From a virus: a stretch of 64,000 nucleotides of DNA. The notes beneath the pieces were generated by a model that did not search any database, was not told the DNA's origin, and saw only the letters and a list, made by a program, of their open reading frames with translations. Below, piece after piece: positions 1-64,000 of this stretch (position 1 is the stretch's first letter; each line of letters opens with the position of its first letter). The position numbers were made by a program, and so were the translations under genes. The stretch is from the IMG/VR virus record IMGVR_UViG_3300032245_001127. One strand, given 5' to 3'.

Positions 1-1366
1 CTATCGCACGATTAATCGGTCTTCTATTCTCAACGTAGATAACATCGCCACTGTCAGCTTGAATTTCTGGATTTGTTAATGCTCCAGAAGTAAATGTTAC
101 AGCGACTGGTGTTACTCCATCAGAAGCATACATCGTAATCGTTTCACTAGATTGAAATGATGCACCAGTTGGATTGTCTGTACGAGTTTGAATATAACGA
201 ATTAAATTGCTCGCTGTATTGATTGATACGATACGACCTTTTGCGTTTGATGTACCACCTGATATAATTCGATCAACTAATGGTGTTCCAACAAGAGATG
301 AATATGCAACTTGTTTTGTTGCTGTTCTTGTTGAAAGAGTCGCAACGTTTGTAGTACCAAAGTTATAAGGATCACGAACTAATGTAATACGACGATAGTC
401 ATTGTCAACTGGGAAGTCGCCAGAACCATCATTGTATTCTAATCTTACGTTCATCATTACATAAAATGCACCTAATTCTTTTACTGAATCAGAACCATGT
501 CCACCTTTTGGTGAAATGATTGCAGATGCTGCAGCATTCGCTCCAGAACCACCTGAGAAAGAAACAGTTGCATATGTGTAACCAGAACCACCAGATGTAA
601 TTGTTACACCAGTGATTGTGTTACTTCCTGGATCTCTTACAGCTGTTGCTGTTGCACCAGTACCATCACCAATAATAGTTACTAATGGTGTTCCTGAGTA
701 TCCTGAACCAGCATTTGTTACTTTTATAAAATCAATTCTTCCGTCGACGGCAGCTTGTTCAACAAGATATTGATTATAGTAAGCATCTGTAGATCCTGGA
801 TTAGATCCGATCTTTTTAACTGGAATAAAATCTGTAGAAACAAATTTTAAAACGTTTGCTGGAGAAACTGTGAACATATATTTCCACTTATAACTGTCCG
901 CAGTTGTAATAATTGATGTGCCTGTTCCTGTTGGTTTTGTAGTTGAAGCAGCACCACTATTATTTGAAATACATTTATAAACATTGTATTCGTCTGTAAT
1001 TACATAATAGTTTGCATCAAATAAAGTTGCAGGTGTTGTTGCTCCACCAGAGTCAATGTTTACACCAGCAGTAGTTCCATTGTAATCGTGGCGATACATA
1101 TCATAATATTTTCCTGAAGTCCAATCACGTCTTGGAATAGAAAGGATTACATCAGATGCTTGAACTCGCTTTAAAGCGATCATATCATCCCAGTAATATA
1201 ATTCGTCTGATACTGTATCTTTTGGTGTATCTGGTAAATTGTCGTCAGTCCATGATTGTGGTCTTCCGATACCAAGATATATATTTGTTGCTGAAGATTC
1301 GTCAAAACCCTCTAAAAATGATTGCGCATTATGAATGCGAAATTTATTTGAAATAATTGCTGCCAT
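1..1366 (-). CDS. gp8: Baseplate wedge subunit gp8 (runs off the left edge; absent from the ORF track)
   Basis: Manual translation from ATG at 1366: MAAIISNKFRIHNAQSFLEGFDESSATNIYLGIGRPQSW...; near position 1 it reads IYVENRRPINRA. Both are typical of T4-like gp8, and it follows gp7 and gp6. Confidence 0.85.
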   Translation of the reverse strand, partial: MAAIISNKFRIHNAQSFLEGFDESSATNIYLGIGRPQSWTDDNLPDTPKDTVSDELYYWDDMIALKRVQASDVILSIPRRDWTSGKYYDMYRHDYNGTTAGVNIDSGGATTPATLFDANYYVITDEYNVYKCISNNSGAASTTKPTGTGTSIITTADSYKWKYMFTVSPANVLKFVSTDFIPVKKIGSNPGSTDAYYNQYLVEQAAVDGRIDFIKVTNAGSGYSGTPLVTIIGDGTGATATAVRDPGSNTITGVTITSGGSGYTYATVSFSGGSGANAAASAIISPKGGHGSDSVKELGAFYVMMNVRLEYNDGSGDFPVDNDYRRITLVRDPYNFGTTNVATLSTRTATKQVAYSSLVGTPLVDRIISGGTSNAKGRIVSINTASNLIRYIQTRTDNPTGASFQSSETITMYASDGVTPVAVTFTSGALTNPEIQADSGDVIYVENRRPINRAI

Positions 1367-1384
1367 GTTTGTTTTCCTGTAATT

Positions 1385-4003
1385 TTAAGTATATAAATCA
1401 AATTTAAGAGTATCGACATCCCATTTATATTCTGTTGTATCGAACTCAACACTGTCTGCGTCAAACGTATATGTATCATCCCATGTAAAACGAGCATCGT
1501 CTGTGGAGAATCTTAATGCCGATGCAGGTAATCTAATGATACCTATTTCTGACTCAATTGCAAAATTGACTTTTCTATATGGACTATTTAGTACATCTGA
1601 AACAGTCAAACTACCAAAATCTTTAATTTGTGTATTTCCAATCCCCCAGTAGTTATAATTAGGATTCGGATACGTATTAATTACTCCATACGTCGAAGTA
1701 GTATAAGCAGGTGTTCCGTCTATATTTGCGTATTTTGTACCAAATACCGATGGTTTATGCGTAAATTTGTATCTTTCAAGATCAACTAGATTGGCTCCTG
1801 CTCTTCTTGCAGAACCATCAAAAGCTGGACTTGATCTTTCAACTAAATTCGTTTGATTCGAACGATATAATACTTGATCAGTAACCTTTGAACGAGTAAT
1901 AATCGTTTTTGCCTGCTCGAATCCAATTACTTCAGGTCTTAGATCAAGTAAATGAATTTGATCAATAGGCAAGTTCGGGAAGTTAAGAATTGGTAAAAAT
2001 TCACTCGAACTAATACTTATATTTAGGTGACTCACTATGAAATCTGTTAAATAAAGTGTTATTTGTTCTTTATTTGCAGAAGCATAGACTTCATAAGCAG
2101 TTCTATAATTTCCAACTGCTCGCATTTTAGCATCAATAATTTTTCGAACTGTATAGTTAATTGAGCTTGAATGAATAGATGCTCGAGAAGTTGCAGTAGA
2201 TTTAAGTTTTACTTCTCCGAAAAGTGCTAATCCGATTGGATGCAATAGTTTTTTAACTGCATCACGATATTGATTAATACTTTGTCCTACTTTAATTACA
2301 TATGAATAATCTTGATAATATAGTGAATCTTGAATTCTTTTGCTTGATTCTGATATCTTTCCGTCTGTATTACTAAATCCACCAATTTGTTTTCCGACGG
2401 CACCAACACTAGCTCGAATAGATGGATTATTTACAGAAGTAATTACTGCAGTGGTATTCGAAACTGTACCTCGAATATCCATATGTTTTATAAAATAGCC
2501 CGATTCTTCACGAACAAATATATCTTCATCTTCATCAAGTAAATAGCCTGAACCATCTTCGAGTAAATAACCACCGAATGATGTAGATTCTTTTAATTTA
2601 ATTAAATGTAAATCCCCATCAATATTTTCAAGAATACCAGAAGCATTTTGTTGTTTCTCTGAAAGGAATTTTTCTCCACTCTCTAATAATAAATTATCAT
2701 CTAGGCTGGTTTCTAAACCTAACTTTTGTGGAAGCGAAACGATCGATTCACCAACAATAAAATTTCCTGATGGGTTTTTAATTACAGCATAGGTTGGTAT
2801 TTGTAAATTTGGAGGATTAATGTAATTAAACCCAGATTCTGGAACTACAATACTTGAAATTGTTCCAATATCATTTGACTCTGCTAATACTTTACCACCA
2901 GTTCTTCCTGCTCCAGTTGGTAATGAAACTTTAGGAAGTCGATTGTAAAAAAATCCACCATTAATAACAGTTACTTTTTTGATCGGTCCAGAATTAGAAG
3001 TTTCGATATCTAATTCTCCTAATGACTCACTTAAAATTTTACCTCCACCTTCAAGTAATAAACTATCTCTATCTATTTCTGTTATATTTGCGACTGCACT
3101 TAAACTTGGAGAATTTTCTGGTCCACCAGTTCCAGTATTATCGAAAAGAATAGGATCGCCAATTAAATATCCAGTTCCTCTATTTGCAATTGTAATATTT
3201 GTTACAGATCCTGGAAGAATAGTTGCTACTTCAGCACGAGCAAGTGCTCCTGTTGAAGATATAAATCCGATTAAATCACCAACTGTATAATAAGATCCTC
3301 CACTTGTAATATCAAAATCATTAATGATAGATAAAACGTTACAACTAACAACCGAATTGTCAATATTAGATCTTGATGTAATCGTAAAAGATTCAGAATC
3401 CGTTTGAGAGTAAAAAACTCCAGTAATACTATCTTCTGATAAAGTTAATTCTGAAATAGTTGTTCCTAGATAATCAAATTCTGTAACGTTTTCAACTCGA
3501 GCTGTTGCAATCTGTACACTACCATCTTGATAGTTTCTTGTTTGAGTGATTGTTTGTCCAACGATATTTCTCGCGTCCCCAATAATTGAAGTTGCTCTTA
3601 AAATGTTTCTTTGACTCCATTTACCATCAGAAACACGAAGCATATCGATTTTAGGATAATATACTTCTGCGTCTTCATTAAAAAGTATTCGGAATAAAAA
3701 CTTATAAGAGTTCTCTGTACCTTTACTTAAATATAAATTCTTAATATTTTTAGCTAAGAATCTTTTATTTGAAATTATATCTTGTGGGATTGGTGCAAGT
3801 ATTTCTTTTTTAAAATAGTCTATAAAAAAATCTACTGTATTATCGATATCTTTAATATCTTCAAGATTAGATTGTGGATAAAAGTTTTCAAGCCACTCGT
3901 AGTATGCTTTAAGAAAATCTACAAATTTAGTATTTTCTTCACGAATAAATTCGGGAACTTGTTTTGATACTACTGTTGATGCTTTCGCTTTTACGTATGC
4001 CAT
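1385..4003 (-). CDS. gp7: Baseplate wedge initiator gp7-like
   Basis: VPEFIREENTKFVDFLKAYYEWLE, LYLSKGTENSYKFLFRILF, RIQDSLYYQDYSYVIK, VKKLLHPIG motifs; lies between gp6 and gp8. Confidence 0.85.
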   Translation of the reverse strand: MAYVKAKASTVVSKQVPEFIREENTKFVDFLKAYYEWLENFYPQSNLEDIKDIDNTVDFFIDYFKKEILAPIPQDIISNKRFLAKNIKNLYLSKGTENSYKFLFRILFNEDAEVYYPKIDMLRVSDGKWSQRNILRATSIIGDARNIVGQTITQTRNYQDGSVQIATARVENVTEFDYLGTTISELTLSEDSITGVFYSQTDSESFTITSRSNIDNSVVSCNVLSIINDFDITSGGSYYTVGDLIGFISSTGALARAEVATILPGSVTNITIANRGTGYLIGDPILFDNTGTGGPENSPSLSAVANITEIDRDSLLLEGGGKILSESLGELDIETSNSGPIKKVTVINGGFFYNRLPKVSLPTGAGRTGGKVLAESNDIGTISSIVVPESGFNYINPPNLQIPTYAVIKNPSGNFIVGESIVSLPQKLGLETSLDDNLLLESGEKFLSEKQQNASGILENIDGDLHLIKLKESTSFGGYLLEDGSGYLLDEDEDIFVREESGYFIKHMDIRGTVSNTTAVITSVNNPSIRASVGAVGKQIGGFSNTDGKISESSKRIQDSLYYQDYSYVIKVGQSINQYRDAVKKLLHPIGLALFGEVKLKSTATSRASIHSSSINYTVRKIIDAKMRAVGNYRTAYEVYASANKEQITLYLTDFIVSHLNISISSSEFLPILNFPNLPIDQIHLLDLRPEVIGFEQAKTIITRSKVTDQVLYRSNQTNLVERSSPAFDGSARRAGANLVDLERYKFTHKPSVFGTKYANIDGTPAYTTSTYGVINTYPNPNYNYWGIGNTQIKDFGSLTVSDVLNSPYRKVNFAIESEIGIIRLPASALRFSTDDARFTWDDTYTFDADSVEFDTTEYKWDVDTLKFDLYT

Positions 4004-4005
4004 GT

Positions 4006-5853
4006 CTATCTACTAGATGTAAATATAAAGTCTTTACCTGAACTTGATTCGCCTGATGCTATTTTATCTGCAATTACATTTACAATAATATCTTGTTCAC
4101 GAATAAAAGACAACTGATTTCTTACTGATATAACATCATATGAATTAGGTTCAGCTGTAAACACAATTTTTCCAAATGAATTTCCACTTGAAATATTGAT
4201 GCTGTCTAATTGAATTTTTCCTGTAGTATAATCAACTGTTCCAATGTAATTTGGAGTATATACTTTTGCGTTTGAAGCTGTTAAATAATACAATCTTAAA
4301 TTTCCAATAGTATTATCTTCAATAAAGTAAGTATAATTGCTTCCTGCTATATTAAATCCAGAAGATGTAACTGCTGCAAAAGAATTTTGAGCATTGGTAT
4401 TATGATATAATGGATTATTTAATTTGATTGTATATTTTGTTGTATTATTAAAACTTGGTGTAAGTTCGTATTTAAGTTTAATTTTTGTTATATTCGAAAC
4501 GATACTATCTTCAGAATTATCAATTAACTTAGATAAAGCTGATTCTCTAAAAATAGAATCAAAACGATTCAAATTAGTTGTATTGTAATTTTCAATCACA
4601 TCAGATACAAGTGTTTTAATAGTATCTGCACCACGTGTAGTTGCTTTTGGATTGTAATATACTGTTGAATCTACATTAATATAAAGTATTTCAGCATCAA
4701 CTATTTCTGGTAATATAGAAACTAAATTTTTACTTTTTACAATATTTGTTATAATATCAGTTTTAGTAGATTGAGTAAGTGTAGTTCCTGTTTTTGGTTT
4801 AATACAAATAAATGCTTTTCCATAAATTGGTGGATCGTTTTCTTCGCCACCCCAAACAGAAATAGCATCAACGTTATTATATAATTTTGGTATAATTACT
4901 TTATAATCATCAGCTGTTACTGCACGATTTTGAGCAGCATAATATCTTGGCGCATTGTATTTAATACTTTCGATAGATTCTGGTTCAGTTCCACCAGCAG
5001 CTGGAGATGTTGTTGTGATTGTAACGTTTGCTGTATTTGTAAATGCGTTTCCTGTATAAGTGAATACACGTGAGTCGTTTGCTGCATTCTCATTGCATGA
5101 AAAATAATCTAAAGTTACAATCGAACCATTTGTTGGCTTATAACCAATTAAACCATCTCCAAAATAAATTTCGAATAAACCATCATCTCTTTCTTTTAAA
5201 AAATAAACTCTTGAATTTGCACTAACAGAAGTAAACCCATCATTTAAATTATAGATAGTTGTTGCTGCAGAGTTAGGATCTTCTTGAACTAATACTTTTA
5301 ATGTCGTAGTGTCTATTTTTGGATTCGGAAGAACATATGAAACGTTATTTCCAACTGTATATGTTCGAATTAAATTTGTTCCTTCGATTAATGTTACGTT
5401 CGAAAAAAGATATGTATTTAAAACAGATCTAGTTGTAGTAATTGCAGACTCTGTATTAAAATTATAATTAGTGCCATTATAGTTAGTACGGAATATTGTT
5501 CCTCTCGGAAGAACTATGGATGTTGGATTTCCTGATACGTTAGAAACTGAAATATTTACTGTTGCTTTTGCAGCAATTGAAGACTTTGGAATATACCCAA
5601 GCATTTTTGCTAATGATACTACAGAAGATCTTTTTACTGCTGAATCAAGAAACATCTCATTTACACTTAAATTATAATATAAAGCATTATAATGTGTATT
5701 ATAAGCAAGAACATCCAAAAGAACTGACATTCCAGATCCTTCGAAATTATAGTCAGTAAATTCAGGTTGAGTTTTTAAATAGTTTTTTAAATTACTTTTA
5801 ATTTCGTCAAAATCTAATTCTGTTACTTTAATATTTTTATTTTGTGTTGCCAT
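4006..5853 (-). CDS. gp6: Baseplate wedge subunit gp6
   Basis: ELDFDEIKSNLKNYL...FTDYNFEGSGMSVLLDVLAYNTHY; AQNRAVTADDY; WGGEEN. Confidence 0.93.
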   Translation of the reverse strand: MATQNKNIKVTELDFDEIKSNLKNYLKTQPEFTDYNFEGSGMSVLLDVLAYNTHYNALYYNLSVNEMFLDSAVKRSSVVSLAKMLGYIPKSSIAAKATVNISVSNVSGNPTSIVLPRGTIFRTNYNGTNYNFNTESAITTTRSVLNTYLFSNVTLIEGTNLIRTYTVGNNVSYVLPNPKIDTTTLKVLVQEDPNSAATTIYNLNDGFTSVSANSRVYFLKERDDGLFEIYFGDGLIGYKPTNGSIVTLDYFSCNENAANDSRVFTYTGNAFTNTANVTITTTSPAAGGTEPESIESIKYNAPRYYAAQNRAVTADDYKVIIPKLYNNVDAISVWGGEENDPPIYGKAFICIKPKTGTTLTQSTKTDIITNIVKSKNLVSILPEIVDAEILYINVDSTVYYNPKATTRGADTIKTLVSDVIENYNTTNLNRFDSIFRESALSKLIDNSEDSIVSNITKIKLKYELTPSFNNTTKYTIKLNNPLYHNTNAQNSFAAVTSSGFNIAGSNYTYFIEDNTIGNLRLYYLTASNAKVYTPNYIGTVDYTTGKIQLDSINISSGNSFGKIVFTAEPNSYDVISVRNQLSFIREQDIIVNVIADKIASGESSSGKDFIFTSSR

Positions 5854-6245
5854 TATCGTGTTCTTTCTAGAGTTAAATTCAATTCAATTGGTGTAAAGGT
5901 ATTAATGATTTTAAAGATTATCTTTACATCAACATAATTTTCATCAGGACGAATATTTACTATTACGTCAATTAGATCTGCTCTTGGTTCAAAATTACGA
6001 ATTACATCAACAATACTTCTTTTTAATAATGCTTTAGTCATTGGAGTTGCAGGTTCGAACAACAATGCGCGAACTTGAGATCCTATTTCACTATGAAATG
6101 GTCGCTCGTAATTTCTTGTTAATACAAGATTTTTAATACTTTGTTTTACAGCAGTTTCATCGTATTTACGTGATATATCTCCATTTACTGGATGAGCAGT
6201 AAAATTTAAATCTAAATCGATGAATGTTCTTGAGTTATTTGCCAT
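5853..6245 (-). CDS. gp25: Baseplate wedge subunit gp25 (likely start ATG 6245, MANNSRTF)
   Basis: FIDLDLNF..HP; AVKQSIKNLVLT...ERPF; IRNFEPR. A late-promoter motif lies just upstream of 6245. Confidence 0.9.
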   Translation of the reverse strand: MANNSRTFIDLDLNFTAHPVNGDISRKYDETAVKQSIKNLVLTRNYERPFHSEIGSQVRALLFEPATPMTKALLKRSIVDVIRNFEPRADLIDVIVNIRPDENYVDVKIIFKIINTFTPIELNLTLERTR

Positions 6246-6250
6246 AGCAT

Positions 6251-6257
6251 TATTTAG
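6251..6257 (-). promoter_or_regulatory. Late promoter CTAAATA (gp25-gp6-gp7-gp8)
   Basis: Variant of the T4 late consensus TATAAATA, 5 nt before ATG. Confidence 0.7.
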
Positions 6258-6258
6258 G

Positions 6259-6564
6259 TTATCCACCTATAAAAACTTTGTTACTTCCAGAGCCTATTTT
6301 ATCACCACAAGCAATATTATCAAAAGTTCTACTCGCTGGATATCCTTCGATCGTTACTTTCGTTGAACCAGTCGAAACTTTACGTTGAACACCAGCATGC
6401 GTAATTAATAAGCAAGTATGACTAATATAGATTGTTCTATTCGTTTGTACTACTGGTTTTCCCTGAATAGTCGTCTTTAATGAGAACGGACCACTCGGAA
6501 GTCTTGCTGGCCAACATCCATGACCAGTCGAAAGTGTAGTCGAAATTGCAGCTGGTTTTAACAT
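6259..6564 (-). CDS. PAAR-repeat spike tip protein (gp5.4-like)
   Basis: STGHGCWP...STGSTKVTIEGYPASR.FDNIACG...GSNKVFIG; directly downstream of gp5. Confidence 0.88.
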   Translation of the reverse strand: MLKPAAISTTLSTGHGCWPARLPSGPFSLKTTIQGKPVVQTNRTIYISHTCLLITHAGVQRKVSTGSTKVTIEGYPASRTFDNIACGDKIGSGSNKVFIGG

Positions 6565-9000
6565 TTAAACCTCTGATATAAGAGTAAAGCCATCAGCAAT
6601 CTTTAAATGATCTCGAACTGTAAATGTTTCATATCTATTTCCATCATATTTCCATGATATGTGTAACCAAACTGTTTTTGCGCCAGCATATGAAAGAACG
6701 ATTCGATCATATCCATATGGTAAATTTTCAGCTAATGCGATTGCTGCAGCAACATGTTGCGCACGATTCCATCCTGAGAAACGTATATCAACTGCTTCAC
6801 CAACATAATGTTGTGAAGATTCTGGTGCTCCTGGAATTTCTTCTTTATTTCTAAACCCATTTAGAATAATTAAATTTGCATATAAATCTTTTGCTGGTTC
6901 AAGAACATATTCGCATAATCCTTTTAAATTACAAACGATTGACGATTTGGTCACACCTAATTGATCGATAATCGGTATTCCACCATTTCGATTAAGTGCT
7001 GCTAATTGTATTCGAGCAGATAATTGAAGACTTGGATCAAAAGTTGTTAAACTATCGATTAATTCGCAATTTCGTGAAGCGATTGATGGAACCACACCAC
7101 CAACTGGAATTGTGTTTGCTCCTAAAGTTCCTAAATCTAAATTTTTACTTAAATATAATCCACGAGTTATTTGTCTTTGTCTGTGTGCGATCGCATCTCC
7201 TTCGTCTGGAGTTTCATAAAGTAGTTGTTCACGATTACTTCGAGAATTCACAATCAATGGTGAAAACACAGGCATAATTGGAGATTCTACTGCGTTTTCG
7301 TTAATAGCTAATCCAGTTGAAGAATATCCTTCTCCTATTTCTATTTTTGCGCCATCAATTTGAGTTAAATTTTCTCCATTAATTGAGAATGTTCCTTTAG
7401 CTTCCATTAATATATTATTCGCAATTACATTATAATTTCCTGCAACGTTTGCATTTAAATTTCCAGCAATAATTAAATTACAATCATTATTAATTTGTAT
7501 ATCTCCTGGACCATCGATTCTTATTTTACCACCATTCTTTACTACGATATCTAATTCGCCATAAACTGTTAAAACCTTTGACCCATTGCTTACTTCGTAA
7601 GTGTTTCGTTCATTTAATACGTATCGATCTCCTGCGACACGATCAGTTAATGTTCCATTTGAATCCCATTCGTGCCAAGATCCTCTACGATGATATAGAT
7701 TAATACGTTCAGCATTCGGTGTATCGTCCATTTCAAATACATGACCACTTTCTGTTTCAATTACTTTATTAAATGGATATTCAGCATTATAAGGTACTTC
7801 TGGTGCGTCCCATGTACTATAATCAAATCTTTCTAAATTAAATGCACGTGCTGCTTCTTTTTGATACACGGAAGTTTTATCTATATTCTCATGTCTTGCT
7901 AATCTGCTTGTATCTGGTTCGTTAGTATATGTAACATATCCAGATGCAGCACCGAATAATCCAGCATAAACGCCTTTTTTAGTTCCAGCATTACCAGAAG
8001 AATTGTTTGTGCCTATCGGATCTACATAAGCCGTATTTTCATCAAAAAGTTCTCCACCAAATTTTGGTGTTCCAACTGAAGTGAATTTTTTTGCTGCAGC
8101 AGTTCTTCTTGATTTTTTTGATGAAATTCCACCAAAAGATATTCCTGATAAACTACTTAAAACACTATCAACTCCAATACCACTCGCTAATCCTGAAATA
8201 GCACCAGCAGCACCAGCATAGTCTGCCGAATTAATAAGTGGTAATACTGAAGATGCTTTAAATGCACCAACTCCTAAATCAGAAGCAACATCGACTACAG
8301 AATCAAACATTTCTTGATTGACTAATCCTCGAACTGAACCTGCAAGATTTGCGGCAACATCATCATTTAAATAATTTTTAAATTCAGAAACAGCGATTGG
8401 TTGATCTACACTTCCAGGATAAGTAGAAGAAACAGGCAATCCTTGCCAAGAAGTTTGACCATAACCAATTGTATATGTGTCGACACCATTTATTTTAGAA
8501 AGAACTGGTGTATCAGAAAAAGGGGTATTCTCTATAATACTATTTACTGTTGCATCTGTAACAGAAAATGTAGAGAAAGGTCTTGCGTCTTGTATTTCGA
8601 GAGATGCGTTTGAAATTTCACCACTATAAGTTTTCGTTACTCCATCAGAACCAATTCCGATTGAAGATGCAGTATTCACTTTTCGATCAGCAGGCTTAAT
8701 AGATAATGTTGTTTCGTTGTTTTGTGGAATCCCTGCAAGTGTTCCGAATATGACTGGAACTTGTTGATCTTTATCTGTAAACCCAATCAATACGACACTG
8801 CCAAGAGTAATTCCTGTTGGGCTAATTCCTATGCCAGCACTCGCAGCAGAATTAATCGATGAAACAGGCATCGCCCATGGTAAATCTACTGTTGGAAGTA
8901 TAGAAACATCTTCGTCATGTACACCAACTACACGTACTTGACATCTTCCTAATTTTAATGGGTCGTTTCTATTTTCAACTCTTCCTATATAAAATTGCAT
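6565..9000 (-). CDS. gp5: Baseplate central spike gp5: OB-fold, lysozyme-like domain, beta-helix, C-terminal peptidase M15-like domain
   Basis: GRVENRNDPLKLGRCQVRVVGVH...LPWA; YTIGYG; YPFNKVIETESGHVFEMDDTP.AERI..YHR.G; SQHYVGEAVD...WLHISW. Confidence 0.9.
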   Translation of the reverse strand: MQFYIGRVENRNDPLKLGRCQVRVVGVHDEDVSILPTVDLPWAMPVSSINSAASAGIGISPTGITLGSVVLIGFTDKDQQVPVIFGTLAGIPQNNETTLSIKPADRKVNTASSIGIGSDGVTKTYSGEISNASLEIQDARPFSTFSVTDATVNSIIENTPFSDTPVLSKINGVDTYTIGYGQTSWQGLPVSSTYPGSVDQPIAVSEFKNYLNDDVAANLAGSVRGLVNQEMFDSVVDVASDLGVGAFKASSVLPLINSADYAGAAGAISGLASGIGVDSVLSSLSGISFGGISSKKSRRTAAAKKFTSVGTPKFGGELFDENTAYVDPIGTNNSSGNAGTKKGVYAGLFGAASGYVTYTNEPDTSRLARHENIDKTSVYQKEAARAFNLERFDYSTWDAPEVPYNAEYPFNKVIETESGHVFEMDDTPNAERINLYHRRGSWHEWDSNGTLTDRVAGDRYVLNERNTYEVSNGSKVLTVYGELDIVVKNGGKIRIDGPGDIQINNDCNLIIAGNLNANVAGNYNVIANNILMEAKGTFSINGENLTQIDGAKIEIGEGYSSTGLAINENAVESPIMPVFSPLIVNSRSNREQLLYETPDEGDAIAHRQRQITRGLYLSKNLDLGTLGANTIPVGGVVPSIASRNCELIDSLTTFDPSLQLSARIQLAALNRNGGIPIIDQLGVTKSSIVCNLKGLCEYVLEPAKDLYANLIILNGFRNKEEIPGAPESSQHYVGEAVDIRFSGWNRAQHVAAAIALAENLPYGYDRIVLSYAGAKTVWLHISWKYDGNRYETFTVRDHLKIADGFTLISEV

Positions 9001-10271
9001 TATGCTAACTCCGTAATTCCACTAATTAAACTGTCTTTAATTAATTCTATTGTACACACATGTTCCTTTGTACTTATATCGTGATTAATTGATGCAATTA
9101 AATAACGACCAGAATACATTGGATCAACTGTATCCATATCAGAAGAAGAAATGGGTGCTGATCTAAACGTTTTCATTGTAACAACTTTCCCAACTGTATA
9201 ATCTGTTCTTCCAGGAACTGTAATTTGTAATCTAAATCCTTGGGCAGTTGCAATCGCTGCGTTTCTTAATAAAAAAGAATCTGTATTGCTTACATCTTCA
9301 AATCCATTATGCATTGCTGTATGTTTAATTGAGTTATATGAAGATGAATATGGTGCTGAGATTACATTCGCTGACATTAATGGATTGCTATTTAAATGAG
9401 GTAATTTAGAGAAATCTTCAACTGAATCGTAATATTTTCTTTTAAATCTTTTTGTAATTAAATCATAAGTTGTCATTGTTGAGTTAAACATACCTTTTGT
9501 TAAACGATCGATAAAATCAAATCCTTTTGGCATGGTTAATTCTTTTGCTCTCTTATAATCTTCTTCTACATCTCGAATCGACTCTCCTTTAGAATTAGGA
9601 GTTCGATCGTAATTATCAACTATAAAATTTTGTAATGGTTCTTGTTTATATAAGCTGTTTAATGAAATAAAATTAAATCCGTCTCTATTTTCGAAAAACA
9701 AATAACTAGAGATACCATCTTTATTGATACTTTTTTCAGCAGTATAATTTAATGCTCGAATAGGACTCCAATGATTACATATAAACTTAATTCCATTAGA
9801 AGAAGTTTCGATATTGTATTGTTTATTTGTAGATAATCCATCATTATCGCCACGAATTAAACGATATGCTATATCTGAACAATAACCTGATTGAGCATTG
9901 GTTAATCTTAGATTCATATCTTTAATCGCTTCAATTGATATAAAATAAAGATTGTAAAGAGATTCTCTATCTTTTAATGAAATTTTATCAGATAGTTTAT
10001 ATACATAAAAACGACCTTTAAGAATTCGAGAATCTCCTTCGAAAGTTGGAGTAGAAACGTGTATGTCTACAAATTCTTCGCCGATTAATGGAAGTTGATT
10101 AATTAAATCTAAAGATTCTTTGATTGTTATTTTACCTGATATAAATGGAGAGAATAGATCTTCATAAATGGATATAGACGCCATTAATTGACGTATATCA
10201 ACCACACCAGTTTTACCGATTAAACTTAAATCATGTATTTCAACATCACCTGCAAATTTTAATTGTTCCAT
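9000..10271 (-). CDS. Baseplate hub protein (gp27-like)
   Basis: ISIYEDLFSPFISG, LPLIGEE, YLFFENRDGFNF, VPGRTD.TVG, YSGRYLIASINH; lies between gp53 and gp5. Confidence 0.75.
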   Translation of the reverse strand: MEQLKFAGDVEIHDLSLIGKTGVVDIRQLMASISIYEDLFSPFISGKITIKESLDLINQLPLIGEEFVDIHVSTPTFEGDSRILKGRFYVYKLSDKISLKDRESLYNLYFISIEAIKDMNLRLTNAQSGYCSDIAYRLIRGDNDGLSTNKQYNIETSSNGIKFICNHWSPIRALNYTAEKSINKDGISSYLFFENRDGFNFISLNSLYKQEPLQNFIVDNYDRTPNSKGESIRDVEEDYKRAKELTMPKGFDFIDRLTKGMFNSTMTTYDLITKRFKRKYYDSVEDFSKLPHLNSNPLMSANVISAPYSSSYNSIKHTAMHNGFEDVSNTDSFLLRNAAIATAQGFRLQITVPGRTDYTVGKVVTMKTFRSAPISSSDMDTVDPMYSGRYLIASINHDISTKEHVCTIELIKDSLISGITELA

Positions 10272-10274
10272 AAA

Positions 10275-10766
10275 TTATTGTATTAAACTATTTAATTCAT
10301 TTACTACTCGATTAATTAATGATGGTGCAATTAACTTAATTCTTCTTTTTGCGTCGTTAAGTGATATTTCATAATCTCTATTTGTAACTGCAGATGCTCC
10401 AGCGACAGTACTATCAACTACAAATCCATCTTTTCTATATTCTCTAATCGCATATGGGTTTTGATATTTACGATTAATATGTTCTTCTAATTGTGCCCAC
10501 TCAAGTGGGAAATCATTATATACATCATATCGTTCATTTGCAAGCATGATCACCCAATGTAATGAAGCATTACCATATACTTTTTCTGCAAGTATTTCTG
10601 GTGTTTCACCATCTTTCATATCATAGTATTCCCATAAGGTAATATTTGATAATACTTCTTTTCTTACTCTTACATTTTGAGTAATATCAGAAACTACTTT
10701 AAAAACATCAACATTTTTTTCTCTTAAAGTATAATATATTTTTGGAAATTTTTTAAAATAAGACAT
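10275..10766 (-). CDS. gp53: Baseplate wedge subunit gp53
   Basis: YFKKFPKIYY...DGETPEILAEKVYG...HWVIMLAN...YEISLNDAKRRIKLI. Confidence 0.9.
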   Translation of the reverse strand: MSYFKKFPKIYYTLREKNVDVFKVVSDITQNVRVRKEVLSNITLWEYYDMKDGETPEILAEKVYGNASLHWVIMLANERYDVYNDFPLEWAQLEEHINRKYQNPYAIREYRKDGFVVDSTVAGASAVTNRDYEISLNDAKRRIKLIAPSLINRVVNELNSLIQ

Positions 10767-11959
10767 TAGAATGTATCCACAATAGTTGAATTGATAGTAG
10801 TGTTAGTTGTTCCTTTTCTCGATACTTCGCCAGTTGCTTCCAATACTTCTTTCGTAATAATAGCAACTTCTTTAAAGTTAAGAGTCATTTGAACTCCTGT
10901 TGGTGCACCATTTGCGAATGTATTATATTGACCATTTGGTGCATAATTAACATTCATACTCTCAAGAACAGCTGACGTATGTTTATGAATAAATTTATTT
11001 TCTTTTCCAGCATGTACGTAGAATATGTCAAATTCAGCTGGATATACAAATAAAAATCCATCTGTATCTTTTAATTCTGGATGCATGTGATATTTAAATT
11101 CATCGATAATGTTTTTTACATTCTCAGATTCTTTTTCATTTCTTGGATAAAAGTCATAGATATAACTAAATGTTCTAAAAGGAACTCCTTCGAATATTTG
11201 TTCTTTTTTTGGATTTACAGCGATCGTGCTCATCTTACCAAGAATTTTACCAGTTTCTCCCATTCCTGCTAATACTGCTGCTCCAATTAAATCTGCATTT
11301 TTCTTTAATACATCTCCAACATTATTCTTCGCTGGACTTGTTGTTGCTCCTTTTAATGCTTCAGCCACATCACTTCCACCTCTGGAAATCATTTCAAATA
11401 CATTCGTATCTAATTCGCCATAAGTTACACCATAATTAATCGAAAGATTGTTTGGTACATGTAAAGCGATTGCACTCTGAAGTCTTTTTCTTGGTTTTGT
11501 AAATTGTTTATCACCTGCATCTATATTTGATCCAACAGATCTTGCTGCGTTTTCTTTTGCGGCAGTTGCAGCAACCCCACCAACTCCGAGTGTACCTAAT
11601 ACAGCACCTCTTGTGCCAGTGCCTAGTACAGAACCAATCAGTCCACCAGAAACTGCTGCTTTAAGCATTGCGCCAGTAACTGCTTGATTTGCTGTAAGTT
11701 TTGCTCCAGAAAGTGCTCCACCAATTCTTGAAGTAACTTCTGGTATTGTTGTTCCGCGATCGTCAGATTTTGTAAATTTGCTATCTTCTGTAATGTTAAT
11801 ATAAAACATTACATATTGATCACCATAAGGATTTTTTCCAGCATTTGTAGAAAGTAGATCAATAGGATACGAGTAGTTGCTTACTCGATATTGATCTTGT
11901 ACGAATGGCGATGTAGCCATTGATGTAGTATCAGAGAGTATTTTTTTAGTTAATTCCAT
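10766..11959 (-). CDS. gp48: Baseplate tail-tube cap gp48
   Basis: YSYPIDL; IALHVP; VNPKKEQIFEGVPFRTFSY.YDFYPRNEKE; M.VNYAPNG...MTLNFKE. Confidence 0.85.
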   Translation of the reverse strand: MELTKKILSDTTSMATSPFVQDQYRVSNYSYPIDLLSTNAGKNPYGDQYVMFYINITEDSKFTKSDDRGTTIPEVTSRIGGALSGAKLTANQAVTGAMLKAAVSGGLIGSVLGTGTRGAVLGTLGVGGVAATAAKENAARSVGSNIDAGDKQFTKPRKRLQSAIALHVPNNLSINYGVTYGELDTNVFEMISRGGSDVAEALKGATTSPAKNNVGDVLKKNADLIGAAVLAGMGETGKILGKMSTIAVNPKKEQIFEGVPFRTFSYIYDFYPRNEKESENVKNIIDEFKYHMHPELKDTDGFLFVYPAEFDIFYVHAGKENKFIHKHTSAVLESMNVNYAPNGQYNTFANGAPTGVQMTLNFKEVAIITKEVLEATGEVSRKGTTNTTINSTIVDTF

Positions 11960-11966
11960 AGAGTGC

Positions 11967-12003
11967 TATAAATAGTTATTATTACTATTATTTCATTATT
12001 TAG
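11967..12003. promoter_or_regulatory. Opposed late promoters: TATAAATA (+, 11967-11974, gp4) and CTAAATA (-, 11997-12003, gp48)
   Basis: Both lie in the 46-bp gap between divergent late operons. Confidence 0.7.
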
Positions 12004-12005
12004 GT

Positions 12006-12449
12006 ATGTTTCATAAAAGAAAGTATAAACCAATACATCCAGAGAAATATGCAGGTGATCCTACTTGTATTATTCTAAGAAGTTCATGGGAATCAAGATT
12101 TGCATCTTGGTGCGATAGAACACCATCGGTGATTTCATGGAAAAGTGAAGAAATAGTCGTACCCTATCGATCCCCAATCGATAATCGTCTTCATCGTTAT
12201 TTTATTGATTTTTCAGTCTCTGTAAGAGAGAAAGATACAAATACTCTTCGAACATATTTAGTTGAAATTAAGCCAGAATCTCAAACAAAACCACCCAAAT
12301 TTCCTGGACGCCAAACTAGATCATATCTAACAGAATGTAACACTTTCCTTGTAAATTCAGCTAAATGGAAAGCAGCAACAGAATATGCCAAAGATAGAGG
12401 GCAACATTTTATCATATTAACAGAAAAGCATTTAGGGTTGGCAACCTAA
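12006..12449 (+). CDS. gp4: Head completion nuclease gp4
   Basis: KYKPIHPEKYAGDP..IILRSSWE...W.SEE..VPY.SP.D...HRYFIDF...VEIKP..QT..P...VN.AKWKAA. Confidence 0.92.
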   Translation: MFHKRKYKPIHPEKYAGDPTCIILRSSWESRFASWCDRTPSVISWKSEEIVVPYRSPIDNRLHRYFIDFSVSVREKDTNTLRTYLVEIKPESQTKPPKFPGRQTRSYLTECNTFLVNSAKWKAATEYAKDRGQHFIILTEKHLGLAT

Positions 12450-12452
12450 ATA
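12446..12452 (+). promoter_or_regulatory. Late promoter CTAAATA (gp2)
   Basis: Overlaps the gp4 stop; 5 nt before ATG. Confidence 0.7.
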
Positions 12453-12457
12453 GTGCT

Positions 12458-13048
12458 ATGGCAACTAGAATAACAGCACAAACAATCTTCGATAGATATC
12501 GTCAAGATCCCAGTATAAAGAATAAAACTCTTAACTGGTTTCAAAGACAGGTAAATATATTGCAAAAAGATCGAATACAGCCAAACGTATTAGTTCGTGG
12601 CGATAAAGAAAATCGACCTACTTCGCGAATTGTTCCTGGAAACCTTTATATGTTCTTTTATGATCCAAAAGGTAAAGAAGAACTTCCTTATTATGATCGA
12701 TTTCCTTTAGTGTTTCCTTATGATGCATCTGCGGATGGATTTATAGGTTTAAATATGCATTATCTTCCATATCAACTACGAGTTCGATTATTAGATCGTT
12801 TGTTAGATTATTCTTCAAATAGAAAAATGGATAGCACGACTAGATTAAGATATAGCTGGGCAACTATAAGATCAGCAAGTAAAATGGCACTAGCCAAACC
12901 ATGTATTAAATCTTACTTAACAAATCACGTTCAGTCTTCAATGTTAAGAGTTGCTCCTGAAAATTGGTTCACAGCAATGATGTTACCAGTTGAAAGATTT
13001 ACGAAAAATAAAAACAACGTCTGGGCAGACAGCATAGGAATGATTTAA
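12458..13048 (+). CDS. gp2: DNA end protector gp2
   Basis: GNLYMFFYDPKGKEELPYYDRFPLV...GLNMHYLP...PCIKSYL. Confidence 0.92.
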   Translation: MATRITAQTIFDRYRQDPSIKNKTLNWFQRQVNILQKDRIQPNVLVRGDKENRPTSRIVPGNLYMFFYDPKGKEELPYYDRFPLVFPYDASADGFIGLNMHYLPYQLRVRLLDRLLDYSSNRKMDSTTRLRYSWATIRSASKMALAKPCIKSYLTNHVQSSMLRVAPENWFTAMMLPVERFTKNKNNVWADSIGMI

Positions 13049-13908
13049 TGTCAATATTCGATATTTTCGGAACTACAGAAGCACCACAAAAAGAAGGAGA
13101 TATTCGTCAGTTTGTGGCATCAGTTAAAAAAGAAGGTCTTGCTCTTACAAATCGTTTTAGTGCTCGTGTTGGATTGCCTAAGACTCTTCAAGGAAGAGGT
13201 TATACAACAGAAACATCTAAAAAGTTATTTTTATATTGTGACACTGCAACTCTTCCAGGAATTGCATATAGTACATTTCAAGCAAGAACTTATGGAGAAA
13301 TTCGTGAGATGCCGTATGAAAGAACTTTTGATCCAGTAGTTTTAACTTTTTATGTGGATAATTCTTTTATAGTTAAAGGATTCTTTGAAGATTGGCAGAA
13401 TTCTATACAAAATAACGTAACTAGAGAAATTCAATTTTACGATAATTATACTACATTAGTCGATATATTTGTTTATGATGTTGCAAACAACTCAAGATAT
13501 CTTTGTCGTTTACATGAAGCATATCCTAAAATTGTAGCACCAATTCAAATGGATTATGCGAGTAAAGATGTAATGAAATTAAATGTTACAATACAATATA
13601 AGTATTGGACAAGTCAAGCATTCGCTGCACCAGATACTAAACAAAGAGGATGGATTAGTAAAATATTCGGTGATTCGGTAGAAGATGCTGTAGGAACAAT
13701 TACAAACTCATTACCAATTCCAAGCGATTACTTTGGAAATTTTAATCAATTCCAAGAAACTTATAATGATTTATCGAATGGAAATAATATAGGAAATACA
13801 TTTAATAATTCAATTAATAGTGCAACTCCTGCAATATATAATACGCAACCAACTTTTACGAATGAAACACTTGCGCAAGTAGCAGGAACCACATTCAGAG
13901 TAGTTTAA
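13048..13908 (+). CDS. gp54: Baseplate tail-tube initiator gp54 (gp19-like fold)
   Basis: GLALTNRF...LYCDTATLPG...MPYERTF.PV.LTFYVD...FEDWQ...LHEAYPK...LNVTIQYKYW. Confidence 0.8.
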   Translation: MSIFDIFGTTEAPQKEGDIRQFVASVKKEGLALTNRFSARVGLPKTLQGRGYTTETSKKLFLYCDTATLPGIAYSTFQARTYGEIREMPYERTFDPVVLTFYVDNSFIVKGFFEDWQNSIQNNVTREIQFYDNYTTLVDIFVYDVANNSRYLCRLHEAYPKIVAPIQMDYASKDVMKLNVTIQYKYWTSQAFAAPDTKQRGWISKIFGDSVEDAVGTITNSLPIPSDYFGNFNQFQETYNDLSNGNNIGNTFNNSINSATPAIYNTQPTFTNETLAQVAGTTFRVV

Positions 13909-13909
13909 T

Positions 13910-14149
13910 ATGAAAGTTTTTATAATGACTATTCTTATGTGTCATGTGGACGCGACAAATTCATTTTATTATACTTCTATGATTGAAGAACCTAGAATAG
14001 AATATAGTACATATGAAGAATGCGTAGATGCAGGAAAAATTAAAAGAAGAGATATGTTAAAATCTTCTTTAAAATATCCTGATTTAGAAATATTTGACGT
14101 AATTATAAAATGCAAAAATTCGATTGAATCGCAAGAGGATTTAATATGA
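13910..14149 (+). CDS. Hypothetical protein with three Cys
   Basis: Tightly packed ORF in the plus-strand operon. Confidence 0.55.
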   Translation: MKVFIMTILMCHVDATNSFYYTSMIEEPRIEYSTYEECVDAGKIKRRDMLKSSLKYPDLEIFDVIIKCKNSIESQEDLI

Positions 14150-14571
14150 CAAAACTTGATGATAAATTAAGTGAAACATTTAAAACAGAAGCTGTTGAAG
14201 TAGTTCCACAGCCATTTAAAAAGGAGTCATCTTATGAGAACATTACCGACTCTAAGACTAAAGTTAATAATGATTTTAATACTTCTCGTTCTAATTTGCA
14301 TAACCTTTTAGAAAGAGGAGAAGAAGCATTAATACATGCTTTAGAAATAGCAAAACAATCAGAACATCCAAGAGCATTTGAAGTTGTTGGAAATATGATT
14401 AAACAACTTGCTGACGTAAACCAACAACTAATGGATTTACATAATCAGCAAAAAAAGATTGAAGAACCAACTTCTTCATCTGGAAAGCAGATAACAAATA
14501 ACTCGATCTTTGTAGGATCGACTGCTGAATTGAATAAGATAATAGGAAAATATAAACAAGACGGAGAATAA
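14146..14571 (+). CDS. gp16: Terminase small subunit (gp16, environmental T4-like type)
   Basis: SRSNLHNLLERGEEAL...AKQSEHPRAFEV...NNSIFVGSTAEL. Confidence 0.82.
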   Translation: MTKLDDKLSETFKTEAVEVVPQPFKKESSYENITDSKTKVNNDFNTSRSNLHNLLERGEEALIHALEIAKQSEHPRAFEVVGNMIKQLADVNQQLMDLHNQQKKIEEPTSSSGKQITNNSIFVGSTAELNKIIGKYKQDGE

Positions 14572-14575
14572 TATT

Positions 14576-15307
14576 ATGGCTTTGCCAATGAATACGACAC
14601 CAATTTATACGTTGGTGGTACCATCTACAAAACGTGAACATCGCTTTAAACCATTTGTTGTAAAACAAGAAAAGGCATTATTAATTGCGATGCAATCTGA
14701 AAACGAAAAGGTGATGGTAGATACTTTAAAAAGTATCATTTCAGATTGTGTACTTGATATAAATGTAAACGAACTTTCAATGTTTGATCTAGAATATATA
14801 TTCTGTTCTTTACGTGGTAAGTCCGTTGGAGAAGAAGTAGAATTAATTGCTCGTTGTAATTCAAAAGAATGTGAAACCAACGATAAAGCAAAAACGTTAA
14901 TTAAATTAAATATAATGGATATCCCAGTGGTTACTGGTGAAGGACATTCTAAAAAAATTCCTTTATTTAATGATGTAGGTGTGATAATGAAATATCCATC
15001 AATCGATACGTTAATTAAACTAAGTGAGTTTAAAAAAGAAAAATCAGCAGATACTGATTTAATCTTTAAGATAATTGCTGATTGTATTGAAAGTATATAT
15101 GATGGTGTTCAAATATATCCTACAAAGGATCAAACACCAGCTGAAGTGCAAACGTTTTTAGATAATTTAACAAATGAACAGTTTGCTAAAATACAAAATT
15201 TCTTTACAACAATGCCGAAACTGACAAAGACAATTGAATTTACATGTTCGGTATGTAATAAAGCACAAACTCGTAAAATAGAAGGATTAGCAAATTTTTT
15301 TTCGTAA
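14576..15307 (+). CDS. gp26: Baseplate hub assembly protein gp26
   Basis: MALP....P.YTLVVPST...FKPFVVKQEKALLIA; FDLEYIF..LRGKSVGE; VIMKYP; FFTTMPKL...C..C....IEGLANFF. Confidence 0.9.
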   Translation: MALPMNTTPIYTLVVPSTKREHRFKPFVVKQEKALLIAMQSENEKVMVDTLKSIISDCVLDINVNELSMFDLEYIFCSLRGKSVGEEVELIARCNSKECETNDKAKTLIKLNIMDIPVVTGEGHSKKIPLFNDVGVIMKYPSIDTLIKLSEFKKEKSADTDLIFKIIADCIESIYDGVQIYPTKDQTPAEVQTFLDNLTNEQFAKIQNFFTTMPKLTKTIEFTCSVCNKAQTRKIEGLANFFS

Positions 15308-15492
15308 TGCTCAGCCATGAGTCATTAGTGAACTTCTATAAAACGAATTTCGCATTAATGCAGTATCACAAATATACGATGACTGAGCTTGATGAACAGT
15401 TACCCTTTGAAAGAGAAGTTTATATAAGTATGTTGATAAAACATCTAGAAGAAGAAAAACAAAGAAACGAACAAAGAAAGTTAAAATCGTAA
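15307..15492 (+). CDS. gp51: Baseplate hub assembly catalyst gp51
   Basis: HESLVNFYKTNFALMQYHKY...LPFEREVYISML. Confidence 0.9.
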   Translation: MLSHESLVNFYKTNFALMQYHKYTMTELDEQLPFEREVYISMLIKHLEEEKQRNEQRKLKS

Positions 15493-16995
15493 ATGGCACT
15501 CGCAGCAGTACTAGAGCAACAACAAACGCAAACGAATAAACCGATCCCAACTACATTAGTTGATTCGGCAGGTCGTCCATTGTCTATTGTCGAAGAACTT
15601 CAAAAATCAACTAAAACTCCGACTCGAGAAGATACAATCGAAGCAAACTCTCAATTAGCAAAACAAACTCAATTATTAGAAATTATTGCGAATGCTGTAA
15701 GTGGAAAAGGTTCTGCTGGTTATAGCGATTCTAAATCAAAATCAAAAGAAGATAATTCAAAGATGTTTTCTGCAGCCACAGGTGGAATCGTAGGTGCAAT
15801 TACTGTAATGTTATTAAACACAATCAAATTTCTCGGTTCATTCGTACTCCGTGCAGTTCCGCAAATTGGAAAATTATTGTTAGCGACAGTGGCAAGATTT
15901 GGTTTATTAATACCAACATTAGTTATTGGTGTTTTTAAAGGATTATTTGATTCAATTAAATTAGCTTTCTCAGGAGCAGATTTTGGTGATGTGGTAACAG
16001 AATTTGTATCAAGTTTAATCAATTTCCTTTCATTCGGTTTTATTTCAAAAGAAACTGTAAAGAATGGTATTTCTATTCTTACGAATGCAGTTAAAGATTA
16101 TATTATTGATCCTATAATGAATTTATTCTCTTCAATTGAGAACTTTTTTAAAACAAACATATTTGATCCGATTGAACAAGCATTTAAACCAATAGTAGAT
16201 TTTTTCACAAACATTAAAAACACTATATTAAACTTCTTTGAAGGATTGTCGATTCCAGAAATTAAATTTACTATTCCGATCGTAAATAAAGAAGTAAGTA
16301 TCGGTCCGTTTTCTCCATTTAAAAAATCGCCAACAGTGGCTCCACAATCTTCGCCAACTCTTCCTGCGCCATCAAATACAGAAGGAGTTTCTGCAGATCT
16401 TTCAGGACAAACTGCACCAATCACACCAGTATTTACGAAACCAATCGTTCCGAGCGCATCTCCGATAAAAATGAATAGAATGCCTACTGAAGAAGCAAAG
16501 AATATATTGGACAAAAATAAAGGTTTAGAGGATGCAATGAACATTCGAATGAATGGATTAATGATGAGTGCTTCAATGTCAGGTGGTCAATTAAAAGATG
16601 AAAAAATACAAGCTGCTCTTTCTGAAATTGGGTCAAAAGAAGAAGTACAAGCATATCTTACAGTAAACAAAGATAAAATTTCTCGAATCCAAAAATATGC
16701 TAATGAAGAAAGTTTACAAGGAATTTCAGGATCAGAAGTAAAAAATACAAAAGCCCAAGAAGCTGGAAAAATAACTCCAGCACCAAGTACAACTGGAACA
16801 GATCTTACGAATAAAACAATCGCTGCTGAAGAAGCAAAAAGTTCTTTGAGTGGCACTACAAATGTAGCATCAACACCAATTACAACGATTAATAATGCAC
16901 CAACACAACAAACAACATTATTTGGTAAATCGCCAAGAAATGATGAGTCATCGATTAATCGTTACATAGATCGATCATATGGTGTCAACATTTAA
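15493..16995 (+). CDS. Probable tail length regulator / tape measure (gp29-like)
   Basis: Follows gp26-gp51; central amphipathic F/I-rich helical repeats; TTINN-rich C-terminus. Confidence 0.65.
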   Translation: MALAAVLEQQQTQTNKPIPTTLVDSAGRPLSIVEELQKSTKTPTREDTIEANSQLAKQTQLLEIIANAVSGKGSAGYSDSKSKSKEDNSKMFSAATGGIVGAITVMLLNTIKFLGSFVLRAVPQIGKLLLATVARFGLLIPTLVIGVFKGLFDSIKLAFSGADFGDVVTEFVSSLINFLSFGFISKETVKNGISILTNAVKDYIIDPIMNLFSSIENFFKTNIFDPIEQAFKPIVDFFTNIKNTILNFFEGLSIPEIKFTIPIVNKEVSIGPFSPFKKSPTVAPQSSPTLPAPSNTEGVSADLSGQTAPITPVFTKPIVPSASPIKMNRMPTEEAKNILDKNKGLEDAMNIRMNGLMMSASMSGGQLKDEKIQAALSEIGSKEEVQAYLTVNKDKISRIQKYANEESLQGISGSEVKNTKAQEAGKITPAPSTTGTDLTNKTIAAEEAKSSLSGTTNVASTPITTINNAPTQQTTLFGKSPRNDESSINRYIDRSYGVNI

Positions 16996-17602
16996 AGATT
17001 ATACTTCTGCGAAAGAGACTTATGGGAATGGTTGGCTAACAATATTTGATATTGATGATACTCTATTTCATACTACTGCTTCAGTACTCGTAAAGAATCG
17101 TGACGGAGAAATTGTTCGATCACTCACATCAGCTGAATTCAATACCTATTCGCTCGCAACAGGTGAAACTTTCGATTTTTCTGAATTTAAAGACGCTGAA
17201 AAATTTTATAAAGAATCAAAACCCATCGGTCGTATGTTGCAACGTGCAAAGTTAATTCTCGCAGCATCTGAAAAATATCCATTATCAAGAGTCATCATTA
17301 TCACTGCAAGAACTGATTTCGATAGTAAGAGTATATTTCTTAAAACGTTTAAAAAATATGGATTTAATATCGATAAGGTGAGAGTTGAGAGAGCAGGAAA
17401 TATAACGAGTGGAACGAGTGCTTCGAAAAAAGCGATGATTACTCGAAAGTATTTGGAATCGAAGAATTTCAGTAAAGTAAGAATTTTTGATGATGATATA
17501 TCGAATCTAATGGCGATATTGAAACTGAGAAGAGAATTTCCACTCATTTCTTTCAATGCATATCTAGCAAAGAAAGATGGATCTGTTAAAACAATCTCTT
17601 AG
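16979..17602 (+). CDS. HAD-family phosphatase (polynucleotide 3'-phosphatase-like)
   Basis: HAD motifs FDIDDTLF, ITAR, K, IFDDD. Confidence 0.75.
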   Translation: MVSTFKDYTSAKETYGNGWLTIFDIDDTLFHTTASVLVKNRDGEIVRSLTSAEFNTYSLATGETFDFSEFKDAEKFYKESKPIGRMLQRAKLILAASEKYPLSRVIIITARTDFDSKSIFLKTFKKYGFNIDKVRVERAGNITSGTSASKKAMITRKYLESKNFSKVRIFDDDISNLMAILKLRREFPLISFNAYLAKKDGSVKTIS

Positions 17603-17634
17603 AATTATAATCTCGTATCAAACCCAACAGGGTT

Positions 17635-17663
17635 ATTTTAATGCTTTAAATCTTGGAAGTAAA
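17635..17663 (-). promoter_or_regulatory. Middle-type promoter TTTACT-TCCAAG-N11-TAAAAT, pointing antisense into the HAD/gp29 genes
   Basis: Same architecture as the promoters ahead of gp32, gp33 and primase; no credible minus-strand gene downstream. Confidence 0.55.
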
Positions 17664-17682
17664 TAGATAACTTTCCAAGATT
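17649..17682. terminator. Inverted repeat between convergent operons (possible bidirectional terminator)
   Basis: AATCTTGGAAGT...ACTTTCCAAGATT, one bulge. Confidence 0.45.
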
Positions 17683-17701
17683 CGAAACTTTATTCCAAGA
17701 C

Positions 17702-17983
17702 TTATTCTTTTCTTCGATGCTTAATCCACTCATTAAATAACGTATCTATTACTTCTTGATGAGAAGCTGGTTCAAAGTTATTTAATATTTTACTCGTATA
17801 TACTACTTTTTCAAATTGTTCTCTTAATACGTTTTTTACAATCTTCTTCTCTTTATTTAAAGAGAAAGACGTATATACTAAACCGATAATCAATGCCCAG
17901 CTAAAAATAAGAACTAAAATGAGAACGGATTTAAAACCTCCGTTCCCATAATCGTTTCCAGATGGCATAGAATTTCTACTCAC
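17702..17983 (-). CDS. Hypothetical membrane protein
   Basis: One hydrophobic segment; overlaps the gp32 stop. Confidence 0.55.
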   Translation of the reverse strand: MSRNSMPSGNDYGNGGFKSVLILVLIFSWALIIGLVYTSFSLNKEKKIVKNVLREQFEKVVYTSKILNNFEPASHQEVIDTLFNEWIKHRRKE

Positions 17984-18869
17984 TGTTTGCTATTCCTTGA
18001 AAATAAGAAAGAACATCTTCTTCTTCTTTTTTCTTAGTTGTTGTTGCAACTGGTTTTTTTGGAGCATTATATTCTTCGTCTATTTCAGAAATAGATGCTG
18101 CATTCTTAACCGATCCATTTGTATCATTTAATACTTCATTTAATTTACGAGATAATTCTTCGTAAGATTTAAACTGATCTTTTGCTACGAATGGTGATAA
18201 TTTATATTGTTTACTTACTAGATCTAATAATTTTTTCTCATCACTTGCATATAATGCTGCTGGTTCTAAGAAAGCTGATTGATCGTAGTTCGAATAGCCA
18301 TCAACCTTACGCATTCTAATTCTAAAGTCTGCACCATTCCATAAATCAAACACGTTTACAGGTTTTTCGTCTTCGAAAGTAGGTCTTGCTTTATCCATAA
18401 TCTTATCGAAGATTTTTTTACCAAACTTAAACAATTTTACTTGTCCTTCGTTTTCTGGATGTTTAGGATCGCTTACAACTAAAATGTTTGTAATATAACC
18501 TAATCTTCTTTTTTGTTTACGAGCAATTTCTTTATTGCTTTCGATACCTGAGTTCCATAATTTACTATTTAATTCAGATACTGGATCTTTCTCACCAATA
18601 GTAGTAAGTGAATTTTCAATATACCATTTTCCTGTTGGTCCTTGAAAACCATGATTAAATATTCTTACCCATGGTAATTCGTCGCCCTCTACTCTTGGTA
18701 GAAAACGAATTACAGCTGTTGCGTTACCAGCTTTATCTGGTTCTAATTTCCAAAAACGATTGTCAGTTTTTGAATCTGAATTTGCTGTGGGATTTGATAT
18801 TTTTTCGTACTCGTTTGATATTTTAGAAAAATCAGAGGTACTCATTGATTTTAATTTTTGTATATCCAT
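17976..18869 (-). CDS. gp32: Single-stranded DNA-binding protein gp32
   Basis: DNRFWKLEPDKAGNATAVIRFLP...HGFQGPTGKWYIENSLTT...YITNILVVSDPKHPENEG.V.LFKFGKKIFDKI. Confidence 0.96.
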   Translation of the reverse strand: MDIQKLKSMSTSDFSKISNEYEKISNPTANSDSKTDNRFWKLEPDKAGNATAVIRFLPRVEGDELPWVRIFNHGFQGPTGKWYIENSLTTIGEKDPVSELNSKLWNSGIESNKEIARKQKRRLGYITNILVVSDPKHPENEGQVKLFKFGKKIFDKIMDKARPTFEDEKPVNVFDLWNGADFRIRMRKVDGYSNYDQSAFLEPAALYASDEKKLLDLVSKQYKLSPFVAKDQFKSYEELSRKLNEVLNDTNGSVKNAASISEIDEEYNAPKKPVATTTKKKEEEDVLSYFQGIANSE

Positions 18870-18903
18870 ATGTATTTCCTTGTATTTGTATGTTACGTTG
18901 TAT

Positions 18904-18932
18904 ATTGTATATTAATTTATCTTGTAAGTAAA
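18904..18932 (-). promoter_or_regulatory. Middle-type promoter of gp32 (TTTACT-TACAAG-N11-TACAAT)
   Basis: 17-bp -35/-10 spacing plus the shared TVCAAG box. Confidence 0.7.
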
Positions 18933-18955
18933 GTGGGCAATTGCTCGCCCACTTT
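18930..18955 (-). terminator. Rho-independent terminator hairpin
   Basis: AAAGTGGGC-aattgctc-GCCCACTTT just after the stop of 18967..19179. Confidence 0.7.
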
Positions 18956-18966
18956 GGAAAGTGAAA

Positions 18967-19179
18967 CTACTTTTTAGCAGGTTCTACTTTTTTATCATCT
19001 TTTTTTGGACAAACAACTGGTTTATTAGTTTTTTTGTCGATGATTGCTTTACCATCTTTATCTTTTTCTACGCATACTGCAGCTGGAGCTTTTGGCTCTT
19101 CCTTTTTAGGTGCTGGTGTTTGTGCAGAAACAGATGCAGTAAATAATACTGCAGATAATAATACTAAAAGATTTTTCAT
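18967..19179 (-). CDS. Small exported K/P-rich protein
   Basis: Signal peptide MKNLLVLLSAVLFTASVSA; two Cys; has its own promoter and terminator. Confidence 0.7.
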   Translation of the reverse strand: MKNLLVLLSAVLFTASVSAQTPAPKKEEPKAPAAVCVEKDKDGKAIIDKKTNKPVVCPKKDDKKVEPAKK

Positions 19180-19204
19180 TATATATCCTTTTGTTTATAA
19201 TATA

Positions 19205-19233
19205 ATTATACCATAATATAACTTGCAAAGCAA
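19205..19233 (-). promoter_or_regulatory. Middle-type promoter TTGCTT-TGCAAG-N11-TATAAT
   Basis: Shared motif and spacing. Confidence 0.7.
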
Positions 19234-19262
19234 GTGTAGTTTCCTTTGGTCACGTTGTTAAA

Positions 19263-19877
19263 CTACAAAAGATCAACGTTTTTTTTCATATCTATAACAA
19301 ATTTGTTATAAACGTCTTCGACTTTTTTACGATCGAATTTCACAAATCGTTCTGCCTTAATGATGCGACGACACTCATCGGCAAATATGATATTGGTTTG
19401 AGTTTTCCAATTATCAAAAAACGAATTAAAAGCATTTAGGATTACAATCGTCTGTACTTTTATATGATTTCCTATATGCAGTTTCATTAATTCTGGTATT
19501 TGCATCGTACTTCCAGAAAATGAATATAAATTATCACTCTTAGTTGTAAGAGAATTAAGAATCGTATTACAATCTTCTTTAAAAACGTGAGTAATAGATT
19601 CTTTTGTTTTTATCCAATCTTTATGCAAATCGTCAGCAACACTGCTATGATAAACAACAGCATCATGTCCGACAGCAAAATTGGAAACAAAATACTCCAC
19701 TGCGTCACTCGGTTTTTTAAATTTTCTACCAAGTTTTTCAAATAAAGACTTATCATTGCGAACATTATATTTCTCCTTATATCCTTTTATAGCACCATTT
19801 TTTTTAAATACATCATAGTCAGTTGTAAAATGTAACTTACTTGCAATGTATATCTTATAAACAGAATAGCCATCCAT
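19263..19877 (-). CDS. gp59: Helicase loader gp59
   Basis: MDGYSVYKIYIASKLHFTT.YDVFK..G...RNDKSLFEKL...YFVSNF; in the gp33-gp59-gp32 block. Confidence 0.88.
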   Translation of the reverse strand: MDGYSVYKIYIASKLHFTTDYDVFKKNGAIKGYKEKYNVRNDKSLFEKLGRKFKKPSDAVEYFVSNFAVGHDAVVYHSSVADDLHKDWIKTKESITHVFKEDCNTILNSLTTKSDNLYSFSGSTMQIPELMKLHIGNHIKVQTIVILNAFNSFFDNWKTQTNIIFADECRRIIKAERFVKFDRKKVEDVYNKFVIDMKKNVDLL

Positions 19878-20110
19878 TATATATTTAGTTTGGCTGTTCG
19901 AGGGAGTAAATTCTTATCCATAGCATTTGCTTCAATCTTTTGCTTAAGAGAACCCTGTATTAAATTTTTAAGAGAATCTACTTCAATATCATTTTCAGCA
20001 GCATATTCTAATACAGCATCTAAATGATTATAGAATTCATAGTTGTTTTTATCTTGAACTTTTAACTCAATAAATTGAGAGAAAGATTTATGATCTGAGA
20101 ACTTTAACAT
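19877..20110 (-). CDS. gp33: Late transcription co-activator gp33
   Basis: FSQFIE...HLDAVLEYAAENDIEVD...LI..SLKQKIEANAM..NLLPRTAKL. Confidence 0.88.
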   Translation of the reverse strand: MLKFSDHKSFSQFIELKVQDKNNYEFYNHLDAVLEYAAENDIEVDSLKNLIQGSLKQKIEANAMDKNLLPRTAKLNI

Positions 20111-20441
20111 TATCTATTTCTAATTTTGTATCTTCCTTTACTGATGGAATATAGTTTGGGTTTTTAAAAAGTTTAATCTTATGTTGAATTGTGTTGATTG
20201 CTTCTTTATAAACTTCTAATTCGTTATATTTTTTGTGATATAATTGCCAAATAGGTGAACTTCTATTCGGATCTAGATCCATTTGTGTTGAGAATATGTC
20301 TAGATATTTTGAGAACCATTTATTGAGTCTTCGAACTTGGATAGTCAAGTCTACATAAAGATACTCTAATTTAGTAATATCTTTATGCAGACAGTAATTT
20401 AAAATTTTAGTTTTAATCTTATCTTCAGTTAATATAGTCAT
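20088..20441 (-). CDS. Hypothetical protein
   Basis: First ORF behind the promoter at 20452-20480. Confidence 0.6.
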   Translation of the reverse strand: MTILTEDKIKTKILNYCLHKDITKLEYLYVDLTIQVRRLNKWFSKYLDIFSTQMDLDPNRSSPIWQLYHKKYNELEVYKEAINTIQHKIKLFKNPNYIPSVKEDTKLEIDNVKVLRS

Positions 20442-20451
20442 AGCAACGTCT

Positions 20452-20480
20452 ATTGTATAATATTTTATCGTGTAAGTAAA
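20452..20480 (-). promoter_or_regulatory. Middle-type promoter TTTACT-TACACG-N11-TACAAT (gp33-gp59 operon)
   Basis: 17-bp spacing; one-mismatch variant of the box. Confidence 0.65.
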
Positions 20481-20483
20481 GAA

Positions 20484-20732
20484 TTATTTTTCAAGATTGT
20501 TAAGTTTTTGTTTCTTTTCAGGCATTTCATTCCATCTCACCATTCGTTCCATTTGCATACCAAAAAGTGTTTCTTTTTTCATTTTTATATAACCATTGGC
20601 AACTAATTGATTAATTGTCCAATCAATTATTTTTGGAACTTCTTTATCTCTATTTCCTCTACCGAACCAATAACCAAGACCAAACAATCCAGTACCTATC
20701 ATTAACAATGGAATAGCAATTTCTTCTATCAT
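20484..20732 (-). CDS. Hypothetical membrane-anchored protein
   Basis: N-terminal TM segment. Confidence 0.6.
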   Translation of the reverse strand: MIEEIAIPLLMIGTGLFGLGYWFGRGNRDKEVPKIIDWTINQLVANGYIKMKKETLFGMQMERMVRWNEMPEKKQKLNNLEK

Positions 20733-20733
20733 A

Positions 20734-21096
20734 TTATCCTCTTCTCATTTTAGATATTTCTTGTGCTTGTTCATCGCTTATAATTGGAACTGCATTTGAT
20801 TTATGCATCGTTGCAATCCCTTTAATTAATGTACCTGTGTAGACTTTACTCTCAGCTTTAGGTGTAGAACCTGTAATATTATGATTAGTATTATATGGAA
20901 CGTTTCGAAGTGGTATATCAAATTTTGCTGGGGTTTTATCTTCAGTTTTTTTAGCTGATAATTGACTCGAGTGTAACCCTCGCGATTTAAGCCATTCTTC
21001 ATGGTTCAAATTTGCTTGTCTATTTTTTTTAGAACTTTTCATAGATGCACGAGGGTTTAAATTTAAACTCGTATAATATATTGGCATCAAAGGCAT
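20734..21096 (-). CDS. Conserved hypothetical phage protein
   Basis: C-terminal YTGTLIKGIATMHKSNAVPI...ISKMRR motif recognised from environmental T4-like phages. Confidence 0.7.
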   Translation of the reverse strand: MPLMPIYYTSLNLNPRASMKSSKKNRQANLNHEEWLKSRGLHSSQLSAKKTEDKTPAKFDIPLRNVPYNTNHNITGSTPKAESKVYTGTLIKGIATMHKSNAVPIISDEQAQEISKMRRG

Positions 21097-21117
21097 AATA
21101 TAAAAATTTAGTAAGTA

Positions 21118-21390
21118 TTAATATCCTACTTTAATTGATCCAGCAGGTGGTGTTGGGTCGAAAGTGTGTGGTTGAATTTCAGCAGATGTATGCACGTTTA
21201 CTTCTGGATTTTCTGGAACTTTATATGGTTCCGCAACCACTAAATTTTCTTCTAACACATCAATAATTTCATATTGATTTACTGATGGATTTTCAGCAAA
21301 GAATGCTCTTGCATTTGCTTCACTGTCAGATATGATTGTATGCGTTCTTTTGCCTTTAAGAATGAATACATATCTTTTTTTTTCTGCCAT
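21118..21390 (-). CDS. Hypothetical protein (late promoter upstream)
   Basis: SD AAGGAG; CTAAATA at 21440-21446. Confidence 0.6.
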   Translation of the reverse strand: MAEKKRYVFILKGKRTHTIISDSEANARAFFAENPSVNQYEIIDVLEENLVVAEPYKVPENPEVNVHTSAEIQPHTFDPTPPAGSIKVGY

Positions 21391-21451
21391 AATTTTAAAC
21401 TCCTTATTTAATTAATATTAATTGCAATTAATATATTTCTATTTAGGTATA

Positions 21452-21685
21452 TTAATAATTGTTATTATAATATCCAGCTTCAGAAAGTATTTCATCTTTT
21501 ACGTCAGAAGCATCATCATCATAATATGCACCATGATTATAGTCGTTTTCAATACTATCAATTTCATAGGCACTTTTAGATAAAATATTTTTCACTTGTT
21601 TAATAGAAATGCCAAGTTCATCAGCAATATCATTATTTGAAAGACCTTTATCTTTATATTCATTTACTAATTCAAACATATTCAT
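21452..21685 (-). CDS. Small HTH protein with acidic tail
   Basis: KGLSNNDIADELGISIKQVKNIL; first gene behind an early promoter. Confidence 0.7.
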   Translation of the reverse strand: MNMFELVNEYKDKGLSNNDIADELGISIKQVKNILSKSAYEIDSIENDYNHGAYYDDDASDVKDEILSEAGYYNNNY

Positions 21686-21720
21686 ATTATATTTCCTTTT
21701 ATTTGTTTAATTCACCCTCT

Positions 21721-21790
21721 ATTCTACTATAAAACCCTCTAAAAGTAAATGCTTCCATAAAATAAAAAAGGTATATAAATCAATGACTTA
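21721..21790 (-). promoter_or_regulatory. Early sigma70-like promoter (TTTACT-17-TAGAAT) with upstream A-tract and IHF-consensus box
   Basis: -10 at 21721-21726, -35 at 21744-21749, AATCAATGACTTA at 21778-21790. Confidence 0.75.
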
Positions 21791-21792
21791 TA

Positions 21793-21990
21793 TTATTGAT
21801 TATAATGAAACTCCATTAAAAGAGTTTTTTTAGTCAATTTTGCTGTTTTATTTGATGCTTTTAAAGAATCCATATATCTCACTGCTTCAACTTGCAGCAC
21901 TTCAAAATCTTTATTTTCAAAAACTTGAGATATTTGTTTACCATCACTGGTATTAAAATGCACTATAATTTTTTGAGAATAATTAGACAT
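21793..21990 (-). CDS. Hypothetical early protein
   Basis: ORF in packed array with GGAG SD. Confidence 0.55.
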   Translation of the reverse strand: MSNYSQKIIVHFNTSDGKQISQVFENKDFEVLQVEAVRYMDSLKASNKTAKLTKKTLLMEFHYNQ

Positions 21991-22159
21991 TTTCTCCGAA
22001 CTTTCCTATACGTTGAATTTGTCCACCCTTTGATAAAAATTCTTGCATCATTTTTTCTCGTTCTTCTTTCGTCATTCTTGGTGGGCTTATATCGTATTCA
22101 GCACCAAATGAAGAAACTCGTTCTTTATTACTTGCTTGTTTTTTTCTTCGTTTTCCCAT
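21983..22159 (-). CDS. Small hypothetical protein (58 aa; not in ORF track)
   Basis: Manual: MGKRRKKQASNKE...MMQEFLSKGGQIQRIGKFGENV; fills the gap in the operon. Confidence 0.5.
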   Translation of the reverse strand: MGKRRKKQASNKERVSSFGAEYDISPPRMTKEEREKMMQEFLSKGGQIQRIGKFGENV

Positions 22160-22409
22160 GATTATTTTTTTCTTTGATTATTGTTGATTTGCCCACTTCA
22201 TCTTTATATAAAGTATATGAGCCTGTTCTATCAAAATAATATCCATCAACAGTTAAATTAGATTTTACTTTTTTTGCTCTAAATTTTTTACTTTTAATTA
22301 TATCTGTTTTAATTAAAGATATTCGATGTGTTGCTGCTTTATACATTCCATCTTGTATATAATCTAAAACATCATTTAAATCATCAACTACTTTATTTAA
22401 GTCTATCAT
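22128..22409 (-). CDS. Hypothetical early protein
   Basis: Packed ORF. Confidence 0.55.
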   Translation of the reverse strand: MIDLNKVVDDLNDVLDYIQDGMYKAATHRISLIKTDIIKSKKFRAKKVKSNLTVDGYYFDRTGSYTLYKDEVGKSTIIKEKNNHGKTKKKTSK

Positions 22410-22417
22410 AATGTATC

Positions 22418-22591
22418 CTATTGTATATTGTTTTTTCTTGCAAAGAAAGTTTCAGAATCGTCAATCTCAGATATCCATCTTTTTATTTCAGATTCTGGTA
22501 AAACGTTTTTTGCACCTTTATATTCTACTATAAAGATATCTTCATCCCAAACATTTTTGCCAAAGTTAATTAAATGTTTCTTTTTTACCAT
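22418..22591 (-). CDS. Small hypothetical protein (57 aa; not in ORF track)
   Basis: Manual: MVKKKHLINFGKNVWDEDIFIVEYKG...; fills the gap. Confidence 0.5.
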   Translation of the reverse strand: MVKKKHLINFGKNVWDEDIFIVEYKGAKNVLPESEIKRWISEIDDSETFFARKNNIQ

Positions 22592-22851
22592 TTTTTTTCG
22601 AAATATTCTTTAAGTTGAAGTTTTGAAACTTTGCCTTTAAATTTTTTGCAATCTATAAAACTACCCTCGTTGCTATCATATATATCTACAAAAGTAAGGT
22701 TGTGTTTTAAACTATAAAATATCTCAGCAATAAGAATATAGTTTGTATTCATATAATTAGTTACAAAAGAAATTTCTCCTGTTTTTGAAGCATTTGCGTA
22801 TGCATCTGCATAGAAATGATCGATTCTTGGATCTACTGATACTGCTCTCAT
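22585..22851 (-). CDS. Hypothetical early protein
   Basis: Packed ORF with ATGA overlap. Confidence 0.55.
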   Translation of the reverse strand: MRAVSVDPRIDHFYADAYANASKTGEISFVTNYMNTNYILIAEIFYSLKHNLTFVDIYDSNEGSFIDCKKFKGKVSKLQLKEYFEKKW

Positions 22852-23162
22852 GCTGTTTTTAATTCAGTTGCAAGTTTATCTAATTCTACTTCGTCATTGT
22901 CATTTTCGTCACTAATTACTTTACCGACGAATTCAATTGATTGGCTGTCATAATCAGCATTTACAAAATCTAATGATAGTTGTTCAGAATTTTCATCAAC
23001 AATCGATCTTATTTCATCGTGATTAATTCCACCAAAATCGCTCACTATATCTATTGCTTCATCTCTACTATTTGCTTTTACATAATAAGATGTAGTAAGA
23101 ATATGTTGTTGAGTTAATTTATATACATTTTTATTTAAGTCTTTTTTATTTAAATATATCAT
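22848..23162 (-). CDS. Hypothetical acidic protein
   Basis: YYVKANSRDEAIDIV motif; packed ORF. Confidence 0.6.
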   Translation of the reverse strand: MIYLNKKDLNKNVYKLTQQHILTTSYYVKANSRDEAIDIVSDFGGINHDEIRSIVDENSEQLSLDFVNADYDSQSIEFVGKVISDENDNDEVELDKLATELKTA

Positions 23163-23536
23163 AATATACCTTTCATATATTCTTCTGGATTCAGAAGATG
23201 TTTATGTTGATTTTCCCACTCTTCTTCTTTTTGAGCAAGAGTTTTTTCATTTTTTAAAGAATTAGCCATCTTTTCAAGTTCACTTAAATTCATTCTTTTA
23301 AAATTTAAATGACGAGGACGATAACCATTCACATCACGAAAACGATCCCAAATATACATTTGTAAATCATATTTCTTTAAATCATCAAGAGTAAAAATGC
23401 CCATATCAGCCCAATCTTTAGGATCTTCAGACATTATACCACCAATAATGCTTTTATCAGCACGAATTTTAGAATTAGAATTTTTGATATAATTCATTAA
23501 TTCAGGTGAAATTTTTTTAATCATTCTATCACACAT
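23159..23536 (-). CDS. Hypothetical phage protein
   Basis: YIWDRFRDVNGYRPRHLNF motif. Confidence 0.65.
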   Translation of the reverse strand: MCDRMIKKISPELMNYIKNSNSKIRADKSIIGGIMSEDPKDWADMGIFTLDDLKKYDLQMYIWDRFRDVNGYRPRHLNFKRMNLSELEKMANSLKNEKTLAQKEEEWENQHKHLLNPEEYMKGIL

Positions 23537-23669
23537 TATATTTTACCCATCCATTCAGCTATTTTAATAATAGCAACCATTGAAGAATAAGAAAATAATA
23601 CCATGATCGCGAACGCCAATAAAGGTATTTTAATTTCATTAAAAAAGTTTTTCATCATATATACCGACT

Positions 23670-23805
23670 ATTCTAGCATATTTGCCGAATAAAGTAAATG
23701 GTTATGGGGGGATTTATTGAAAAAAAAAGATATATAAATCAATGACTTAGAAAATGGGGTTAAAATAAAATCATTTAAAATCAATGACTTATTCAACCCC
23801 ATTTT
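23670..23805 (-). promoter_or_regulatory. Early promoter (TTTACT-17-TGnTAGAAT) with two IHF-consensus boxes and an inverted repeat
   Basis: -10 at 23670-23675; -35 at 23693-23698; AATCAATGACTTA at 23737-23749 and 23779-23791; AAAATGGGGTT/AACCCCATTTT at 23751-23761 and 23795-23805. Confidence 0.72.
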
Positions 23806-23810
23806 ATTCA

Positions 23811-24365
23811 TTAGATATTCTTATATTTGTAGAATATATGAGAATCTATTTGAACGATTCGAATTAATCGAGATGCCCATTCTGGATTCACATATTCAGC
23901 ATGATAGTGCGTTGCACCACCTACTAAATCATCATAGTTACCTGTTAGCACTTTGCGTGCCGCAACTATCGAATCATAATATTTTAAAGAACCATAATCA
24001 ATGCGTTCTTTTTTACCATCACACCACCATGAAAATTGGCATCGATGTTTAATTGGAACGATCGCTTGTCTTTGTTCCCAATGCCATTTATTGATGGGTC
24101 CTTGTTTTACTACTCCGCAAATCGTCTTTGGATATCTTTCATCCTTAGTACGATTCATTGTGACTACACCAACTGCTATTTTACCACGCATGGATTCGCC
24201 ACCTGCTTCGTGATATATATTTTCAACAAGACACTCAAACTCTTCTGCTGAAATGTTTGATGGTCTGTTTTCTTCACCTGAAGCAAACTTAATAAAAAAA
24301 ATTGTTAATAACAGAATTACCACTATTGGTAAGATCCTGTGTTGTAACAATGTCTTATTAAACAT
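23811..24365 (-). CDS. Cell wall hydrolase, SleB/Hydrolase_2 family
   Basis: CLVENIYHEAGGE...GKIAVGVVTMNR....YPKTICGVVKQ...CQFSWWCDG...GATHYHA.YV.P.W...I.SHIFY; N-terminal TM. Confidence 0.9.
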   Translation of the reverse strand: MFNKTLLQHRILPIVVILLLTIFFIKFASGEENRPSNISAEEFECLVENIYHEAGGESMRGKIAVGVVTMNRTKDERYPKTICGVVKQGPINKWHWEQRQAIVPIKHRCQFSWWCDGKKERIDYGSLKYYDSIVAARKVLTGNYDDLVGGATHYHAEYVNPEWASRLIRIVQIDSHIFYKYKNI

Positions 24366-24389
24366 TCATTACTCCTTTTTTCTTGCACC

Positions 24390-24453
24390 ATTCTACTATA
24401 AAAAAACGCAAAAAGCAAGGTAAAAATTACAATGACAAGCTAAGTCATTGATT
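24390..24453 (-). promoter_or_regulatory. Early promoter (TTGCTT-17-TAGAAT) with an inverted IHF-consensus box
   Basis: -10 at 24390-24395; -35 at 24413-24418; TAAGTCATTGATT at 24441-24453. Confidence 0.65.
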
Positions 24454-24528
24454 TTAAATGCTTTTATTTTTTAGGAAATGATGTAGTTTAAATTAATAAC
24501 GCATTGTATTAATAATACAGTATTTACA

Positions 24529-24825
24529 CTACATGTATCTGTCCATTAGCTTTTTTTGTTTATGCCAGCGAACTCTTGCTGCTTCTTTAGCTAATTTTCT
24601 CTTCTCGCTTGGTTTCGAATATGCTTGACGATCACGTATTTCTTTAATGATCCCAGCACGATCTACTTTCTTTTTGAATCGTCGGATGGCTTGTTCTAAT
24701 TTTCCTTCCTCCACGAAAACAGTAATTCCTGTTTCTTTTGGTCGAACATAGTTCGAACGTTTATCTCGTGTAGGATCAAAATTTTGACGATCTCTAGACC
24801 GAAAGTTTTTATTATATGGCTTCAT
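24529..24825 (-). CDS. rpsU: Phage-encoded 30S ribosomal protein bS21 with N-terminal extension
   Basis: ITVFVEEGKLEQAIRRFKKKVDRAGIIKEIRDRQAYSKPSEKRKLAKEAARVR. Confidence 0.9.
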   Translation of the reverse strand: MKPYNKNFRSRDRQNFDPTRDKRSNYVRPKETGITVFVEEGKLEQAIRRFKKKVDRAGIIKEIRDRQAYSKPSEKRKLAKEAARVRWHKQKKLMDRYM

Positions 24826-24888
24826 TTATTCCATTGTTAAGTTCACGTGAATTCTATAATAATTGAGATATAGCAATTCCACATTGTT

Positions 24889-24921
24889 TATTTAGTCTAT
24901 TATATACTAAAATATCTTGGA
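24889..24921 (-). promoter_or_regulatory. Tandem middle-type (TCCAAG-N11-TATAAT) and late (CTAAATA) promoters of bS21
   Basis: Box at 24916-24921, -10 at 24899-24904, late motif at 24889-24895. Confidence 0.6.
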
Positions 24922-24966
24922 AATATACTACTTCCACGTTAATAAAAAGAGCTTAAATTAATGATT

Positions 24967-25446
24967 TTAGAGTAATTTCGCAATTACTGTAACAAGAGCA
25001 ACTAATTCTCTTATAGATTCTTCGTCTTTTGGTAATGATATATTTGCTTTTGAATGAGCATTTTTTACTGATTTATCGAATCTTCCTGCAACTGCGATTG
25101 CGTATCTTACCTGTGCTTCTAAATCAGAAGACTCATTATCTTGAGAACAAAGTAAATCTGTTCGAGTAATAAAATCTTCAGTTGCTTCTGCTGACATTCG
25201 AATTATATCATCTCTTAAATCGGCTTGTCTATCGTCAAACATTGTTTGAGATATATCATGTAATAGATCTGGAGATTTAAGAGTAAATGCAGTTGCTAAT
25301 GCAATAGTATTTACAAATGTTCGATCTTTGTTCGATAATCCTAATAATCTTGATTTGTATTCGTCGACAAATGATGGGATGCCCTCTGAATAATTTATCC
25401 ACCAAGGAGCAATCGGTTCCATTTGTTCATTTATTATTTCATTCAT
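24967..25446 (-). CDS. Hypothetical protein, possibly a degenerate AhpD/CMD fold lacking CxxC
   Basis: Helical pattern GIPSFVDEYK..L...TIALATAFTLKSPDLL...YAIAVA...AH...IRELVALVTVI loosely follows AhpD. Confidence 0.4.
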   Translation of the reverse strand: MNEIINEQMEPIAPWWINYSEGIPSFVDEYKSRLLGLSNKDRTFVNTIALATAFTLKSPDLLHDISQTMFDDRQADLRDDIIRMSAEATEDFITRTDLLCSQDNESSDLEAQVRYAIAVAGRFDKSVKNAHSKANISLPKDEESIRELVALVTVIAKLL

Positions 25447-26672
25447 AAGTTTTCTATCTCCTCTTTTCTAGTTGTTAAACATAAAGTCGTTCTCGCTTTT
25501 AATTCGTCAAAATATTCGTCATCTACAATCAGTGGCAAAATTAGTTTAATCATTTTATGAGAAGTAGTTGCTGCCATTCCAGCATTACTTAAATGATATA
25601 AACCAATAGGGGTTGCAATGGGATTAGTTTGAATTGATCTCCAGCAACCTTTACCAATTATAGATGTCGCAAGTTTTTCATTCACAAGGAATGTTTCTAA
25701 TTCTTTTATCTTTTTACCAATGTAATTTTGATGATCTATTGTTAAATAACCTTTAGAATTTAATATCTCAATTACTCTATTTGCAAGTTCTACTCCGTAC
25801 ATGTTTGGTTGCCAAGTGTGCCCCCAATCCCAATTCTTTTTACGAACTCCTTTTGTAACTTTTTCATTCGCTAATGCTGCACTTAATGGAACCATTCCAT
25901 TTGTTAATGCTTTTCCGATTGTTACAATATCTGGAGTTACTCCATAATATGTATGTGTAAAAAGTGTTCCTACTTTACCACCATATCCTGCTACATCATC
26001 AACAATCATTAATATATTAAATTCATCACAAATTTGTCGAACAGTTTTCCAAAATTCTTGACTATATGGTGCAATCGTTTCATTCCAAGGCATACTTTCC
26101 ATTATACATCCACCAATAGTTGGATTTGCTTGTAAAGTGGTAATAAAAGAATCGGTAAGCATTGTTTCGTGTTCTATACGTTCAGCGTCCGTGTACCATT
26201 CTTTACCACGAATCATCTTAACACGACTTAGTTCTTTGCTCGGAAGCATATCATTTTTAAATTGTCGATTTAAATATGTAGTTCCATGATAGCAAGGATA
26301 AAAACTTACTAAATGTGTTTTTGGTCTTCCAATATTTACCCAATAAGTATCATGCATATAAATGGCAGCTTCGTTTGCATCTGAGCCTGAAACTGCATAA
26401 GCGATACTTTCCATATTTGCAGTAGAACAAAGCGTCTCATTTAGTTTTTCAACAGCTTCACTTGTTTCACCACTATTCCCACGAATAAAATCTATTTTAT
26501 TTTTTGAAAATATATCTCTTAAATCTTCAGCTTGATAACCTAAACCGAAAGCAGCATTACCAGATTGTATTTCTAAATGTGGAGGTGCATTTAAATAATG
26601 TACCCAATATTTTTCTGTAAAGGCAATTTCTTTAATATGTTCTTGAGTGCTATTTGGTTTTAATTCAATCAT
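25443..26672 (-). CDS. PLP-dependent class III aminotransferase (BioA-like), copy 1; likely start MIELKP at 26672
   Basis: SGSDANEAA, YHGTT, IVDDVAGYGGK, PDIVTIGKALTNG (PLP Lys), WGHTW. Confidence 0.88.
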   Translation of the reverse strand: MIELKPNSTQEHIKEIAFTEKYWVHYLNAPPHLEIQSGNAAFGLGYQAEDLRDIFSKNKIDFIRGNSGETSEAVEKLNETLCSTANMESIAYAVSGSDANEAAIYMHDTYWVNIGRPKTHLVSFYPCYHGTTYLNRQFKNDMLPSKELSRVKMIRGKEWYTDAERIEHETMLTDSFITTLQANPTIGGCIMESMPWNETIAPYSQEFWKTVRQICDEFNILMIVDDVAGYGGKVGTLFTHTYYGVTPDIVTIGKALTNGMVPLSAALANEKVTKGVRKKNWDWGHTWQPNMYGVELANRVIEILNSKGYLTIDHQNYIGKKIKELETFLVNEKLATSIIGKGCWRSIQTNPIATPIGLYHLSNAGMAATTSHKMIKLILPLIVDDEYFDELKARTTLCLTTRKEEIENL

Positions 26673-26760
26673 AAGTAACAAAAAATGGATACGACAGCTA
26701 ATAACCAACCAATAATAATTAGCACTAACCAAATATTAGGTTTATGTTGTTTTATATTCA

Positions 26761-27438
26761 TTATAAATTTTTTAATTTTCTATATGTTTCTCTTAACTTT
26801 ATATAATCTTTTATATAATCATTTCTTTTAGCATCAAAGATTAATACTGATAGTGGATTTTGTACAAGCATTATAATTTTAATATTTGGTACAGGAATTT
26901 TAGTATGTTCTTCAAACATAACAGCATATGCAGCAGTCTGCATAAAATAACCTTTAATTTTATCTGCTGTTTTGCTTTTATTGCTTGTTTTAAAATCAAT
27001 TACACATAATGATTTATCATATTCAGCTATACAATCTACAGTACCAGCAGAAGTTAAATGGTCACTATACATTGGTGTTTCTAATGCATAGATATTATCT
27101 ATTTTATTCAAATAAGGAATTAATAGTTTAAATTCATGCGATTCAAATATAGACTCATCAATACCATCATTTAATAGATACGATTCGCAAAGATTATGAA
27201 TAGAAGTTCCTCTTCTCATCGCTTTACCAGATATTGCGTTTGCCTTTTCATTCCCAATTGATGCTCGCCATGCTGCGATTCCTGCTGCAGATTCTAAAGA
27301 TGTCACACTCGTAACTGATGGATATTTCTTTCCTGTTGGTGTTAAATAGGTTCGAGTAGATCCTTCTATTTTTTCTAATTTAGGAAATGATGTTGATATA
27401 TGAGTGTACCACTTTTTAGTGGTAAGTGTAGTGGTCAT
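26761..27438 (-). CDS. PD-(D/E)XK exonuclease (Cas4-like, T4-like phage type)
   Basis: YPSVTSV...RGTSIHNLCE.YL...AGTVDCIAEYD..L.VIDFKTS...YFMQ..AYA. Confidence 0.88.
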   Translation of the reverse strand: MTTTLTTKKWYTHISTSFPKLEKIEGSTRTYLTPTGKKYPSVTSVTSLESAAGIAAWRASIGNEKANAISGKAMRRGTSIHNLCESYLLNDGIDESIFESHEFKLLIPYLNKIDNIYALETPMYSDHLTSAGTVDCIAEYDKSLCVIDFKTSNKSKTADKIKGYFMQTAAYAVMFEEHTKIPVPNIKIIMLVQNPLSVLIFDAKRNDYIKDYIKLRETYRKLKNL

Positions 27439-27605
27439 TACAATTTAGTTCCAAATACTGAATATTCGTTTTCTTCTTCATTAGTGTCGTAAGTAAGTTT
27501 AATTCCTTTTAAACCCTTTTCTTTTAGTTCTTTGTCTTTCGGAGACTCTTCAACAGTACCCTCTTCCCATTGTAAATCTTCGCCGTTTAAATATAATTTA
27601 GTCAT
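27438..27605 (-). CDS. Small hypothetical protein (55 aa; not in ORF track)
   Basis: Manual: MTKLYLNGEDLQWEEG...; coupled to both neighbours. Confidence 0.55.
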   Translation of the reverse strand: MTKLYLNGEDLQWEEGTVEESPKDKELKEKGLKGIKLTYDTNEEENEYSVFGTKL

Positions 27606-28218
27606 GTGATAATACCTCTATTGCATGGTTATAATGTTTTACTCGATCTTCCAATCCAATAGTTCCACCATTAATTTTTTTGGTCATCATTACTAGATCG
27701 CCAGTATCAGCAAAGTCATTTAAATTGTTCTTATGCCAAAACCAACATGCCGAAGTAACAGCACCATCAAACGTCATAAGATAGTCAGCTAATTCTTCAA
27801 CAGGAAACTCTATACTTTTAGCGAATGCAGTATAATTATTCTTGCCAGTTAATTGGATTAATCCTCTTCCACAATATAACCAGCCATCTCCAGATTCTTC
27901 TGGACCATTACCCATTCTATTCGCATAAACTCTATTCGCAATCGCTTCTGGTTTACGAGCATAATCCATTACATTACTTTCATTAAAGTATTTTGGAAAT
28001 GTTTTTAATAAACCTTTATCGCTATAATTAAGATTTTCTTGTAAAAATTTATATTTGCCTGATTCATGAGAAGTTTGAGCAAGGAATGCTGCCACTCTAT
28101 TTAAGTTATCAATTCCATATTTTGGTAAAATCGTATTTAACGAAAGAAACCAATCTGAAATGTATTCGTTAGGACCGATGATTGAATTTAATTTAGATTC
28201 TGTAAAATTTATTTCCAT
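27598..28218 (-). CDS. Glycoside hydrolase family 19 endolysin
   Basis: RVAAFLAQTSHESG...ENLNYS...ANRVYANRMGNG..SGDGW.Y.GRGLIQLTGKNNY...TKKINGG..GLEDR. Confidence 0.92.
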   Translation of the reverse strand: MEINFTESKLNSIIGPNEYISDWFLSLNTILPKYGIDNLNRVAAFLAQTSHESGKYKFLQENLNYSDKGLLKTFPKYFNESNVMDYARKPEAIANRVYANRMGNGPEESGDGWLYCGRGLIQLTGKNNYTAFAKSIEFPVEELADYLMTFDGAVTSACWFWHKNNLNDFADTGDLVMMTKKINGGTIGLEDRVKHYNHAIEVLSHD

Positions 28219-28337
28219 TTTAATTTGTTTTTAATTGCTCGTATTAAATGAATTCCAAATAAAGCAACTATAATCATCAATAATATTATAGTAGATGTCA
28301 TTTCAATCGTAAAAATGATTGCGTCATATAAATCCAT
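28209..28337 (-). CDS. 42-aa single-TM protein upstream of the endolysin (not in ORF track)
   Basis: Manual: MDLYDAIIFTIEMTSTIILLMIIVALFGIHLIRAIKNKLKWK. Confidence 0.45.
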   Translation of the reverse strand: MDLYDAIIFTIEMTSTIILLMIIVALFGIHLIRAIKNKLKWK

Positions 28338-28338
28338 A

Positions 28339-28599
28339 TTATAAATCCGTTGTTTTATTTAATACTGATCCTGGAGTTTTCTTATGTATTTTGTTTAACA
28401 CTTCTTTAAAATCTTTCTTTCTTCCTTTTGCTGCACCAGTATTTCCAGTTGCATTCCATGGTGCTATGGTTCCAGGAAATTTAGTAAAAATTTGAATAAT
28501 GTTTTTATTCTTTTTTAAATATTTTTCTAATTCTTCATACTTCATTTCTTGTTCAAACGTTTCACCAGTTTTTGTATTTTCAAAACTATATATTGGCAT
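28339..28599 (-). CDS. FmdB-like small protein (no Cys)
   Basis: MPIYSFENTKTGETFE...FKEVLNKIHKKTPGS. Confidence 0.7.
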   Translation of the reverse strand: MPIYSFENTKTGETFEQEMKYEELEKYLKKNKNIIQIFTKFPGTIAPWNATGNTGAAKGRKKDFKEVLNKIHKKTPGSVLNKTTDL

Positions 28600-29158
28600 G
28601 TTCTAATCCTTTACTTTTATTTAGATACCAATCTGGAATAGATCTATTAGTCCATTTAGCGAAGTATGCTTTTGCAACTCTATAATAATTATGATAAGAT
28701 TGAATAGAGTTATTTGGAACTATACATTGTGGAAAATGTTTCATTGCTGGTGGTGGTTCTGAAAAAGATAAAACTGGAATATTTTTTGGAGTAATAGATA
28801 AAGCATCTTTTAATTTAGAATAGGTGCTGTGTATTTTATTATATCGATGAGTATATTCATTACATAAAGAAACCCATAATGTATAAAGATATTCATAATG
28901 AGTTTTACTCTCACGAACCCATATAGCACTCGGATGATTTTTCATTGTTGCTTTATACAACACATCATTCATTGTTGGGTGATTATAGGAAGTGTATTTG
29001 CGATTATTGATAGATTTTGAATTTACAGGATTGCCGTCTAGAACGCGATGCGCAGTCGACAATAACTGCGCATATTCTATAATCATTTTAACTACATGCT
29101 TATCGCAGTGCATTGTCGCACAAATTTGTGGATTTTTATCTAGAAAAAATATATTCAT
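28586..29158 (-). CDS. Pyrimidine-dimer DNA glycosylase (DenV-like)
   Basis: MNIFFLD....CA..HCDKHVVKMIIEYAQLLSTAH...HPSAIWVR...EYTHRY.K.H. Confidence 0.85.
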   Translation of the reverse strand: MNIFFLDKNPQICATMHCDKHVVKMIIEYAQLLSTAHRVLDGNPVNSKSINNRKYTSYNHPTMNDVLYKATMKNHPSAIWVRESKTHYEYLYTLWVSLCNEYTHRYNKIHSTYSKLKDALSITPKNIPVLSFSEPPPAMKHFPQCIVPNNSIQSYHNYYRVAKAYFAKWTNRSIPDWYLNKSKGLEHANI

Positions 29159-29354
29159 AATATAAATTTATTTCATTAGTGTTTAAATATATTGTATATA
29201 AAATATAAACATAGTATAGCAGAAATATATAATATAATTAATTCATTAAAATTAGATGACGAAGGAAATAACAAATTACTTTGCATAATTGCCATAAGTA
29301 ACTCCTTTTTTAATTCATCATATAAAGAACGTATTATTTAGTCAAAAATATGTT

Positions 29355-29618
29355 TTAATGTAAATGTTTTTTATGCATAATATCAGTCATTCCAAAGGGT
29401 TTTGCTGATCTACCAACTTCAACTACTGAATCTAAAAATTTTTCATAATCTTCTGGAGTTAAAGCTGATTTATACAAACGAATTGCGATCGCAAGCATTG
29501 TGCTCGAAACTAATTGACTTGCTGATTCATTATCTTTATGTTCAATTAATATATTCATTGCAGACATAAAAAGTTCATCAAATATTTTTTGCTGTAATAT
29601 ATCTTCTTCCATAGACAT
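29355..29618 (-). CDS. Hypothetical protein (possible true start 29612)
   Basis: Helical ORF directly behind the promoter at 29619-29647. Confidence 0.65.
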   Translation of the reverse strand: MSMEEDILQQKIFDELFMSAMNILIEHKDNESASQLVSSTMLAIAIRLYKSALTPEDYEKFLDSVVEVGRSAKPFGMTDIMHKKHLH

Positions 29619-29647
29619 ATTTTATAATAAAAAACCTTGCAAGTAAA
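29619..29647 (-). promoter_or_regulatory. Middle-type promoter TTTACT-TGCAAG-N11-TAAAAT
   Basis: Shared motif and spacing. Confidence 0.68.
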
Positions 29648-29652
29648 GTTCT

Positions 29653-30234
29653 TTATATGTTAAAATATTTACCCTCTATTTCCATCACTGCAGTTACTCT
29701 CCAATGTCCTGGATTAGTTGCATTATTTACTAATTGATGTTGAATATCATGTCCATTAAATGCTCTAAATTCTCCAGTTTTCCAAACTCTTTTAACTCCA
29801 TCAAATATTAATGCTTGATTTTCTGGATCTGGTATATCAATTCCAAAACTTACTGTATATCCACTAATTGATGGATCTCCAACACTTTGACGTATCCAAT
29901 CCCAAACATAACCATCATGATGGACTGGAAGCATTTTTCCTGGACGAATAAAATTAATACACATATCAATCATTCCTTCAATTTGAAATGCTGCTTTCAT
30001 ACTTCGATTCCAACCCAAACTCCATTTTTCTTGTACTTTTCGACCATCTATTACAGGAAGAGCCTTAAAACCCCCTTTATTCGCTTCAGGCATTGCGTAT
30101 CTTTCGTCTGCGTTCACAGTATCAGTTTCTATACTAAAATTGTTTCTCCATGCTGCATAATCGTTTAAAAGGGCTTGCATGAGCTTTTGCAATGCACCAT
30201 AATCTTTATATTGTATTGGATCACCTAACCACAT
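29653..30234 (-). CDS. AspH/LpxO-like Fe(II)/2OG hydroxylase, paralogue A4 (likely start MWLG at 30234)
   Basis: INFIRPGKMLPVHHD...WKTGEFRAFNG...H...N...WRVTAVME; AGGAGG SD. Confidence 0.78.
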   Translation of the reverse strand: MWLGDPIQYKDYGALQKLMQALLNDYAAWRNNFSIETDTVNADERYAMPEANKGGFKALPVIDGRKVQEKWSLGWNRSMKAAFQIEGMIDMCINFIRPGKMLPVHHDGYVWDWIRQSVGDPSISGYTVSFGIDIPDPENQALIFDGVKRVWKTGEFRAFNGHDIQHQLVNNATNPGHWRVTAVMEIEGKYFNI

Positions 30235-30244
30235 AATTCCTCCT

Positions 30245-30820
30245 TTATAAAGCCCACTCTGTTTCATTTGTATCTACAATTGCAGACACTCTCCAATTTC
30301 CAGTTTTATTCCAAACTTTATGCATATAATTTCTTCCATCAAAAGCAACTATTTCGTTATTTGCATATGCTCTTGGAGCTGAATCGTTTTCAAATTCTAT
30401 TCCAAGTATTTTCGGATCATTGCTTGGCATATCAATACCGATTGCAATAGTCCAGCCTTTTACAGCATGACCAACTGATTCTTCAATTCTTTGCCAACTA
30501 CCAAAATCTTTATGTAATGGTAATCCACCAAATGGTGTAATGAAATTTACTATTGACTGAAATACTCCAGGAATTTCTTTTAAAACTGCAGTAGAACGAT
30601 GCCAGTCATTAGGTACAGCTTTTGTTCCTTGTATAAGTGGAATAGCCCACCAAGAATCTGCATGTTCATGTTCTGCGTTTGGATATTCGTAACGAAAAAC
30701 ATTAATTCCTTTTTCTTTAATATTATGATTCCTTGAAAATGAAAAATAATCTGCTTGTAAAGCAACTGATAACGATTTTAACATTTCATAATGTTTGAAT
30801 TTTTTTGGATCTATCCACAT
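30245..30820 (-). CDS. AspH/LpxO-like Fe(II)/2OG hydroxylase, paralogue A3
   Basis: VNFITPFGGLPLHKD...FDGRNYMHKVWN...WRVSAIVD. Confidence 0.8.
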   Translation of the reverse strand: MWIDPKKFKHYEMLKSLSVALQADYFSFSRNHNIKEKGINVFRYEYPNAEHEHADSWWAIPLIQGTKAVPNDWHRSTAVLKEIPGVFQSIVNFITPFGGLPLHKDFGSWQRIEESVGHAVKGWTIAIGIDMPSNDPKILGIEFENDSAPRAYANNEIVAFDGRNYMHKVWNKTGNWRVSAIVDTNETEWAL

Positions 30821-30821
30821 A

Positions 30822-31541
30822 TTATTCTCCTGTATAAGTAGCCCATCTATTTTGTAAATAATAGAGGTCTGAATTTTTTAAATTATATTGCGTATATTCT
30901 AAATCTATAATTGCTGTAACACGCCAGTCGTTGCTATGATTATATACATCATGATAATGTGTTTTTCCTTCGAAAGAAACCCACTCACCAGTATTCCAAC
31001 CTTTTTTTTCTGGTACTCCAGTGTATTTATTTTTAAAAACAAATCCCATATTAGTAGCATTAGTTGCTAATCCTAATACATTACTGAATCCATTTAGTGG
31101 TCTTCCTATATCTTTTTCAATTCTTTTCCATCCACCTGTATCATCATGAGATGGTAATTCTGATTTTGGTTTTACAAAATTAACAATAAATTGTACTATT
31201 CCTGGAAGTTTTAAAGCCAATTCTGCTGACTCTTTCCAGTCTTCAAAATTTTTCATTTTCTTATTTCCGCAATCAGTAAATACTGCATCGCAAAACCAAT
31301 ATTCGTTTGGATTATGTCGATCTTCAATAGATTCTGGTCTATGGTATAGATCGTCGCCACCTTTTACATGAGCATAATCTGGATAGACGTCATGGTGTTC
31401 AAATTTTTGAACTTGAATACGTTTTGCATATGCTTCATTTGTACCATATTTAAGTTTCCATTTTTCAAAGTCTGATTGTATTACTTTGCCTAAAAACATT
31501 AAATCGTCATAATTTTTATATAATTTAGTATCAATCCACAT
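30822..31541 (-). CDS. AspH/LpxO-like Fe(II)/2OG hydroxylase, paralogue A2
   Basis: VNFVKPKSELPSHDD...WNTGEWVSFEG..HYHDVYN...WRVTAIID. Confidence 0.8.
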   Translation of the reverse strand: MWIDTKLYKNYDDLMFLGKVIQSDFEKWKLKYGTNEAYAKRIQVQKFEHHDVYPDYAHVKGGDDLYHRPESIEDRHNPNEYWFCDAVFTDCGNKKMKNFEDWKESAELALKLPGIVQFIVNFVKPKSELPSHDDTGGWKRIEKDIGRPLNGFSNVLGLATNATNMGFVFKNKYTGVPEKKGWNTGEWVSFEGKTHYHDVYNHSNDWRVTAIIDLEYTQYNLKNSDLYYLQNRWATYTGE

Positions 31542-31545
31542 AATT

Positions 31546-32589
31546 CTATTCTCCCTTTGAATCCTCTATCATTTCTTCTGCATGTAATTCTATATAATTC
31601 ATTATATTATGATATTCTTGATATTCTATAAAATATTGTTTTAATAAATTAATCGTTTTAGATCCTAAATTGTTCCAATAAAAAAGCAATTCATCGTCTG
31701 GTATTGAATCAACATAATGTTTTATTCCACCATTATCTGTTAAATATTTAACATTCGAAAGAATATGTTTATAGATAATGCTTTCATTTTCTGAATCTAC
31801 AACTATATTTATCTCTCTCATAGTTGGTTCTTTTAAAGTTACATAATGATCGTTTTCTAATTTAATTGTCGGATGTGGTTTTGCAGGTAATATAATTGTT
31901 TCTTTATTACCATTAATAATAATTTCTTTTAATCTCTCATTAATAAAATGTTTTTTATCAATATCTATAACTGCTGTAATTCTCCACTCATTCGTGTCAT
32001 TCCACATACTATGACCAGCTTCTTTACCATCAAAACAAACTATTTCTCCTGCTAGTGGATATTTTTGAATTCCTTCGACATCCATTCCTACTGTTTTTTC
32101 ATTTTTGTTTTTCATTCCAGAAAATAATGTAACAACCGCACTATAACCATCTACTTTTCTTTTTAATTGTTCTTCAATACGATCCCAATTACTTGTATCT
32201 TTATGTGGAGTTATTTTACCATGTGGTTTGATAAAATTTATAAGTATTTGATACACTCCATTTAATTTACTCAATGCTTCCCAAGATTTAGGAAAAACTA
32301 TTTTATCCCAAACTCTATTATAATAACATGGAATAGTTTTCCAATCATCTGCATGTTTAAATTCTAAATTATTTGAAGGAACTTCAGTCAATTCGCCAAC
32401 ATATTGTTTTGGTACAATCGTTAAACGGCTAATTTTAGTTTTTGCTTTATCTCCAGTACCATAAGCACTTAATGCATCTGTTTCTATATTATGTTTTTGT
32501 ACCCAAGCTAATATATCTTGTTGTAAGTATGGAACTATTTTTTCTAAATCAGAATAATGATTATAATTTTTTATATTAATCCAAGACAT
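31546..32589 (-). CDS. AspH/LpxO-like hydroxylase A1 fused to a gp26-like C-terminal domain
   Basis: INFIKPHGKITPHKD...FDGKEAGHSMWN...WRITAVID, then IKLENDHYVTLKEPT...IYKHI...NL, resembling the C-terminal half of gp26. Confidence 0.75.
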   Translation of the reverse strand: MSWINIKNYNHYSDLEKIVPYLQQDILAWVQKHNIETDALSAYGTGDKAKTKISRLTIVPKQYVGELTEVPSNNLEFKHADDWKTIPCYYNRVWDKIVFPKSWEALSKLNGVYQILINFIKPHGKITPHKDTSNWDRIEEQLKRKVDGYSAVVTLFSGMKNKNEKTVGMDVEGIQKYPLAGEIVCFDGKEAGHSMWNDTNEWRITAVIDIDKKHFINERLKEIIINGNKETIILPAKPHPTIKLENDHYVTLKEPTMREINIVVDSENESIIYKHILSNVKYLTDNGGIKHYVDSIPDDELLFYWNNLGSKTINLLKQYFIEYQEYHNIMNYIELHAEEMIEDSKGE

Positions 32590-33664
32590 TTCTTCGTTCC
32601 CCTTTTCTTTTTATATCAAGTGTTAAACAATGAACACCACCATCCCAAAAACCACCTTGTCTTTGATTTGCCACATGTAATTTAATTCCGTGCGATTTAA
32701 AAAATTCTTCTAATTTTGGTTGATGGTTGCTTACAACTATGTTCGATTCATCTACCACTACGACATTACTATCAAAAGCAACTTCTTGTGCGAATCCACG
32801 CCACTCAGATATCCATTCTTTAATCCATTCAATACTATATTTTCCTTCTGAAGCTGTCATTCGATGATCGTATTGTATCATATCTATATTTGTAATTAAA
32901 TGACCAAAAGAATGTACATTTATATTTTTATTTTTTAATATAGCTTCTGGTACATAATTTATATCTGTACAAAAACAAGTAGTGTCATTAGTCATAAAAA
33001 AGAACTGATCGATATGTCCCCAACCACGATGTGGCTTATTTACGTTATCAATAAATTTTGTAGAAGGAATATTTCTTTTCATCCAATCTAATCCTAATGC
33101 TGTTCCAGGACCAGCTGAATTTACAATTATTGAATCGCCAACTTTATACATTGTTGCAGTATGCCATAATATTCTATTCACCAAATCTCTTCCATATCTG
33201 TCGCCACCATGTGTAAACCATTGAGTGTCAGGTGGAAAATCTTTAAGTAATGGAACTGGTGTGCTTATCCAGTTATAAGAATTTTTTGTGTACTTTTCTA
33301 AAAATATATTATAAAATGCTAATGACTCTAACCATCGATCAGCCATTGAAGTATATGCTGAATAGATTGTATTTCCATAAACAATATAGGAATCTCTTGG
33401 AACAATTGGTGCGATAGGATTTTTAATTTTAAATTTAGGAAGTTTTAAATTACTTTCAAACGGAAGTATTTCTGGACGATAAACCTTTACATTTAAAGAT
33501 TCAAATACTTTTTGCATATTATCTAAATCTTCTTTAGTTTCAAGAATAATGGGTTCTAACACACGCATTACTTCTGCACTTACAAATGATTTATAATAAT
33601 CAGGTGTAGGAATATTTCCTACTATAATTTCCTCTAAAGGATCATAATCTGTCCAAACACTCAT
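32576..33664 (-). CDS. Amidinotransferase (glycine/inosamine amidinotransferase family)
   Basis: TDYDPLEEIIVG, PRD, GHID (His), GGVHCLTLDI.R (Cys). Confidence 0.88.
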   Translation of the reverse strand: MSVWTDYDPLEEIIVGNIPTPDYYKSFVSAEVMRVLEPIILETKEDLDNMQKVFESLNVKVYRPEILPFESNLKLPKFKIKNPIAPIVPRDSYIVYGNTIYSAYTSMADRWLESLAFYNIFLEKYTKNSYNWISTPVPLLKDFPPDTQWFTHGGDRYGRDLVNRILWHTATMYKVGDSIIVNSAGPGTALGLDWMKRNIPSTKFIDNVNKPHRGWGHIDQFFFMTNDTTCFCTDINYVPEAILKNKNINVHSFGHLITNIDMIQYDHRMTASEGKYSIEWIKEWISEWRGFAQEVAFDSNVVVVDESNIVVSNHQPKLEEFFKSHGIKLHVANQRQGGFWDGGVHCLTLDIKRKGERRNVLD

Positions 33665-33670
33665 AATAAT

Positions 33671-34150
33671 TTATTTAGGTTGATAATCTTTACCCCATAC
33701 ATCTTTAAGATAATTCTCATCCCAAAAACTATAATAATTTGTTTTAATTAGAGAATCTCTTGCTTCATTTAATTCTTTTTTAGGTTGGCATAACATAAAA
33801 TTATAATAACCATTATTTGTTTGTACGCCATTTATAAATGTTTTACGATCTTTATGGTCAGCTAAAAACACTAAATCTGGAAATTTGTTCGCATAGAAAG
33901 AACACCAAGAATCCATATATTCAGGTGTAATGTTTAAATTTGTAACTGTATATACTTTAATTCTTCGAATATTCTCAACAGATGGAGCTATAAAATTTTC
34001 GTCCATATGTAAATATTCTGGAGTTGGTACACCAATACCTTTACTAAAAGGACAAATAGAATGACCATCGAGTGCTTGACGAGGAATTTTAATCCTCGCC
34101 AGCCACTCTTGTAATGCTTCTTTTGGTGTTATATTATGCTTGTCGTACAA
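33671..34150 (-). CDS. Hypothetical protein (DUF1415-like CPF motif)
   Basis: LQEWL...LDGHSICPFSK...FMLCQ...L..AR..L...YY..W. Confidence 0.55.
   Translation of the reverse strand: MYDKHNITPKEALQEWLARIKIPRQALDGHSICPFSKGIGVPTPEYLHMDENFIAPSVENIRRIKVYTVTNLNITPEYMDSWCSFYANKFPDLVFLADHKDRKTFINGVQTNNGYYNFMLCQPKKELNEARDSLIKTNYYSFWDENYLKDVWGKDYQPK
33672..33678 (-). promoter_or_regulatory. Late promoter CTAAATA ahead of the amidinotransferase and hydroxylases A1-A4
   Basis: ACCTAAATA, 7 nt before ATG 33664. Confidence 0.55.
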
Positions 34151-34625
34151 GATATTGATCCTTCATTGAAATAGGATCAAAATATTCTATAATCATACTT
34201 TTCACCATTTCAATATCAAAAGTTTTACATGAAAACAAATCAAAATACATATCACCATTTATATCTAAAAAGTGTATAGTTAATGAACTTGTTGTCAATG
34301 GTTGTATTACTGTCCATCCAGCAATTTCTGGCTTTTCAGCAAAGTGTGTAATCCATGGGGTTCCCCATGCATTCATGTTTATTCTTTTTAATAAATCCAC
34401 TACGAAAGTTTCTAGAATTTTAGGTTCATTAAAATTCTTTTTACATCCTTTCGCATCTAATATTAAATGATATCCCCATGATTGAATAGCAGTATTTGCA
34501 TATTTTTCATGGAATACTCTGCCCACATTATTATTTCCACTGTTCTCAAGTGAAGAAGGAACAGATTTTATTTTTGAAGTTTCGCGTTGGGGAAACTCCT
34601 GTAGATTTAACTTTGCTTGAGTCAT
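34134..34625 (-). CDS. Pyruvoyl-dependent decarboxylase, SpeD/AdoMetDC family
   Basis: WGYHLILDAKGC...GWTVIQPLTTSSLTIHF...YFDLFSCKTFD. Confidence 0.85.
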   Translation of the reverse strand: MTQAKLNLQEFPQRETSKIKSVPSSLENSGNNNVGRVFHEKYANTAIQSWGYHLILDAKGCKKNFNEPKILETFVVDLLKRINMNAWGTPWITHFAEKPEIAGWTVIQPLTTSSLTIHFLDINGDMYFDLFSCKTFDIEMVKSMIIEYFDPISMKDQYLVRQA

Positions 34626-34628
34626 CTT

Positions 34629-35804
34629 TTACTTATTTACCTCTATTACTTGCGACATACATTTTCCTCCGAAACCGAAAGAATTATTTAATGTACGCAA
34701 GACTTTTTTGTTTGTTTTTAAATTCTCACGAACCAAAATTCCTTTTGTATCGCAAGATGCCTGTTTTAAATTTTGTATATGTGGAATAATTCCCTCTTTC
34801 ATTGAAATGATTGAGTAAATGCATTCTAATATACCAGCTGCAGCAAGAGTGTGTCCTATTTTGGATTTTGGAGCCCAAATAGGTTTTTCACCTACGAAAC
34901 TGACTACTGTTTCATACTCGATTGGATCACCAATTGGTGTAGAAGTTGCGTGCGCACACACAAAATCTATATCATTCACATGACCCATTGCTTTAGACAT
35001 AGAAATACGAGCACCTCGTCCATCATTTGCAGGACTCGTCATATCAAGTGCATCACTCGCCATACCACAAGGATATAAAGTTGCATGCACTGTACTGCCA
35101 TATTTCTTGACCATTTTTTCACTTTGTAATATAAGTACACCACATCCATCTCCCATCAGAAATCCTGAACGAGAATCATCGAAAGGCATACTTGTATTCG
35201 CAACTGCACCTAAGGTGTTAAAATATTTAATCGCCATAGGAAAACAACCTGCATCTGCACCTCCTACAATGACATATTCATATTCATCGCAGAGACGCAT
35301 TCCATAATCAATAGTTACAAGTCCAGTTGAACAACTCGCGAAAGTTGCAGCACTTAGACCCATAAATTTGTAATGAGAAGTAATATGAGAACATCCCATG
35401 TCTGGAATACGATTAGCACTCTTACGTGGGTTTACTCTTTTATTACTTTTCGTCGGCAAATACAACTCATCTAAAAATTCTGTATCATTTGACACAGTTG
35501 ATAGAAGAGTTGCCACATCGTAGTGATGTGGTAATTTTGACATAATCAGTGCATCATTCACAGCATGCAACATCATTTTCTGTGCATTTGTTAATGAACG
35601 TAACATCTTATTGTCAAATTCTTTTGGTATAATACAAGTATTAGGATCAAATATTGCTCCTCTATATACTTTACTATTGTCCGCAATCAGTTCTGGTATA
35701 TCTTTAGAATAATCATTATTATCTAACATTCGATTAAAACAATCTTTAGGATTATTCCCAAGACTATCAATCATACCATAACCTACAACATAAATTTTAT
35801 TCAT
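34629..35804 (-). CDS. fabF: Beta-ketoacyl-ACP synthase II (FabF-like)
   Basis: Cys-His-His triad: ASCSTG, AHATSTPIGD, KSKIGHTLAAAG; PFDDSRSGF.MGDG; NSFGFGG. Confidence 0.92.
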   Translation of the reverse strand: MNKIYVVGYGMIDSLGNNPKDCFNRMLDNNDYSKDIPELIADNSKVYRGAIFDPNTCIIPKEFDNKMLRSLTNAQKMMLHAVNDALIMSKLPHHYDVATLLSTVSNDTEFLDELYLPTKSNKRVNPRKSANRIPDMGCSHITSHYKFMGLSAATFASCSTGLVTIDYGMRLCDEYEYVIVGGADAGCFPMAIKYFNTLGAVANTSMPFDDSRSGFLMGDGCGVLILQSEKMVKKYGSTVHATLYPCGMASDALDMTSPANDGRGARISMSKAMGHVNDIDFVCAHATSTPIGDPIEYETVVSFVGEKPIWAPKSKIGHTLAAAGILECIYSIISMKEGIIPHIQNLKQASCDTKGILVRENLKTNKKVLRTLNNSFGFGGKCMSQVIEVNK

Positions 35805-36447
35805 CGTTTACTTCATCATTAATTATAAAATTCTTCATACTATTTAGTGCATCGTCCCACTCAAGAGGTTTCGGATAAGTCAACCCATCAACGTTTATAG
35901 ACTCGTTTGAGTTTAATTTGTAAAACCAAGCACAAATTACATGACGATAATTAGAGCCATTTTCTATGTTGTGTGGCTGTCCAGTATTTGCTAATATGGG
36001 TTCATTCGGCAATATAGTATGTCTTGCTATTTCTTTTTTTAAATTAAAATCAGGAAATTTCATCGTCGGACCACTGTCATTAGTTGTAATAGTATCATAC
36101 CATGACGGATCTTTTACGTCATACCAAACCATTGAATGATCGTTAGTTGGACAATAACACCATATAATTTTAACAATATTGTCTATCCAATCGTCATTAT
36201 CAGTATGTACATACATACGATAATTCGGTTTACTTGAAAATCTTTCTATTCTTAATACACCCAATCCTATATTTTTTGCCCAATCAATTAAACTTGGATT
36301 AATTAAATGTCTTTCTCCATAATGATCTGCGTATTTTGCATCAATCGATTGATCTTTTTCTTTTGGAAAAACATAATCGTTTGTAAATGGATGTTCAAAT
36401 GGTAATTTTAATTTACGAAATGAACGATTTAAGTTTTGTAATTGCAT
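35797..36447 (-). CDS. Cupin-fold Fe(II)/2OG-type oxygenase, paralogue B6
   Basis: PNYRMYVHTD...ILANTGQPHNIEN...RHVIC. Confidence 0.68.
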   Translation of the reverse strand: MQLQNLNRSFRKLKLPFEHPFTNDYVFPKEKDQSIDAKYADHYGERHLINPSLIDWAKNIGLGVLRIERFSSKPNYRMYVHTDNDDWIDNIVKIIWCYCPTNDHSMVWYDVKDPSWYDTITTNDSGPTMKFPDFNLKKEIARHTILPNEPILANTGQPHNIENGSNYRHVICAWFYKLNSNESINVDGLTYPKPLEWDDALNSMKNFIINDEVNDE

Positions 36448-36991
36448 AATCCCATTCTATGTTAATATTTGTATAATTAAACCAAGTTAAACTTACTGCC
36501 CATCTTGTACTGCTAGTAGCATTAGTCATTGAATGTGGTACTCCAATGTTCACTAATGATGGAAATTTTATTTCAGATCTATGTAATAAATTACATTCAT
36601 CATCTTTCCAGTTGAGTGCGTATGGTGTTGTTGAAATAGCATATGCTTCTTTTTCTGTTCCTGGAGCAACAATTGAATGTTTTTTAGGATTTTTTGGTTG
36701 CCACCATTCCATATAAGAACCTGATTCTTCACAAAATTGCCAATTAATCGCAACTGAATCGCTCAATTGTTCGCCATCAACATGGATAGGTAATCGAAAA
36801 GCAGGAGGTGAAATAAAAACATCTGCATTCTTTAATATAAATCCTTTTAATTCAAACCAATCTATTAATTCTTTATCAATTAAATTTTTTGGTATTGGAA
36901 AATGTCCTTTTTTTGGAAGTAGTTTTTTCCAATCTTCTACGTTAAATAATTTTTTAAATGGCAAATTTAAATGAACGCAATATTTGTTCAT
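36413..36991 (-). CDS. Cupin-fold Fe(II)/2OG-type oxygenase, paralogue B5
   Basis: FISPP..RLPIHVDG...AINW...PSLVNIGVPHSMTN...RWAVSL. Confidence 0.72.
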   Translation of the reverse strand: MNKYCVHLNLPFKKLFNVEDWKKLLPKKGHFPIPKNLIDKELIDWFELKGFILKNADVFISPPAFRLPIHVDGEQLSDSVAINWQFCEESGSYMEWWQPKNPKKHSIVAPGTEKEAYAISTTPYALNWKDDECNLLHRSEIKFPSLVNIGVPHSMTNATSSTRWAVSLTWFNYTNINIEWDYAITKLKSFIS

Positions 36992-37671
36992 ATTATATAA
37001 TCCTTAAATAATTCTATTGCTTCAGGCATTGTAACAATATCTTGTAATATCTTTGCATTTACAGCTTTATCTCTTTCGATTGCGATTGTTTCAAGTGGCA
37101 TACCTTTTAATATTGCTTCATTTGTAGTAAATACATCTTTAATTAAAATTTTATCAAATACACAAGATAAACATTTTCTTGGACTAAATGTAGTTTTTAC
37201 ATTATGTGGTTGCCCAACTTGTACTATTGCTACATCTATATCTGCAGAATCAATTAAATCAACTTCTTCAGGATACCAATATAAATCTTTTGTATTAATT
37301 GGTCTTGCATCTTGATTAGCATATAGCACTCCTTCTCTTTTTGCCTTTGCTTCTTTATGTGGAGAAAACCAATTCATTAAACTATTTCCTCTAGGATTAT
37401 ATGCAAAATTTAATTTAAACTCATCATGTAATTCATTTCCATCTATATGAATAGGCATAGAATGATTTGCAGGATTTAAAAATAATTCTATGTCAGTAAT
37501 GCTTAATCCTATTGTTTCTAACCATAACAAATATTCTGGATTATGATATTTTATTTCAACCCAAATTTTAGTTTGTTTTGTAAACGAATATGACTGCATC
37601 CAATCCATTCCTTCTTTTGTTAATGGTTCTGGAATATTTTCTTTATTTAAATGTTTAAAATTAAATGACAT
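36988..37671 (-). CDS. Cupin-fold Fe(II)/2OG-type oxygenase, paralogue B4
   Basis: MPIHIDG...KLNF...IVQVGQPHNV...RKCLS. Confidence 0.72.
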   Translation of the reverse strand: MSFNFKHLNKENIPEPLTKEGMDWMQSYSFTKQTKIWVEIKYHNPEYLLWLETIGLSITDIELFLNPANHSMPIHIDGNELHDEFKLNFAYNPRGNSLMNWFSPHKEAKAKREGVLYANQDARPINTKDLYWYPEEVDLIDSADIDVAIVQVGQPHNVKTTFSPRKCLSCVFDKILIKDVFTTNEAILKGMPLETIAIERDKAVNAKILQDIVTMPEAIELFKDYII

Positions 37672-38263
37672 ATTTTTTAAAAACTTCTAATCCTTCTTCC
37701 ATATTCATTCCACCAAGATCTATAAATTCTTGTTCTCGTTTTAATCCTTCTTTCCAAATACTAATATTAAATAATTCAAGTGGTTCAGATCCATTAATAA
37801 CTTGATGTGGTACTCCTACACAAACTAAAGATGGACTTCCTGTAGTTTGATTTGCTTTTTCTTCAACTTCATTTTCTTTAAATTGAAGACTGTATGGACT
37901 ATTCGCATTATTTGATACATTATCGCTAACTCCTGAAGTTAATGGTTCAAAAAATCTGAATGAATGTTTTCCACCAAATGCCCAATTAAATTTTGCTTTG
38001 TGGCAATATCGAGAGCCATCAATATGAATACCCATAGCAAAATTCGGTTGAAAATAAAAGTATTCACAACCAACTATAAGATATCCGTATGATTTAAAAA
38101 AAGAATGTGCTACTGAACTTGCAGCTGATGGTGGTAGATCTAATCCATAATTTTGAACTAATGGATCTTTCTCTATTTCTTTTAATGCTATTTCTCTATA
38201 TGATTCTAAACCGAATGGTGTTGGTGATTTAAAGGGTAATGACAAATCGACGATGTATTTCAT
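37661..38263 (-). CDS. Cupin-fold oxygenase, paralogue B3 (distal Arg absent)
   Basis: MGIHIDG...KFNW...PSLVCVGVPHQVIN...LELFNI. Confidence 0.68.
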   Translation of the reverse strand: MKYIVDLSLPFKSPTPFGLESYREIALKEIEKDPLVQNYGLDLPPSAASSVAHSFFKSYGYLIVGCEYFYFQPNFAMGIHIDGSRYCHKAKFNWAFGGKHSFRFFEPLTSGVSDNVSNNANSPYSLQFKENEVEEKANQTTGSPSLVCVGVPHQVINGSEPLELFNISIWKEGLKREQEFIDLGGMNMEEGLEVFKKYVI

Positions 38264-38266
38264 AAT

Positions 38267-39073
38267 TTAATTAATTTGTAAATGCTGTAAACGAGGATAT
38301 ACTTCATCCCATCTACCAATAGAATCTTTTCCAATTAATTTAAGTGAATAACTTAAACAAACTCTCGGACCAGATGTAGTATTTACAACATTATGATATA
38401 TACCAATATTTGTTAATGATGGTTGTGTTAAATCGAATGATAAATTGTGTTGATGAACCATACGAGGACTGTTAGGACCATCTGATAATGCTACTTCTTT
38501 TACGATATAGTATTTTACATCATGATCTCCTGGAACATTATCTTTTGTTGATTCGTCTATGCTAAAATAATTTTGTTGGCTTAATCCATCTTGTTTAAAA
38601 CAATAAACGAAATTAAGTTTAGTTGATTGCTGCCAAGCATCTTTATGAGCACCCAACCACATATTTGCTGGTGTAATAAAAATATCCCAATGAGCAATTT
38701 CTAATCCAACATCTTTTAATACACGTATAAATCTTGGATGTATAAAGTCTTCATTTACATCATTATCGATAATATCGATGCAACTATACCAAAATGGCAA
38801 TTTATCATGCCATTTAATGATTGGTTCTTTAGAAGTATATGATGCTTCTTTTAAATTTCTTTCCCATTTAAGTGGATGGATTAAATATTCGATTGCTTGA
38901 ATTTCTTTTGGTATAACTTTCTCATCAAACCAATATGGTGGTATTGGAAGTGAATCAAACCATTCCTGAGATGTATATGGTCTTGTAAAACCTGCTGGCA
39001 TTTGTAACCTTACTGCATAAGGTGGACAACTATTGCCTATGTGTGTTTCTGGATAAATTGTAAATATACTCAT
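38267..39073 (-). CDS. Cupin-fold Fe(II)/2OG-type oxygenase, paralogue B2
   Basis: WLGAHKD...KLNFVY...PSLTNIGIYHNVVN...RVCLSY. Confidence 0.7.
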   Translation of the reverse strand: MSIFTIYPETHIGNSCPPYAVRLQMPAGFTRPYTSQEWFDSLPIPPYWFDEKVIPKEIQAIEYLIHPLKWERNLKEASYTSKEPIIKWHDKLPFWYSCIDIIDNDVNEDFIHPRFIRVLKDVGLEIAHWDIFITPANMWLGAHKDAWQQSTKLNFVYCFKQDGLSQQNYFSIDESTKDNVPGDHDVKYYIVKEVALSDGPNSPRMVHQHNLSFDLTQPSLTNIGIYHNVVNTTSGPRVCLSYSLKLIGKDSIGRWDEVYPRLQHLQIN

Positions 39074-39078
39074 GCTAC

Positions 39079-39085
39079 TATTTAG
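39079..39085 (-). promoter_or_regulatory. Late promoter CTAAATA ahead of oxygenases B2-B6, fabF and the SpeD-like gene
   Basis: ACCTAAATA in a 13-bp intergenic gap, 5 nt before ATG 39073. Confidence 0.68.
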
Positions 39086-39086
39086 G

Positions 39087-39875
39087 TTAATTTAAAACTA
39101 AATCGGATAAAATAGGATAAATTGCTTTCCAATGTGTGTAGTTATCACCATAGTATTCAGCTTTAAAAAGACCAATTTTATAAGATAAACAAATTCTTAC
39201 GCCACTACTTTTATTTATTACATTATGCATTCTTCCTACATTAGTTAATGATGGTTGTGTCCAATCATTAGATAAATTGTGTTCGTAAATAAGTTTATCA
39301 TTTTCATCATAATAGTTTTGTTGACTTAATCCACTTTTATCAAAACAATATACAAAATTTAATTTAGTACATTCATATGTAGTATCTTGGTGCGTTCTTA
39401 ACCAACCATTGGGACCAGAAATAAAAATATCCCAACCAAGCAATTTAAGTTTTCTAGAATTTAAAAAAGAAGTAAAACGAGGAGACACTAACTCATCACA
39501 CACGTTATTATCTACAATATCGATACTATCTTCCCAGTCTTCAGGTGCTCCAATATATGGTATTTTCATTCTATTTTCAGAATAACTTATTTTAGAATAA
39601 CTAGAAAATTTTTCAATATCATCTTTAGATTGAGTATATCTTACACCAGATGTATAACCTGATTCGTTGATAGTTGTTTTATTCCAGACTATTTCTTTTG
39701 AATAATTATGAATTGTAGGATGAAGTATTAAAGAATATGGTTTATATTCTTTTCTTGGATTAATTTCCCATTTTTTTGGATATGGAAGTAACGAAAACCA
39801 AGATTCCAAAGAATATGGTTTTAAAAATGGTTTTGGTAATTGCAGACGAACTGCATATGGTTCATAACTAATCAT
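39087..39875 (-). CDS. Cupin-fold Fe(II)/2OG-type oxygenase, paralogue B1
   Basis: WLRTHQD...KLNFVY...PSLTNVGRMHNVIN...RICLSY; close duplicate of B2. Confidence 0.7.
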   Translation of the reverse strand: MISYEPYAVRLQLPKPFLKPYSLESWFSLLPYPKKWEINPRKEYKPYSLILHPTIHNYSKEIVWNKTTINESGYTSGVRYTQSKDDIEKFSSYSKISYSENRMKIPYIGAPEDWEDSIDIVDNNVCDELVSPRFTSFLNSRKLKLLGWDIFISGPNGWLRTHQDTTYECTKLNFVYCFDKSGLSQQNYYDENDKLIYEHNLSNDWTQPSLTNVGRMHNVINKSSGVRICLSYKIGLFKAEYYGDNYTHWKAIYPILSDLVLN

Positions 39876-39883
39876 ATTAATTT

Positions 39884-39960
39884 TGGCTCACTCGGCAAGA
39901 CTCGAACTTGCAACCTCCAGATTCGTAGTCTGGCATTCTATCCAATTGAACTACGAGTGA
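39884..39960 (-). tRNA. tRNA-Arg(ACG) with encoded CCA
   Basis: Acceptor TCACTCG/CGAGTGA-G-CCA; D arm TAGTTCAATTGGATAGAAT; anticodon arm CCAGA-CTACGAA-TCTGG; T arm GCAAG-TTCGAGT-CTTGC. Confidence 0.95.
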
Positions 39961-39970
39961 ATAAAATAGA

Positions 39971-40126
39971 TTATGGTGTTGGTATGACTATACTTTTTAA
40001 TCCATCTACAATTTTGTCCATCGGTGTAGTAACTTCCTTTGGAGTATTTGTACAAGAAATTAAAAAAAATGCTATAATTGTTATTGTAGCAAAAAATATA
40101 GCAGTTTTATATAAAGTTTTATCCAT
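39971..40126 (-). CDS. Small lipoprotein (51 aa; not in ORF track)
   Basis: Manual: MDKTLYKTAIFFATITIIAFFLISCTNTPKEV...; LISC lipobox. Confidence 0.55.
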   Translation of the reverse strand: MDKTLYKTAIFFATITIIAFFLISCTNTPKEVTTPMDKIVDGLKSIVIPTP

Positions 40127-40973
40127 TTAATTCACTCGTTAATGTTCGATTAATTTGAACTAGATTTAATTTTTCTGCAAGTTCTAGTACTCTTGCAGTC
40201 GGATCGCTTATTCCATCTCCAAAACTATAATCCATTGGTTTATAGTGATGATACTCGTGTTGTCCTTCTCCGAAATTGATAAATGCTCCACCGATTGGAT
40301 CTAATGAAACTATATCTTTTGGCTTTTCCCCAGAATGACTTACTGCGTTTGTTATTCCCATTCCATGAATACCAAATACAACAGCAATTGCTGCACCAAT
40401 AATTACAGGTAATCCACCTAATATTCCTAAATGAACTTTAGCTAATTCTGAAAATACAAAAAGAGATACCCAAAAAAGAATTAAAGTTTGTACTGCTTTA
40501 AAATGATATCGTAATGCAATTGTATTTCTATGCAATCCTGCTGTCATTTTTGGTGGAACATCTTCTTTTCGCCAATCCCATAAATGAAAATAAGATCGCC
40601 AAAATCCTATTCTCCACGGACTATGTGGATCTTTATCAGTATCTAAGTAACTATGATGCATTCTATGCAGTGCTGCCCAACCAAGTGGTGTTCCAATACC
40701 AGAATATATTGCAAATATATTAGATAAATGTTCTAATGTTTTACTTTTAAATTTTACTGAACCATGTGCGAGTGCACGATGCGCATATCCTGATACTGCA
40801 AATGCGCCAATAAACCAAAAACTGATCGCAACAAAAATTGTAGTAATTGTTCCATATTTAAAAGCAAGCAATGCCAAATAATGTACAAAAATATAATAAG
40901 TCAATCTTAAATAAAGATTGTTTCGAGTAGATATATCTTTAAAAAAAGATTTAAACTTTGTTAGATTTAACAT
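40119..40973 (-). CDS. Membrane fatty-acid desaturase (delta-9-like)
   Basis: His boxes HRALAH, HRMHH(..D.DKDPHSP) and GEGQHEYHH; TM segments. Confidence 0.92.
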   Translation of the reverse strand: MLNLTKFKSFFKDISTRNNLYLRLTYYIFVHYLALLAFKYGTITTIFVAISFWFIGAFAVSGYAHRALAHGSVKFKSKTLEHLSNIFAIYSGIGTPLGWAALHRMHHSYLDTDKDPHSPWRIGFWRSYFHLWDWRKEDVPPKMTAGLHRNTIALRYHFKAVQTLILFWVSLFVFSELAKVHLGILGGLPVIIGAAIAVVFGIHGMGITNAVSHSGEKPKDIVSLDPIGGAFINFGEGQHEYHHYKPMDYSFGDGISDPTARVLELAEKLNLVQINRTLTSELNG

Positions 40974-41514
40974 ACGTATTCCAATATTGTCCTTTAATAA
41001 GCAATTTTCTTGATTTACTTTGAGTGATATATGTTAAGACTTGTAATTTTATATTCGAATTAATTGACTTAGATATAAAACTAGATTTAACATTCGGAAG
41101 TAATTCTTTTAATTTAGTAATTAATATGCGTCTTCCTATACCTTTAACTCTTTTAGATTTATCATTATCGTTTTCTTCAAACAATTTAACTGTCTCAGTA
41201 AATATAACTGATGCATAATTTGAAGTGCTTTCTCTTTTACGAGTAATATAATTATCTAAATTGATTCCACATTCTTTTAGAAGTTTAGCGAAACCAACAG
41301 CACCATAATCATCAAATCCATGACACATAGTAAAATCGTGTAAATTAGCAATACACATATACATCATGTCTTTAGTATTTTGCTGAAATTTAGATTTTTG
41401 TATTAATTTCTCAATACCATATAATTCTTCTGGTGTTGGTCTTCTATAATATCCGCAATCAGTAATAATCGGCTTAATTGGATTATTATTTAGATTCTCT
41501 TTTTTCACCATCAT
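40951..41514 (-). CDS. Hypothetical protein
   Basis: 187-aa packed ORF. Confidence 0.6.
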   Translation of the reverse strand: MMVKKENLNNNPIKPIITDCGYYRRPTPEELYGIEKLIQKSKFQQNTKDMMYMCIANLHDFTMCHGFDDYGAVGFAKLLKECGINLDNYITRKRESTSNYASVIFTETVKLFEENDNDKSKRVKGIGRRILITKLKELLPNVKSSFISKSINSNIKLQVLTYITQSKSRKLLIKGQYWNTYVKSNKV

Positions 41515-41723
41515 TAATCTTTAAATGGCATACCATCTATTGCTTCTGATGTCGTTTTCTCAGCTTGTTTATGAATGATACGTTTTAAATTTTCTATATC
41601 TTCGTTCATTCTATCAATCACATCTTTTAAATCGTGAATAACGAATGATTGTCTTGCAATTTGTTTTTCTTGCAAGTCAATTTTCTTTTTATATTCTTCT
41701 ATTTTTATTACGTTGTCGTTCAT
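41514..41723 (-). CDS. Small coiled-coil protein
   Basis: Heptad pattern; TAATG overlaps. Confidence 0.6.
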   Translation of the reverse strand: MNDNVIKIEEYKKKIDLQEKQIARQSFVIHDLKDVIDRMNEDIENLKRIIHKQAEKTTSEAIDGMPFKD

Positions 41724-42031
41724 TAATTATAAGATGCTATATTATTCTCATCTACGAATATTTCTAGATCTTCTTTCATCGTTAAATAGTTAGGATCATT
41801 AAAGATTAAATCAGCATCTTCAAATGCTGAAATTCTTTTTGCGAACTCATTACTTACTGTTGTTGGTTTTGCCATCACTTCATAAATTCCATCTTCAGTA
41901 GAAAGTACATCTGAAATGATTCCATTAGTATAATCTTTCCAAACACCATTTACAACTTTTAATAAAGTAATTCTATGTGGTGTTGGAGCATAATTAGTTA
42001 TACCAAATGTTGCGTATCCTATTTTGTCCAT
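41723..42031 (-). CDS. Hypothetical protein
   Basis: Packed ORF with GAGG SD. Confidence 0.6.
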   Translation of the reverse strand: MDKIGYATFGITNYAPTPHRITLLKVVNGVWKDYTNGIISDVLSTEDGIYEVMAKPTTVSNEFAKRISAFEDADLIFNDPNYLTMKEDLEIFVDENNIASYN

Positions 42032-42186
42032 TTTAAATATCCTCTAATTTTCTCTTAAGATTATTTAAAGTTCTTCTCGTATCTTTTATATCGTGTTTAA
42101 TATCTATAAGTAAAAAGCCACAATATACGAAAGTGCATACAAAAATTATAACAAGAGCGACAGATAAGAAAAAAAATATATCCATA

Positions 42187-42393
42187 TTATCTACCCTCCT
42201 CTGATGCTATTTGTAAATCTAATGCAACTTCAGCCATCGCTTGTTGTGCGTCATTTAAATCAAACTCTGGATCTTGTAATTTATCAAATATATCCTTAGC
42301 TTGTCTTTCACCATGTTTTTTGGCGAATTCTTCTCTAGATAATACGAATGCATCGTCTTCCATTTCCATTACCCAATTTTTAACTTGTCCCAT
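42187..42393 (-). CDS. Small acidic early protein
   Basis: MGQVKNWVMEMEDDA; first gene behind an early promoter; AGGAG SD. Confidence 0.7.
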   Translation of the reverse strand: MGQVKNWVMEMEDDAFVLSREEFAKKHGERQAKDIFDKLQDPEFDLNDAQQAMAEVALDLQIASEEGR

Positions 42394-42426
42394 AATATAA
42401 CTCCTATTTTATTTGTTTATGAGTAT

Positions 42427-42496
42427 ATTTTAGCATATTTTAGCTATAAAGTAAATACTTCTGCAAAATAAAAAAGATATATAAATCAATGACTTA
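42427..42496 (-). promoter_or_regulatory. Early promoter (TTTACT-17-TGnTAAAAT) with A-tract and IHF-consensus box
   Basis: -10 at 42427-42432; -35 at 42450-42455; AATCAATGACTTA at 42484-42496; near-identical to 21742-21790. Confidence 0.75.
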
Positions 42497-42703
42497 GTCA
42501 TCATATTGACTTACATGTCTCTCGGAATTCTTAATATTATCTATTTTTCTCTTTAATTCGTCTATATATGACTTAACTACTCCACCCAATTTATTCGCAT
42601 CAGATTGAAGTCTATCAACATCCGCACAAATAGATTTAAAACTTACTATTTTATTTTTTCTAACGTATTTTTTAGATTTTAAAAAGAATGTTTTATTTGT
42701 CAT
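42494..42703 (-). CDS. Hypothetical protein
   Basis: Packed ORF. Confidence 0.5.
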   Translation of the reverse strand: MTNKTFFLKSKKYVRKNKIVSFKSICADVDRLQSDANKLGGVVKSYIDELKRKIDNIKNSERHVSQYDD

Positions 42704-43131
42704 TAATGTATGCTAGTTGACTCTTCTTTATCAAGTAGTCCAGTCTCATAGTTGATTTTCTGTAAATTGTTTGGAGCATCTTTATTTGTATGAATATCCC
42801 ATGATGTTCCAGTAGAATCTTTGACACAATAACGAGGATAAGTGTTATCTATATCATCGACTTTAACTTTTATATGTACTCTTTGATCTTCAATATTTGC
42901 GACATTATCGAAACCTGATAAAACGTTTGGCGAATCATGATTGATTAAATCTTGTCTTGATTTATCTAATACGAAAAACACTGAATTGACACAATATCTT
43001 ATGATTGGATCTTCAAACAACTCATCAATATTATCTACAGTTGTTTTTAATTGGAATCCATTTATATCAATATGACAAACTTCGTTTCGCAAAGTAGCGA
43101 ATTTAGTTCGTATTTTCGGAACTAATTTCAT
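42703..43131 (-). CDS. Hypothetical protein
   Basis: Packed ORF. Confidence 0.55.
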   Translation of the reverse strand: MKLVPKIRTKFATLRNEVCHIDINGFQLKTTVDNIDELFEDPIIRYCVNSVFFVLDKSRQDLINHDSPNVLSGFDNVANIEDQRVHIKVKVDDIDNTYPRYCVKDSTGTSWDIHTNKDAPNNLQKINYETGLLDKEESTSIH

Positions 43132-43137
43132 AATAAT

Positions 43138-43395
43138 TTATTTTGGTTGCTTTTTTGGAACTCTTACTAATGTTTCTATTTTAGTTGTTTTGTCAATCTT
43201 AGGATATTTAACAGTATATAAATCGTTTTCCCATATTCCATTATCTTTATGGAACAGAGTAAATTCATTCGTTTCTAATTTATTTGTAACAGATGAACGA
43301 TGTACTGTTGTTAATTTATTTTCTTCCCAACCACGTATTTCAGCTGGATAAGATTTATTTGTAGACTTTTCTACAATATTACTTATTTTTAACAT
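43138..43395 (-). CDS. Hypothetical protein
   Basis: Packed ORF. Confidence 0.55.
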   Translation of the reverse strand: MLKISNIVEKSTNKSYPAEIRGWEENKLTTVHRSSVTNKLETNEFTLFHKDNGIWENDLYTVKYPKIDKTTKIETLVRVPKKQPK

Positions 43396-43399
43396 TTTC

Positions 43400-43798
43400 C
43401 TATGTTAGTGATGGAAGTAACATTTTTGCTACTTCTTTAGTTATGTTATTATACAATTTAGTTAATGATTGATCTTTAATTGCAAGAATAATTTTTGCTT
43501 CTTTTGGATCTACACTTTCTAATAATTGAATAAACAAAGATTCTCTTTTTAAAGCAGGTAAATCTGCTCTTCTAAAGATATAAAACTTTTTTGCTTCCAT
43601 ATATAAATTAGATGCTGCCATTCCTGATGGTTCAACAGCTGATTTATATGGTGGGGTTGTTTCTGGTAATAACCATTTTAAATTAATATCAAAATTATTT
43701 TGTAATATTAATTTTAATGCTGTGTTTGATTTATAGTTATTAATCTTAGTTATATCGTTATTTATCTCTTCTAAGATTTCCCAAATATACTTCGTCAT
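43400..43798 (-). CDS. Conserved T4-like hypothetical protein (usually next to RNase H)
   Basis: WLLPE..PPYK...KRESLFIQLLESVDPKEAKIILAIKD..L..LY. Confidence 0.75.
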   Translation of the reverse strand: MTKYIWEILEEINNDITKINNYKSNTALKLILQNNFDINLKWLLPETTPPYKSAVEPSGMAASNLYMEAKKFYIFRRADLPALKRESLFIQLLESVDPKEAKIILAIKDQSLTKLYNNITKEVAKMLLPSLT

Positions 43799-44673
43799 TA
43801 AAACTCCTCTATTTCTTGTAATAATAAATTACAACGATTATTCATAAGATAAGTGTATATACTCATCTTATCACCCTTTGGTTTGTTATTCAAGTACACT
43901 TCCATTATATTTTTAGTAATATCTTCAGGGATTTTATCAAGATTTACTAACGCTTCATTCCTTTCCCAATTACGTCTTTGCTCATCATTCTCACAAGCAT
44001 TAATACCTTTACTGAAAAAAGGTGTAAGTCTTTTTTTAGTAATTGGTCGCTGACGTGCATCAGGTTGAGTGAATATATCGTCAGGAGATAATATATTAGG
44101 AATACCATCTCCAGCATCACCACGCACTATATGTTCTATAATAAAATTATCAAGTTCATCATATCTTAATGTAACTTTTTTCTTTTGTATTGGTGAAAAT
44201 TGTTCTACGTTACCATGTTTTTGTAACTGTTTAAAATCTTTATCAGAAGATATTATAATATGTTTTTCTAATGGATAGGATTTAACTAATATCGCAATCA
44301 CATCATCAGCTTCTGTGTTATCTAAATGCATCACTTTGTATGGAAAATATTCAACTAAATCTTTTCTTATTTCTGACATTGTATCGAATATTAATTTCCA
44401 ATCTAAACCACTATCTTCTCTCGCTTGTTTACGATGTGCTTTATATAAAGGAAATACTCTTTTTCTCCAATAGTCTTTACCATCTGCACAAACTACTAAT
44501 TCTCCATAGTCAGCATATTTCTTTTTATAAAATTTAAGAGTAGAAATAACAGCATGTCTTATAATATTTTTTACAGAATTAGCATCACCACCTTTAACTA
44601 AATCAGGTTTAAATGATAATATATTTGAAATTGCTACTTGTGAATAATCTATAAGAATCATACTGGTAACCAA
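43798..44673 (-). CDS. rnh: T4-type RNase H (5'-3' exonuclease); likely start MILIDYSQ
   Basis: MILIDYSQ; YWRKRVFPLYKAHRK; EADDVIA; SSDKDF.QLQ; GDAGDGIPNILS. Confidence 0.93.
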   Translation of the reverse strand: MVTSMILIDYSQVAISNILSFKPDLVKGGDANSVKNIIRHAVISTLKFYKKKYADYGELVVCADGKDYWRKRVFPLYKAHRKQAREDSGLDWKLIFDTMSEIRKDLVEYFPYKVMHLDNTEADDVIAILVKSYPLEKHIIISSDKDFKQLQKHGNVEQFSPIQKKKVTLRYDELDNFIIEHIVRGDAGDGIPNILSPDDIFTQPDARQRPITKKRLTPFFSKGINACENDEQRRNWERNEALVNLDKIPEDITKNIMEVYLNNKPKGDKMSIYTYLMNNRCNLLLQEIEEF

Positions 44674-45497
44674 AATCTATCTATTTTACCTTTAGTCTCT
44701 ACAAACTTAGATGCTTCTACGATTGTACCATCAGAAAGAGATTGTTTATATCCTAAGTCTGCCATAAATTTACATAAATCATTCGCTTCATAACCTGCTC
44801 TTCGACACATATTCTCTTGTATTTCAGTTTGAATAACTGGTCTGTATTTTTTTATAGTTTCTAAACCACCTTTAATTACTTGAAACTCTAATCCTTCTAC
44901 ATCTATTTTAATTCCATCTACATCTTTAAATTCAAAACTATCTAATGTTTTAGTATAAACAAATTGTGGTGCAGTTCTTTTAGAACGACTTGCTGCCTTT
45001 TTAATCCAACCCTTTTTAGTTAATTTCTTTCCATTAAAATCTAATTCTAAATGGTTATGCCCAGAAGATTTATTATGATCGATAATAGTCGCTCTTCCCT
45101 CAACATCACTAAGAGCATAAGGAAATACTTCTATATCTCCAGTTAGTGTAAGATCTGCGTAAATTTTTTTCTTTTTATCGATTGCGTACCATCCTTTAGG
45201 AGAAGAATTCTTTACTTTATTTAATTCTATATTTTTAAGTAACCATTCTCTTAAGTATGAAGTGGGTTCAAAAGTTTTAACTGATTTTGCCCATGTAGCA
45301 TATTCTATTGTATTTGTTCCTAAGTGACCACCTACATCAATAATAGTTCTTGCATTTTTTGTACAAGATCTAAAATATCTCAAATTGTTTACTTGATAAC
45401 CAGCAGAAGCAAGTCTTTGTGTATAAAACCCATCACCCTTTTCTACGTGGTATTTTCTTCCAGTCGCAGATGTAATTATAATAGATTCTTTAACCAT
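44658..45497 (-). CDS. FkbM-family SAM-dependent methyltransferase
   Basis: IIDVGGHLGTNT...FEP...ALSD...TLDSF...IKIDVEGLEFQVIKG...I....PVI..E. Confidence 0.88.
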   Translation of the reverse strand: MVKESIIITSATGRKYHVEKGDGFYTQRLASAGYQVNNLRYFRSCTKNARTIIDVGGHLGTNTIEYATWAKSVKTFEPTSYLREWLLKNIELNKVKNSSPKGWYAIDKKKKIYADLTLTGDIEVFPYALSDVEGRATIIDHNKSSGHNHLELDFNGKKLTKKGWIKKAASRSKRTAPQFVYTKTLDSFEFKDVDGIKIDVEGLEFQVIKGGLETIKKYRPVIQTEIQENMCRRAGYEANDLCKFMADLGYKQSLSDGTIVEASKFVETKGKIDRFWLPV

Positions 45498-45945
45498 TAA
45501 AATCTTCTTCAGTTAAATTATACTGTGTGGCTATTTCTACAGGAAGAATTTCCCAATTAGATTTTATCATTTCAAAAGATTCATCATCACCATTATTATA
45601 CCATCCAACAAACCCTACACTCTGTTCATAATAGTATGCTTCAACATTATATCCATGTTTTTCTACTATATGGTCATAAAAATTTATTGGTGGTGACCAA
45701 GCTGTATCCATTTCAATAGTAATGGAATTTGGAGAATTACGATTATATTCTGTAATAGTTCCTTCCCACTTAGTTCCCCAATTTTCAATGCACCAATCGT
45801 AATCCCATGTATCGTTTTCTTTATTTGGAAATAATTTTTCAAATAGTTGGGATGGTTGTGTTGAATTGCATTCGTGCTCGATGATATCGATTTTCGAAGG
45901 ATCTTCGTGTGATATGTTTACTGTATTTGAACACCAATTAGGCAT
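45490..45945 (-). CDS. YubB/ferredoxin-like fold protein
   Basis: MPNWCSN...WDYDWCIENWGTKW...DTAWSPP...YYE...GFVG. Confidence 0.75.
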   Translation of the reverse strand: MPNWCSNTVNISHEDPSKIDIIEHECNSTQPSQLFEKLFPNKENDTWDYDWCIENWGTKWEGTITEYNRNSPNSITIEMDTAWSPPINFYDHIVEKHGYNVEAYYYEQSVGFVGWYNNGDDESFEMIKSNWEILPVEIATQYNLTEEDFNG

Positions 45946-45956
45946 AATATTTAATA

Positions 45957-45985
45957 ATTATATACTATTATATCTTGCAAAGCAA
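45957..45985 (-). promoter_or_regulatory. Middle-type promoter TTGCTT-TGCAAG-N11-TATAAT (YubB-FkbM-rnh operon)
   Basis: Shared motif and spacing. Confidence 0.7.
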
Positions 45986-47206
45986 TTATTGTTTTTCAAA
46001 GAAAACACGTAATCTTTTTCGTAATTCAAAGAAATACTCGTCATCTGCCAATAAATTGCAAATAATTTTTATTGCTCCTGTTTGTGTTGTTGTTGCAGTT
46101 AAACCAGCTTTTACAAAATTAGAAATGCTCTGAAATCCTAGACCTACTTTAGTGTCAAGAGCAAGAAATAACCCAGATGCTCTCATGTTTGTTACAAAAC
46201 CATCTGCCTTTAATTCTTCTCCAATTAATGTTAATTTTTCTACAATATTTTTACCTTTTTCGAATAAATTATCTCTTTCAATTATTTCTTTTACTTTTTT
46301 CATTGCACCTATACCAGCCATATTTGGTTGCCAAGTATGTCCCCATTCCCACTCATTCACTTTTAATACTGAACCAATTCTTTCGTTTCCAAGTGCTGCT
46401 CCATGTGGTGCATATCCTGCAGTTAATGCTTTACCAATTGCTGTAATATCTGGTTTAATATTATATCCTGCAGTACTATATCCAAAATAAGATAATGATT
46501 TACCCCAACATATTGCTACATCATCTGTAATCATATTAATATTATAACGAGTACAAAGTTCTCGAACTGTTTTCCACCAATTTTCACTGTATGGTAATAT
46601 TCCATGAATCCAAGGACATGTTTCCATTACAAAGGCACCAATAGTTTTTGAATCTCTTTCAAAACGTTTTACTAATAATTCTAATGACGTTTTTTCTGCT
46701 TTTTCTCTTTCAGTATAAAATTGCCATGTTGGCGCATTTACAGAACGAATACGATTGTGCGGAAACTCCATTGCGTATGGATTGCCCATTGCTCTTGTTA
46801 AATGAGTTGTTCCATGATATCCTGGAGCCATAGTAATAATTAATTCTTTTTCTGGATTTACTCTTTTCCAATAAAGATCATTCATATGAATTGCAGCTTC
46901 AACTGCACTACTTCCTGAGATAGCCCAAGCTAAAACATCAAATTTACCAGCATTCATCGCAAATTGTGCCATTGCTTTCGTATCAGCTTCAGTTTCTCCA
47001 GTATTTCCACGAATAAAAGTTACATTCTTTAATTTATCATTCATTGCTTCTATAATCTCAGTATTATTATAACCAAGTGTATAGGCACTGTTGCCTGATT
47101 GCATGTCTAATAGTTTTGTGCCATCAGACATTACTATCCAATATCTGTCAGTTTTTACAACTGTTTTTTCTATTTCTCCGTGAGAAATATTTCTTAATTC
47201 ATACAT
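45986..47206 (-). CDS. PLP-dependent class III aminotransferase (BioA-like), copy 2
   Basis: SGSSAVEAA, YHGTT, ITDDVAICWGK, PDITAIGKALTAG, WGHTW. Confidence 0.9.
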   Translation of the reverse strand: MYELRNISHGEIEKTVVKTDRYWIVMSDGTKLLDMQSGNSAYTLGYNNTEIIEAMNDKLKNVTFIRGNTGETEADTKAMAQFAMNAGKFDVLAWAISGSSAVEAAIHMNDLYWKRVNPEKELIITMAPGYHGTTHLTRAMGNPYAMEFPHNRIRSVNAPTWQFYTEREKAEKTSLELLVKRFERDSKTIGAFVMETCPWIHGILPYSENWWKTVRELCTRYNINMITDDVAICWGKSLSYFGYSTAGYNIKPDITAIGKALTAGYAPHGAALGNERIGSVLKVNEWEWGHTWQPNMAGIGAMKKVKEIIERDNLFEKGKNIVEKLTLIGEELKADGFVTNMRASGLFLALDTKVGLGFQSISNFVKAGLTATTTQTGAIKIICNLLADDEYFFELRKRLRVFFEKQ

Positions 47207-47311
47207 TATTTTATTTTTCTCTTAATTGATTTTTTACCCATACTATAACCCATACCAAATGCTAAAGCAATAAAGCTCGCAATTAATAATGTGTGCCAAA
47301 TATAAAACATA

Positions 47312-47881
47312 TTACTCCTTTGCTTCTAGTTCAACTGTTGGAAAATGAATATAATCTTCATATTCAATTGCATATTTAATCATATCTGCAACGTTATGTA
47401 CTGTAAGTTTTTTTCCAGTATATTCGTTCGCTAATGGTGTTTCTACCCAAGATGGTCTAATCATTGTAACTTTAAATGGAGTGTGTAACTTTTGTATTCT
47501 TCTTGTTTCTTTATCTAATAATTTTTTATATTTCCAATAATCATTAAATCCATATTGTACTTCACTTTCTTCATCCCAATAAGAAGTAGCCATACTTCCA
47601 ATTACAATACAAAGTTTTTTTGAAGTTCCATAAAGTTCATGTAATTCTTTTAAACAAGAATGTTGTTCTCCTGTATGTGCGTTTAATACAATATGAGTTG
47701 CGTCTTTACAGTTTGAAATAAATGATGAATAGGTTGTTTGTTCGTGAAGATTTTGTGAAGATTTAATATCATAACCAATAACTTGCCAATTAGATTGTCC
47801 AGAATAATAATTATAAATTGTATTTCCGATTGTTCCTAAATGACCAGTAATGACCATTTTATAATTACCAAGTTTTTCCAT
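47312..47881 (-). CDS. Short-chain dehydrogenase/reductase
   Basis: ITGHLGTIG (Rossmann), VLNA, IGS, YWKYK (YxxxK), IRPSWVET. Confidence 0.8.
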   Translation of the reverse strand: MEKLGNYKMVITGHLGTIGNTIYNYYSGQSNWQVIGYDIKSSQNLHEQTTYSSFISNCKDATHIVLNAHTGEQHSCLKELHELYGTSKKLCIVIGSMATSYWDEESEVQYGFNDYWKYKKLLDKETRRIQKLHTPFKVTMIRPSWVETPLANEYTGKKLTVHNVADMIKYAIEYEDYIHFPTVELEAKE

Positions 47882-47890
47882 ATAATATTT

Positions 47891-48079
47891 TTATCGCAAT
47901 AAAACGTCTTCTTCTATAAGAATAAGTTCAACCGCAAGAGCACCCTTTTCATAATGTTTTTCTACTAATTTTTCTATATTAGTATATTTATCTTGTATAA
48001 ATTCGTGCCACTCTTTTTCGCTACCATCTTTATTTGGATAAGTAAGTATCATTTTATACTTATCGACTTTTTTCACCAT
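47891..48079 (-). CDS. Small hypothetical protein (likely start MVKKVDK)
   Basis: C-terminal part of the listed ORF 47891..48172. Confidence 0.45.
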   Translation of the reverse strand: MVKKVDKYKMILTYPNKDGSEKEWHEFIQDKYTNIEKLVEKHYEKGALAVELILIEEDVLLR

Positions 48080-48495
48080 AGTCGAATATAAATTTCTACT
48101 GCTAATATAATCAATCCAGCAACCAATATAACTGGATCCATTATAATAAAATAGTGAATAATAGCAATACAAATATTGCCATCATTGGTAATATAAAATA
48201 TTTAAGCGTCTTTAGTTCTTTTTTACAGATACGAGGTGACGATTTTAAAAATTCAAAATTATAATGCATATTAGTGCGTTAAATTGAATGCAATAAGTAC
48301 GCATACCAAAAGGAAACATACTGCTGCATATTGTATATAAAACTCTCTATGAGAATTTATATGTGTAATTAAACGTTCTTTGATTTTGTTGAACATATTT
48401 CTATTTCTATTGGTGTACTATCTCCACCAACTACTTTTTTGCGTAATGGGGATTTATGAGCTTTATGCCCACAATTACCACAACATTTCTTTTTT

Positions 48496-48645
48496 TTATC
48501 TACCTTGACCACGATATTTTTTATAAGATCTTCTTTTAGATTTATTTAATGTTTTTTTACTAAAATGTCCACGTCCAATACTTGTTTTTTTAGGACGTGC
48601 ATCTTTTTTAGTATTTGCTCCATAATTTGATGCTCGTTTTGCCAT
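48496..48645 (-). CDS. Small very basic protein ending YRGQGR (49 aa; not in ORF track)
   Basis: Manual: MAKRASNYGANTKKDARPKKTSIGRGHFSKKTLNKSKRRSYKKYRGQGR; late motif at 48660-48666. Confidence 0.75.
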   Translation of the reverse strand: MAKRASNYGANTKKDARPKKTSIGRGHFSKKTLNKSKRRSYKKYRGQGR

Positions 48646-48662
48646 AATATATTCCTAATTAT

Positions 48663-49061
48663 TTAGTCTCCGATTACAGGAGGGTTTGGTTGATTTGGTG
48701 ATGGTCTTCTTAATGGTGGTAATGACGATGCTACTGTTGAAGCTGTCATTCCAACTCCATTATTACCATTCGTTAAACTTGGTGATGCTAAATTTGGTGG
48801 GATTACTCCATTTATTTTTTCTTGCGTTCTACCATATGCTGATATTCCTAATACAGCACCCATTGCTATATGAAAAAATCCAGCACCTTGTAACGTTAAA
48901 GGATTCCATTGAGTAAACACTAAATTCTTTAAATATGTTGCTTGTGCCAAATTCCATAAAATTGGAAAAATTATAAAATCAGTTATACATACTAAAAGGT
49001 ACATCCATCCCATCATCGGACGCCATAATCCTTTTATATCAATTTTATTATTCTCAGTCAT
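48663..49061 (-). CDS. Holin-like membrane protein (3TM/GTA-holin-like)
   Basis: WRPMMGWMYLLVCITDF...AVLGISAYGRTQEK. Confidence 0.65.
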   Translation of the reverse strand: MTENNKIDIKGLWRPMMGWMYLLVCITDFIIFPILWNLAQATYLKNLVFTQWNPLTLQGAGFFHIAMGAVLGISAYGRTQEKINGVIPPNLASPSLTNGNNGVGMTASTVASSLPPLRRPSPNQPNPPVIGD

Positions 49062-49063
49062 TT

Positions 49064-50122
49064 TTATTCTCTATTAAATTTTTCAGGTCTTGCATCAGTT
49101 GGTCTGCTTACCTTATCATATATATCTGTTTTATCCAATTCATAAAAAGCAGTTGGTCTTACTTCTTCATTAGTTGCTTTTGGCTTTAATGATTCTCTCA
49201 ACTTTCTTTTCTTTTCAGTATATAGAGTTCCTATTACTTGAAGTTTTTTTCTTAACTTTTGTGTAGCAGGATCTACAACATTATTTATTACTTTCTCAAC
49301 TACTTTTTCTATAATCTTTATCGGCTTTGCTTCTGGTATATTTGATGGTATGATTGGCGAATTATTTGGCATTTTACCTTGCAATGCCATTTCTCTATTC
49401 CAAGCAATCAACATCATTACTGCTAATGGATCAAAAACAAATACAATTACAATAATTACAAATCTTACAGCCTTTTCTAATAAATTTTCATCTATTCTAT
49501 CACCATATATAAGTGCTGCGATATATTTAATTGGTCCCACTTCTGCTTCAACTTTTCTTAATTGTGAAGCAATAGGTGCACGTTCATTGTTTAATTTATT
49601 TAATTCAGCTTGTGCACGATCTATTTCAGATACTAATTTGTTTCTTTGTGCTTCTTGTTTTCTTCTAAGTTCAGTAGCAGAATTAATACCTTTTTCATCT
49701 GTAGTTCTTCCAATAGATTGTTCTACTAAATCATCTAATTGTTTAATCGTTTTATTGTTTCGATCAACTATACCTTTTTGATATTTAATTTTATCATCTA
49801 AAAGATATACTTTTGAAGATATTTCTCCTGATGGTACTGCTTGATCTAAATGTGCTTTTGAAAGATATCCAAAAATACCCATACTTGTCAAAAGCATTAA
49901 TACGATTAATGATGCACTAAAATACCATCTCATTATTCGAGTGATATCGTTCCATCTTCTATAAAGCCATGAAGCTACAACTAACTTTGCTGTTTCTAAA
50001 GCTGTTCCCATAATTGCGATGGGTATTACTGCAGTTGCAAATATTGCTATAAGACCACTCACTGCATAAAAAGCAGCAATTCCTGATAAAAATAATGCAT
50101 TTATCAGTAGTAAATATGTCAT
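49064..50122 (-). CDS. Conserved multi-TM coiled-coil protein
   Basis: LETAKLVVASWLY...LTSMGIFGYLSKAH...EVGPIKYIA...VFDPLAV. Confidence 0.75.
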   Translation of the reverse strand: MTYLLLINALFLSGIAAFYAVSGLIAIFATAVIPIAIMGTALETAKLVVASWLYRRWNDITRIMRWYFSASLIVLMLLTSMGIFGYLSKAHLDQAVPSGEISSKVYLLDDKIKYQKGIVDRNNKTIKQLDDLVEQSIGRTTDEKGINSATELRRKQEAQRNKLVSEIDRAQAELNKLNNERAPIASQLRKVEAEVGPIKYIAALIYGDRIDENLLEKAVRFVIIVIVFVFDPLAVMMLIAWNREMALQGKMPNNSPIIPSNIPEAKPIKIIEKVVEKVINNVVDPATQKLRKKLQVIGTLYTEKKRKLRESLKPKATNEEVRPTAFYELDKTDIYDKVSRPTDARPEKFNRE

Positions 50123-50544
50123 TTTAATTTTCCTATGTTTTTGCGAGTAAATTTCATCATGATGTTTTCATTGTAGTAAGAAAACTCGCCATTTTCTAAA
50201 CGTGCATTTAACACGTCAGCTTCAAATTGAAGTTTGGCTTCCCAATAATTTACTTCTCCTCTTGTTTTGCATAAACGAATTATTTCACGTTTAAATAAAT
50301 TCTTTCCGTATTTTTCTATATCAGCAAGCAATACGTTTGAAGATCCCCAATAATCTTTCCAATCATTTTCTACTCTCGAACGTCTTTTATTTACACGTCC
50401 TTTAAGTGGTTGTTTTGTTTTTGCTGAAGTAAAATATTTTCGACCTATGTATTTTTTACCAGTAGGGATACAAGTAATTTCGTAGATAAATCCAAACCAT
50501 CCTTTTGCGTCTATAAATGGTTGATCGTTATATGTCCAATCCAT
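50119..50544 (-). CDS. GIY-YIG endonuclease
   Basis: GFIYEIT...GKKYIGRK...WKDYWGSS...FKREII...E...YYN.NI. Confidence 0.85.
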   Translation of the reverse strand: MDWTYNDQPFIDAKGWFGFIYEITCIPTGKKYIGRKYFTSAKTKQPLKGRVNKRRSRVENDWKDYWGSSNVLLADIEKYGKNLFKREIIRLCKTRGEVNYWEAKLQFEADVLNARLENGEFSYYNENIMMKFTRKNIGKLK

Positions 50545-50552
50545 ATAACTAT

Positions 50553-50726
50553 TTATTCTTCTTCTGAATCTAAGTCTTCTTCTTCTTCTATAAAATTATC
50601 TTGTATATCATGTGCGCAAAATGGACAATAAGCCACATCATTTTCATTAAATGTATCTTCATCATCGTGGAATTTAATTATTCCTTCTACACTGCACGAA
50701 TTACATGTAAATTTCTTGCTTTTCAT
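50553..50726 (-). CDS. Small zinc-ribbon protein with acidic tail (57 aa; not in ORF track)
   Basis: Manual: MKSKKFTCNSC...YCPFCAHDIQDNFIEEEEDLDSEEE. Confidence 0.7.
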   Translation of the reverse strand: MKSKKFTCNSCSVEGIIKFHDDEDTFNENDVAYCPFCAHDIQDNFIEEEEDLDSEEE

Positions 50727-51755
50727 TTATGCTGCCTTTTCTGTTTTATCTTTTACAGGTACACCCCAGACATCTTCCCAGTCTCCTTTTAATGCACCTT
50801 TCGCATAGTCAGTTACTCTATTTTCAAAGAAGTTACCATGAGTTGGAGCATTGATCATCTCTTCAACCCAAGGAAGTGGATTCACTTTACGTTTATTTAT
50901 TCCTCTTAATCCAAGACTTATAAGTCTTCGATCACATATATAACGAATATATTCTTTAACATCATTTGCTGTTAAATTTTGCATATCTCCCATACCAAAT
51001 GCTAAATCTATAAATTTATCTTCTAATTCTACCATTTTTTCTGCAATATCATATATCTTTTTCTTTAAAGTATCATTCCATATTTCTTTATTTTCTTCGA
51101 TATATGTGCGGAATATTCTTATCATATTTTCGCAATGTTGTGTTTCATCTACAATAGACCAAGTTACTATTTGACCCATTCCTTTCATTAATCCATGACG
51201 AGGAAAATTAAGTAACATAATAAATGACGAAAATAATTGCATACCCTCTGTAAATGCTGAGAATGCTGCTATACTTGTAGCAATAGAAGATTTATTTGTT
51301 GCTTTTGAAGATAAATCTACAAAGTAATTATGTTTTGCAGCCATTTCTTTATAGTTATTAAATTCTTTATAAGTAGCTTCTGGCATTCCTAATGTCTCAA
51401 TTAAATGAGAATATGCTGCTATGTGTAATGCTTCACGTGCTGCAAAACCACACATCATCATACGCACTTCTGGTTGTGGGAAATAAGGAAGATAGTTCAT
51501 TACATATCCACCAGCTACATCTATATCTCCTTGTGTAAAAAATCTAAAGATATTTGTAAGAAAGTGTTTTTGTGCTGGTGATAATTTAGTTTTCCAATCT
51601 TTAACATCTTCCAACATAGGCACTTCTGTATGTAACCAATGAGATTGTTCATGTTTAAGCCATGCCTCATATGCCCATGGGTAATTGAAAGGTTTGAAAT
51701 AACTTCTTTCTTTAGTTAAATTTAAAGTTTTATCTTCTTTATGTGGCACTGTCAT
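50727..51755 (-). CDS. nrdB: Class I ribonucleotide reductase beta subunit
   Basis: FRFFTQGD, EALHIAAY (radical Tyr), FTEGMQLFSSF, DETQH, NFFE.R. Confidence 0.96.
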   Translation of the reverse strand: MTVPHKEDKTLNLTKERSYFKPFNYPWAYEAWLKHEQSHWLHTEVPMLEDVKDWKTKLSPAQKHFLTNIFRFFTQGDIDVAGGYVMNYLPYFPQPEVRMMMCGFAAREALHIAAYSHLIETLGMPEATYKEFNNYKEMAAKHNYFVDLSSKATNKSSIATSIAAFSAFTEGMQLFSSFIMLLNFPRHGLMKGMGQIVTWSIVDETQHCENMIRIFRTYIEENKEIWNDTLKKKIYDIAEKMVELEDKFIDLAFGMGDMQNLTANDVKEYIRYICDRRLISLGLRGINKRKVNPLPWVEEMINAPTHGNFFENRVTDYAKGALKGDWEDVWGVPVKDKTEKAA

Positions 51756-51772
51756 GTTCCTCTATGGTTAAA

Positions 51773-52453
51773 TTAAAAAAATAATTGTATTTTATGTTCA
51801 GGTGTAATATATAAATGTCCCTGTAATGTAATTCTTGTTTCAAAATTATTAAGTGCGTGTCTACCAATTCTATGTTTTACTAAACCATGCCATATATGTA
51901 ATGTGTTATATTTATATGGTAATTTTCTTTCACTCATATTACCATCTAACCATTCTAAATGAGCACCATTTTGAGGAAGTAATATCGGCGATAAAAATGA
52001 AAATAATCTTTTAGGTTTTATATTTTGATCCCAAAGCATTAATGATGTATCTTCATGATAACCAAATGGTTCTTCTTTTTGTTTCCCTGAAAATATATGA
52101 AATCCAGGAATTGGTAAATTTGGATAATATTCAATACCACCAAACTCTTCAAAAAATGTAGGAAATGTAGAAAATAGCTTACTATATATTAAATCTGTAA
52201 ATTGTGCTTTAAGTATTTTTTGTGTTTCTTGATTAATTTCTGAATAGTTTTTAGGTTTTATGGGGTAAATACTATCACCGAGTAAATATTGATTTTTAGA
52301 AAAACTTTCTTTTATTTCTGTTGGGTCTTTATATACATCATAATCATGTAATTTTTTCCAAAGAGGTTTTAGATCGTATATTTTTCTTGCTATCTGGTTT
52401 CTTTCACCATCTGTAAAGAAATCTTTTATCTCGCTAAATGCAAAAACTCTCAT
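51773..52453 (-). CDS. Fe(II)/2OG oxygenase, paralogue C2
   Basis: PGFHIF...YHEDTS...HIWHG..KHRI...TRITLQGH. Confidence 0.75.
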   Translation of the reverse strand: MRVFAFSEIKDFFTDGERNQIARKIYDLKPLWKKLHDYDVYKDPTEIKESFSKNQYLLGDSIYPIKPKNYSEINQETQKILKAQFTDLIYSKLFSTFPTFFEEFGGIEYYPNLPIPGFHIFSGKQKEEPFGYHEDTSLMLWDQNIKPKRLFSFLSPILLPQNGAHLEWLDGNMSERKLPYKYNTLHIWHGLVKHRIGRHALNNFETRITLQGHLYITPEHKIQLFF

Positions 52454-52454
52454 A

Positions 52455-53150
52455 TTACCAATAAATTAAAGTTTCGTAATTATGAATTACATAATGACCT
52501 TGTAATGTAATTCTTGTTTCACCCTCGTTCATTTTAAATTTTTTCATTCTATGTAAAGAATCGCCTTTCCATAAATATAACGAATTAGTATTATATATAA
52601 AAGTTTTTTCTGGTACTTGATCTTTTAATTCCCAATCAGTAGTATCTTTATATTCTAATCCAGCTGGATCAGCAGGACTTTCAATTAAACTTAAAAACGA
52701 ATAACAATTATTCGGAGAATATCTAGAATCATATCTACAAATTGTAGTATCTACATGATATTCAAATGGATGTGGTGTTTGTATTCCTTTAAATATATGA
52801 AATCCTGGACGTGGAAACCCACTCGCATAAGATGTCGGCAGTCCTGTAACTTGTTTTATAGTTTCAAGTATTTTATTATATAAATCTTCAAACTTATAAT
52901 TTAAAACAATTTCTAATTCTAAGTTTCTTTGTGCTAAATTTTCTAACACATAGGTTGCATCTCCAAGAAAATATTGATTTTCTGCAGATTTATATAAATC
53001 TGGATTTTGTGTTGAGAGTAACGAAATAGATTTTGCTAAAGGAAAATCTCTTATATGTTTCCAATTATGTCTTTGACCATTGATTCTATTCGAAATACTT
53101 TCTCGTTCTTCGTTTGATAACCAATTGTCAATAGTTTTTATTTCAAACAT
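52455..53150 (-). CDS. Fe(II)/2OG oxygenase, paralogue C1
   Basis: PGFHIF...YHVDTT...LWKG.SLHRM...TRITLQGH. Confidence 0.75.
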   Translation of the reverse strand: MFEIKTIDNWLSNEERESISNRINGQRHNWKHIRDFPLAKSISLLSTQNPDLYKSAENQYFLGDATYVLENLAQRNLELEIVLNYKFEDLYNKILETIKQVTGLPTSYASGFPRPGFHIFKGIQTPHPFEYHVDTTICRYDSRYSPNNCYSFLSLIESPADPAGLEYKDTTDWELKDQVPEKTFIYNTNSLYLWKGDSLHRMKKFKMNEGETRITLQGHYVIHNYETLIYW

Positions 53151-53432
53151 TTAATATAATTTTGATACTATTGTTAATAATTTTTCTACGTTTGCTTTAA
53201 ATTTCATTTGATTTGATAAATCATTAATAGTATCTGTTCTTACAAGATCTTCCATTAAATCTTTATACTCATATTCATTTAATTGCCCATTAGTATATTG
53301 TTCGTGATACTGAAGAGCACGCATCGCTTTTTGTCTTGTCCAATCGTCTTCATCATTAAGCAACTCACGAATATTTGCCAATGCTGAACCTGTGTCCAAT
53401 GTCATTTTATTTGTTCCTAGATGCAAGTGCAC
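53151..53432 (-). CDS. Hypothetical helical protein (likely start MTLDTG)
   Basis: Packed ORF. Confidence 0.55.
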   Translation of the reverse strand: MHLHLGTNKMTLDTGSALANIRELLNDEDDWTRQKAMRALQYHEQYTNGQLNEYEYKDLMEDLVRTDTINDLSNQMKFKANVEKLLTIVSKLY

Positions 53433-53817
53433 TTGCTATCATGTCAGCTTGCGTTGTTAAATTTACCACTTTGTTTACACAATATGGTTCACGAAGAGTT
53501 CCTGCTTTAGATTGATCGTATAATCCCTGCATACTCTCACTAAATGGTACTATCAATTCAACAACATCACTATGATTTGCTGATTCTGCATAATACCACA
53601 ATTTTTCTTTTTGACTCCAAACTTTTTCTATGCTTTCAGCAGAGCCAGTTCCTTTACATTTTATTTTACGAATATCGTATCTTATATTTGAGATCATTAA
53701 CATCTCATTATCATCCCATGAAGATGGTAATATTTTAGATACTACTGCACCGATACCAGCTGCAATACAACTATTTAATAATACAACTAATGATAAAACT
53801 ACTATTGTTTTTTTCAT
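53407..53817 (-). CDS. Predicted lipoprotein (start MKKTIVV at 53817)
   Basis: MKKTIVVLSLVVLLNSC lipobox. Confidence 0.65.
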   Translation of the reverse strand: MKKTIVVLSLVVLLNSCIAAGIGAVVSKILPSSWDDNEMLMISNIRYDIRKIKCKGTGSAESIEKVWSQKEKLWYYAESANHSDVVELIVPFSESMQGLYDQSKAGTLREPYCVNKVVNLTTQADMIASALASRNK

Positions 53818-53818
53818 A

Positions 53819-55621
53819 TTATCCTTCACAAGCAAGACAAACTTCTTCTTCACTTGCTAATTGTTTTAAATCGATTTCTTCAATCACTTTACGTTCTATT
53901 TTTTTCGCAACTCTATCTGCTCTTCCAATCTTTTCACTACGACAATAATATAATGTTTTTAAACCTTGTTTCCATGCTTGATAATGTGTCGCATGTAAGT
54001 ATTTAACATCCGTATCAGGACGGAAAAATAAATTTACTGATTGTGCTTGATCTACATATTCTTGTCTATCTGCAGCATGTTGTATAATCCATCTTTGATC
54101 TATTTCCATTGCTGTTTTAAATACATCTTTTTCATTATCTTTTAAAAATTCTAGATGTTGGCAACTACCATCATTGGCAATAATACTTGACCAAATTTCA
54201 TCATAATTTAATTTTTTATCTTTTTCTATATATTTCTTTATAATAACATCAAGATATTTGTTTTTATTTGTAGAAGAACCACTTAATGTATCTTGTCTAT
54301 ATACATTTGCTCTAAATGGTTCAATAGATGGCGAAGTATTTCCCATTAATATAGATGACGAAGCATTTGGTGCGATTGCCATTACATGAGAAAATCTAAG
54401 TCCAGTTCCTACTGCATCTGGAGCTTCACCTCTTTCTTTACCTAATTTTATATTTGCCTTATCTAATGAAGTTCTTATATGTTTAAATATTTTATGGTTT
54501 TGTCCAGTAGCCATAGCTGATTCCCATGGAATATTTTTGCTTTGCAAATATGCATGAAAACCAAGAGCACCAACTCCTATACTTCTTTCTCTTTCGGCTG
54601 AAAATTTAGCACGACTGATAGCAGATGGAGCATTTGAAATAAAATAAGTAAGTACATTATCTAACATTTCAGCAACATCTTGTATGAATAAATCGTTCTT
54701 ATTCCATTCATCAAAATATTCTATATTTAATGATGATAAACAACACACAGCAGTTCTTTCAACATTAGTTGGTAATATAATTTCAGAACATAAATTTGAT
54801 TGATGTATTTTTAATCCTTTAGATTTTAAAAAGTTAGGGATTGCTGCATTTGATGTGTCAATAAAATGTAAGTACGGCTCACCAGTCATCATTCGCATTT
54901 CTAATATACGTTGCCATATATCTCTTGCACTTATATAACTCTTAACATCTCCATTATGTGGATCTTTTAATGCCCACTTATCATCAGCTTTTGGATCTAA
55001 CATACATTTTTCTATGATTTTCATAAAGTCATCTGTAATGTTAATTCCGTGATGCATATTTAAACATCTTAAATTTTGATCACCTGTTGGTTTTCTCATC
55101 TCTAAGAATGATATAATATCAGGATGACTTATATCTAAGTATGCAGCATAAGAACCTCTTCTTGTTCTTCCTTGACGATATGCTAAACTAGAAGCATCGT
55201 AAATTTTTAAATGTGGCATTACTCCTGTAGATTTATCATCTGCTGAACGAATACCAAAACCTATACCAACTCCACCACCAATCATTGATAGCCAATTAGT
55301 TTCTGATAAATTTTTAACTAATCCTTCTGCTGTATCTTCAATATAATTTAAGAAACAAGAAATAGGCATTCCTTTTTTAGATCTTCCGAATGAAAGAATA
55401 GGAGTAGCATATGATAACCAATGACGACTTGAATAGTCATATAATCTTTGTGCGTGTTCTGTATTTGATGAAAATGTTTTTGATACGAATGCGAATCTTT
55501 GTTGTGGAGAAGTTTCATCTTCTTTCATATACGATTCTCGCATACGTTTTAAACCAGCAGAATCTAAAAGTTTATCTCTGTCGTAGTCTACTCTAATGTC
55601 GTGTATAGTTTCAGCTGTCAT
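53819..55621 (-). CDS. nrdA: Class I ribonucleotide reductase alpha subunit (likely start MTAETIH at 55621; no ATP cone evident)
   Basis: ISCFL, QGRTRRGS, SNLCSE, AVCCL, APNASSS, KTLYYCR, C-terminal CLACEG. Confidence 0.96.
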   Translation of the reverse strand: MTAETIHDIRVDYDRDKLLDSAGLKRMRESYMKEDETSPQQRFAFVSKTFSSNTEHAQRLYDYSSRHWLSYATPILSFGRSKKGMPISCFLNYIEDTAEGLVKNLSETNWLSMIGGGVGIGFGIRSADDKSTGVMPHLKIYDASSLAYRQGRTRRGSYAAYLDISHPDIISFLEMRKPTGDQNLRCLNMHHGINITDDFMKIIEKCMLDPKADDKWALKDPHNGDVKSYISARDIWQRILEMRMMTGEPYLHFIDTSNAAIPNFLKSKGLKIHQSNLCSEIILPTNVERTAVCCLSSLNIEYFDEWNKNDLFIQDVAEMLDNVLTYFISNAPSAISRAKFSAERERSIGVGALGFHAYLQSKNIPWESAMATGQNHKIFKHIRTSLDKANIKLGKERGEAPDAVGTGLRFSHVMAIAPNASSSILMGNTSPSIEPFRANVYRQDTLSGSSTNKNKYLDVIIKKYIEKDKKLNYDEIWSSIIANDGSCQHLEFLKDNEKDVFKTAMEIDQRWIIQHAADRQEYVDQAQSVNLFFRPDTDVKYLHATHYQAWKQGLKTLYYCRSEKIGRADRVAKKIERKVIEEIDLKQLASEEEVCLACEG

Positions 55622-55628
55622 AATAATT

Positions 55629-56228
55629 TTATTCTGTTGGTCGATAGTATTGTATAACGAAACTGAATCTGTAGGTTGGTGCTGTGATACTTGGGCTTGA
55701 GATGCAATGTGGGATTGTGCCATCGAATAATATAACTCTTCCTGGAATATAAAAAGAACAGTATTCTAATTTATGAGTTTGTTGGTTTGTAAATAAAGTA
55801 TAACCACCCCACTCACGATTCCACTCCATGTTAGGATAGTATAATATAGTTCGTACATCATTACCACCTGCAGCATCACAATGAAAACGATTGCGATCGT
55901 GCAGTGTACTTAAATTTACTCGTGCTTGAATTATTTCATAGCCACGAAGTAATTCCGTTAAATATTTAGTATTCTCTAATTTTAGAAAACCAGATTCTTC
56001 TAATTGTTTTCCAATTATATTTGAATATAAATTAAAATCTCCTTTGTATTCTAATCTATCTGTATCACTCCCAGAAGTAGTAAAGTTTCGATTAGAACAA
56101 AAATGATAAAGTCTTTCGCGATCAGCTGCAGAATATAAATTATCAAAAATATGAAGTGGTCTTCCTTCTATTTCAATATATGAATAATCTTTCCATGTTG
56201 ATCTTGTTCGTATTGTCATAATATTCAC
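55629..56228 (-). CDS. Prolyl-4-hydroxylase-like Fe(II)/2OG oxygenase
   Basis: FHCD...TILYYPN.EW..EWGG.T.F...PGRVILFDG.IPH...RFS. Confidence 0.85.
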   Translation of the reverse strand: MNIMTIRTRSTWKDYSYIEIEGRPLHIFDNLYSAADRERLYHFCSNRNFTTSGSDTDRLEYKGDFNLYSNIIGKQLEESGFLKLENTKYLTELLRGYEIIQARVNLSTLHDRNRFHCDAAGGNDVRTILYYPNMEWNREWGGYTLFTNQQTHKLEYCSFYIPGRVILFDGTIPHCISSPSITAPTYRFSFVIQYYRPTE

Positions 56229-56237
56229 CCCTATTTT

Positions 56238-56447
56238 TTAGTCATCATCTTTATTTAAAAATTCTTGCTCAAATTGATAACATCTATAATAAATTAAATC
56301 GTAACATATAAAATTAATTACTTGTCCTAATACTGATAATTGAACAAGGAATATGTATTCTGGCACAATCCAAAGTAGAAGAACCATACATATTATATAA
56401 TGAATTCTTCTATTAATTGGCACCGACCAAAATAACCAATTTAACAT
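56238..56447 (-). CDS. Small membrane protein
   Basis: Two hydrophobic segments. Confidence 0.55.
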   Translation of the reverse strand: MLNWLFWSVPINRRIHYIICMVLLLWIVPEYIFLVQLSVLGQVINFICYDLIYYRCYQFEQEFLNKDDD

Positions 56448-56452
56448 TTGTA

Positions 56453-56653
56453 CTATTCGATAGTATTTTTATCTCTTTTAATGTGTCCTACAACTTTACC
56501 AGCATTCTTTCCTTCTTTGATAGAATATCCAGAAGTTCCGTTTGCGTTTATAGCAACTTCTTTTCTTGCTTTCAGTAAAGTTTTTTCTTTCTTTTCGATT
56601 TCTTGATTGGCAGAATATATTGCCATCGTTCTATCGAATTTATTGTTTGTCAT
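56453..56653 (-). CDS. Hypothetical protein (likely start MTNNKF)
   Basis: Packed ORF. Confidence 0.5.
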   Translation of the reverse strand: MTNNKFDRTMAIYSANQEIEKKEKTLLKARKEVAINANGTSGYSIKEGKNAGKVVGHIKRDKNTIE

Positions 56654-57026
56654 TTTTTTCTTCCTTTTTAAATGGAACAACATTATCTTTAGTTTCTTTT
56701 GCTTCTTTTTCAATCCTAGCCATTTCATCTTCCATTGCTTTTCTTTGAGAAGTTATCATTTCTAGTGTATCGTATCTTAGCGATTCTATATATGATCTTG
56801 TAGTCTGTTCTCCTAATTCTAAAAGCAATAAATCTTTTCCTGCGATAATCATTGCTGAAGCACAAGAAATTGCTTGTCTAGGTGTTTTAATATTTGTTAA
56901 AGATCTCCATAATGGACTCAATAACGTATTTTGTTCATGTTCTATACGTTTATGACTCTCTTGAATATCCTGTAAGTCTATTACTTTTTCTTTATCACTT
57001 GGTGTTTTAGAGTTATCATCACTCAT
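56640..57026 (-). CDS. Hypothetical protein
   Basis: AAGGAA SD; downstream of primase. Confidence 0.6.
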   Translation of the reverse strand: MSDDNSKTPSDKEKVIDLQDIQESHKRIEHEQNTLLSPLWRSLTNIKTPRQAISCASAMIIAGKDLLLLELGEQTTRSYIESLRYDTLEMITSQRKAMEDEMARIEKEAKETKDNVVPFKKEEKNDKQ

Positions 57027-57038
57027 ATTTGTTCCTTA

Positions 57039-58064
57039 TTATATTTTACATTTTACCCAAGATTTAAAAGCCATTTGAGCTTCTAATCCTGTGTAAGTAT
57101 TCTTATTTATGATCTCTATTAGATCATCTTTTATCTTAGGATTATTTAATACCATCTCATTTAAATCTTTTCCCTTTATATTCGATGGAAATAAACAAAC
57201 ACTATGATTAGTCAATATCAATTTATTTATCTGTTTACAAATCTCTACGTTTCTTGGCTCATTATCAGGAACAATAGTAATATTATTCTTAGAATTAAAG
57301 ATAAATGGAATATCAAACGATGCACCTGCAACTGCTATACAATTAGGAATAAACAAACTATCAATTGGTCCTTCAACTGCATATATTCTTTCGTTTGTAT
57401 TTAAACGATTTAAACCATATATTTTTTCGTTAGTTTCATCCGTTTTAATTGTATAATACTTTGGTTTTTCTTTACCAAAAGATCTTCCTTGAACTGCAAT
57501 TAAATTGTTATTCTCATCAATAAAAGGAAATACTAAACGAGGATGGTCATCCGCAGTAGATGCGAATTTAGGTGTAACATGCTCATTAATCCATTTTTTG
57601 AAAGCATTAACCCAATATATTTCAGAATAAAATCGATTAGGAATTTGTCTTTTAAGAACATATTTTTTGATAGGATGAGAATCTTCTAAATCAGAGACTT
57701 TATTTGCACCTGTTAATAATATATTTTTTTTCATTGTCGTTTTAAAGCTGTCGAAGAAATCAGGAGTTTTATGCGAAATGTGTTTACTCGCATTACTTGA
57801 ATATCTTTCTACAACATATAAATCATATAATCTTTTATCTACTTCTTTTAGAAAATTTCCTAAATTTGCACCATAAGAACAGTTATGACATTTAACGAAT
57901 AAATCGTTTTCTCTTCGATAAATATAACCACGTGCCTTTAGTTTATTTCTTGCAGAATCGCCACAAATTGGGCAACTAAAATTCCAAAGATAATCTTTAT
58001 TCTTTTTAAAGTTTCTTAATCGATGTGATAGTTGCTCTGCGTATTTCGTATCGATATATAACAT
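57039..58064 (-). CDS. gp61: DNA primase gp61
   Basis: NFSCPICGDS...KARG...KCHNC; PRLVFPF...QGR; VEGPIDSLF; DNEPRN; KDLNEM. Confidence 0.95.
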   Translation of the reverse strand: MLYIDTKYAEQLSHRLRNFKKNKDYLWNFSCPICGDSARNKLKARGYIYRRENDLFVKCHNCSYGANLGNFLKEVDKRLYDLYVVERYSSNASKHISHKTPDFFDSFKTTMKKNILLTGANKVSDLEDSHPIKKYVLKRQIPNRFYSEIYWVNAFKKWINEHVTPKFASTADDHPRLVFPFIDENNNLIAVQGRSFGKEKPKYYTIKTDETNEKIYGLNRLNTNERIYAVEGPIDSLFIPNCIAVAGASFDIPFIFNSKNNITIVPDNEPRNVEICKQINKLILTNHSVCLFPSNIKGKDLNEMVLNNPKIKDDLIEIINKNTYTGLEAQMAFKSWVKCKI

Positions 58065-58070
58065 ACCTTT

Positions 58071-58125
58071 ATTATACTCTAAATTTACTTGTAAAGATAT
58101 ATATTATATACTAAAAAATCTTGGA
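58071..58125 (-). promoter_or_regulatory. Two tandem middle-type promoters of primase (TCCAAG-N11-TATAAT and TACAAG-N11-TATAAT)
   Basis: Boxes at 58120-58125 and 58088-58093; -10 at 58103-58108 and 58071-58076; no canonical -35. Confidence 0.68.
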
Positions 58126-58560
58126 AAGAATTGTTGCAATACTCTTATATTCTGCTCCAATTGCAATTGCAATAATTGCTCCTGCAGCATACCATTTCCA
58201 TTTTTCAAGATCTCTTATTCTACTACCTATTGTTTCCAATGTAGTTTGATTAGATTTATCAAGATTATTCGAAACTTCTTTTAATTCTTTTATAATTTGT
58301 TGTGCAGTTTCTGATATTCGATGATGGAGAATATGAATTTCTTCATTTAACATTTCGTCTTTTTTTTCAGCATGGTCAAGTCTTGCTTCATGTTTATTGA
58401 TTAATTTACTTACTTCTAATGAAGCATCTGCAAGTTTATTTACACCATCGTCAAGTCTATAAACTAATGATTTTAATACTTCAACGTCTGTTGTGAGTTT
58501 ATTAAATCCGTCACGAAATTTAGATCCGTTGCCATTACCATTGCCATTATTTTCTGACAT
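58111..58560 (-). CDS. Coiled-coil protein with C-terminal TM
   Basis: ...RIRDLEKWKWYAAGAIIAIAIG. Confidence 0.7.
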   Translation of the reverse strand: MSENNGNGNGNGSKFRDGFNKLTTDVEVLKSLVYRLDDGVNKLADASLEVSKLINKHEARLDHAEKKDEMLNEEIHILHHRISETAQQIIKELKEVSNNLDKSNQTTLETIGSRIRDLEKWKWYAAGAIIAIAIGAEYKSIATILSKIF

Positions 58561-59179
58561 TGTGTATTCTTTCCATTGCTCTTACCCAATTTTGTAATGC
58601 TTCTAATTGAGCTCGTGTTTCATTACATGTAGTGTAATTTTCTACAGTAGTTTTTGTTAAATCAGATAATTTTACAGTTTCTTCAGTTGATCTGGTTTTT
58701 CCATCAACACGTCTGGTGGAGTTGGAAACTTCATTTGAAGTGGCTGCTTCGTCATGAAGCATCCTGATGTCATTAGGAAGACTGCAAGAATTATCATCTT
58801 TTTTAGTGATGACGTCAGTAATTCGTGATAGTACATTATCTCCTCTTTGGTTGATTTGTTTTGCTATACTTTCAAAATCTTTTGCAAGATTTGCACTTGT
58901 TTGTTTTGCTTCTTTTTCTAAAGAAATTATTTTTGCTCTTTGCTTTTTAATTTCTGCTAACATTTCATTGCTAGTTAAAACTGCACCCTCTAACCACGTA
59001 CCAAGCAGTAAAGTAATTCCAGCAACTATTTTATATAAAGTTTTTGATGGAAGTGGAATTGGAAGTGAAAGAACTATGAATCCGATTAAACCGAATAAAA
59101 ATATTCCGTGAATTAAAAAGTTTGGTATTAAACTTAATAACCATGTAACACTAAATCCTGAAAAAAATAAATCGAACAT
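58547..59179 (-). CDS. Inner-membrane spanin (Rz-like)
   Basis: N-terminal TMs, coiled coil, C-terminal NYTTC...QLEALQNWV; carries an embedded lipoprotein ORF. Confidence 0.72.
   Translation of the reverse strand: MFDLFFSGFSVTWLLSLIPNFLIHGIFLFGLIGFIVLSLPIPLPSKTLYKIVAGITLLLGTWLEGAVLTSNEMLAEIKKQRAKIISLEKEAKQTSANLAKDFESIAKQINQRGDNVLSRITDVITKKDDNSCSLPNDIRMLHDEAATSNEVSNSTRRVDGKTRSTEETVKLSDLTKTTVENYTTCNETRAQLEALQNWVRAMERIHNVRK
58672..58836 (-). CDS. Outer-membrane spanin (Rz1-like lipoprotein) embedded in the +1 frame (54 aa; not in ORF track)
   Basis: AGAGGAG SD; MYYHELLTSSLKKMIILAVFLMTSGC-FMTKQPLQMKFPTPPDVLMEKPDQLKKL; lipobox followed by a Pro-rich mature peptide. Confidence 0.78.
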   Translation of the reverse strand: MYYHELLTSSLKKMIILAVFLMTSGCFMTKQPLQMKFPTPPDVLMEKPDQLKKL

Positions 59180-59952
59180 TAATTAATTACCTCTGTTGCT
59201 ACCACTTGTGTTACGTCTGCTTCTGGTGTTCCTCTTTTAATTGAATTCCATACACCACCACCATAACGATTAAATCTTATTGCTTTAATTTTATCACCAT
59301 TTTTTAATACAATAATTCCTTTTGGATTTTTTCTTGCATAATGATATATTTGTGATTCGCTTTCGTTTTCTAAATTTAAATACTCAGACCATCTTGAAAA
59401 TTTTCTTTTACCTTTAGAAAAACGATTAAATATTGAATCATTAACATTAAATGTTGCATATTTTCTTGCAGCTTTAACACTAATTACTGGAATATCAGTT
59501 GATACTCCTGCTCCTGTTACATTTGCTGGAGCATCTTCAATTACTTTTTTATCTTCTGTTATAAAATTATGTAATAAAAAATCAGCTATTTCTATTTCTT
59601 CTTCAACTAAAGTAATGTTTGATGAAAGAATATTATTAAATCTTTCTTCAATTGTTATTGTTGATTCTTGAGAAATATAATATTCTTTAATTAAATAATA
59701 TGCTGCAGCAATAGATTTTAATTTATTATCACCTCCAGGAAGTTTTGCTAATAATCTTTTTAATGAAAATACGAGACGATGTAAATAGCTATAAGAATCT
59801 TTTTCATCTTGTGTAGTCAGATCCTTGTACTTACGCAGTACATTACCATTTTCATCTATAATTTTATATTCAAATGCTTTCGTTTTATCGAATGGTGTTA
59901 CCAATAGATATAAAATACGAATTGCAATTAAATTATCCGTAAATGTTGCCAT
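59179..59952 (-). CDS. Conserved T4-like hypothetical protein, probably virion-associated
   Basis: RILYLLVTPF..T.AF...IIDENG...HRLVFSLKRLL; IE-DAPAN motif. Confidence 0.7.
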   Translation of the reverse strand: MATFTDNLIAIRILYLLVTPFDKTKAFEYKIIDENGNVLRKYKDLTTQDEKDSYSYLHRLVFSLKRLLAKLPGGDNKLKSIAAAYYLIKEYYISQESTITIEERFNNILSSNITLVEEEIEIADFLLHNFITEDKKVIEDAPANVTGAGVSTDIPVISVKAARKYATFNVNDSIFNRFSKGKRKFSRWSEYLNLENESESQIYHYARKNPKGIIVLKNGDKIKAIRFNRYGGGVWNSIKRGTPEADVTQVVATEVIN

Positions 59953-60344
59953 TACACTTCCTTATGAATTTTAATCAATATTTGCTCATCAAACTGTATT
60001 TCAGTTGTGCGAATATTTGTACTCGGTATAAATTCTGGTAATCTTCCAAGGTAGATAAGAAAAGGAATTAATGAGTCCCAATTTTCTTTCTCTACCTTAA
60101 AGAATAACATATTTGTTGCGACATCGCCCCAAAGATTAAAGATGATAATGATATGATTTAAAATAAGTCTTACTTTCAACTCATTTAAATCTTTTGAAAT
60201 TTTATATCTTTTAAATAATTTTTTTAAATATAAAAATCTTTTTAAATCATCTTCAAATTCTGCAACAATCGTACATGATGGATTGTCATAGTTCTTTAAA
60301 GCATACTGTAGAAAATTATTTTCCGACAGGATTTGTTGTGTCAT
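59952..60344 (-). CDS. Conserved T4-like hypothetical protein
   Basis: LSENNFLQYALKNYDNPSC...EFEDDLKRF.YLKKL...RLILNHII..FNLWG. Confidence 0.78.
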   Translation of the reverse strand: MTQQILSENNFLQYALKNYDNPSCTIVAEFEDDLKRFLYLKKLFKRYKISKDLNELKVRLILNHIIIIFNLWGDVATNMLFFKVEKENWDSLIPFLIYLGRLPEFIPSTNIRTTEIQFDEQILIKIHKEV

Positions 60345-60516
60345 TTATTTTTTCAGAAGATTTTACAACTTCAGTAAGTGCTTGAACTGCACCAGTTAAT
60401 AAATCAATTTCTTTTGACGTTTGATTAAACGTAATTCTTAACTGATTTAAAAACGTAACTTTTTCGTTTAAAATTTTGCTGTACTCTTCTAATTTTTCTT
60501 TTGCATTATAAGTCAT
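60316..60516 (-). CDS. Small coiled-coil protein
   Basis: LLTGAVQALTE motif; AAGGA SD. Confidence 0.6.
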   Translation of the reverse strand: MTYNAKEKLEEYSKILNEKVTFLNQLRITFNQTSKEIDLLTGAVQALTEVVKSSEKINDTTNPVGK

Positions 60517-60536
60517 AATTTATCCTTAATAATATA

Positions 60537-61136
60537 TTAATTCAATGCACAACCTTGATTAGATAAAACTGCCCAACCAGAAGTGTTATTGATGTACATT
60601 AATACTACAGCATCACCAACATTTGTTGCTGTGATAGAAGCATATCCTAATCTTGTAGCTGGTGTAATTGTTAATGAACCAGCACCTGCAATTACTGTAA
60701 TAATTTTGATTTGTCCAGCTGAACCATTCGCAAGTGTTAATGTGTCCGATCCAGTAGTCAATGTAAAGTTAGTAATTGCTGTTGATAAAGAAGCTGAAGC
60801 ATTTCCGCTCGCACTTTGTGGAGTTTGTGAAAAACTTAAAAAACCATTTGATATGGTAAGATTACCAGCAACATCTGCTTTTTCTGCAGGTGTTGATGTT
60901 CCAAATCCAACTTTATCAGCTGAAGCATCAACGAAAATTACATTATTATCGTTATCTCCAGCAATTCTTGTATCTTGATCTGAATTGTTTGAGTTAATAA
61001 CTACAGGCGAATTAAGATTCGCAAGAAAATTAGTTACAGTTATTTTTTTATTTGAACCACCCTGTACGAGTGTAAATAGATCTGCACCAGCAGCACTGGT
61101 TGCAGCAGTTAAATCTGATATTTTTTGATCAGCCAT
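60537..61136 (-). CDS. Virion structural / fibre-like protein
   Basis: MADQKISDLTAATS; FVDASADKVGFGTSTP...DV.G; TLANG..GQIKII. Confidence 0.72.
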   Translation of the reverse strand: MADQKISDLTAATSAAGADLFTLVQGGSNKKITVTNFLANLNSPVVINSNNSDQDTRIAGDNDNNVIFVDASADKVGFGTSTPAEKADVAGNLTISNGFLSFSQTPQSASGNASASLSTAITNFTLTTGSDTLTLANGSAGQIKIITVIAGAGSLTITPATRLGYASITATNVGDAVVLMYINNTSGWAVLSNQGCALN

Positions 61137-61158
61137 TGTTTTCTCCTATTCAATGTTA

Positions 61159-61198
61159 TAGAGGGGATAGCTATTATTATCTAACTATCCCAACTCTA
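61159..61198 (-). terminator. Intergenic hairpin (terminator or leader structure)
   Basis: TAGAG-GGGATAG...CTATCCC-aa-CTCTA. Confidence 0.5.
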
Positions 61199-61216
61199 GG
61201 ATTATATTTTTATTTA

Positions 61217-61696
61217 TTACGCATCAGCAACAACAGAATCATCACCAGCATCGCCTGTGATTGTTCCCATTGCAACTAATGTTTCAGCTTTATGACGAGT
61301 ATTACTTTGCGCATCAGTATAAGTTGTGTATTTTACCCAACCAGCAGTATTAATACCTTTTGCTTTATTTGAAGCTACCGCAGCTTCACTAGCACTTACA
61401 CCATAAACTGATTCTAAATCAGCTAGTGGTATGTAAGCAGGTTGTTCATTTGCAGTGATAGAAATACCAGATTGCGTTATACCACCAAAATTTCCTTCTA
61501 GTGTTAAAGCTGTATTGCTTGTAATTTTATTTACACGATACTCTTGAGTATTACCAGAACTTACGATAAACAACGTGTTTCCAGATTTTAATTCTGTCAA
61601 AAAAGCTGTACCTGTTCCTGTTACTGTTGGTGAACCATTTTGTACAGCAACTGTTCCAGTTAGTGATTTTACATCTTTATTTCCAAATAGTGACAT
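61217..61696 (-). CDS. Virion structural protein (head-decoration-like)
   Basis: MSLFG..D; GTVAV.NGS.TVTG.GT.F; GWVKYTTYTDAQ.NTRHK.ETLVAM. Confidence 0.72.
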   Translation of the reverse strand: MSLFGNKDVKSLTGTVAVQNGSPTVTGTGTAFLTELKSGNTLFIVSSGNTQEYRVNKITSNTALTLEGNFGGITQSGISITANEQPAYIPLADLESVYGVSASEAAVASNKAKGINTAGWVKYTTYTDAQSNTRHKAETLVAMGTITGDAGDDSVVADA

Positions 61697-61737
61697 GTTT
61701 ATTTTCCTTGTTTGTATTATAGATCTATAATGTAGTA

Positions 61738-62091
61738 TTATTTCTTCAAACTTTTTGTAACAAACTCTTTAAAGGTTTTTTTAGTTTTTTTTCCTTCATT
61801 TGTTTGTGTAATATTTCTTTCAGTTTCTGAAGCCATATAATCTTTTACAGTTGAAATATAGTCTTCAGCTTTTGTAATTTTAGATTGCACCCATTCTGGT
61901 AAATTTTGATTATCTGAAAGTATATCAATAATTTGTTTTGAATTTCTTATGATCGAAGTTAATTGAGTCTTAGCCATATCTCCTTCGTAATCGTACTCTC
62001 CAGCAGAAACATCTTCTGGAGATTCTTTTACTGGCGTGCTCAATTTTTTAATGATCTTTTTCTTAAAAGATTCACTTAATTCTACACTCAT
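61738..62091 (-). CDS. Probable internal head protein
   Basis: EYDYEGDMAKTQL...LPEWVQSKITKAEDYI; KTFKEF tail. Confidence 0.62.
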   Translation of the reverse strand: MSVELSESFKKKIIKKLSTPVKESPEDVSAGEYDYEGDMAKTQLTSIIRNSKQIIDILSDNQNLPEWVQSKITKAEDYISTVKDYMASETERNITQTNEGKKTKKTFKEFVTKSLKK

Positions 62092-62105
62092 TTAAATACC
62101 CTTTT

Positions 62106-62327
62106 TTAGTTTCTAAAGTCTAAAGATTTATCTAATGCTTTTACTGCACCATCAATTAATCTATTTTTAGGTGCTTCAACTTTAGGTGCTTCCACTGGTT
62201 TCACTTCAACTTTAGGTGCTTCCACTGGTGCTGCTTCAACTTTAGGTGTTTCAGCCTTTGGTGCTTCAACTTTTGTTGTCTCAACTACATCGTTTTTCAC
62301 AACATTCTCTTGTTTATTTTCACTCAT
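62106..62327 (-). CDS. Low-complexity KVEAP-repeat protein
   Basis: Pentapeptide repeats; late motif at 62359-62365; GAGG SD. Confidence 0.65.
   Translation of the reverse strand: MSENKQENVVKNDVVETTKVEAPKAETPKVEAAPVEAPKVEVKPVEAPKVEAPKNRLIDGAVKALDKSLDFRN
62168..62275. repeat. 15-bp-unit tandem repeat encoding KVEAP/PVEAP
   Basis: GGTGCTTCAACTTTA and GGTGCTTCCACT units repeated. Confidence 0.8.
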
Positions 62328-62372
62328 AATTATACCTCTTTTATTTGTTATATAGTCCTATTTAGGTTATTT

Positions 62373-62942
62373 TTAAAATGGTAACCAAAGCCAGACTCCT
62401 TGGCTTGAAAGTATTGCTCCAATAATTGCAACTATGTAACTTCCATAGAATAATGGCATACTTACAGCTAAAATACTCGCTGAAAGTAATACAATACTTA
62501 ATTGATAAGCTGTAGATGCATAGGAAATCCAAGGACTTCTTTTTTTTGCATCATCTCTTTCAACTTCTAATTTTTTTGCAATTTCGGCAATTTCTCGTTT
62601 ATCGTTCGCCATACGTTTTGCTTCTAAGCTCATTTTTTCTTTAATTTCAGCATTGGTTGACGAGAGTGAACTCGTTTCATATATTGATTCGCGCACGTTT
62701 TTTGCTTGATACCATGCCCATTGATTGCTCGATGAAATAGTATTGTTTAATATGGTTGAACTTAATTTACCACCATACCAAGCATTGACTGCTAAGAGTA
62801 ATGCGAATATGTTAATAACTAATCCTGCTTTATCTTTAATTTTTGCTTCACGTTCGCTTCTCGATCCAACGACTGGTGTTGGTGCGTTTGGATCTTTAGA
62901 AGTTTTTGTAAACATTTTTAATATTGTATCTATATATGACAT
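62373..62942 (-). CDS. DUF4337-like membrane protein
   Basis: IFALLLAV...SSNQWAWYQAKNVR...QLSIVLLSASIL. Confidence 0.75.
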   Translation of the reverse strand: MSYIDTILKMFTKTSKDPNAPTPVVGSRSEREAKIKDKAGLVINIFALLLAVNAWYGGKLSSTILNNTISSSNQWAWYQAKNVRESIYETSSLSSTNAEIKEKMSLEAKRMANDKREIAEIAKKLEVERDDAKKRSPWISYASTAYQLSIVLLSASILAVSMPLFYGSYIVAIIGAILSSQGVWLWLPF

Positions 62943-62945
62943 TAT

Positions 62946-63584
62946 TTAATCCAGTTCTTTAACAGTAAATGTAAACCAAACATCCAGTTTAGTAGCATTG
63001 TCGACACGCTTCATACAAAGAGTGATCATATTTCGACTTGCTCCACCATACATTTTTGCTGGGCTTCCTTCACTTGTAGTATTTTTACCAATAATAATGC
63101 CACTATGTCTCATATAAGTACCTGCTGGCACAGTAAAGGTGTTTCCTTGATTACTTGAATATTGATCTTGATAAACACGATACTGACTGTGCACACCAAA
63201 TGTAGTCCATGAAGGGATAGCTGCACCAGAAATGGTTAGTGGACCTTCGTACCATTCATAAACAATAGTACTTTGATTAGCATTGTTGTTGCCTATTTCG
63301 TATTCTAGAATTTCAATAAAATCTGTAGCACTTGAACTACCATTTTGAAAACTAACAACTGGTCGCATGGTATTATCCATAGTCCAACCACGATTTGCAT
63401 TAGTAGCATGATTATTAAATGCATATAAAGTACCAGCTGGTGCAGTTGTATATACTAATCCTGTTACTGGAAAAGGATTGTCTGTGGTAACTATATCGCC
63501 ATTCTTGTTGGCAATCATACTAACATCGTGTAGGACTCTGCGTCCGTCGATATATTGTTGTGTATCTTTATTAAACTGTGCCAT
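62946..63584 (-). CDS. Hypothetical virion-associated protein
   Basis: N-terminal MAQFNKD..., VTTDNPFPV; beta-rich. Confidence 0.6.
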   Translation of the reverse strand: MAQFNKDTQQYIDGRRVLHDVSMIANKNGDIVTTDNPFPVTGLVYTTAPAGTLYAFNNHATNANRGWTMDNTMRPVVSFQNGSSSATDFIEILEYEIGNNNANQSTIVYEWYEGPLTISGAAIPSWTTFGVHSQYRVYQDQYSSNQGNTFTVPAGTYMRHSGIIIGKNTTSEGSPAKMYGGASRNMITLCMKRVDNATKLDVWFTFTVKELD

Positions 63585-63588
63585 ATTC

Positions 63589-64000
63589 TTACGCCTTTGG
63601 TAAAATTAATATCTGGAATTCTGTGCCAATACGACTGGACTCAACCAAAGCAAATGCACGAATCTCAATGTCTGATTTTTCTGTGATACGCATTGGTGTT
63701 CTAAAGTTGTGGTCAAAGGTTCCAGAAATGAACTTGAAACTTTTTTGTAGAGTCCAAGTTCCTCCATAGGGATGAACCCACAATGAACTGGTGATTTCAT
63801 CCATCTTGCCACTGTTGCCGTTGATACTTAAAATAAATGCTTCGTAGCCACGAGGCACAGTATAAAAACAGTTTTGACCACGACCCCAAGGAGCAGTGAA
63901 TTTACTCACAAGTGTCCCACTACTACTGCCATATCTAACTTCAATGTCATAGTCGTGTGGTAGATTGTTGGTGTTGGCTCCTGACAGATATATTCTATTA
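63589..64000 (-). CDS. Hypothetical beta-rich protein, partial (frame open to the window edge)
   Basis: Frame stays open upstream of 63909 (NRIYLSGANTNN...); YTVPRGYEAF, EKSDIEIRA motifs. Confidence 0.65.
   Translation of the reverse strand, partial: NRIYLSGANTNNLPHDYDIEVRYGSSSGTLVSKFTAPWGRGQNCFYTVPRGYEAFILSINGNSGKMDEITSSLWVHPYGGTWTLQKSFKFISGTFDHNFRTPMRITEKSDIEIRAFALVESSRIGTEFQILILPKA

Follow-up and report, generated by a model that had tools for sequence, protein, structure and literature searches.

Juxtaposed, putatively lipid- and guanidino-related genes and two oxygenase arrays in an auxiliary gene island of a freshwater T4-like myophage

Results and Discussion

The viral record IMGVR_UViG_3300032245_001127, of which a 64,000-nt stretch (hereafter the window) was analysed, harbours an ~11 kb island (29653-40973) where genes for a fatty-acid desaturase, a ketosynthase (KS), a decarboxylase, an amidinotransferase and ten putative oxygenases lie side by side. 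Do these genes make up one pathway? A sequence-only reading had proposed so, suggesting that all 16 genes are expressed late and together make a hydroxylated amino-/guanidino-acyl moiety which decorates the virion or the host envelope. In what follows, we infer substrates, products and timing from gene families, catalytic motifs, folds and co-occurrence. The balance tips slightly towards an island composed of two juxtaposed auxiliary modules and two oxygenase arrays rather than a single biosynthetic pathway.

Organization of the island

The 16 genes and a tRNA-Arg(ACG) are all located on the minus strand (Table 1), with an intergenic spacing of -35 to +13 nt, the tRNA excepted. The co-oriented, tightly coupled run described previously was recovered with every listed gene in place, and the identities then given to the genes turned out to be essentially correct by profile, PDB, alignment and model evidence. 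The island is placed between the RNase H and denV genes, a variable region, and has no close DNA match in cultured phages. Its 51-aa putative lipoprotein is conserved (71-80%) in some freshwater relatives. The source is an uncultured T4-like myophage from freshwater, probably one of the pelagimyophages that infect Fonsibacter.

Table 1. Features of the island and its surroundings
Feature	Position	Strand	Length (aa)	Basis or remark
Class III aminotransferase	25443..26732	-		PF00202 at 145 bits; outside the island
denV	28586-29158			
Three AspH-like paralogues	29653-30267, 30245-30820, 30822-31541	-		PF05118 16-22 bits, under cut-off
AspH-like hydroxylase	31546..32589	-	347	PF05118 26.3 bits (cut-off 22.6); alignment A3; ~120-aa C-terminal extension
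Amidinotransferase-like pentein enzyme	32576..33664	-	362	PDB matches, conserved motifs
Cys-Pro (CPF) protein	33671..34150	-	159	Candidate thiolate-haem oxygenase
SpeD-family pyruvoyl decarboxylase	34134..34625	-	163	PF02675 at 49 bits
Divergent FabF-like elongating β-ketoacyl synthase (KS)	34629..35804	-	391	PF00109 and PF02801
HxD..H DSBH oxygenase paralogue	35797..36447	-	216	Alignments A2/A5
CTAAATA, late-type promoter-like	35841..35847	-		37 nt upstream of KS ATG; motif only
HxD..H DSBH oxygenase paralogue	36413..36991	-	192	The modelled paralogue
HxD..H DSBH oxygenase paralogue	36988..37671	-	227	Alignments A2/A5
HxD..H DSBH oxygenase paralogue	37661..38263	-	200	Alignments A2/A5
HxD..H DSBH oxygenase paralogue	38267..39073	-	268	Alignments A2/A5
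CTAAATA copy	39079-39085	-		Within 13-nt gap upstream of gene 38267..39073
HxD..H DSBH oxygenase paralogue	39087..39875	-	262	Alignments A2/A5
tRNA-Arg (ACG)	39884..39960	-		ARAGORN; 10 nt after lipoprotein gene, 8 nt before next ATG
Putative lipoprotein	39971..40126	-	51	Signal peptide, L-I-S-C lipobox
Membrane fatty-acid desaturase, Δ9-type	40119..40973	-	284	His boxes; PF00487 in orthologue
RNase H	43798-44673			
Class III aminotransferase, second copy	45986-47206			

Desaturase and ketosynthase

The three desaturase His boxes, HRxxxH, HRMHH (HxxHH..DPHSP) and HEYHH (HxxHH), were reported as intact and are indeed invariant across alignment A6. A Pfam search with the window desaturase gave no match and its NCBIfam match to DesA is weak; a marine orthologue (L028:6491-7438) passes PF00487 with 34.3 bits against a cut-off of 29.7. 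The KS finds its best PDB matches among FabF structures (1e-39), and the Cys-His-His triad, likewise predicted to be intact, is readable together with the Lys and GFGG. The protein scores only 205 bits versus the 494-bit cut-off of the NCBIfam FabF equivalog and belongs to a large metagenomic clade (52-60% identity), with no close homologue in cultured phages.

Two late-promoter motifs had also been read into the island. CTAAATA occurs three times on its coding strand but shows no enrichment over the window as a whole (18 found, 24.9 expected). Of the three copies, just the one ahead of the KS is seen again in relatives: among 28 KS loci from three lineages, 18 have TATAAATA or CTAAATA in the ~70 nt preceding the KS start, mostly at -24/-25, the background being 0.05 per 70 nt. 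The proposal is supported for this late-type motif, which lies ~24-37 nt upstream of the KS in three lineages.

Taken together, the desaturase, the small lipoprotein, the HxD..H paralogues and the KS, the latter apparently with a late-type promoter motif of its own, may constitute a lipid set, which probably alters host membrane fats. Since the phage encodes no carrier protein, the KS would condense host acyl-ACP with host malonyl-ACP, and the acyl chains of the host membrane would become longer, more unsaturated and possibly hydroxylated.

Decarboxylase, amidinotransferase and CPF protein

The SpeD-like protein scores 26.6 versus the TIGR03330 cut-off of 75.65. Its Ser, His and Cys are spaced as S63, H68 and C83 of the Thermotoga maritima enzyme (TS|S..H..C), and HFLD replaces HTWPE (criteria: PMC10407285); judging from its sequence, the protein is probably not an AdoMet decarboxylase and is most likely specific for ornithine or arginine. 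For SpeD homologues of freshwater myophages, ornithine decarboxylase activity has been demonstrated (PMC9992855). As in phage SpeDC and SpeDA (PMC9992855, PMC10407285), the class 1b pyruvoyl fold and the Ser/His/Cys are kept, the Pro conserved in genuine AdoMetDC is missing, and the gene resides in a phage without spermidine synthase. The four residues diagnostic of SpeDC (Gln, Thr, Phe, Tyr) all occur somewhere in the central region. Neither of the two papers mentions an adjacent amidinotransferase.

Pfam and NCBIfam searches with the amidinotransferase-like protein gave no match, and its significant PDB matches are confined to HsvA (the best, 3e-19), StrB1, AGAT and SxtG (E 3e-19 to 3e-14). 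The equivalents of AGAT Cys407, His303 and Asp305 are kept and PRD, GHID and GGVHC are conserved. The earlier statement that the catalytic His and Cys are intact is thus correct as far as it goes, but the position of the triad Asp254 is occupied by His across much of the phage clade, so the chemistry may differ. HsvA (PDB 5wpi), the best solved homologue, belongs to the hsv operon, which makes phevamine A (PMC13123061). Compared with HsvA, the phage enzyme shows low identity, besides lacking a Pfam match and the Asp; compared with the operon, it has a neighbour from polyamine metabolism, the SpeD-family protein, but no HsvB/HsvC-like partners were seen, the partner being the CPF protein instead.

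The CPF protein belongs to a large family that lacks annotation and is nearly confined to phages. It falls below every curated profile threshold and does not match PF08892, and its fold and profile faintly hint at a resemblance to the thiolate-haem N-hydroxylases AglA and cytochrome P422. AglA, of the YqcI/YcgG family, is a guanidine N-hydroxylase whose haem is Cys-ligated (PMC12866846), and the DUF6875/P422 proteins are likewise of the thiolate-haem type (bioRxiv 10.64898/2025.12.11.692455); these N-/C-hydroxylases share a four-strand "sandwich" fold, yet are far longer (AglA 243 aa, P422 180-300 aa). The CPF and amidinotransferase genes stay adjacent or overlapping (1-4 nt overlap or a 6-nt gap) down to ~24% identity, and no paper on this pair was found in the literature.

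The decarboxylase, the CPF protein closely coupled to the amidinotransferase-like enzyme and the AspH-like hydroxylases may form a guanidino/polyamine set, nearly phage-only, whose probable product is an oxidised guanidine compound. Arginine would donate its amidino group to an amine acceptor with the release of ornithine, the decarboxylase would turn ornithine into putrescine or provide the acceptor, and the candidate thiolate-haem CPF and/or the hydroxylases would oxidise the guanidino product. The class III aminotransferase outside the island, one of two copies, is a possible associate of this set, its distant relatives (25-32% identity) adjoining the amidinotransferase in other phage lineages.

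Two oxygenase arrays

The six HxD..H proteins, termed cupins previously, have no Pfam match. Their H, D, G and H are invariant, and an Arg follows the second His in five of them, the exception being 37661..38263. The AF2 model of 36413-36991 (pLDDT 90.6) adopts a DSBH 2OG/Fe(II) oxygenase fold, by which this paralogue is a DSBH 2OG oxygenase. Among the four AspH-like genes, which score 16-26 bits with PF05118, one exceeds the cut-off; the three others are mutually 29-35% identical, and the HxD..H noted earlier is invariant in the alignment as part of HxD..H..WR. Copy number differs between close relatives (2-6 HxD..H and 4-6 AspH-like genes). In the two-module reading these genes are seen as two arrays of small Fe(II)/2OG oxygenases with fast gene turnover.

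Co-occurrence across related loci

The survey covered ~170 related viral loci, including 80 amidinotransferase anchors and 18 distinct KS anchors. HxD..H oxygenases lie within 6 kb of the KS, directly upstream, in 16 of the 18, and a desaturase accompanies 13 (two more at ~8 kb). The amidinotransferase is found at only 9 of the KS anchors, all from one lineage group, and at least four lineages combine KS, HxD..H oxygenases and desaturase without it. In 13 marine-type KS loci, a desaturase, two HxD..H genes and the KS lie in the interval from RNase H to denV; SpeD, CPF, amidinotransferase and AspH genes are all absent from these loci. The L143/L144 lineage combines 4-5 HxD..H genes with a KS. 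Conversely, 33 of the 80 amidinotransferase anchors have CPF within 5 kb, mostly directly adjacent on the same strand, and 16 have a class III aminotransferase, but KS or SpeD accompanies only 11. In other phages the amidinotransferase does recur with oxygenases and a class III aminotransferase, the latter pairing being one that the sequence-only reading had put forward for testing: the gene order is AspH-like, aminotransferase, amidinotransferase in the L044 operon, aminotransferase, 2OG oxygenase, amidinotransferase in that of L060, and AspH-like, CPF, amidinotransferase in that of L042. KS contigs of 117-131 kb lack an amidinotransferase and amidinotransferase contigs of up to 175 kb lack a KS; many loci, however, are contig fragments, so absence within 5-10 kb is not genome-wide absence.

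The full gene set co-occurs only in the freshwater lineage of this phage. There, the whole block is kept in order in 16 contigs and 3 nt separate the KS stop from the SpeD-like start, which makes co-transcription of both modules likely. Together with the abutting or overlapping ORFs, this speaks for a single late pathway, as does one marine lineage (L060, L061, L166, L172) with desaturase-like, HxD..H, aminotransferase and amidinotransferase genes within 6 kb, an arrangement that blurs the module boundary. Since the KS-bearing phages are syntenic relatives, shared gene order is partly ancestry rather than function. In all other lineages KS/desaturase and amidinotransferase/SpeD assort independently, an outcome that the proposers of a single pathway had themselves named as refuting it. 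Moreover, the ACP or acyltransferase that was to be looked for in the rest of the genome was not found in a complete relative: G002, 144.8 kb long with terminal repeats, gave no match to PP-binding/ACP, PlsC-type acyltransferase, FabD or spermidine synthase, nor was an adenylation or ligase function seen that could join both chemistries, so that nothing ties an acyl chain to the making of a guanidino group. The unstable oxygenase copy number would also be unusual for fixed tailoring steps, and a single pathway appears the least probable of the explanations considered.

A dumping ground of unrelated auxiliary genes in a hyperplastic region, with no functional links even within the modules, is also improbable. 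Marine relatives do hold unrelated genes between RNase H and denV (MazG-like, NT5C, HD, cytochrome c), at least one KS is alone (L020; the L025 contig ends downstream), many amidinotransferases have no recognised neighbour, and 2OG oxygenase arrays are common in T4-like cyanophages (PMC3037559). Against this stand the persistent CPF/amidinotransferase coupling, the recurring aminotransferase/amidinotransferase pairing and the position of the HxD..H genes upstream of the KS. Unlikely, albeit to a lesser degree, is that the ten oxygenases are protein hydroxylases acting on virion or host proteins, like ribosomal oxygenases, prolyl hydroxylases and AspH, with the amidinotransferase/CPF pair modifying a protein side chain instead of a small molecule. 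In Foldseek, the modelled paralogue comes closest to MINA53, NO66 and YcfD, all protein hydroxylases, and its VIA matches include AspH, PHD2 and viral collagen prolyl hydroxylase; AspH (PF05118) is itself named as a protein hydroxylase family, one AspH-like paralogue bears an extra C-terminal domain, and in jumbo-phage-type contigs (L096) a gene for a T4 baseplate protein immediately precedes the CPF/amidinotransferase pair.

Relation to known phages

The view that such a set had not been described in a phage was overstated. The freshwater T4-like "fonsimyophages", group PMP-D (Zaragoza-Solas et al. 2020, PMC7029224), are reported to carry speH, fabF, stearoyl-CoA desaturase, a 2OGFeDO protein and divergent AspH genes, a list equal to that of the present island. 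The phage may belong to this group (PMP-MAVG-15, -20). Only genes are listed in that study; the amidinotransferase, CPF, oxygenase arrays and operon structure are unmentioned. In addition, fabF and desaturase were described there as freshwater-only, whereas homologues (53-58% and 32-43% identity, respectively) were found here on contigs read as marine. Phage-borne lipid desaturases are also known from cyanophages, as are T4-like genomes that each carry several ~190-240-aa 2OG-Fe(II) oxygenase genes (PMC5776448; PMC3037559); the present desaturase differs in being linked to a KS, and the ten oxygenases in forming two sequence families within one block.

Gene content of the island

The window has a G+C content of 28-36%, and nearly all genes in its island part (29653-40973) are carried by the minus strand. 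From 40973 to 29653, 16 ORFs and one tRNA gene follow one another, neighbouring ORFs either overlapping by up to 35 nt or being separated by no more than 13 nt. The ORFs, the tRNA and their order had been listed correctly by the sequence-only reading. A megablast search of the island against cultured phages gave no match. In the RNase H search, the best cultured relatives were cyanomyophages (∼42-44% identity), and it is therefore from the literature only that we infer Fonsibacter as the host.

Genes of the island in order of transcription, with the genes flanking it
Order	Feature	Coordinates	Length
Upstream flank	RNase H, FkbM methyltransferase, class III aminotransferase		
1	Membrane desaturase	40119-40973	284 aa
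2	Lipoprotein with L-I-S-C lipobox		51 aa
3	tRNA-Arg(ACG)		
4	Six paralogous proteins with HxD..H motifs	35797-39875	
5	FabF-like ketosynthase (KS)	34629-35804	391 aa
6	SpeD-like protein	34134-34625	163 aa
7	Cys-Pro (CPF) protein	33671-34150	159 aa
8	Amidinotransferase-like protein	32576-33664	362 aa
9	Four AspH-like proteins	29653-32589	
Downstream flank	denV, GH19 lysozyme, PD-(D/E)XK nuclease, second class III aminotransferase		

Assortment of the island genes across viral loci

Approximately 170 viral loci were fetched with the KS, the amidinotransferase and the desaturase as anchors, and were scored by tblastn and by HMMs built from our own alignments. The sequence-only reading had taken the island for a single pathway and had itself named independent assortment of the genes across related phages as the outcome that would tell against this; such assortment is what was found. 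Its observation of the gene block is confirmed, and its interpretation is only partly supported. The whole block is present, in order, in fifteen contigs of freshwater type (KS identity 86-88%) and in the locus L027 (78%), although the number of HxD..H genes ranges from 2 to 6 and that of AspH-like genes from 4 to 6. A shorter set lies between the same RNase H and denV in thirteen contigs that we read as marine (KS 53-58%): it comprises only desaturase, small membrane protein, two HxD..H genes and KS, and is followed by unrelated genes (MazG-like, NT5C, HD and cytochrome c). In one such marine relative, the MazG-like, NT5C-like and HD-domain genes between KS and denV are accompanied by a 145-aa cytochrome c-like ORF (PF00034; L028:13038-13475). 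In a further lineage (L143, L144), the KS is immediately preceded by 4-5 HxD..H genes.

For 18 distinct KS anchors, HxD..H oxygenases were located within 6 kb in 16 cases and the desaturase in 13 (two more at ∼8 kb), and amidinotransferase, CPF, SpeD and AspH genes were near the KS in only nine, all of one lineage group; in these counts, as in those that follow, the KS-bearing phages are syntenic relatives and many loci are contig fragments. The 80 distinct amidinotransferase anchors have CPF within 5 kb in 33 cases, a class III aminotransferase in 16, an AspH-like gene in 16, and KS or SpeD in only 11. CPF usually lies immediately upstream of the amidinotransferase on the same strand, either overlapping it by 1-4 nt or standing 6 nt away, and does so at amidinotransferase identities down to ∼24%. 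No amidinotransferase was found on KS contigs of 117-131 kb, and no KS on amidinotransferase contigs of up to 175 kb. A desaturase-like gene is found near the amidinotransferase in one marine lineage. Operons elsewhere are ordered as follows: three AspH-like genes, aminotransferase and amidinotransferase in L044; HxD..H oxygenase, aminotransferase, PF13640 2OG oxygenase and amidinotransferase in L060; AspH-like gene, CPF and amidinotransferase, with the aminotransferase on the opposite strand, in L042.

This comparison reveals two recurring cores, one consisting of HxD..H oxygenases and KS (plus desaturase) and the other of amidinotransferase with CPF and/or aminotransferase (plus 2OG hydroxylases). 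In the window they would correspond to a putative lipid set (desaturase, HxD..H oxygenases, KS) and a putative guanidino/polyamine set (SpeD-like protein, CPF, amidinotransferase, AspH-like proteins). Tight phage gene blocks thus call for caution against reading each of them as a single biosynthetic cluster.

Ketosynthase, desaturase and oxygenases

Both ketosynthase domains were detected in the KS of the window (PF00109, 83.7 bits; PF02801, 76.4 bits; cut-off 20.8 each), the best structural-database matches are FabF structures, and the translation reads ASCSTG, HATSTPIGD, KSKIGH and NSFGFGG, i.e. the Cys-His-His triad, the catalytic Lys and the GFGG of an elongating KS. With the FabF equivalog TIGR03150 the KS scored 205 bits, below the cut-off of 493.75, and none of the NCBIfam KS models reached its cut-off. 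The fabF/fabB-like matches in the cultured-phage collection are only 24-31% identical and were read as bacterial fabF/fabB rather than phage genes, the records being mostly unannotated or bacterial-looking. The KS of the window belongs to a large metagenomic clade (52-60% identity) whose contigs are mostly phage-sized. In the desaturase alignment, the three His boxes (HX4H, HX2HH, HX2HH) and a DPHSP motif are invariant. The latter is typical of Δ9 desaturases. The window desaturase was not matched by PF00487 at E≤0.01, and a 41%-identical marine orthologue scored 34.3 bits (cut-off 29.7).

The genome G002, the record behind the locus L011, is a complete relative of 144.8 kb with terminal repeats. 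A profile search of it gave no match to PP-binding (PF00550), FabD (PF00698), PlsC-type acyltransferase or spermidine synthase models, all in a search in which control genomes gave matches; with neither a PP-binding domain nor FabD encoded, the KS would have to work with host ACP and host malonyl-ACP. A 93-aa ORF before the marine KS was considered as an ACP and discarded, as it has neither an ACP match nor the motif. In the marine KS-bearing relatives G005 and G006 (in the latter, L110:967-1947, ∼72.3-73.3 kb), a 326-aa ORF contains a PP-binding domain at residues 186-231; its distance from the KS is ∼30 kb or more, whereas the complete freshwater relative is devoid of one.

The six HxD..H paralogues, of which that at 36413-36991 was modelled, have a DSBH fold with a 2-His-1-carboxylate triad, as is required of Fe(II)/2OG enzymes. 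In the paralogue at 37661-38263 the second His is not followed by Arg as it is in the other five, and 2-oxoglutarate may therefore not be bound as usual. Among the AspH-like proteins, the product of 31546-32589 was recognized by PF05118 (26.3 bits; cut-off 22.6) and contains the HxD..H..R motif; the other three scored 16-22 bits and are clear paralogues with invariant motifs. An NCBIfam scan of the former, addressing whether it is an LpxO-type lipid A hydroxylase, gave no match. The same protein has a C-terminal extension of ∼120 aa, absent from the other three. The assignment of all ten oxygenases to one superfamily by sequence was rejected, since hhalign of the HxD..H and AspH-like alignments gave a probability of only 0.6. 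Against PDB sequences, the HxD..H profile had no match and the AspH-like profile only marginal Tet-like ones.

Amidinotransferase, Cys-Pro protein and SpeD-like decarboxylase

The only significant PDB matches of the amidinotransferase-like protein are HsvA, StrB1, AGAT and SxtG (E 3e-19 to 3e-14), and no match was obtained with Pfam at E≤0.01 or NCBIfam at E≤0.001. Its GGVHC, GHID and PRD motifs align to Cys407, His303 and Asp305/Asp170 of AGAT and are kept in 23 phage homologues. However, Asp254 of the AGAT triad (FDAAD motif) is replaced by His in the phage clade (LWHTATMY or LFHAAN), in many phage lineages including the window protein and L031-L109, which may indicate altered chemistry. Annotated homologues in cultured phages are restricted to the Campylobacter phages CP220 and F379, where they are labelled as hypothetical proteins (26% identity). 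Two amidinotransferase-like paralogues lie close together in jumbo-phage-type contigs (L096:9944-11224 and 11643-12635; also L085, L087, L090, L103 and L104), and in L096 the CPF/amidinotransferase pair comes immediately after a T4 baseplate-protein gene (PF12322). The genes beside the desaturase-like/aminotransferase/amidinotransferase block of L060 encode a radical SAM protein that contains an HMPTM zinc ribbon (3125-4273, minus strand) and a protein whose N-terminal domain is that of a major tropism determinant (Mtd_N; 1770-3113, plus strand).

The CPF family comprises 3131 detectable members, none of which has a Pfam domain or is informatively named. Cellular genomes, sampled at one per species, yielded seven matches among 185,579, all on MAG contigs, some of which show jumbo-phage gene order. 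In two of these, the Haliscomenobacter contigs L176 (183 kb) and L177 (148 kb), the order around CPF mirrors that of L096, with a 280-aa baseplate-like gene followed by genes for 168, 147 and 111 aa; both "bacterial" contigs probably represent phage sequence that ended up in a MAG bin.

Invariant in CPF are W16, P23, C33, P34 and a C-terminal Y..W...YL motif; C33-P34, unchanged in 35 diverse members, provides an N-terminal Cys that might ligate haem. The YqcI/YcgG-family guanidine N-hydroxylase AglA has a four-strand "sandwich" fold in which haem is ligated by the N-terminal Cys44 (PMC12866846), and DUF6875 has recently been described as a thiolate-haem "cytochrome P422" of four-strand sandwich fold (bioRxiv 10.64898/2025.12.11.692455). 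The DUF6875 model PF21780 was matched weakly by 27 of the 35 CPF members at E≤10 (best 0.0015); in the one member scored in detail, the match reached 16.5 bits (cut-off 24.5) and covered residues 9-45, i.e. the Cys-Pro region. Placing CPF in YqcI/YcgG by sequence was rejected (no match to PF08892, noise only in a PDB profile search, nothing from Foldseek), as was placing it in DUF1415 (no match to PF07209). A thiolate-haem oxygenase is accordingly put forward as a lead from two weak lines of evidence rather than as a family membership.

The SpeD-like protein contains an AdoMet_dc domain (PF02675, 49 bits; cut-off 25), matches phrog_3125 and keeps the self-processing Ser, with the His 5 and the Cys 20 residues further on (TSSLTIH..FSC), the spacing of S63, H68 and C83 in Thermotoga maritima. 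It is nevertheless probably not a genuine AdoMetDC, given that the score with the equivalog model TIGR03330 is 26.6 bits against a cut-off of 75.65, that the conserved Pro after the His in AdoMetDC (HTWPE) is missing from the phage protein (HFLD), and that the spermidine synthase partner (PF01564) has no match in G002. Homologues of the SpeD family from freshwater myophages have been shown biochemically to be ornithine decarboxylases (PMC9992855), and neofunctionalisation of phage SpeD is already known.

Possible pathways and their significance

Starting from the family identities and gene linkage observed for both sets, we infer every substrate and product as follows. In the lipid set, the desaturase would introduce a Δ9 double bond into host acyl chains and the KS would elongate host acyl-ACP, with lipids or proteins as possible targets of hydroxylation by the 2OG oxygenases encoded between the two; overall, host membrane lipids would be remodelled. 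In the guanidino/polyamine set, the amidinotransferase-like enzyme would transfer the amidino group from arginine to an amine, with release of ornithine, the SpeD-family enzyme would decarboxylate ornithine (or arginine) and thereby either pull the reaction forward or supply a diamine acceptor, and CPF and the AspH-like enzymes would oxidise the product. A more specific version of this scheme, which we regard as rather unlikely, is that CPF and the amidinotransferase constitute a two-enzyme system almost wholly confined to phages, a minimal thiolate-haem oxygenase and a variant pentein enzyme that during infection would convert arginine into an N-hydroxylated guanidine compound, with decarboxylase, aminotransferase and 2OG hydroxylases as accessories. 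To our knowledge, this class of metabolites is known from no virus.

Much of the island has precedents: speH, fabF, stearoyl-CoA desaturase, 2OGFeDO and AspH have been listed in freshwater pelagimyophages by Zaragoza-Solas et al. (PMC7029224), phage desaturases are known (PMC5776448), and so are multi-copy 2OG oxygenases of T4-like cyanophages (PMC3037559). No paper that couples a Cys-Pro protein with a phage amidinotransferase was found in the literature searched. Of most interest in the island is the CPF/amidinotransferase core, which is phage-specific. Should this reading be correct, T4-like phages abundant in aquatic habitats would have two additions to the usual auxiliary genes, namely a lipid set whose KS, desaturase and oxygenases would hijack the host acyl carrier protein and change membrane lipids, and a guanidino module with a core made of an amidinotransferase variant and a very large unannotated Cys-Pro family nearly absent from cellular genomes. 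Virus-encoded polyamine and arginine metabolism, mapped in a paper in which amidinotransferases are unmentioned (PMC9992855), would then be extended, and the newly recognised thiolate-haem hydroxylase folds would gain a miniature member in CPF.

Late-promoter motifs

Copies of the canonical T4 late-promoter octamer TATAAATA are far scarcer in the window than expected (2 vs 17.9), and CTAAATA is not enriched, 17 of its 18 copies being on the minus strand; late promoters as a class were thus rejected, as were σ70-like sites, which are below the shuffle expectation (68 vs 89). Of the three CTAAATA copies within the island, the one in front of the amidinotransferase shares bases with the CPF stop codon and lacks conservation; only that before the KS recurs in relatives. 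There, TATAAATA or CTAAATA is positioned ∼24-37 nt upstream of the KS start in 18 of 28 KS loci from three lineages, which are not mutually independent, the background rate being 0.05 per 70 nt. Judging from these motifs, late transcription of the KS and of the genes behind it is plausible.

Follow-up and report, generated by a model that had tools for sequence, protein, structure and literature searches.

The window analysed here, 64,000 nucleotides in length, was part of the large genome of an uncultured, freshwater, T4-like phage. On its minus strand lay four tandem paralogous genes, all of which matched PF05118. The first of these, hereafter the fusion gene (31546–32589), was open throughout and encoded 347 aa followed by a stop codon. 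Its product comprised a hydroxylase domain (residues 1–215, 31945–32589), a gp26-like, that is, tail-chaperone-like, domain (residues 223–325, 31615–31923), which was recognized by profiles, a shuffle control, AF2 and Foldseek, and a short C-terminal tail (residues 326–347, 31549–31614), delimited with the AF2 model and an alignment with a diverged relative, P0123. The three other paralogues (30822–31541, 30245–30820 and 29653–30267, all minus strand) were without the extra domain. Upstream, and on the same strand, the start of the fusion gene overlapped by 14 nt with the end of an amidinotransferase gene (362 aa, 32576–33664). The best matches of the latter in a phmmer search against PDB sequences were HsvA (5wpi, E 3.3e-19), StrB1 (1bwd, 1.1e-15), AGAT (1jdx, 1.1e-15) and SxtG (4.8e-15). 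The fusion gene was located in one co-oriented, tightly packed block with a SpeH-like (AdoMetDC-like) and a FabF gene. The fusion gene is translationally coupled to the HsvA-like amidinotransferase, in an operon with the SpeH-like and FabF genes. The canonical late promoter TATAAATA occurred twice in the window and not in the island. As to promoter timing, CTAAATA was not enriched, and hits in a sigma-70 scan were below the shuffle expectation.

The hydroxylase domain matched PF05118 with 26.3 bits (cut-off 22.6, E 7.7e-6, residues 82–211), and P0123 matched the same family with 23.4 bits. None of the four hydroxylases of the island matched an NCBIfam model. Residues H129, D131, H193 and R203, in the numbering of the fusion copy, were invariant in the four paralogues and P0123. 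Residues 1–215 are an AspH/LpxO-family 2OG/Fe(II) hydroxylase domain with the complete HxD...H...R set for binding of the metal and 2OG, in which R203 would be the 2OG-binding residue; hydroxylase activity is predicted from the sequence. PF05118 also includes lipid hydroxylases, for example LpxO.

In an alignment of the four paralogues, the copies at 30245–30820 and 29653–30267 ended 6–7 residues past the last conserved strand (WRV[ST]A...), and the copy at 30822–31541 had a tail of approximately 25 aa. Only the fusion copy carried approximately 130 extra residues (214–347, window 31546–31950), hereafter the C-terminal extension. When the C-terminal extension alone was scanned against 24,736 Pfam families with E values up to 10, PF12322 was the only family matched (E 0.0013, profile positions 102–188 of 219), with 18.9 bits and thus below the cut-off of 24.5. 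No match was found in PHROGs, and BLASTP of the fusion protein or its extension against gp26 of the same phage did not align this region. Profile comparison with hhalign was performed against an alignment of 30 gp26 homologues. The single extension sequence yielded a probability of 51%, which increased to 85% (P 5.9e-6, score 41.0, 102 columns) with a three-sequence alignment to which the diverged P0123 extension had been added. When the comparison was restricted to single gp26 domains, the central domain gave a probability of 90% (P 1.8e-6), and the N-domain (residues 1–93) gave no match (0.6%). The hhalign alignment paired fusion residues 223–325 (31615–31923) with gp26 residues 109–215 (14900–15220) at approximately 19% identity.

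Each sequence score by itself was sub-threshold, and the P0123 extension alone, with an hhalign score of 21.6, fell inside the shuffle range and was not significant. The real alignment scored 41.0 versus 13.5 ± 2.7 (maximum 22.7) for 200 column shuffles of the extension alignment, which preserve its composition. Among the 343 stop-to-stop open reading frames of the window, the best non-self match of a gp26 hidden Markov model (HMM) was the fusion ORF (E 3.4e-4; next 0.1), and that of the extension HMM was gp26, so that the two were reciprocal best hits. An earlier note on this DNA had claimed, from an alignment by eye, that a single paralogue carried extra C-terminal residues and that these were gp26-like. 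The first claim was borne out by the four-paralogue alignment; the by-eye alignment had the same register as that of hhalign, and the likeness to gp26 was supported by the profiles (hhalign 85–90%, P 2e-6 to 6e-6), the shuffle control, the reciprocal hits and the fold, including a Foldseek search in which the best BFVD matches were gp26/gp51 proteins.

The fold was predicted with AF2 from the three fusion sequences, without any gp26 sequence in the input. The model of the C-terminal extension (pLDDT 80.4, pTM 0.72) consisted of a beta-hairpin, two strands, two helices, two strands and two helices (bbbb-aa-bb-aa). In a model of gp26 (pLDDT 84.1), residues 87–211 (E87–H211) shared this order of elements and were flanked by the N-terminal domain and a C-terminal hairpin bearing C224 and C227; the first hairpin was broken by the C94/C99 loop. 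Searched against BFVD with Foldseek, the model of the extension retrieved first proteins annotated as baseplate hub subunit, assembly chaperone or assembly catalyst (gp26/gp51), with E values of 3.5e-4 to 1e-2, and next siphovirus tail-assembly or tape-measure chaperones (E 0.02–0.1). Against the PDB, the best Foldseek match was a weak one to 2ob9, the HK97 tail assembly chaperone (E 0.19). The VIA-align Z-scores were 5.6 for 3fgx, 4.5 for 3klu and 3.1 for 2ob9, with 5ir0 also between 3.1 and 5.6, values in the noise range of this tool. In the Atlas, the named clusters nearest to the fused domain were tail-assembly chaperone (TAC) families, at a score of only 0.77. Since no gp26/gp51 relative was found among solved chains in searches with the model of either the extension or gp26, the weak matches to solved structures say nothing against the fold assignment. 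Residues 223–325 are very likely a true remote homologue of the gp26 central domain. The domain is a folded but fast-evolving copy of the alpha/beta domain at the centre of gp26/gp51 (PF12322) proteins, and because it was without the gp26 N-terminal domain and the zinc-binding cysteines, it is a borrowed domain rather than a second gp26.

A continuous ORF 98% identical to the fusion was present in IMG/VR UViG_3300017917_001739. A phmmer search with the single extension sequence against 1.84 billion representative proteins identified one real relative, P0123 (337 aa, E 1e-14 for the extension), and the domain was found nowhere else in this set. P0123 had the same architecture, and was present in three independent Logan assemblies. 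Over its whole length it was 54% identical to the fusion protein; the identity reached 65% for the enzyme domain and 36% for the gp26-like domain. The order of the genes around it was that of the window: FabF, AdoMetDC-like, 159 aa, 362 aa, fusion, and proteins of 239, 191 and 193 aa. Matches in the same phmmer search to a 1260-aa cutinase-repeat protein and a lipoprotein were spurious, neither protein containing PF12322 or PF05118. Searches of 50,697 phage records with tblastn, using the extension or the whole protein, returned chance-level rows or none, and blastn of the island returned no match. Word-based protein searches with both extensions found only self matches, and IMG/VR and JGI metagenome contigs yielded, depending on the scan, either the 98% relative alone or no match. 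A PF12322 match was obtained neither in the nearest record, a fragment of 68 kb, nor in the control genomes, so that this search was uninformative. The fusion occurs in only two lineages, both of them rare. Given the 98% identical copy in IMG/VR and the presence of P0123, with the same gene order, in three Logan assemblies, it is genuine and conserved, which excludes both an assembly artefact and a unique read-through. The earlier note had named a unique read-through as the outcome that would count against its reading; instead, the fusion was present at 98% identity and recurred in the diverged, syntenic P0123 lineage.

The parent of the fused domain is encoded on the plus strand of the same window. 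The gp26/gp51-family hub assembly protein (243 aa, 14576–15307) matched PF12322 (E 7.4e-58) and phrog_150 'baseplate hub' (E 1.6e-61), and its central domain, the counterpart of the fused domain, spanned residues 109–215 (14900–15220). Of its zinc-ribbon cysteines (C94, C99, C224 and C227), C94, C224 and C227 were invariant in the 30 homologues. The gene ended on a run of eight T (15295–15302), followed in the −1 frame by a 61-codon ORF (15307–15492) that corresponded to the gp51 C-terminal region, Gp51_C (phrog_634, E 2.6e-23). A run of seven or eight T and an open −1 frame were conserved in six related loci, in two of which conserved residues of the small ORF lay upstream of any start codon. 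Directly after gp26/Gp51_C, a gene for a tape-measure-like protein was located (500 aa, 15493–16995, plus strand; phrog_4200 'tail length tape measure protein', E 1.4e-5), orthologues of which shared 28–32% identity among phages in which gp26 was 60% identical. The gp26 N-domain (residues 1–93) matched solved TACs (3fgx, Z 8.3; 2ob9, HK97 gp10, Z 6.8; 3klu, YqbN, Z 6.4). In T4, gp26 and gp51 are listed among the hub assembly chaperones (PMC3004832). With its position directly before the tape-measure-like gene, its TAC-fold N-domain and its G/GT-like −1 extension, gp26 of this phage looks like a lambda G/GT-type tail-assembly chaperone. The parent of the fused domain very probably chaperones the tape measure or the hub, and the tape-measure-like protein is a candidate partner of gp26.

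The fused domain had no catalytic features, and its parent holds tail proteins during assembly; the most likely role of the domain is therefore that of a binding module, which would tether the hydroxylase to a protein. We consider it fairly probable that this is a conserved fusion of a hydroxylase with a gp26 central domain serving as a binding module in this general sense, an assessment that covers binding as such and leaves the choice of a tail partner aside. The most likely single partner would be whatever the gp26 central domain contacts, and the candidates are the tape-measure-like protein (15493–16995) or the gp26 chaperone oligomer around it. As gp26 looks like a tail chaperone, a domain copied from it is reasonable as a module for binding the tape measure or the chaperone, and the tape-measure-like protein may be a partner of the fused domain as well. 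Docking at this site would place the enzyme at the complex that initiates the tail, where it could hydroxylate a tail protein. In its full form, this proposal is that the fusion protein is an enzyme-bearing tail chaperone, which would join the gp26/tape-measure complex during tail initiation and supply an Asp/Asn-type hydroxylase with the tape measure or the hub proteins as its substrates.

The earlier note had proposed that the domain could dock the hydroxylase onto hub or tape-measure proteins as they assemble, and that the island would thereby be tied to virion modification. Such docking was favoured because a gp26-derived surface would most simply keep the binding partners of gp26, and because the fast evolution of the extension parallels that of the tape measure (28–32% identity). 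It was disfavoured by the copying of the middle domain alone, with the TAC-like N-domain, the zinc ribbon and Gp51_C missing, by the coupling to an amidinotransferase gene in an operon that also holds SpeH-like and FabF genes, a context suggestive of a small-molecule (polyamine or lipid) pathway more than of virion modification, and by the absence of the canonical late promoter from the island. On balance, the assembling hub or tape measure is suggested as the single most likely partner, but only tentatively, and the complete picture of an enzyme-bearing tail chaperone is rather doubtful. Being confined to two rare lineages, the fusion cannot serve as a general account of the abundant phage oxygenases, on whose role the earlier note had looked for a hint.

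The alternative that fared best was that a chaperone-derived domain has been re-used for a partner outside the tail, such as a peptide, a carrier protein or another enzyme of the island, in a polyamine- or lipid-type pathway, so that the likeness to gp26 would reflect ancestry only. The genetic context is in line with this explanation: the fusion gene overlaps by 14 nt with the HsvA/StrB1/AGAT-like amidinotransferase gene, within a co-oriented, packed block with the AdoMetDC-like and FabF genes that was kept in the P0123 lineage. Lipid hydroxylases (LpxO) belong to PF05118, and the domain is far diverged from gp26, at approximately 19% identity and with the N-domain and the zinc ribbon lost. 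For freshwater pelagimyophages, speH, fabF and a desaturase have been reported (PMC7029224). No partner was identified in the island, however, and the three sister hydroxylases do without such a domain. Furthermore, we know of no precedent for a gp26/TAC-like domain in metabolic enzymes, and phmmer found the domain nowhere else among the 1.84 billion representatives. Re-use for a metabolic partner is thus possible but not probable.

A less probable explanation is that the domain has no specific partner, and is either an appendage for self-association or solubility, or the slowly decaying product of an illegitimate recombination event by which part of a gp26 copy came to lie behind a hydroxylase gene. 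Compared to the 98% relative, the C-terminal extension had six nonsynonymous changes and one synonymous change, versus one and two in the enzyme domain, and crude Nei–Gojobori dN/dS values relative to P0123 were approximately 0.75 for the extension and 0.44 for the enzyme domain. With the lower identity of the domain (36% versus 65%), this fast evolution makes relaxed constraint possible. The final 22 residues (326–347) extended the last long helix and then became acidic and of low confidence in the model; they were poorly conserved, with 18% identity to P0123, in which this segment was seven residues shorter. The restriction of the fusion to two rare lineages also fits a domain without a partner. 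On the other hand, the 134 AT-rich codons of the extension (24% GC) were open in both lineages, and none of 5000 shuffles stayed open; at such a divergence, stops or frameshifts would be expected in a decaying remnant. The hydrophobic core pattern was retained, and AF2 folded the domain confidently from three sequences. We therefore regard the absence of a specific partner as unlikely.

Least probable by far was a chance or compositional resemblance, by which the K/N/I/Y-rich proteins of an AT-rich genome would include an unrelated small alpha/beta domain, since the blank BLASTP, the Pfam score below the gathering cut-off, the non-significant P0123 extension and the noise-range Z-scores against solved structures were outweighed by composition-keeping shuffles that never exceeded 22.7, a sole matching family out of 24,736, the reciprocal best hits in the window, the identical order of secondary-structure elements and the retrieval of gp26/gp51 first in BFVD by a model built without gp26 sequences.

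Of the genes that lack an explanation in T4-like phages of marine and fresh waters, those for 2OG oxygenases, the AspH-like ones included, rank with the commonest. A domain of 105 residues borrowed from a tail-hub chaperone provides a concrete, testable handle on one of them, which could be used as bait. If the tape measure or gp26 were bound, this would show that tail proteins are modified by an enzyme while they assemble, and would reveal a new way of targeting an enzyme to the nascent virion. Should the fusion indeed be an enzyme-bearing tail chaperone, it would be the first example of a chaperone domain directing a phage enzyme to virion assembly, and would provide a protein substrate for one branch of the phage AspH-like oxygenases. 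If another partner were bound, chaperone domains of the tail module would be re-usable in phage metabolic operons. The fusion is further evidence for a construction of gp26/gp51 proteins from TAC-like domains able to fold alone. These implications concern two lineages in 1.84 billion representatives and an uncultured phage, with the function inferred.

Among known systems, the fused domain was closest to T4 gp26/gp51 (PF12322). It was in register with the central domain of this family (profile positions 102–188), shared its core pattern (L..(N/E)D..V.hK.P[ST], I[FY]K, E..(F)..NL, QxF[FY]) and its order of strands and helices, and had gp26/gp51 models as its best structural matches. In contrast to PF12322 proteins, the fusion contained one of three parts, with neither the N-terminal TAC-like domain nor the Gp51_C extension, and the hydroxylase occupied the position of the N-domain. 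The fused extension had no cysteine, hence none of the four zinc-ribbon cysteines, and its score did not reach the full-length gathering threshold (18.9 versus 24.5 bits). While the true gp26 gene adjoins the tape-measure gene together with Gp51_C, the fusion gene was located approximately 16 kb away, on the other strand, in a metabolic operon. The fusion protein is accordingly a member of PF05118 and not of PF12322 in the full sense, though it holds a homologue of the PF12322 central domain.

The parent gp26 resembled the lambda TACs gpG/gpGT in its location just upstream of the tape measure and in its −1 extension on a slippery run, and its N-domain shared the TAC fold of HK97 gp10 (2ob9) and XkdN/YqbN (3klu), with Z-scores of 6.4–8.3 when 3fgx is included. 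The fused domain matched the same solved chains weakly (Z 3.1–5.6, in the noise range), and siphovirus TAC models were among its BFVD matches. In gpGT as in the fusion, a chaperone-type domain is combined with a second part that has a function of its own. However, the added part of gpGT binds the tail tube protein, is C-terminal and is made by frameshifting, whereas that of the fusion is an oxygenase, is N-terminal and is encoded in one plain ORF.

With the AspH/LpxO-family hydroxylases (PF05118), the fusion shared a match above the cut-off, the HxD...H triad with the conserved arginine, and its setting in an aquatic T4-like phage. To our knowledge, no described member of this family carries a domain derived from virion assembly, and we found no described enzyme with a gp26/TAC-type domain. 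AspH-like genes have been reported as core genes of pelagimyophages (PMC7029224). Enzyme-fused tail proteins, such as tape-measure or hub proteins with a lysozyme or peptidase, including T4 gp5, likewise join an enzyme to a module of the tail machinery. Those proteins are structural components of the virion, and their enzymes attack the host wall at infection; the fusion, by contrast, combines a fragment of a chaperone that is not a virion component with an oxygenase encoded in a metabolic operon.

The fusion of a PF05118 hydroxylase domain to a gp26-like tail was compared between the window and a 98% relative (window 31546–31950, minus strand, against L006 6640–7041 for the tail). Six of the seven amino acid changes in the fusion lay in the gp26-like tail. 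The tail carried six nonsynonymous changes and one synonymous change, whereas the enzyme domain carried one and two, respectively. Small as these counts are, they give a hint that selection on the tail is relaxed or diversifying.

Upstream of the fusion, a minus-strand gene block (32576–35804) encoded an amidinotransferase, a 159-aa protein of unknown function, a SpeH-like AdoMet decarboxylase and a FabF-like ketosynthase, with each gene overlapping or abutting its neighbour. The best match of the amidinotransferase was HsvA, a polyamine amidinotransferase (E = 3e-19). Together with the four tandem hydroxylases, the block looks like an operon for polyamine or lipid tailoring. Both speH and fabF have been described as special to freshwater pelagimyophages (PMC7029224).

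A candidate promoter for this operon was a CTAAATA motif at 35841–35847 (minus strand), which preceded the FabF start (35804) by 37 nt. A similar spacing, 38 nt, separated the CTAAATA at 11997–12003 (minus strand) from the divergent tail-tube-cap gene starting at 11959. The motif at 35841–35847 could be a promoter of late type that drives expression of the fusion-containing operon. The octamer TATAAATA was strongly depleted in the window (2 copies, 17.9 expected), and one copy (11967–11974, plus strand) was located 32 nt before the late operon starting at 12006. CTAAATA also recurred at gene junctions (12446–12460, plus strand; 33664–33678, 39073–39085 and 19877–19888, minus strand), followed after 5–8 nt by the ATG of the next gene. 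At 12446 and 33678, the TAA within the motif was the stop codon of the upstream gene. At junctions, CTAAATA may act as a signal for translational coupling instead of as a promoter.

The N-terminal domain of the hub assembly protein gp26 (residues 1–93; 14576–14854, plus strand) had its best solved-structure matches among tail assembly chaperones (TACs), namely 3fgx (Z 8.3), HK97 gp10 (2ob9, Z 6.8) and YqbN (3klu, Z 6.4). Because the central domain of gp26 and the fused tail weakly matched these same chains, the structural comparison suggests that gp26 consists of two TAC-like domains. With hhalign, the two halves of gp26 showed no similarity in sequence.

The gp26 gene ended in a T7–T8 run, which was conserved in the window and in the related loci L012, L014 and L015–L017. 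In the window (15295–15492, plus strand), the run was followed by a small gp51 C-terminal-like ORF (phrog_634, E = 2.6e-23; a weak match to Pfam Gp51_C), which was in the −1 frame with no stop back to the T run. Counterparts of the run and ORF were present at L012 2223–2410, at L014 2208–2400 and, in L015–L017, where the gp26 gene ends. In L012 and L014, conserved residues of the small ORF preceded any ATG, GTG or TTG. This arrangement, immediately upstream of the tape-measure-like gene (15493–16995, plus strand), looks like a programmed −1 frameshift of the lambda G/GT type.
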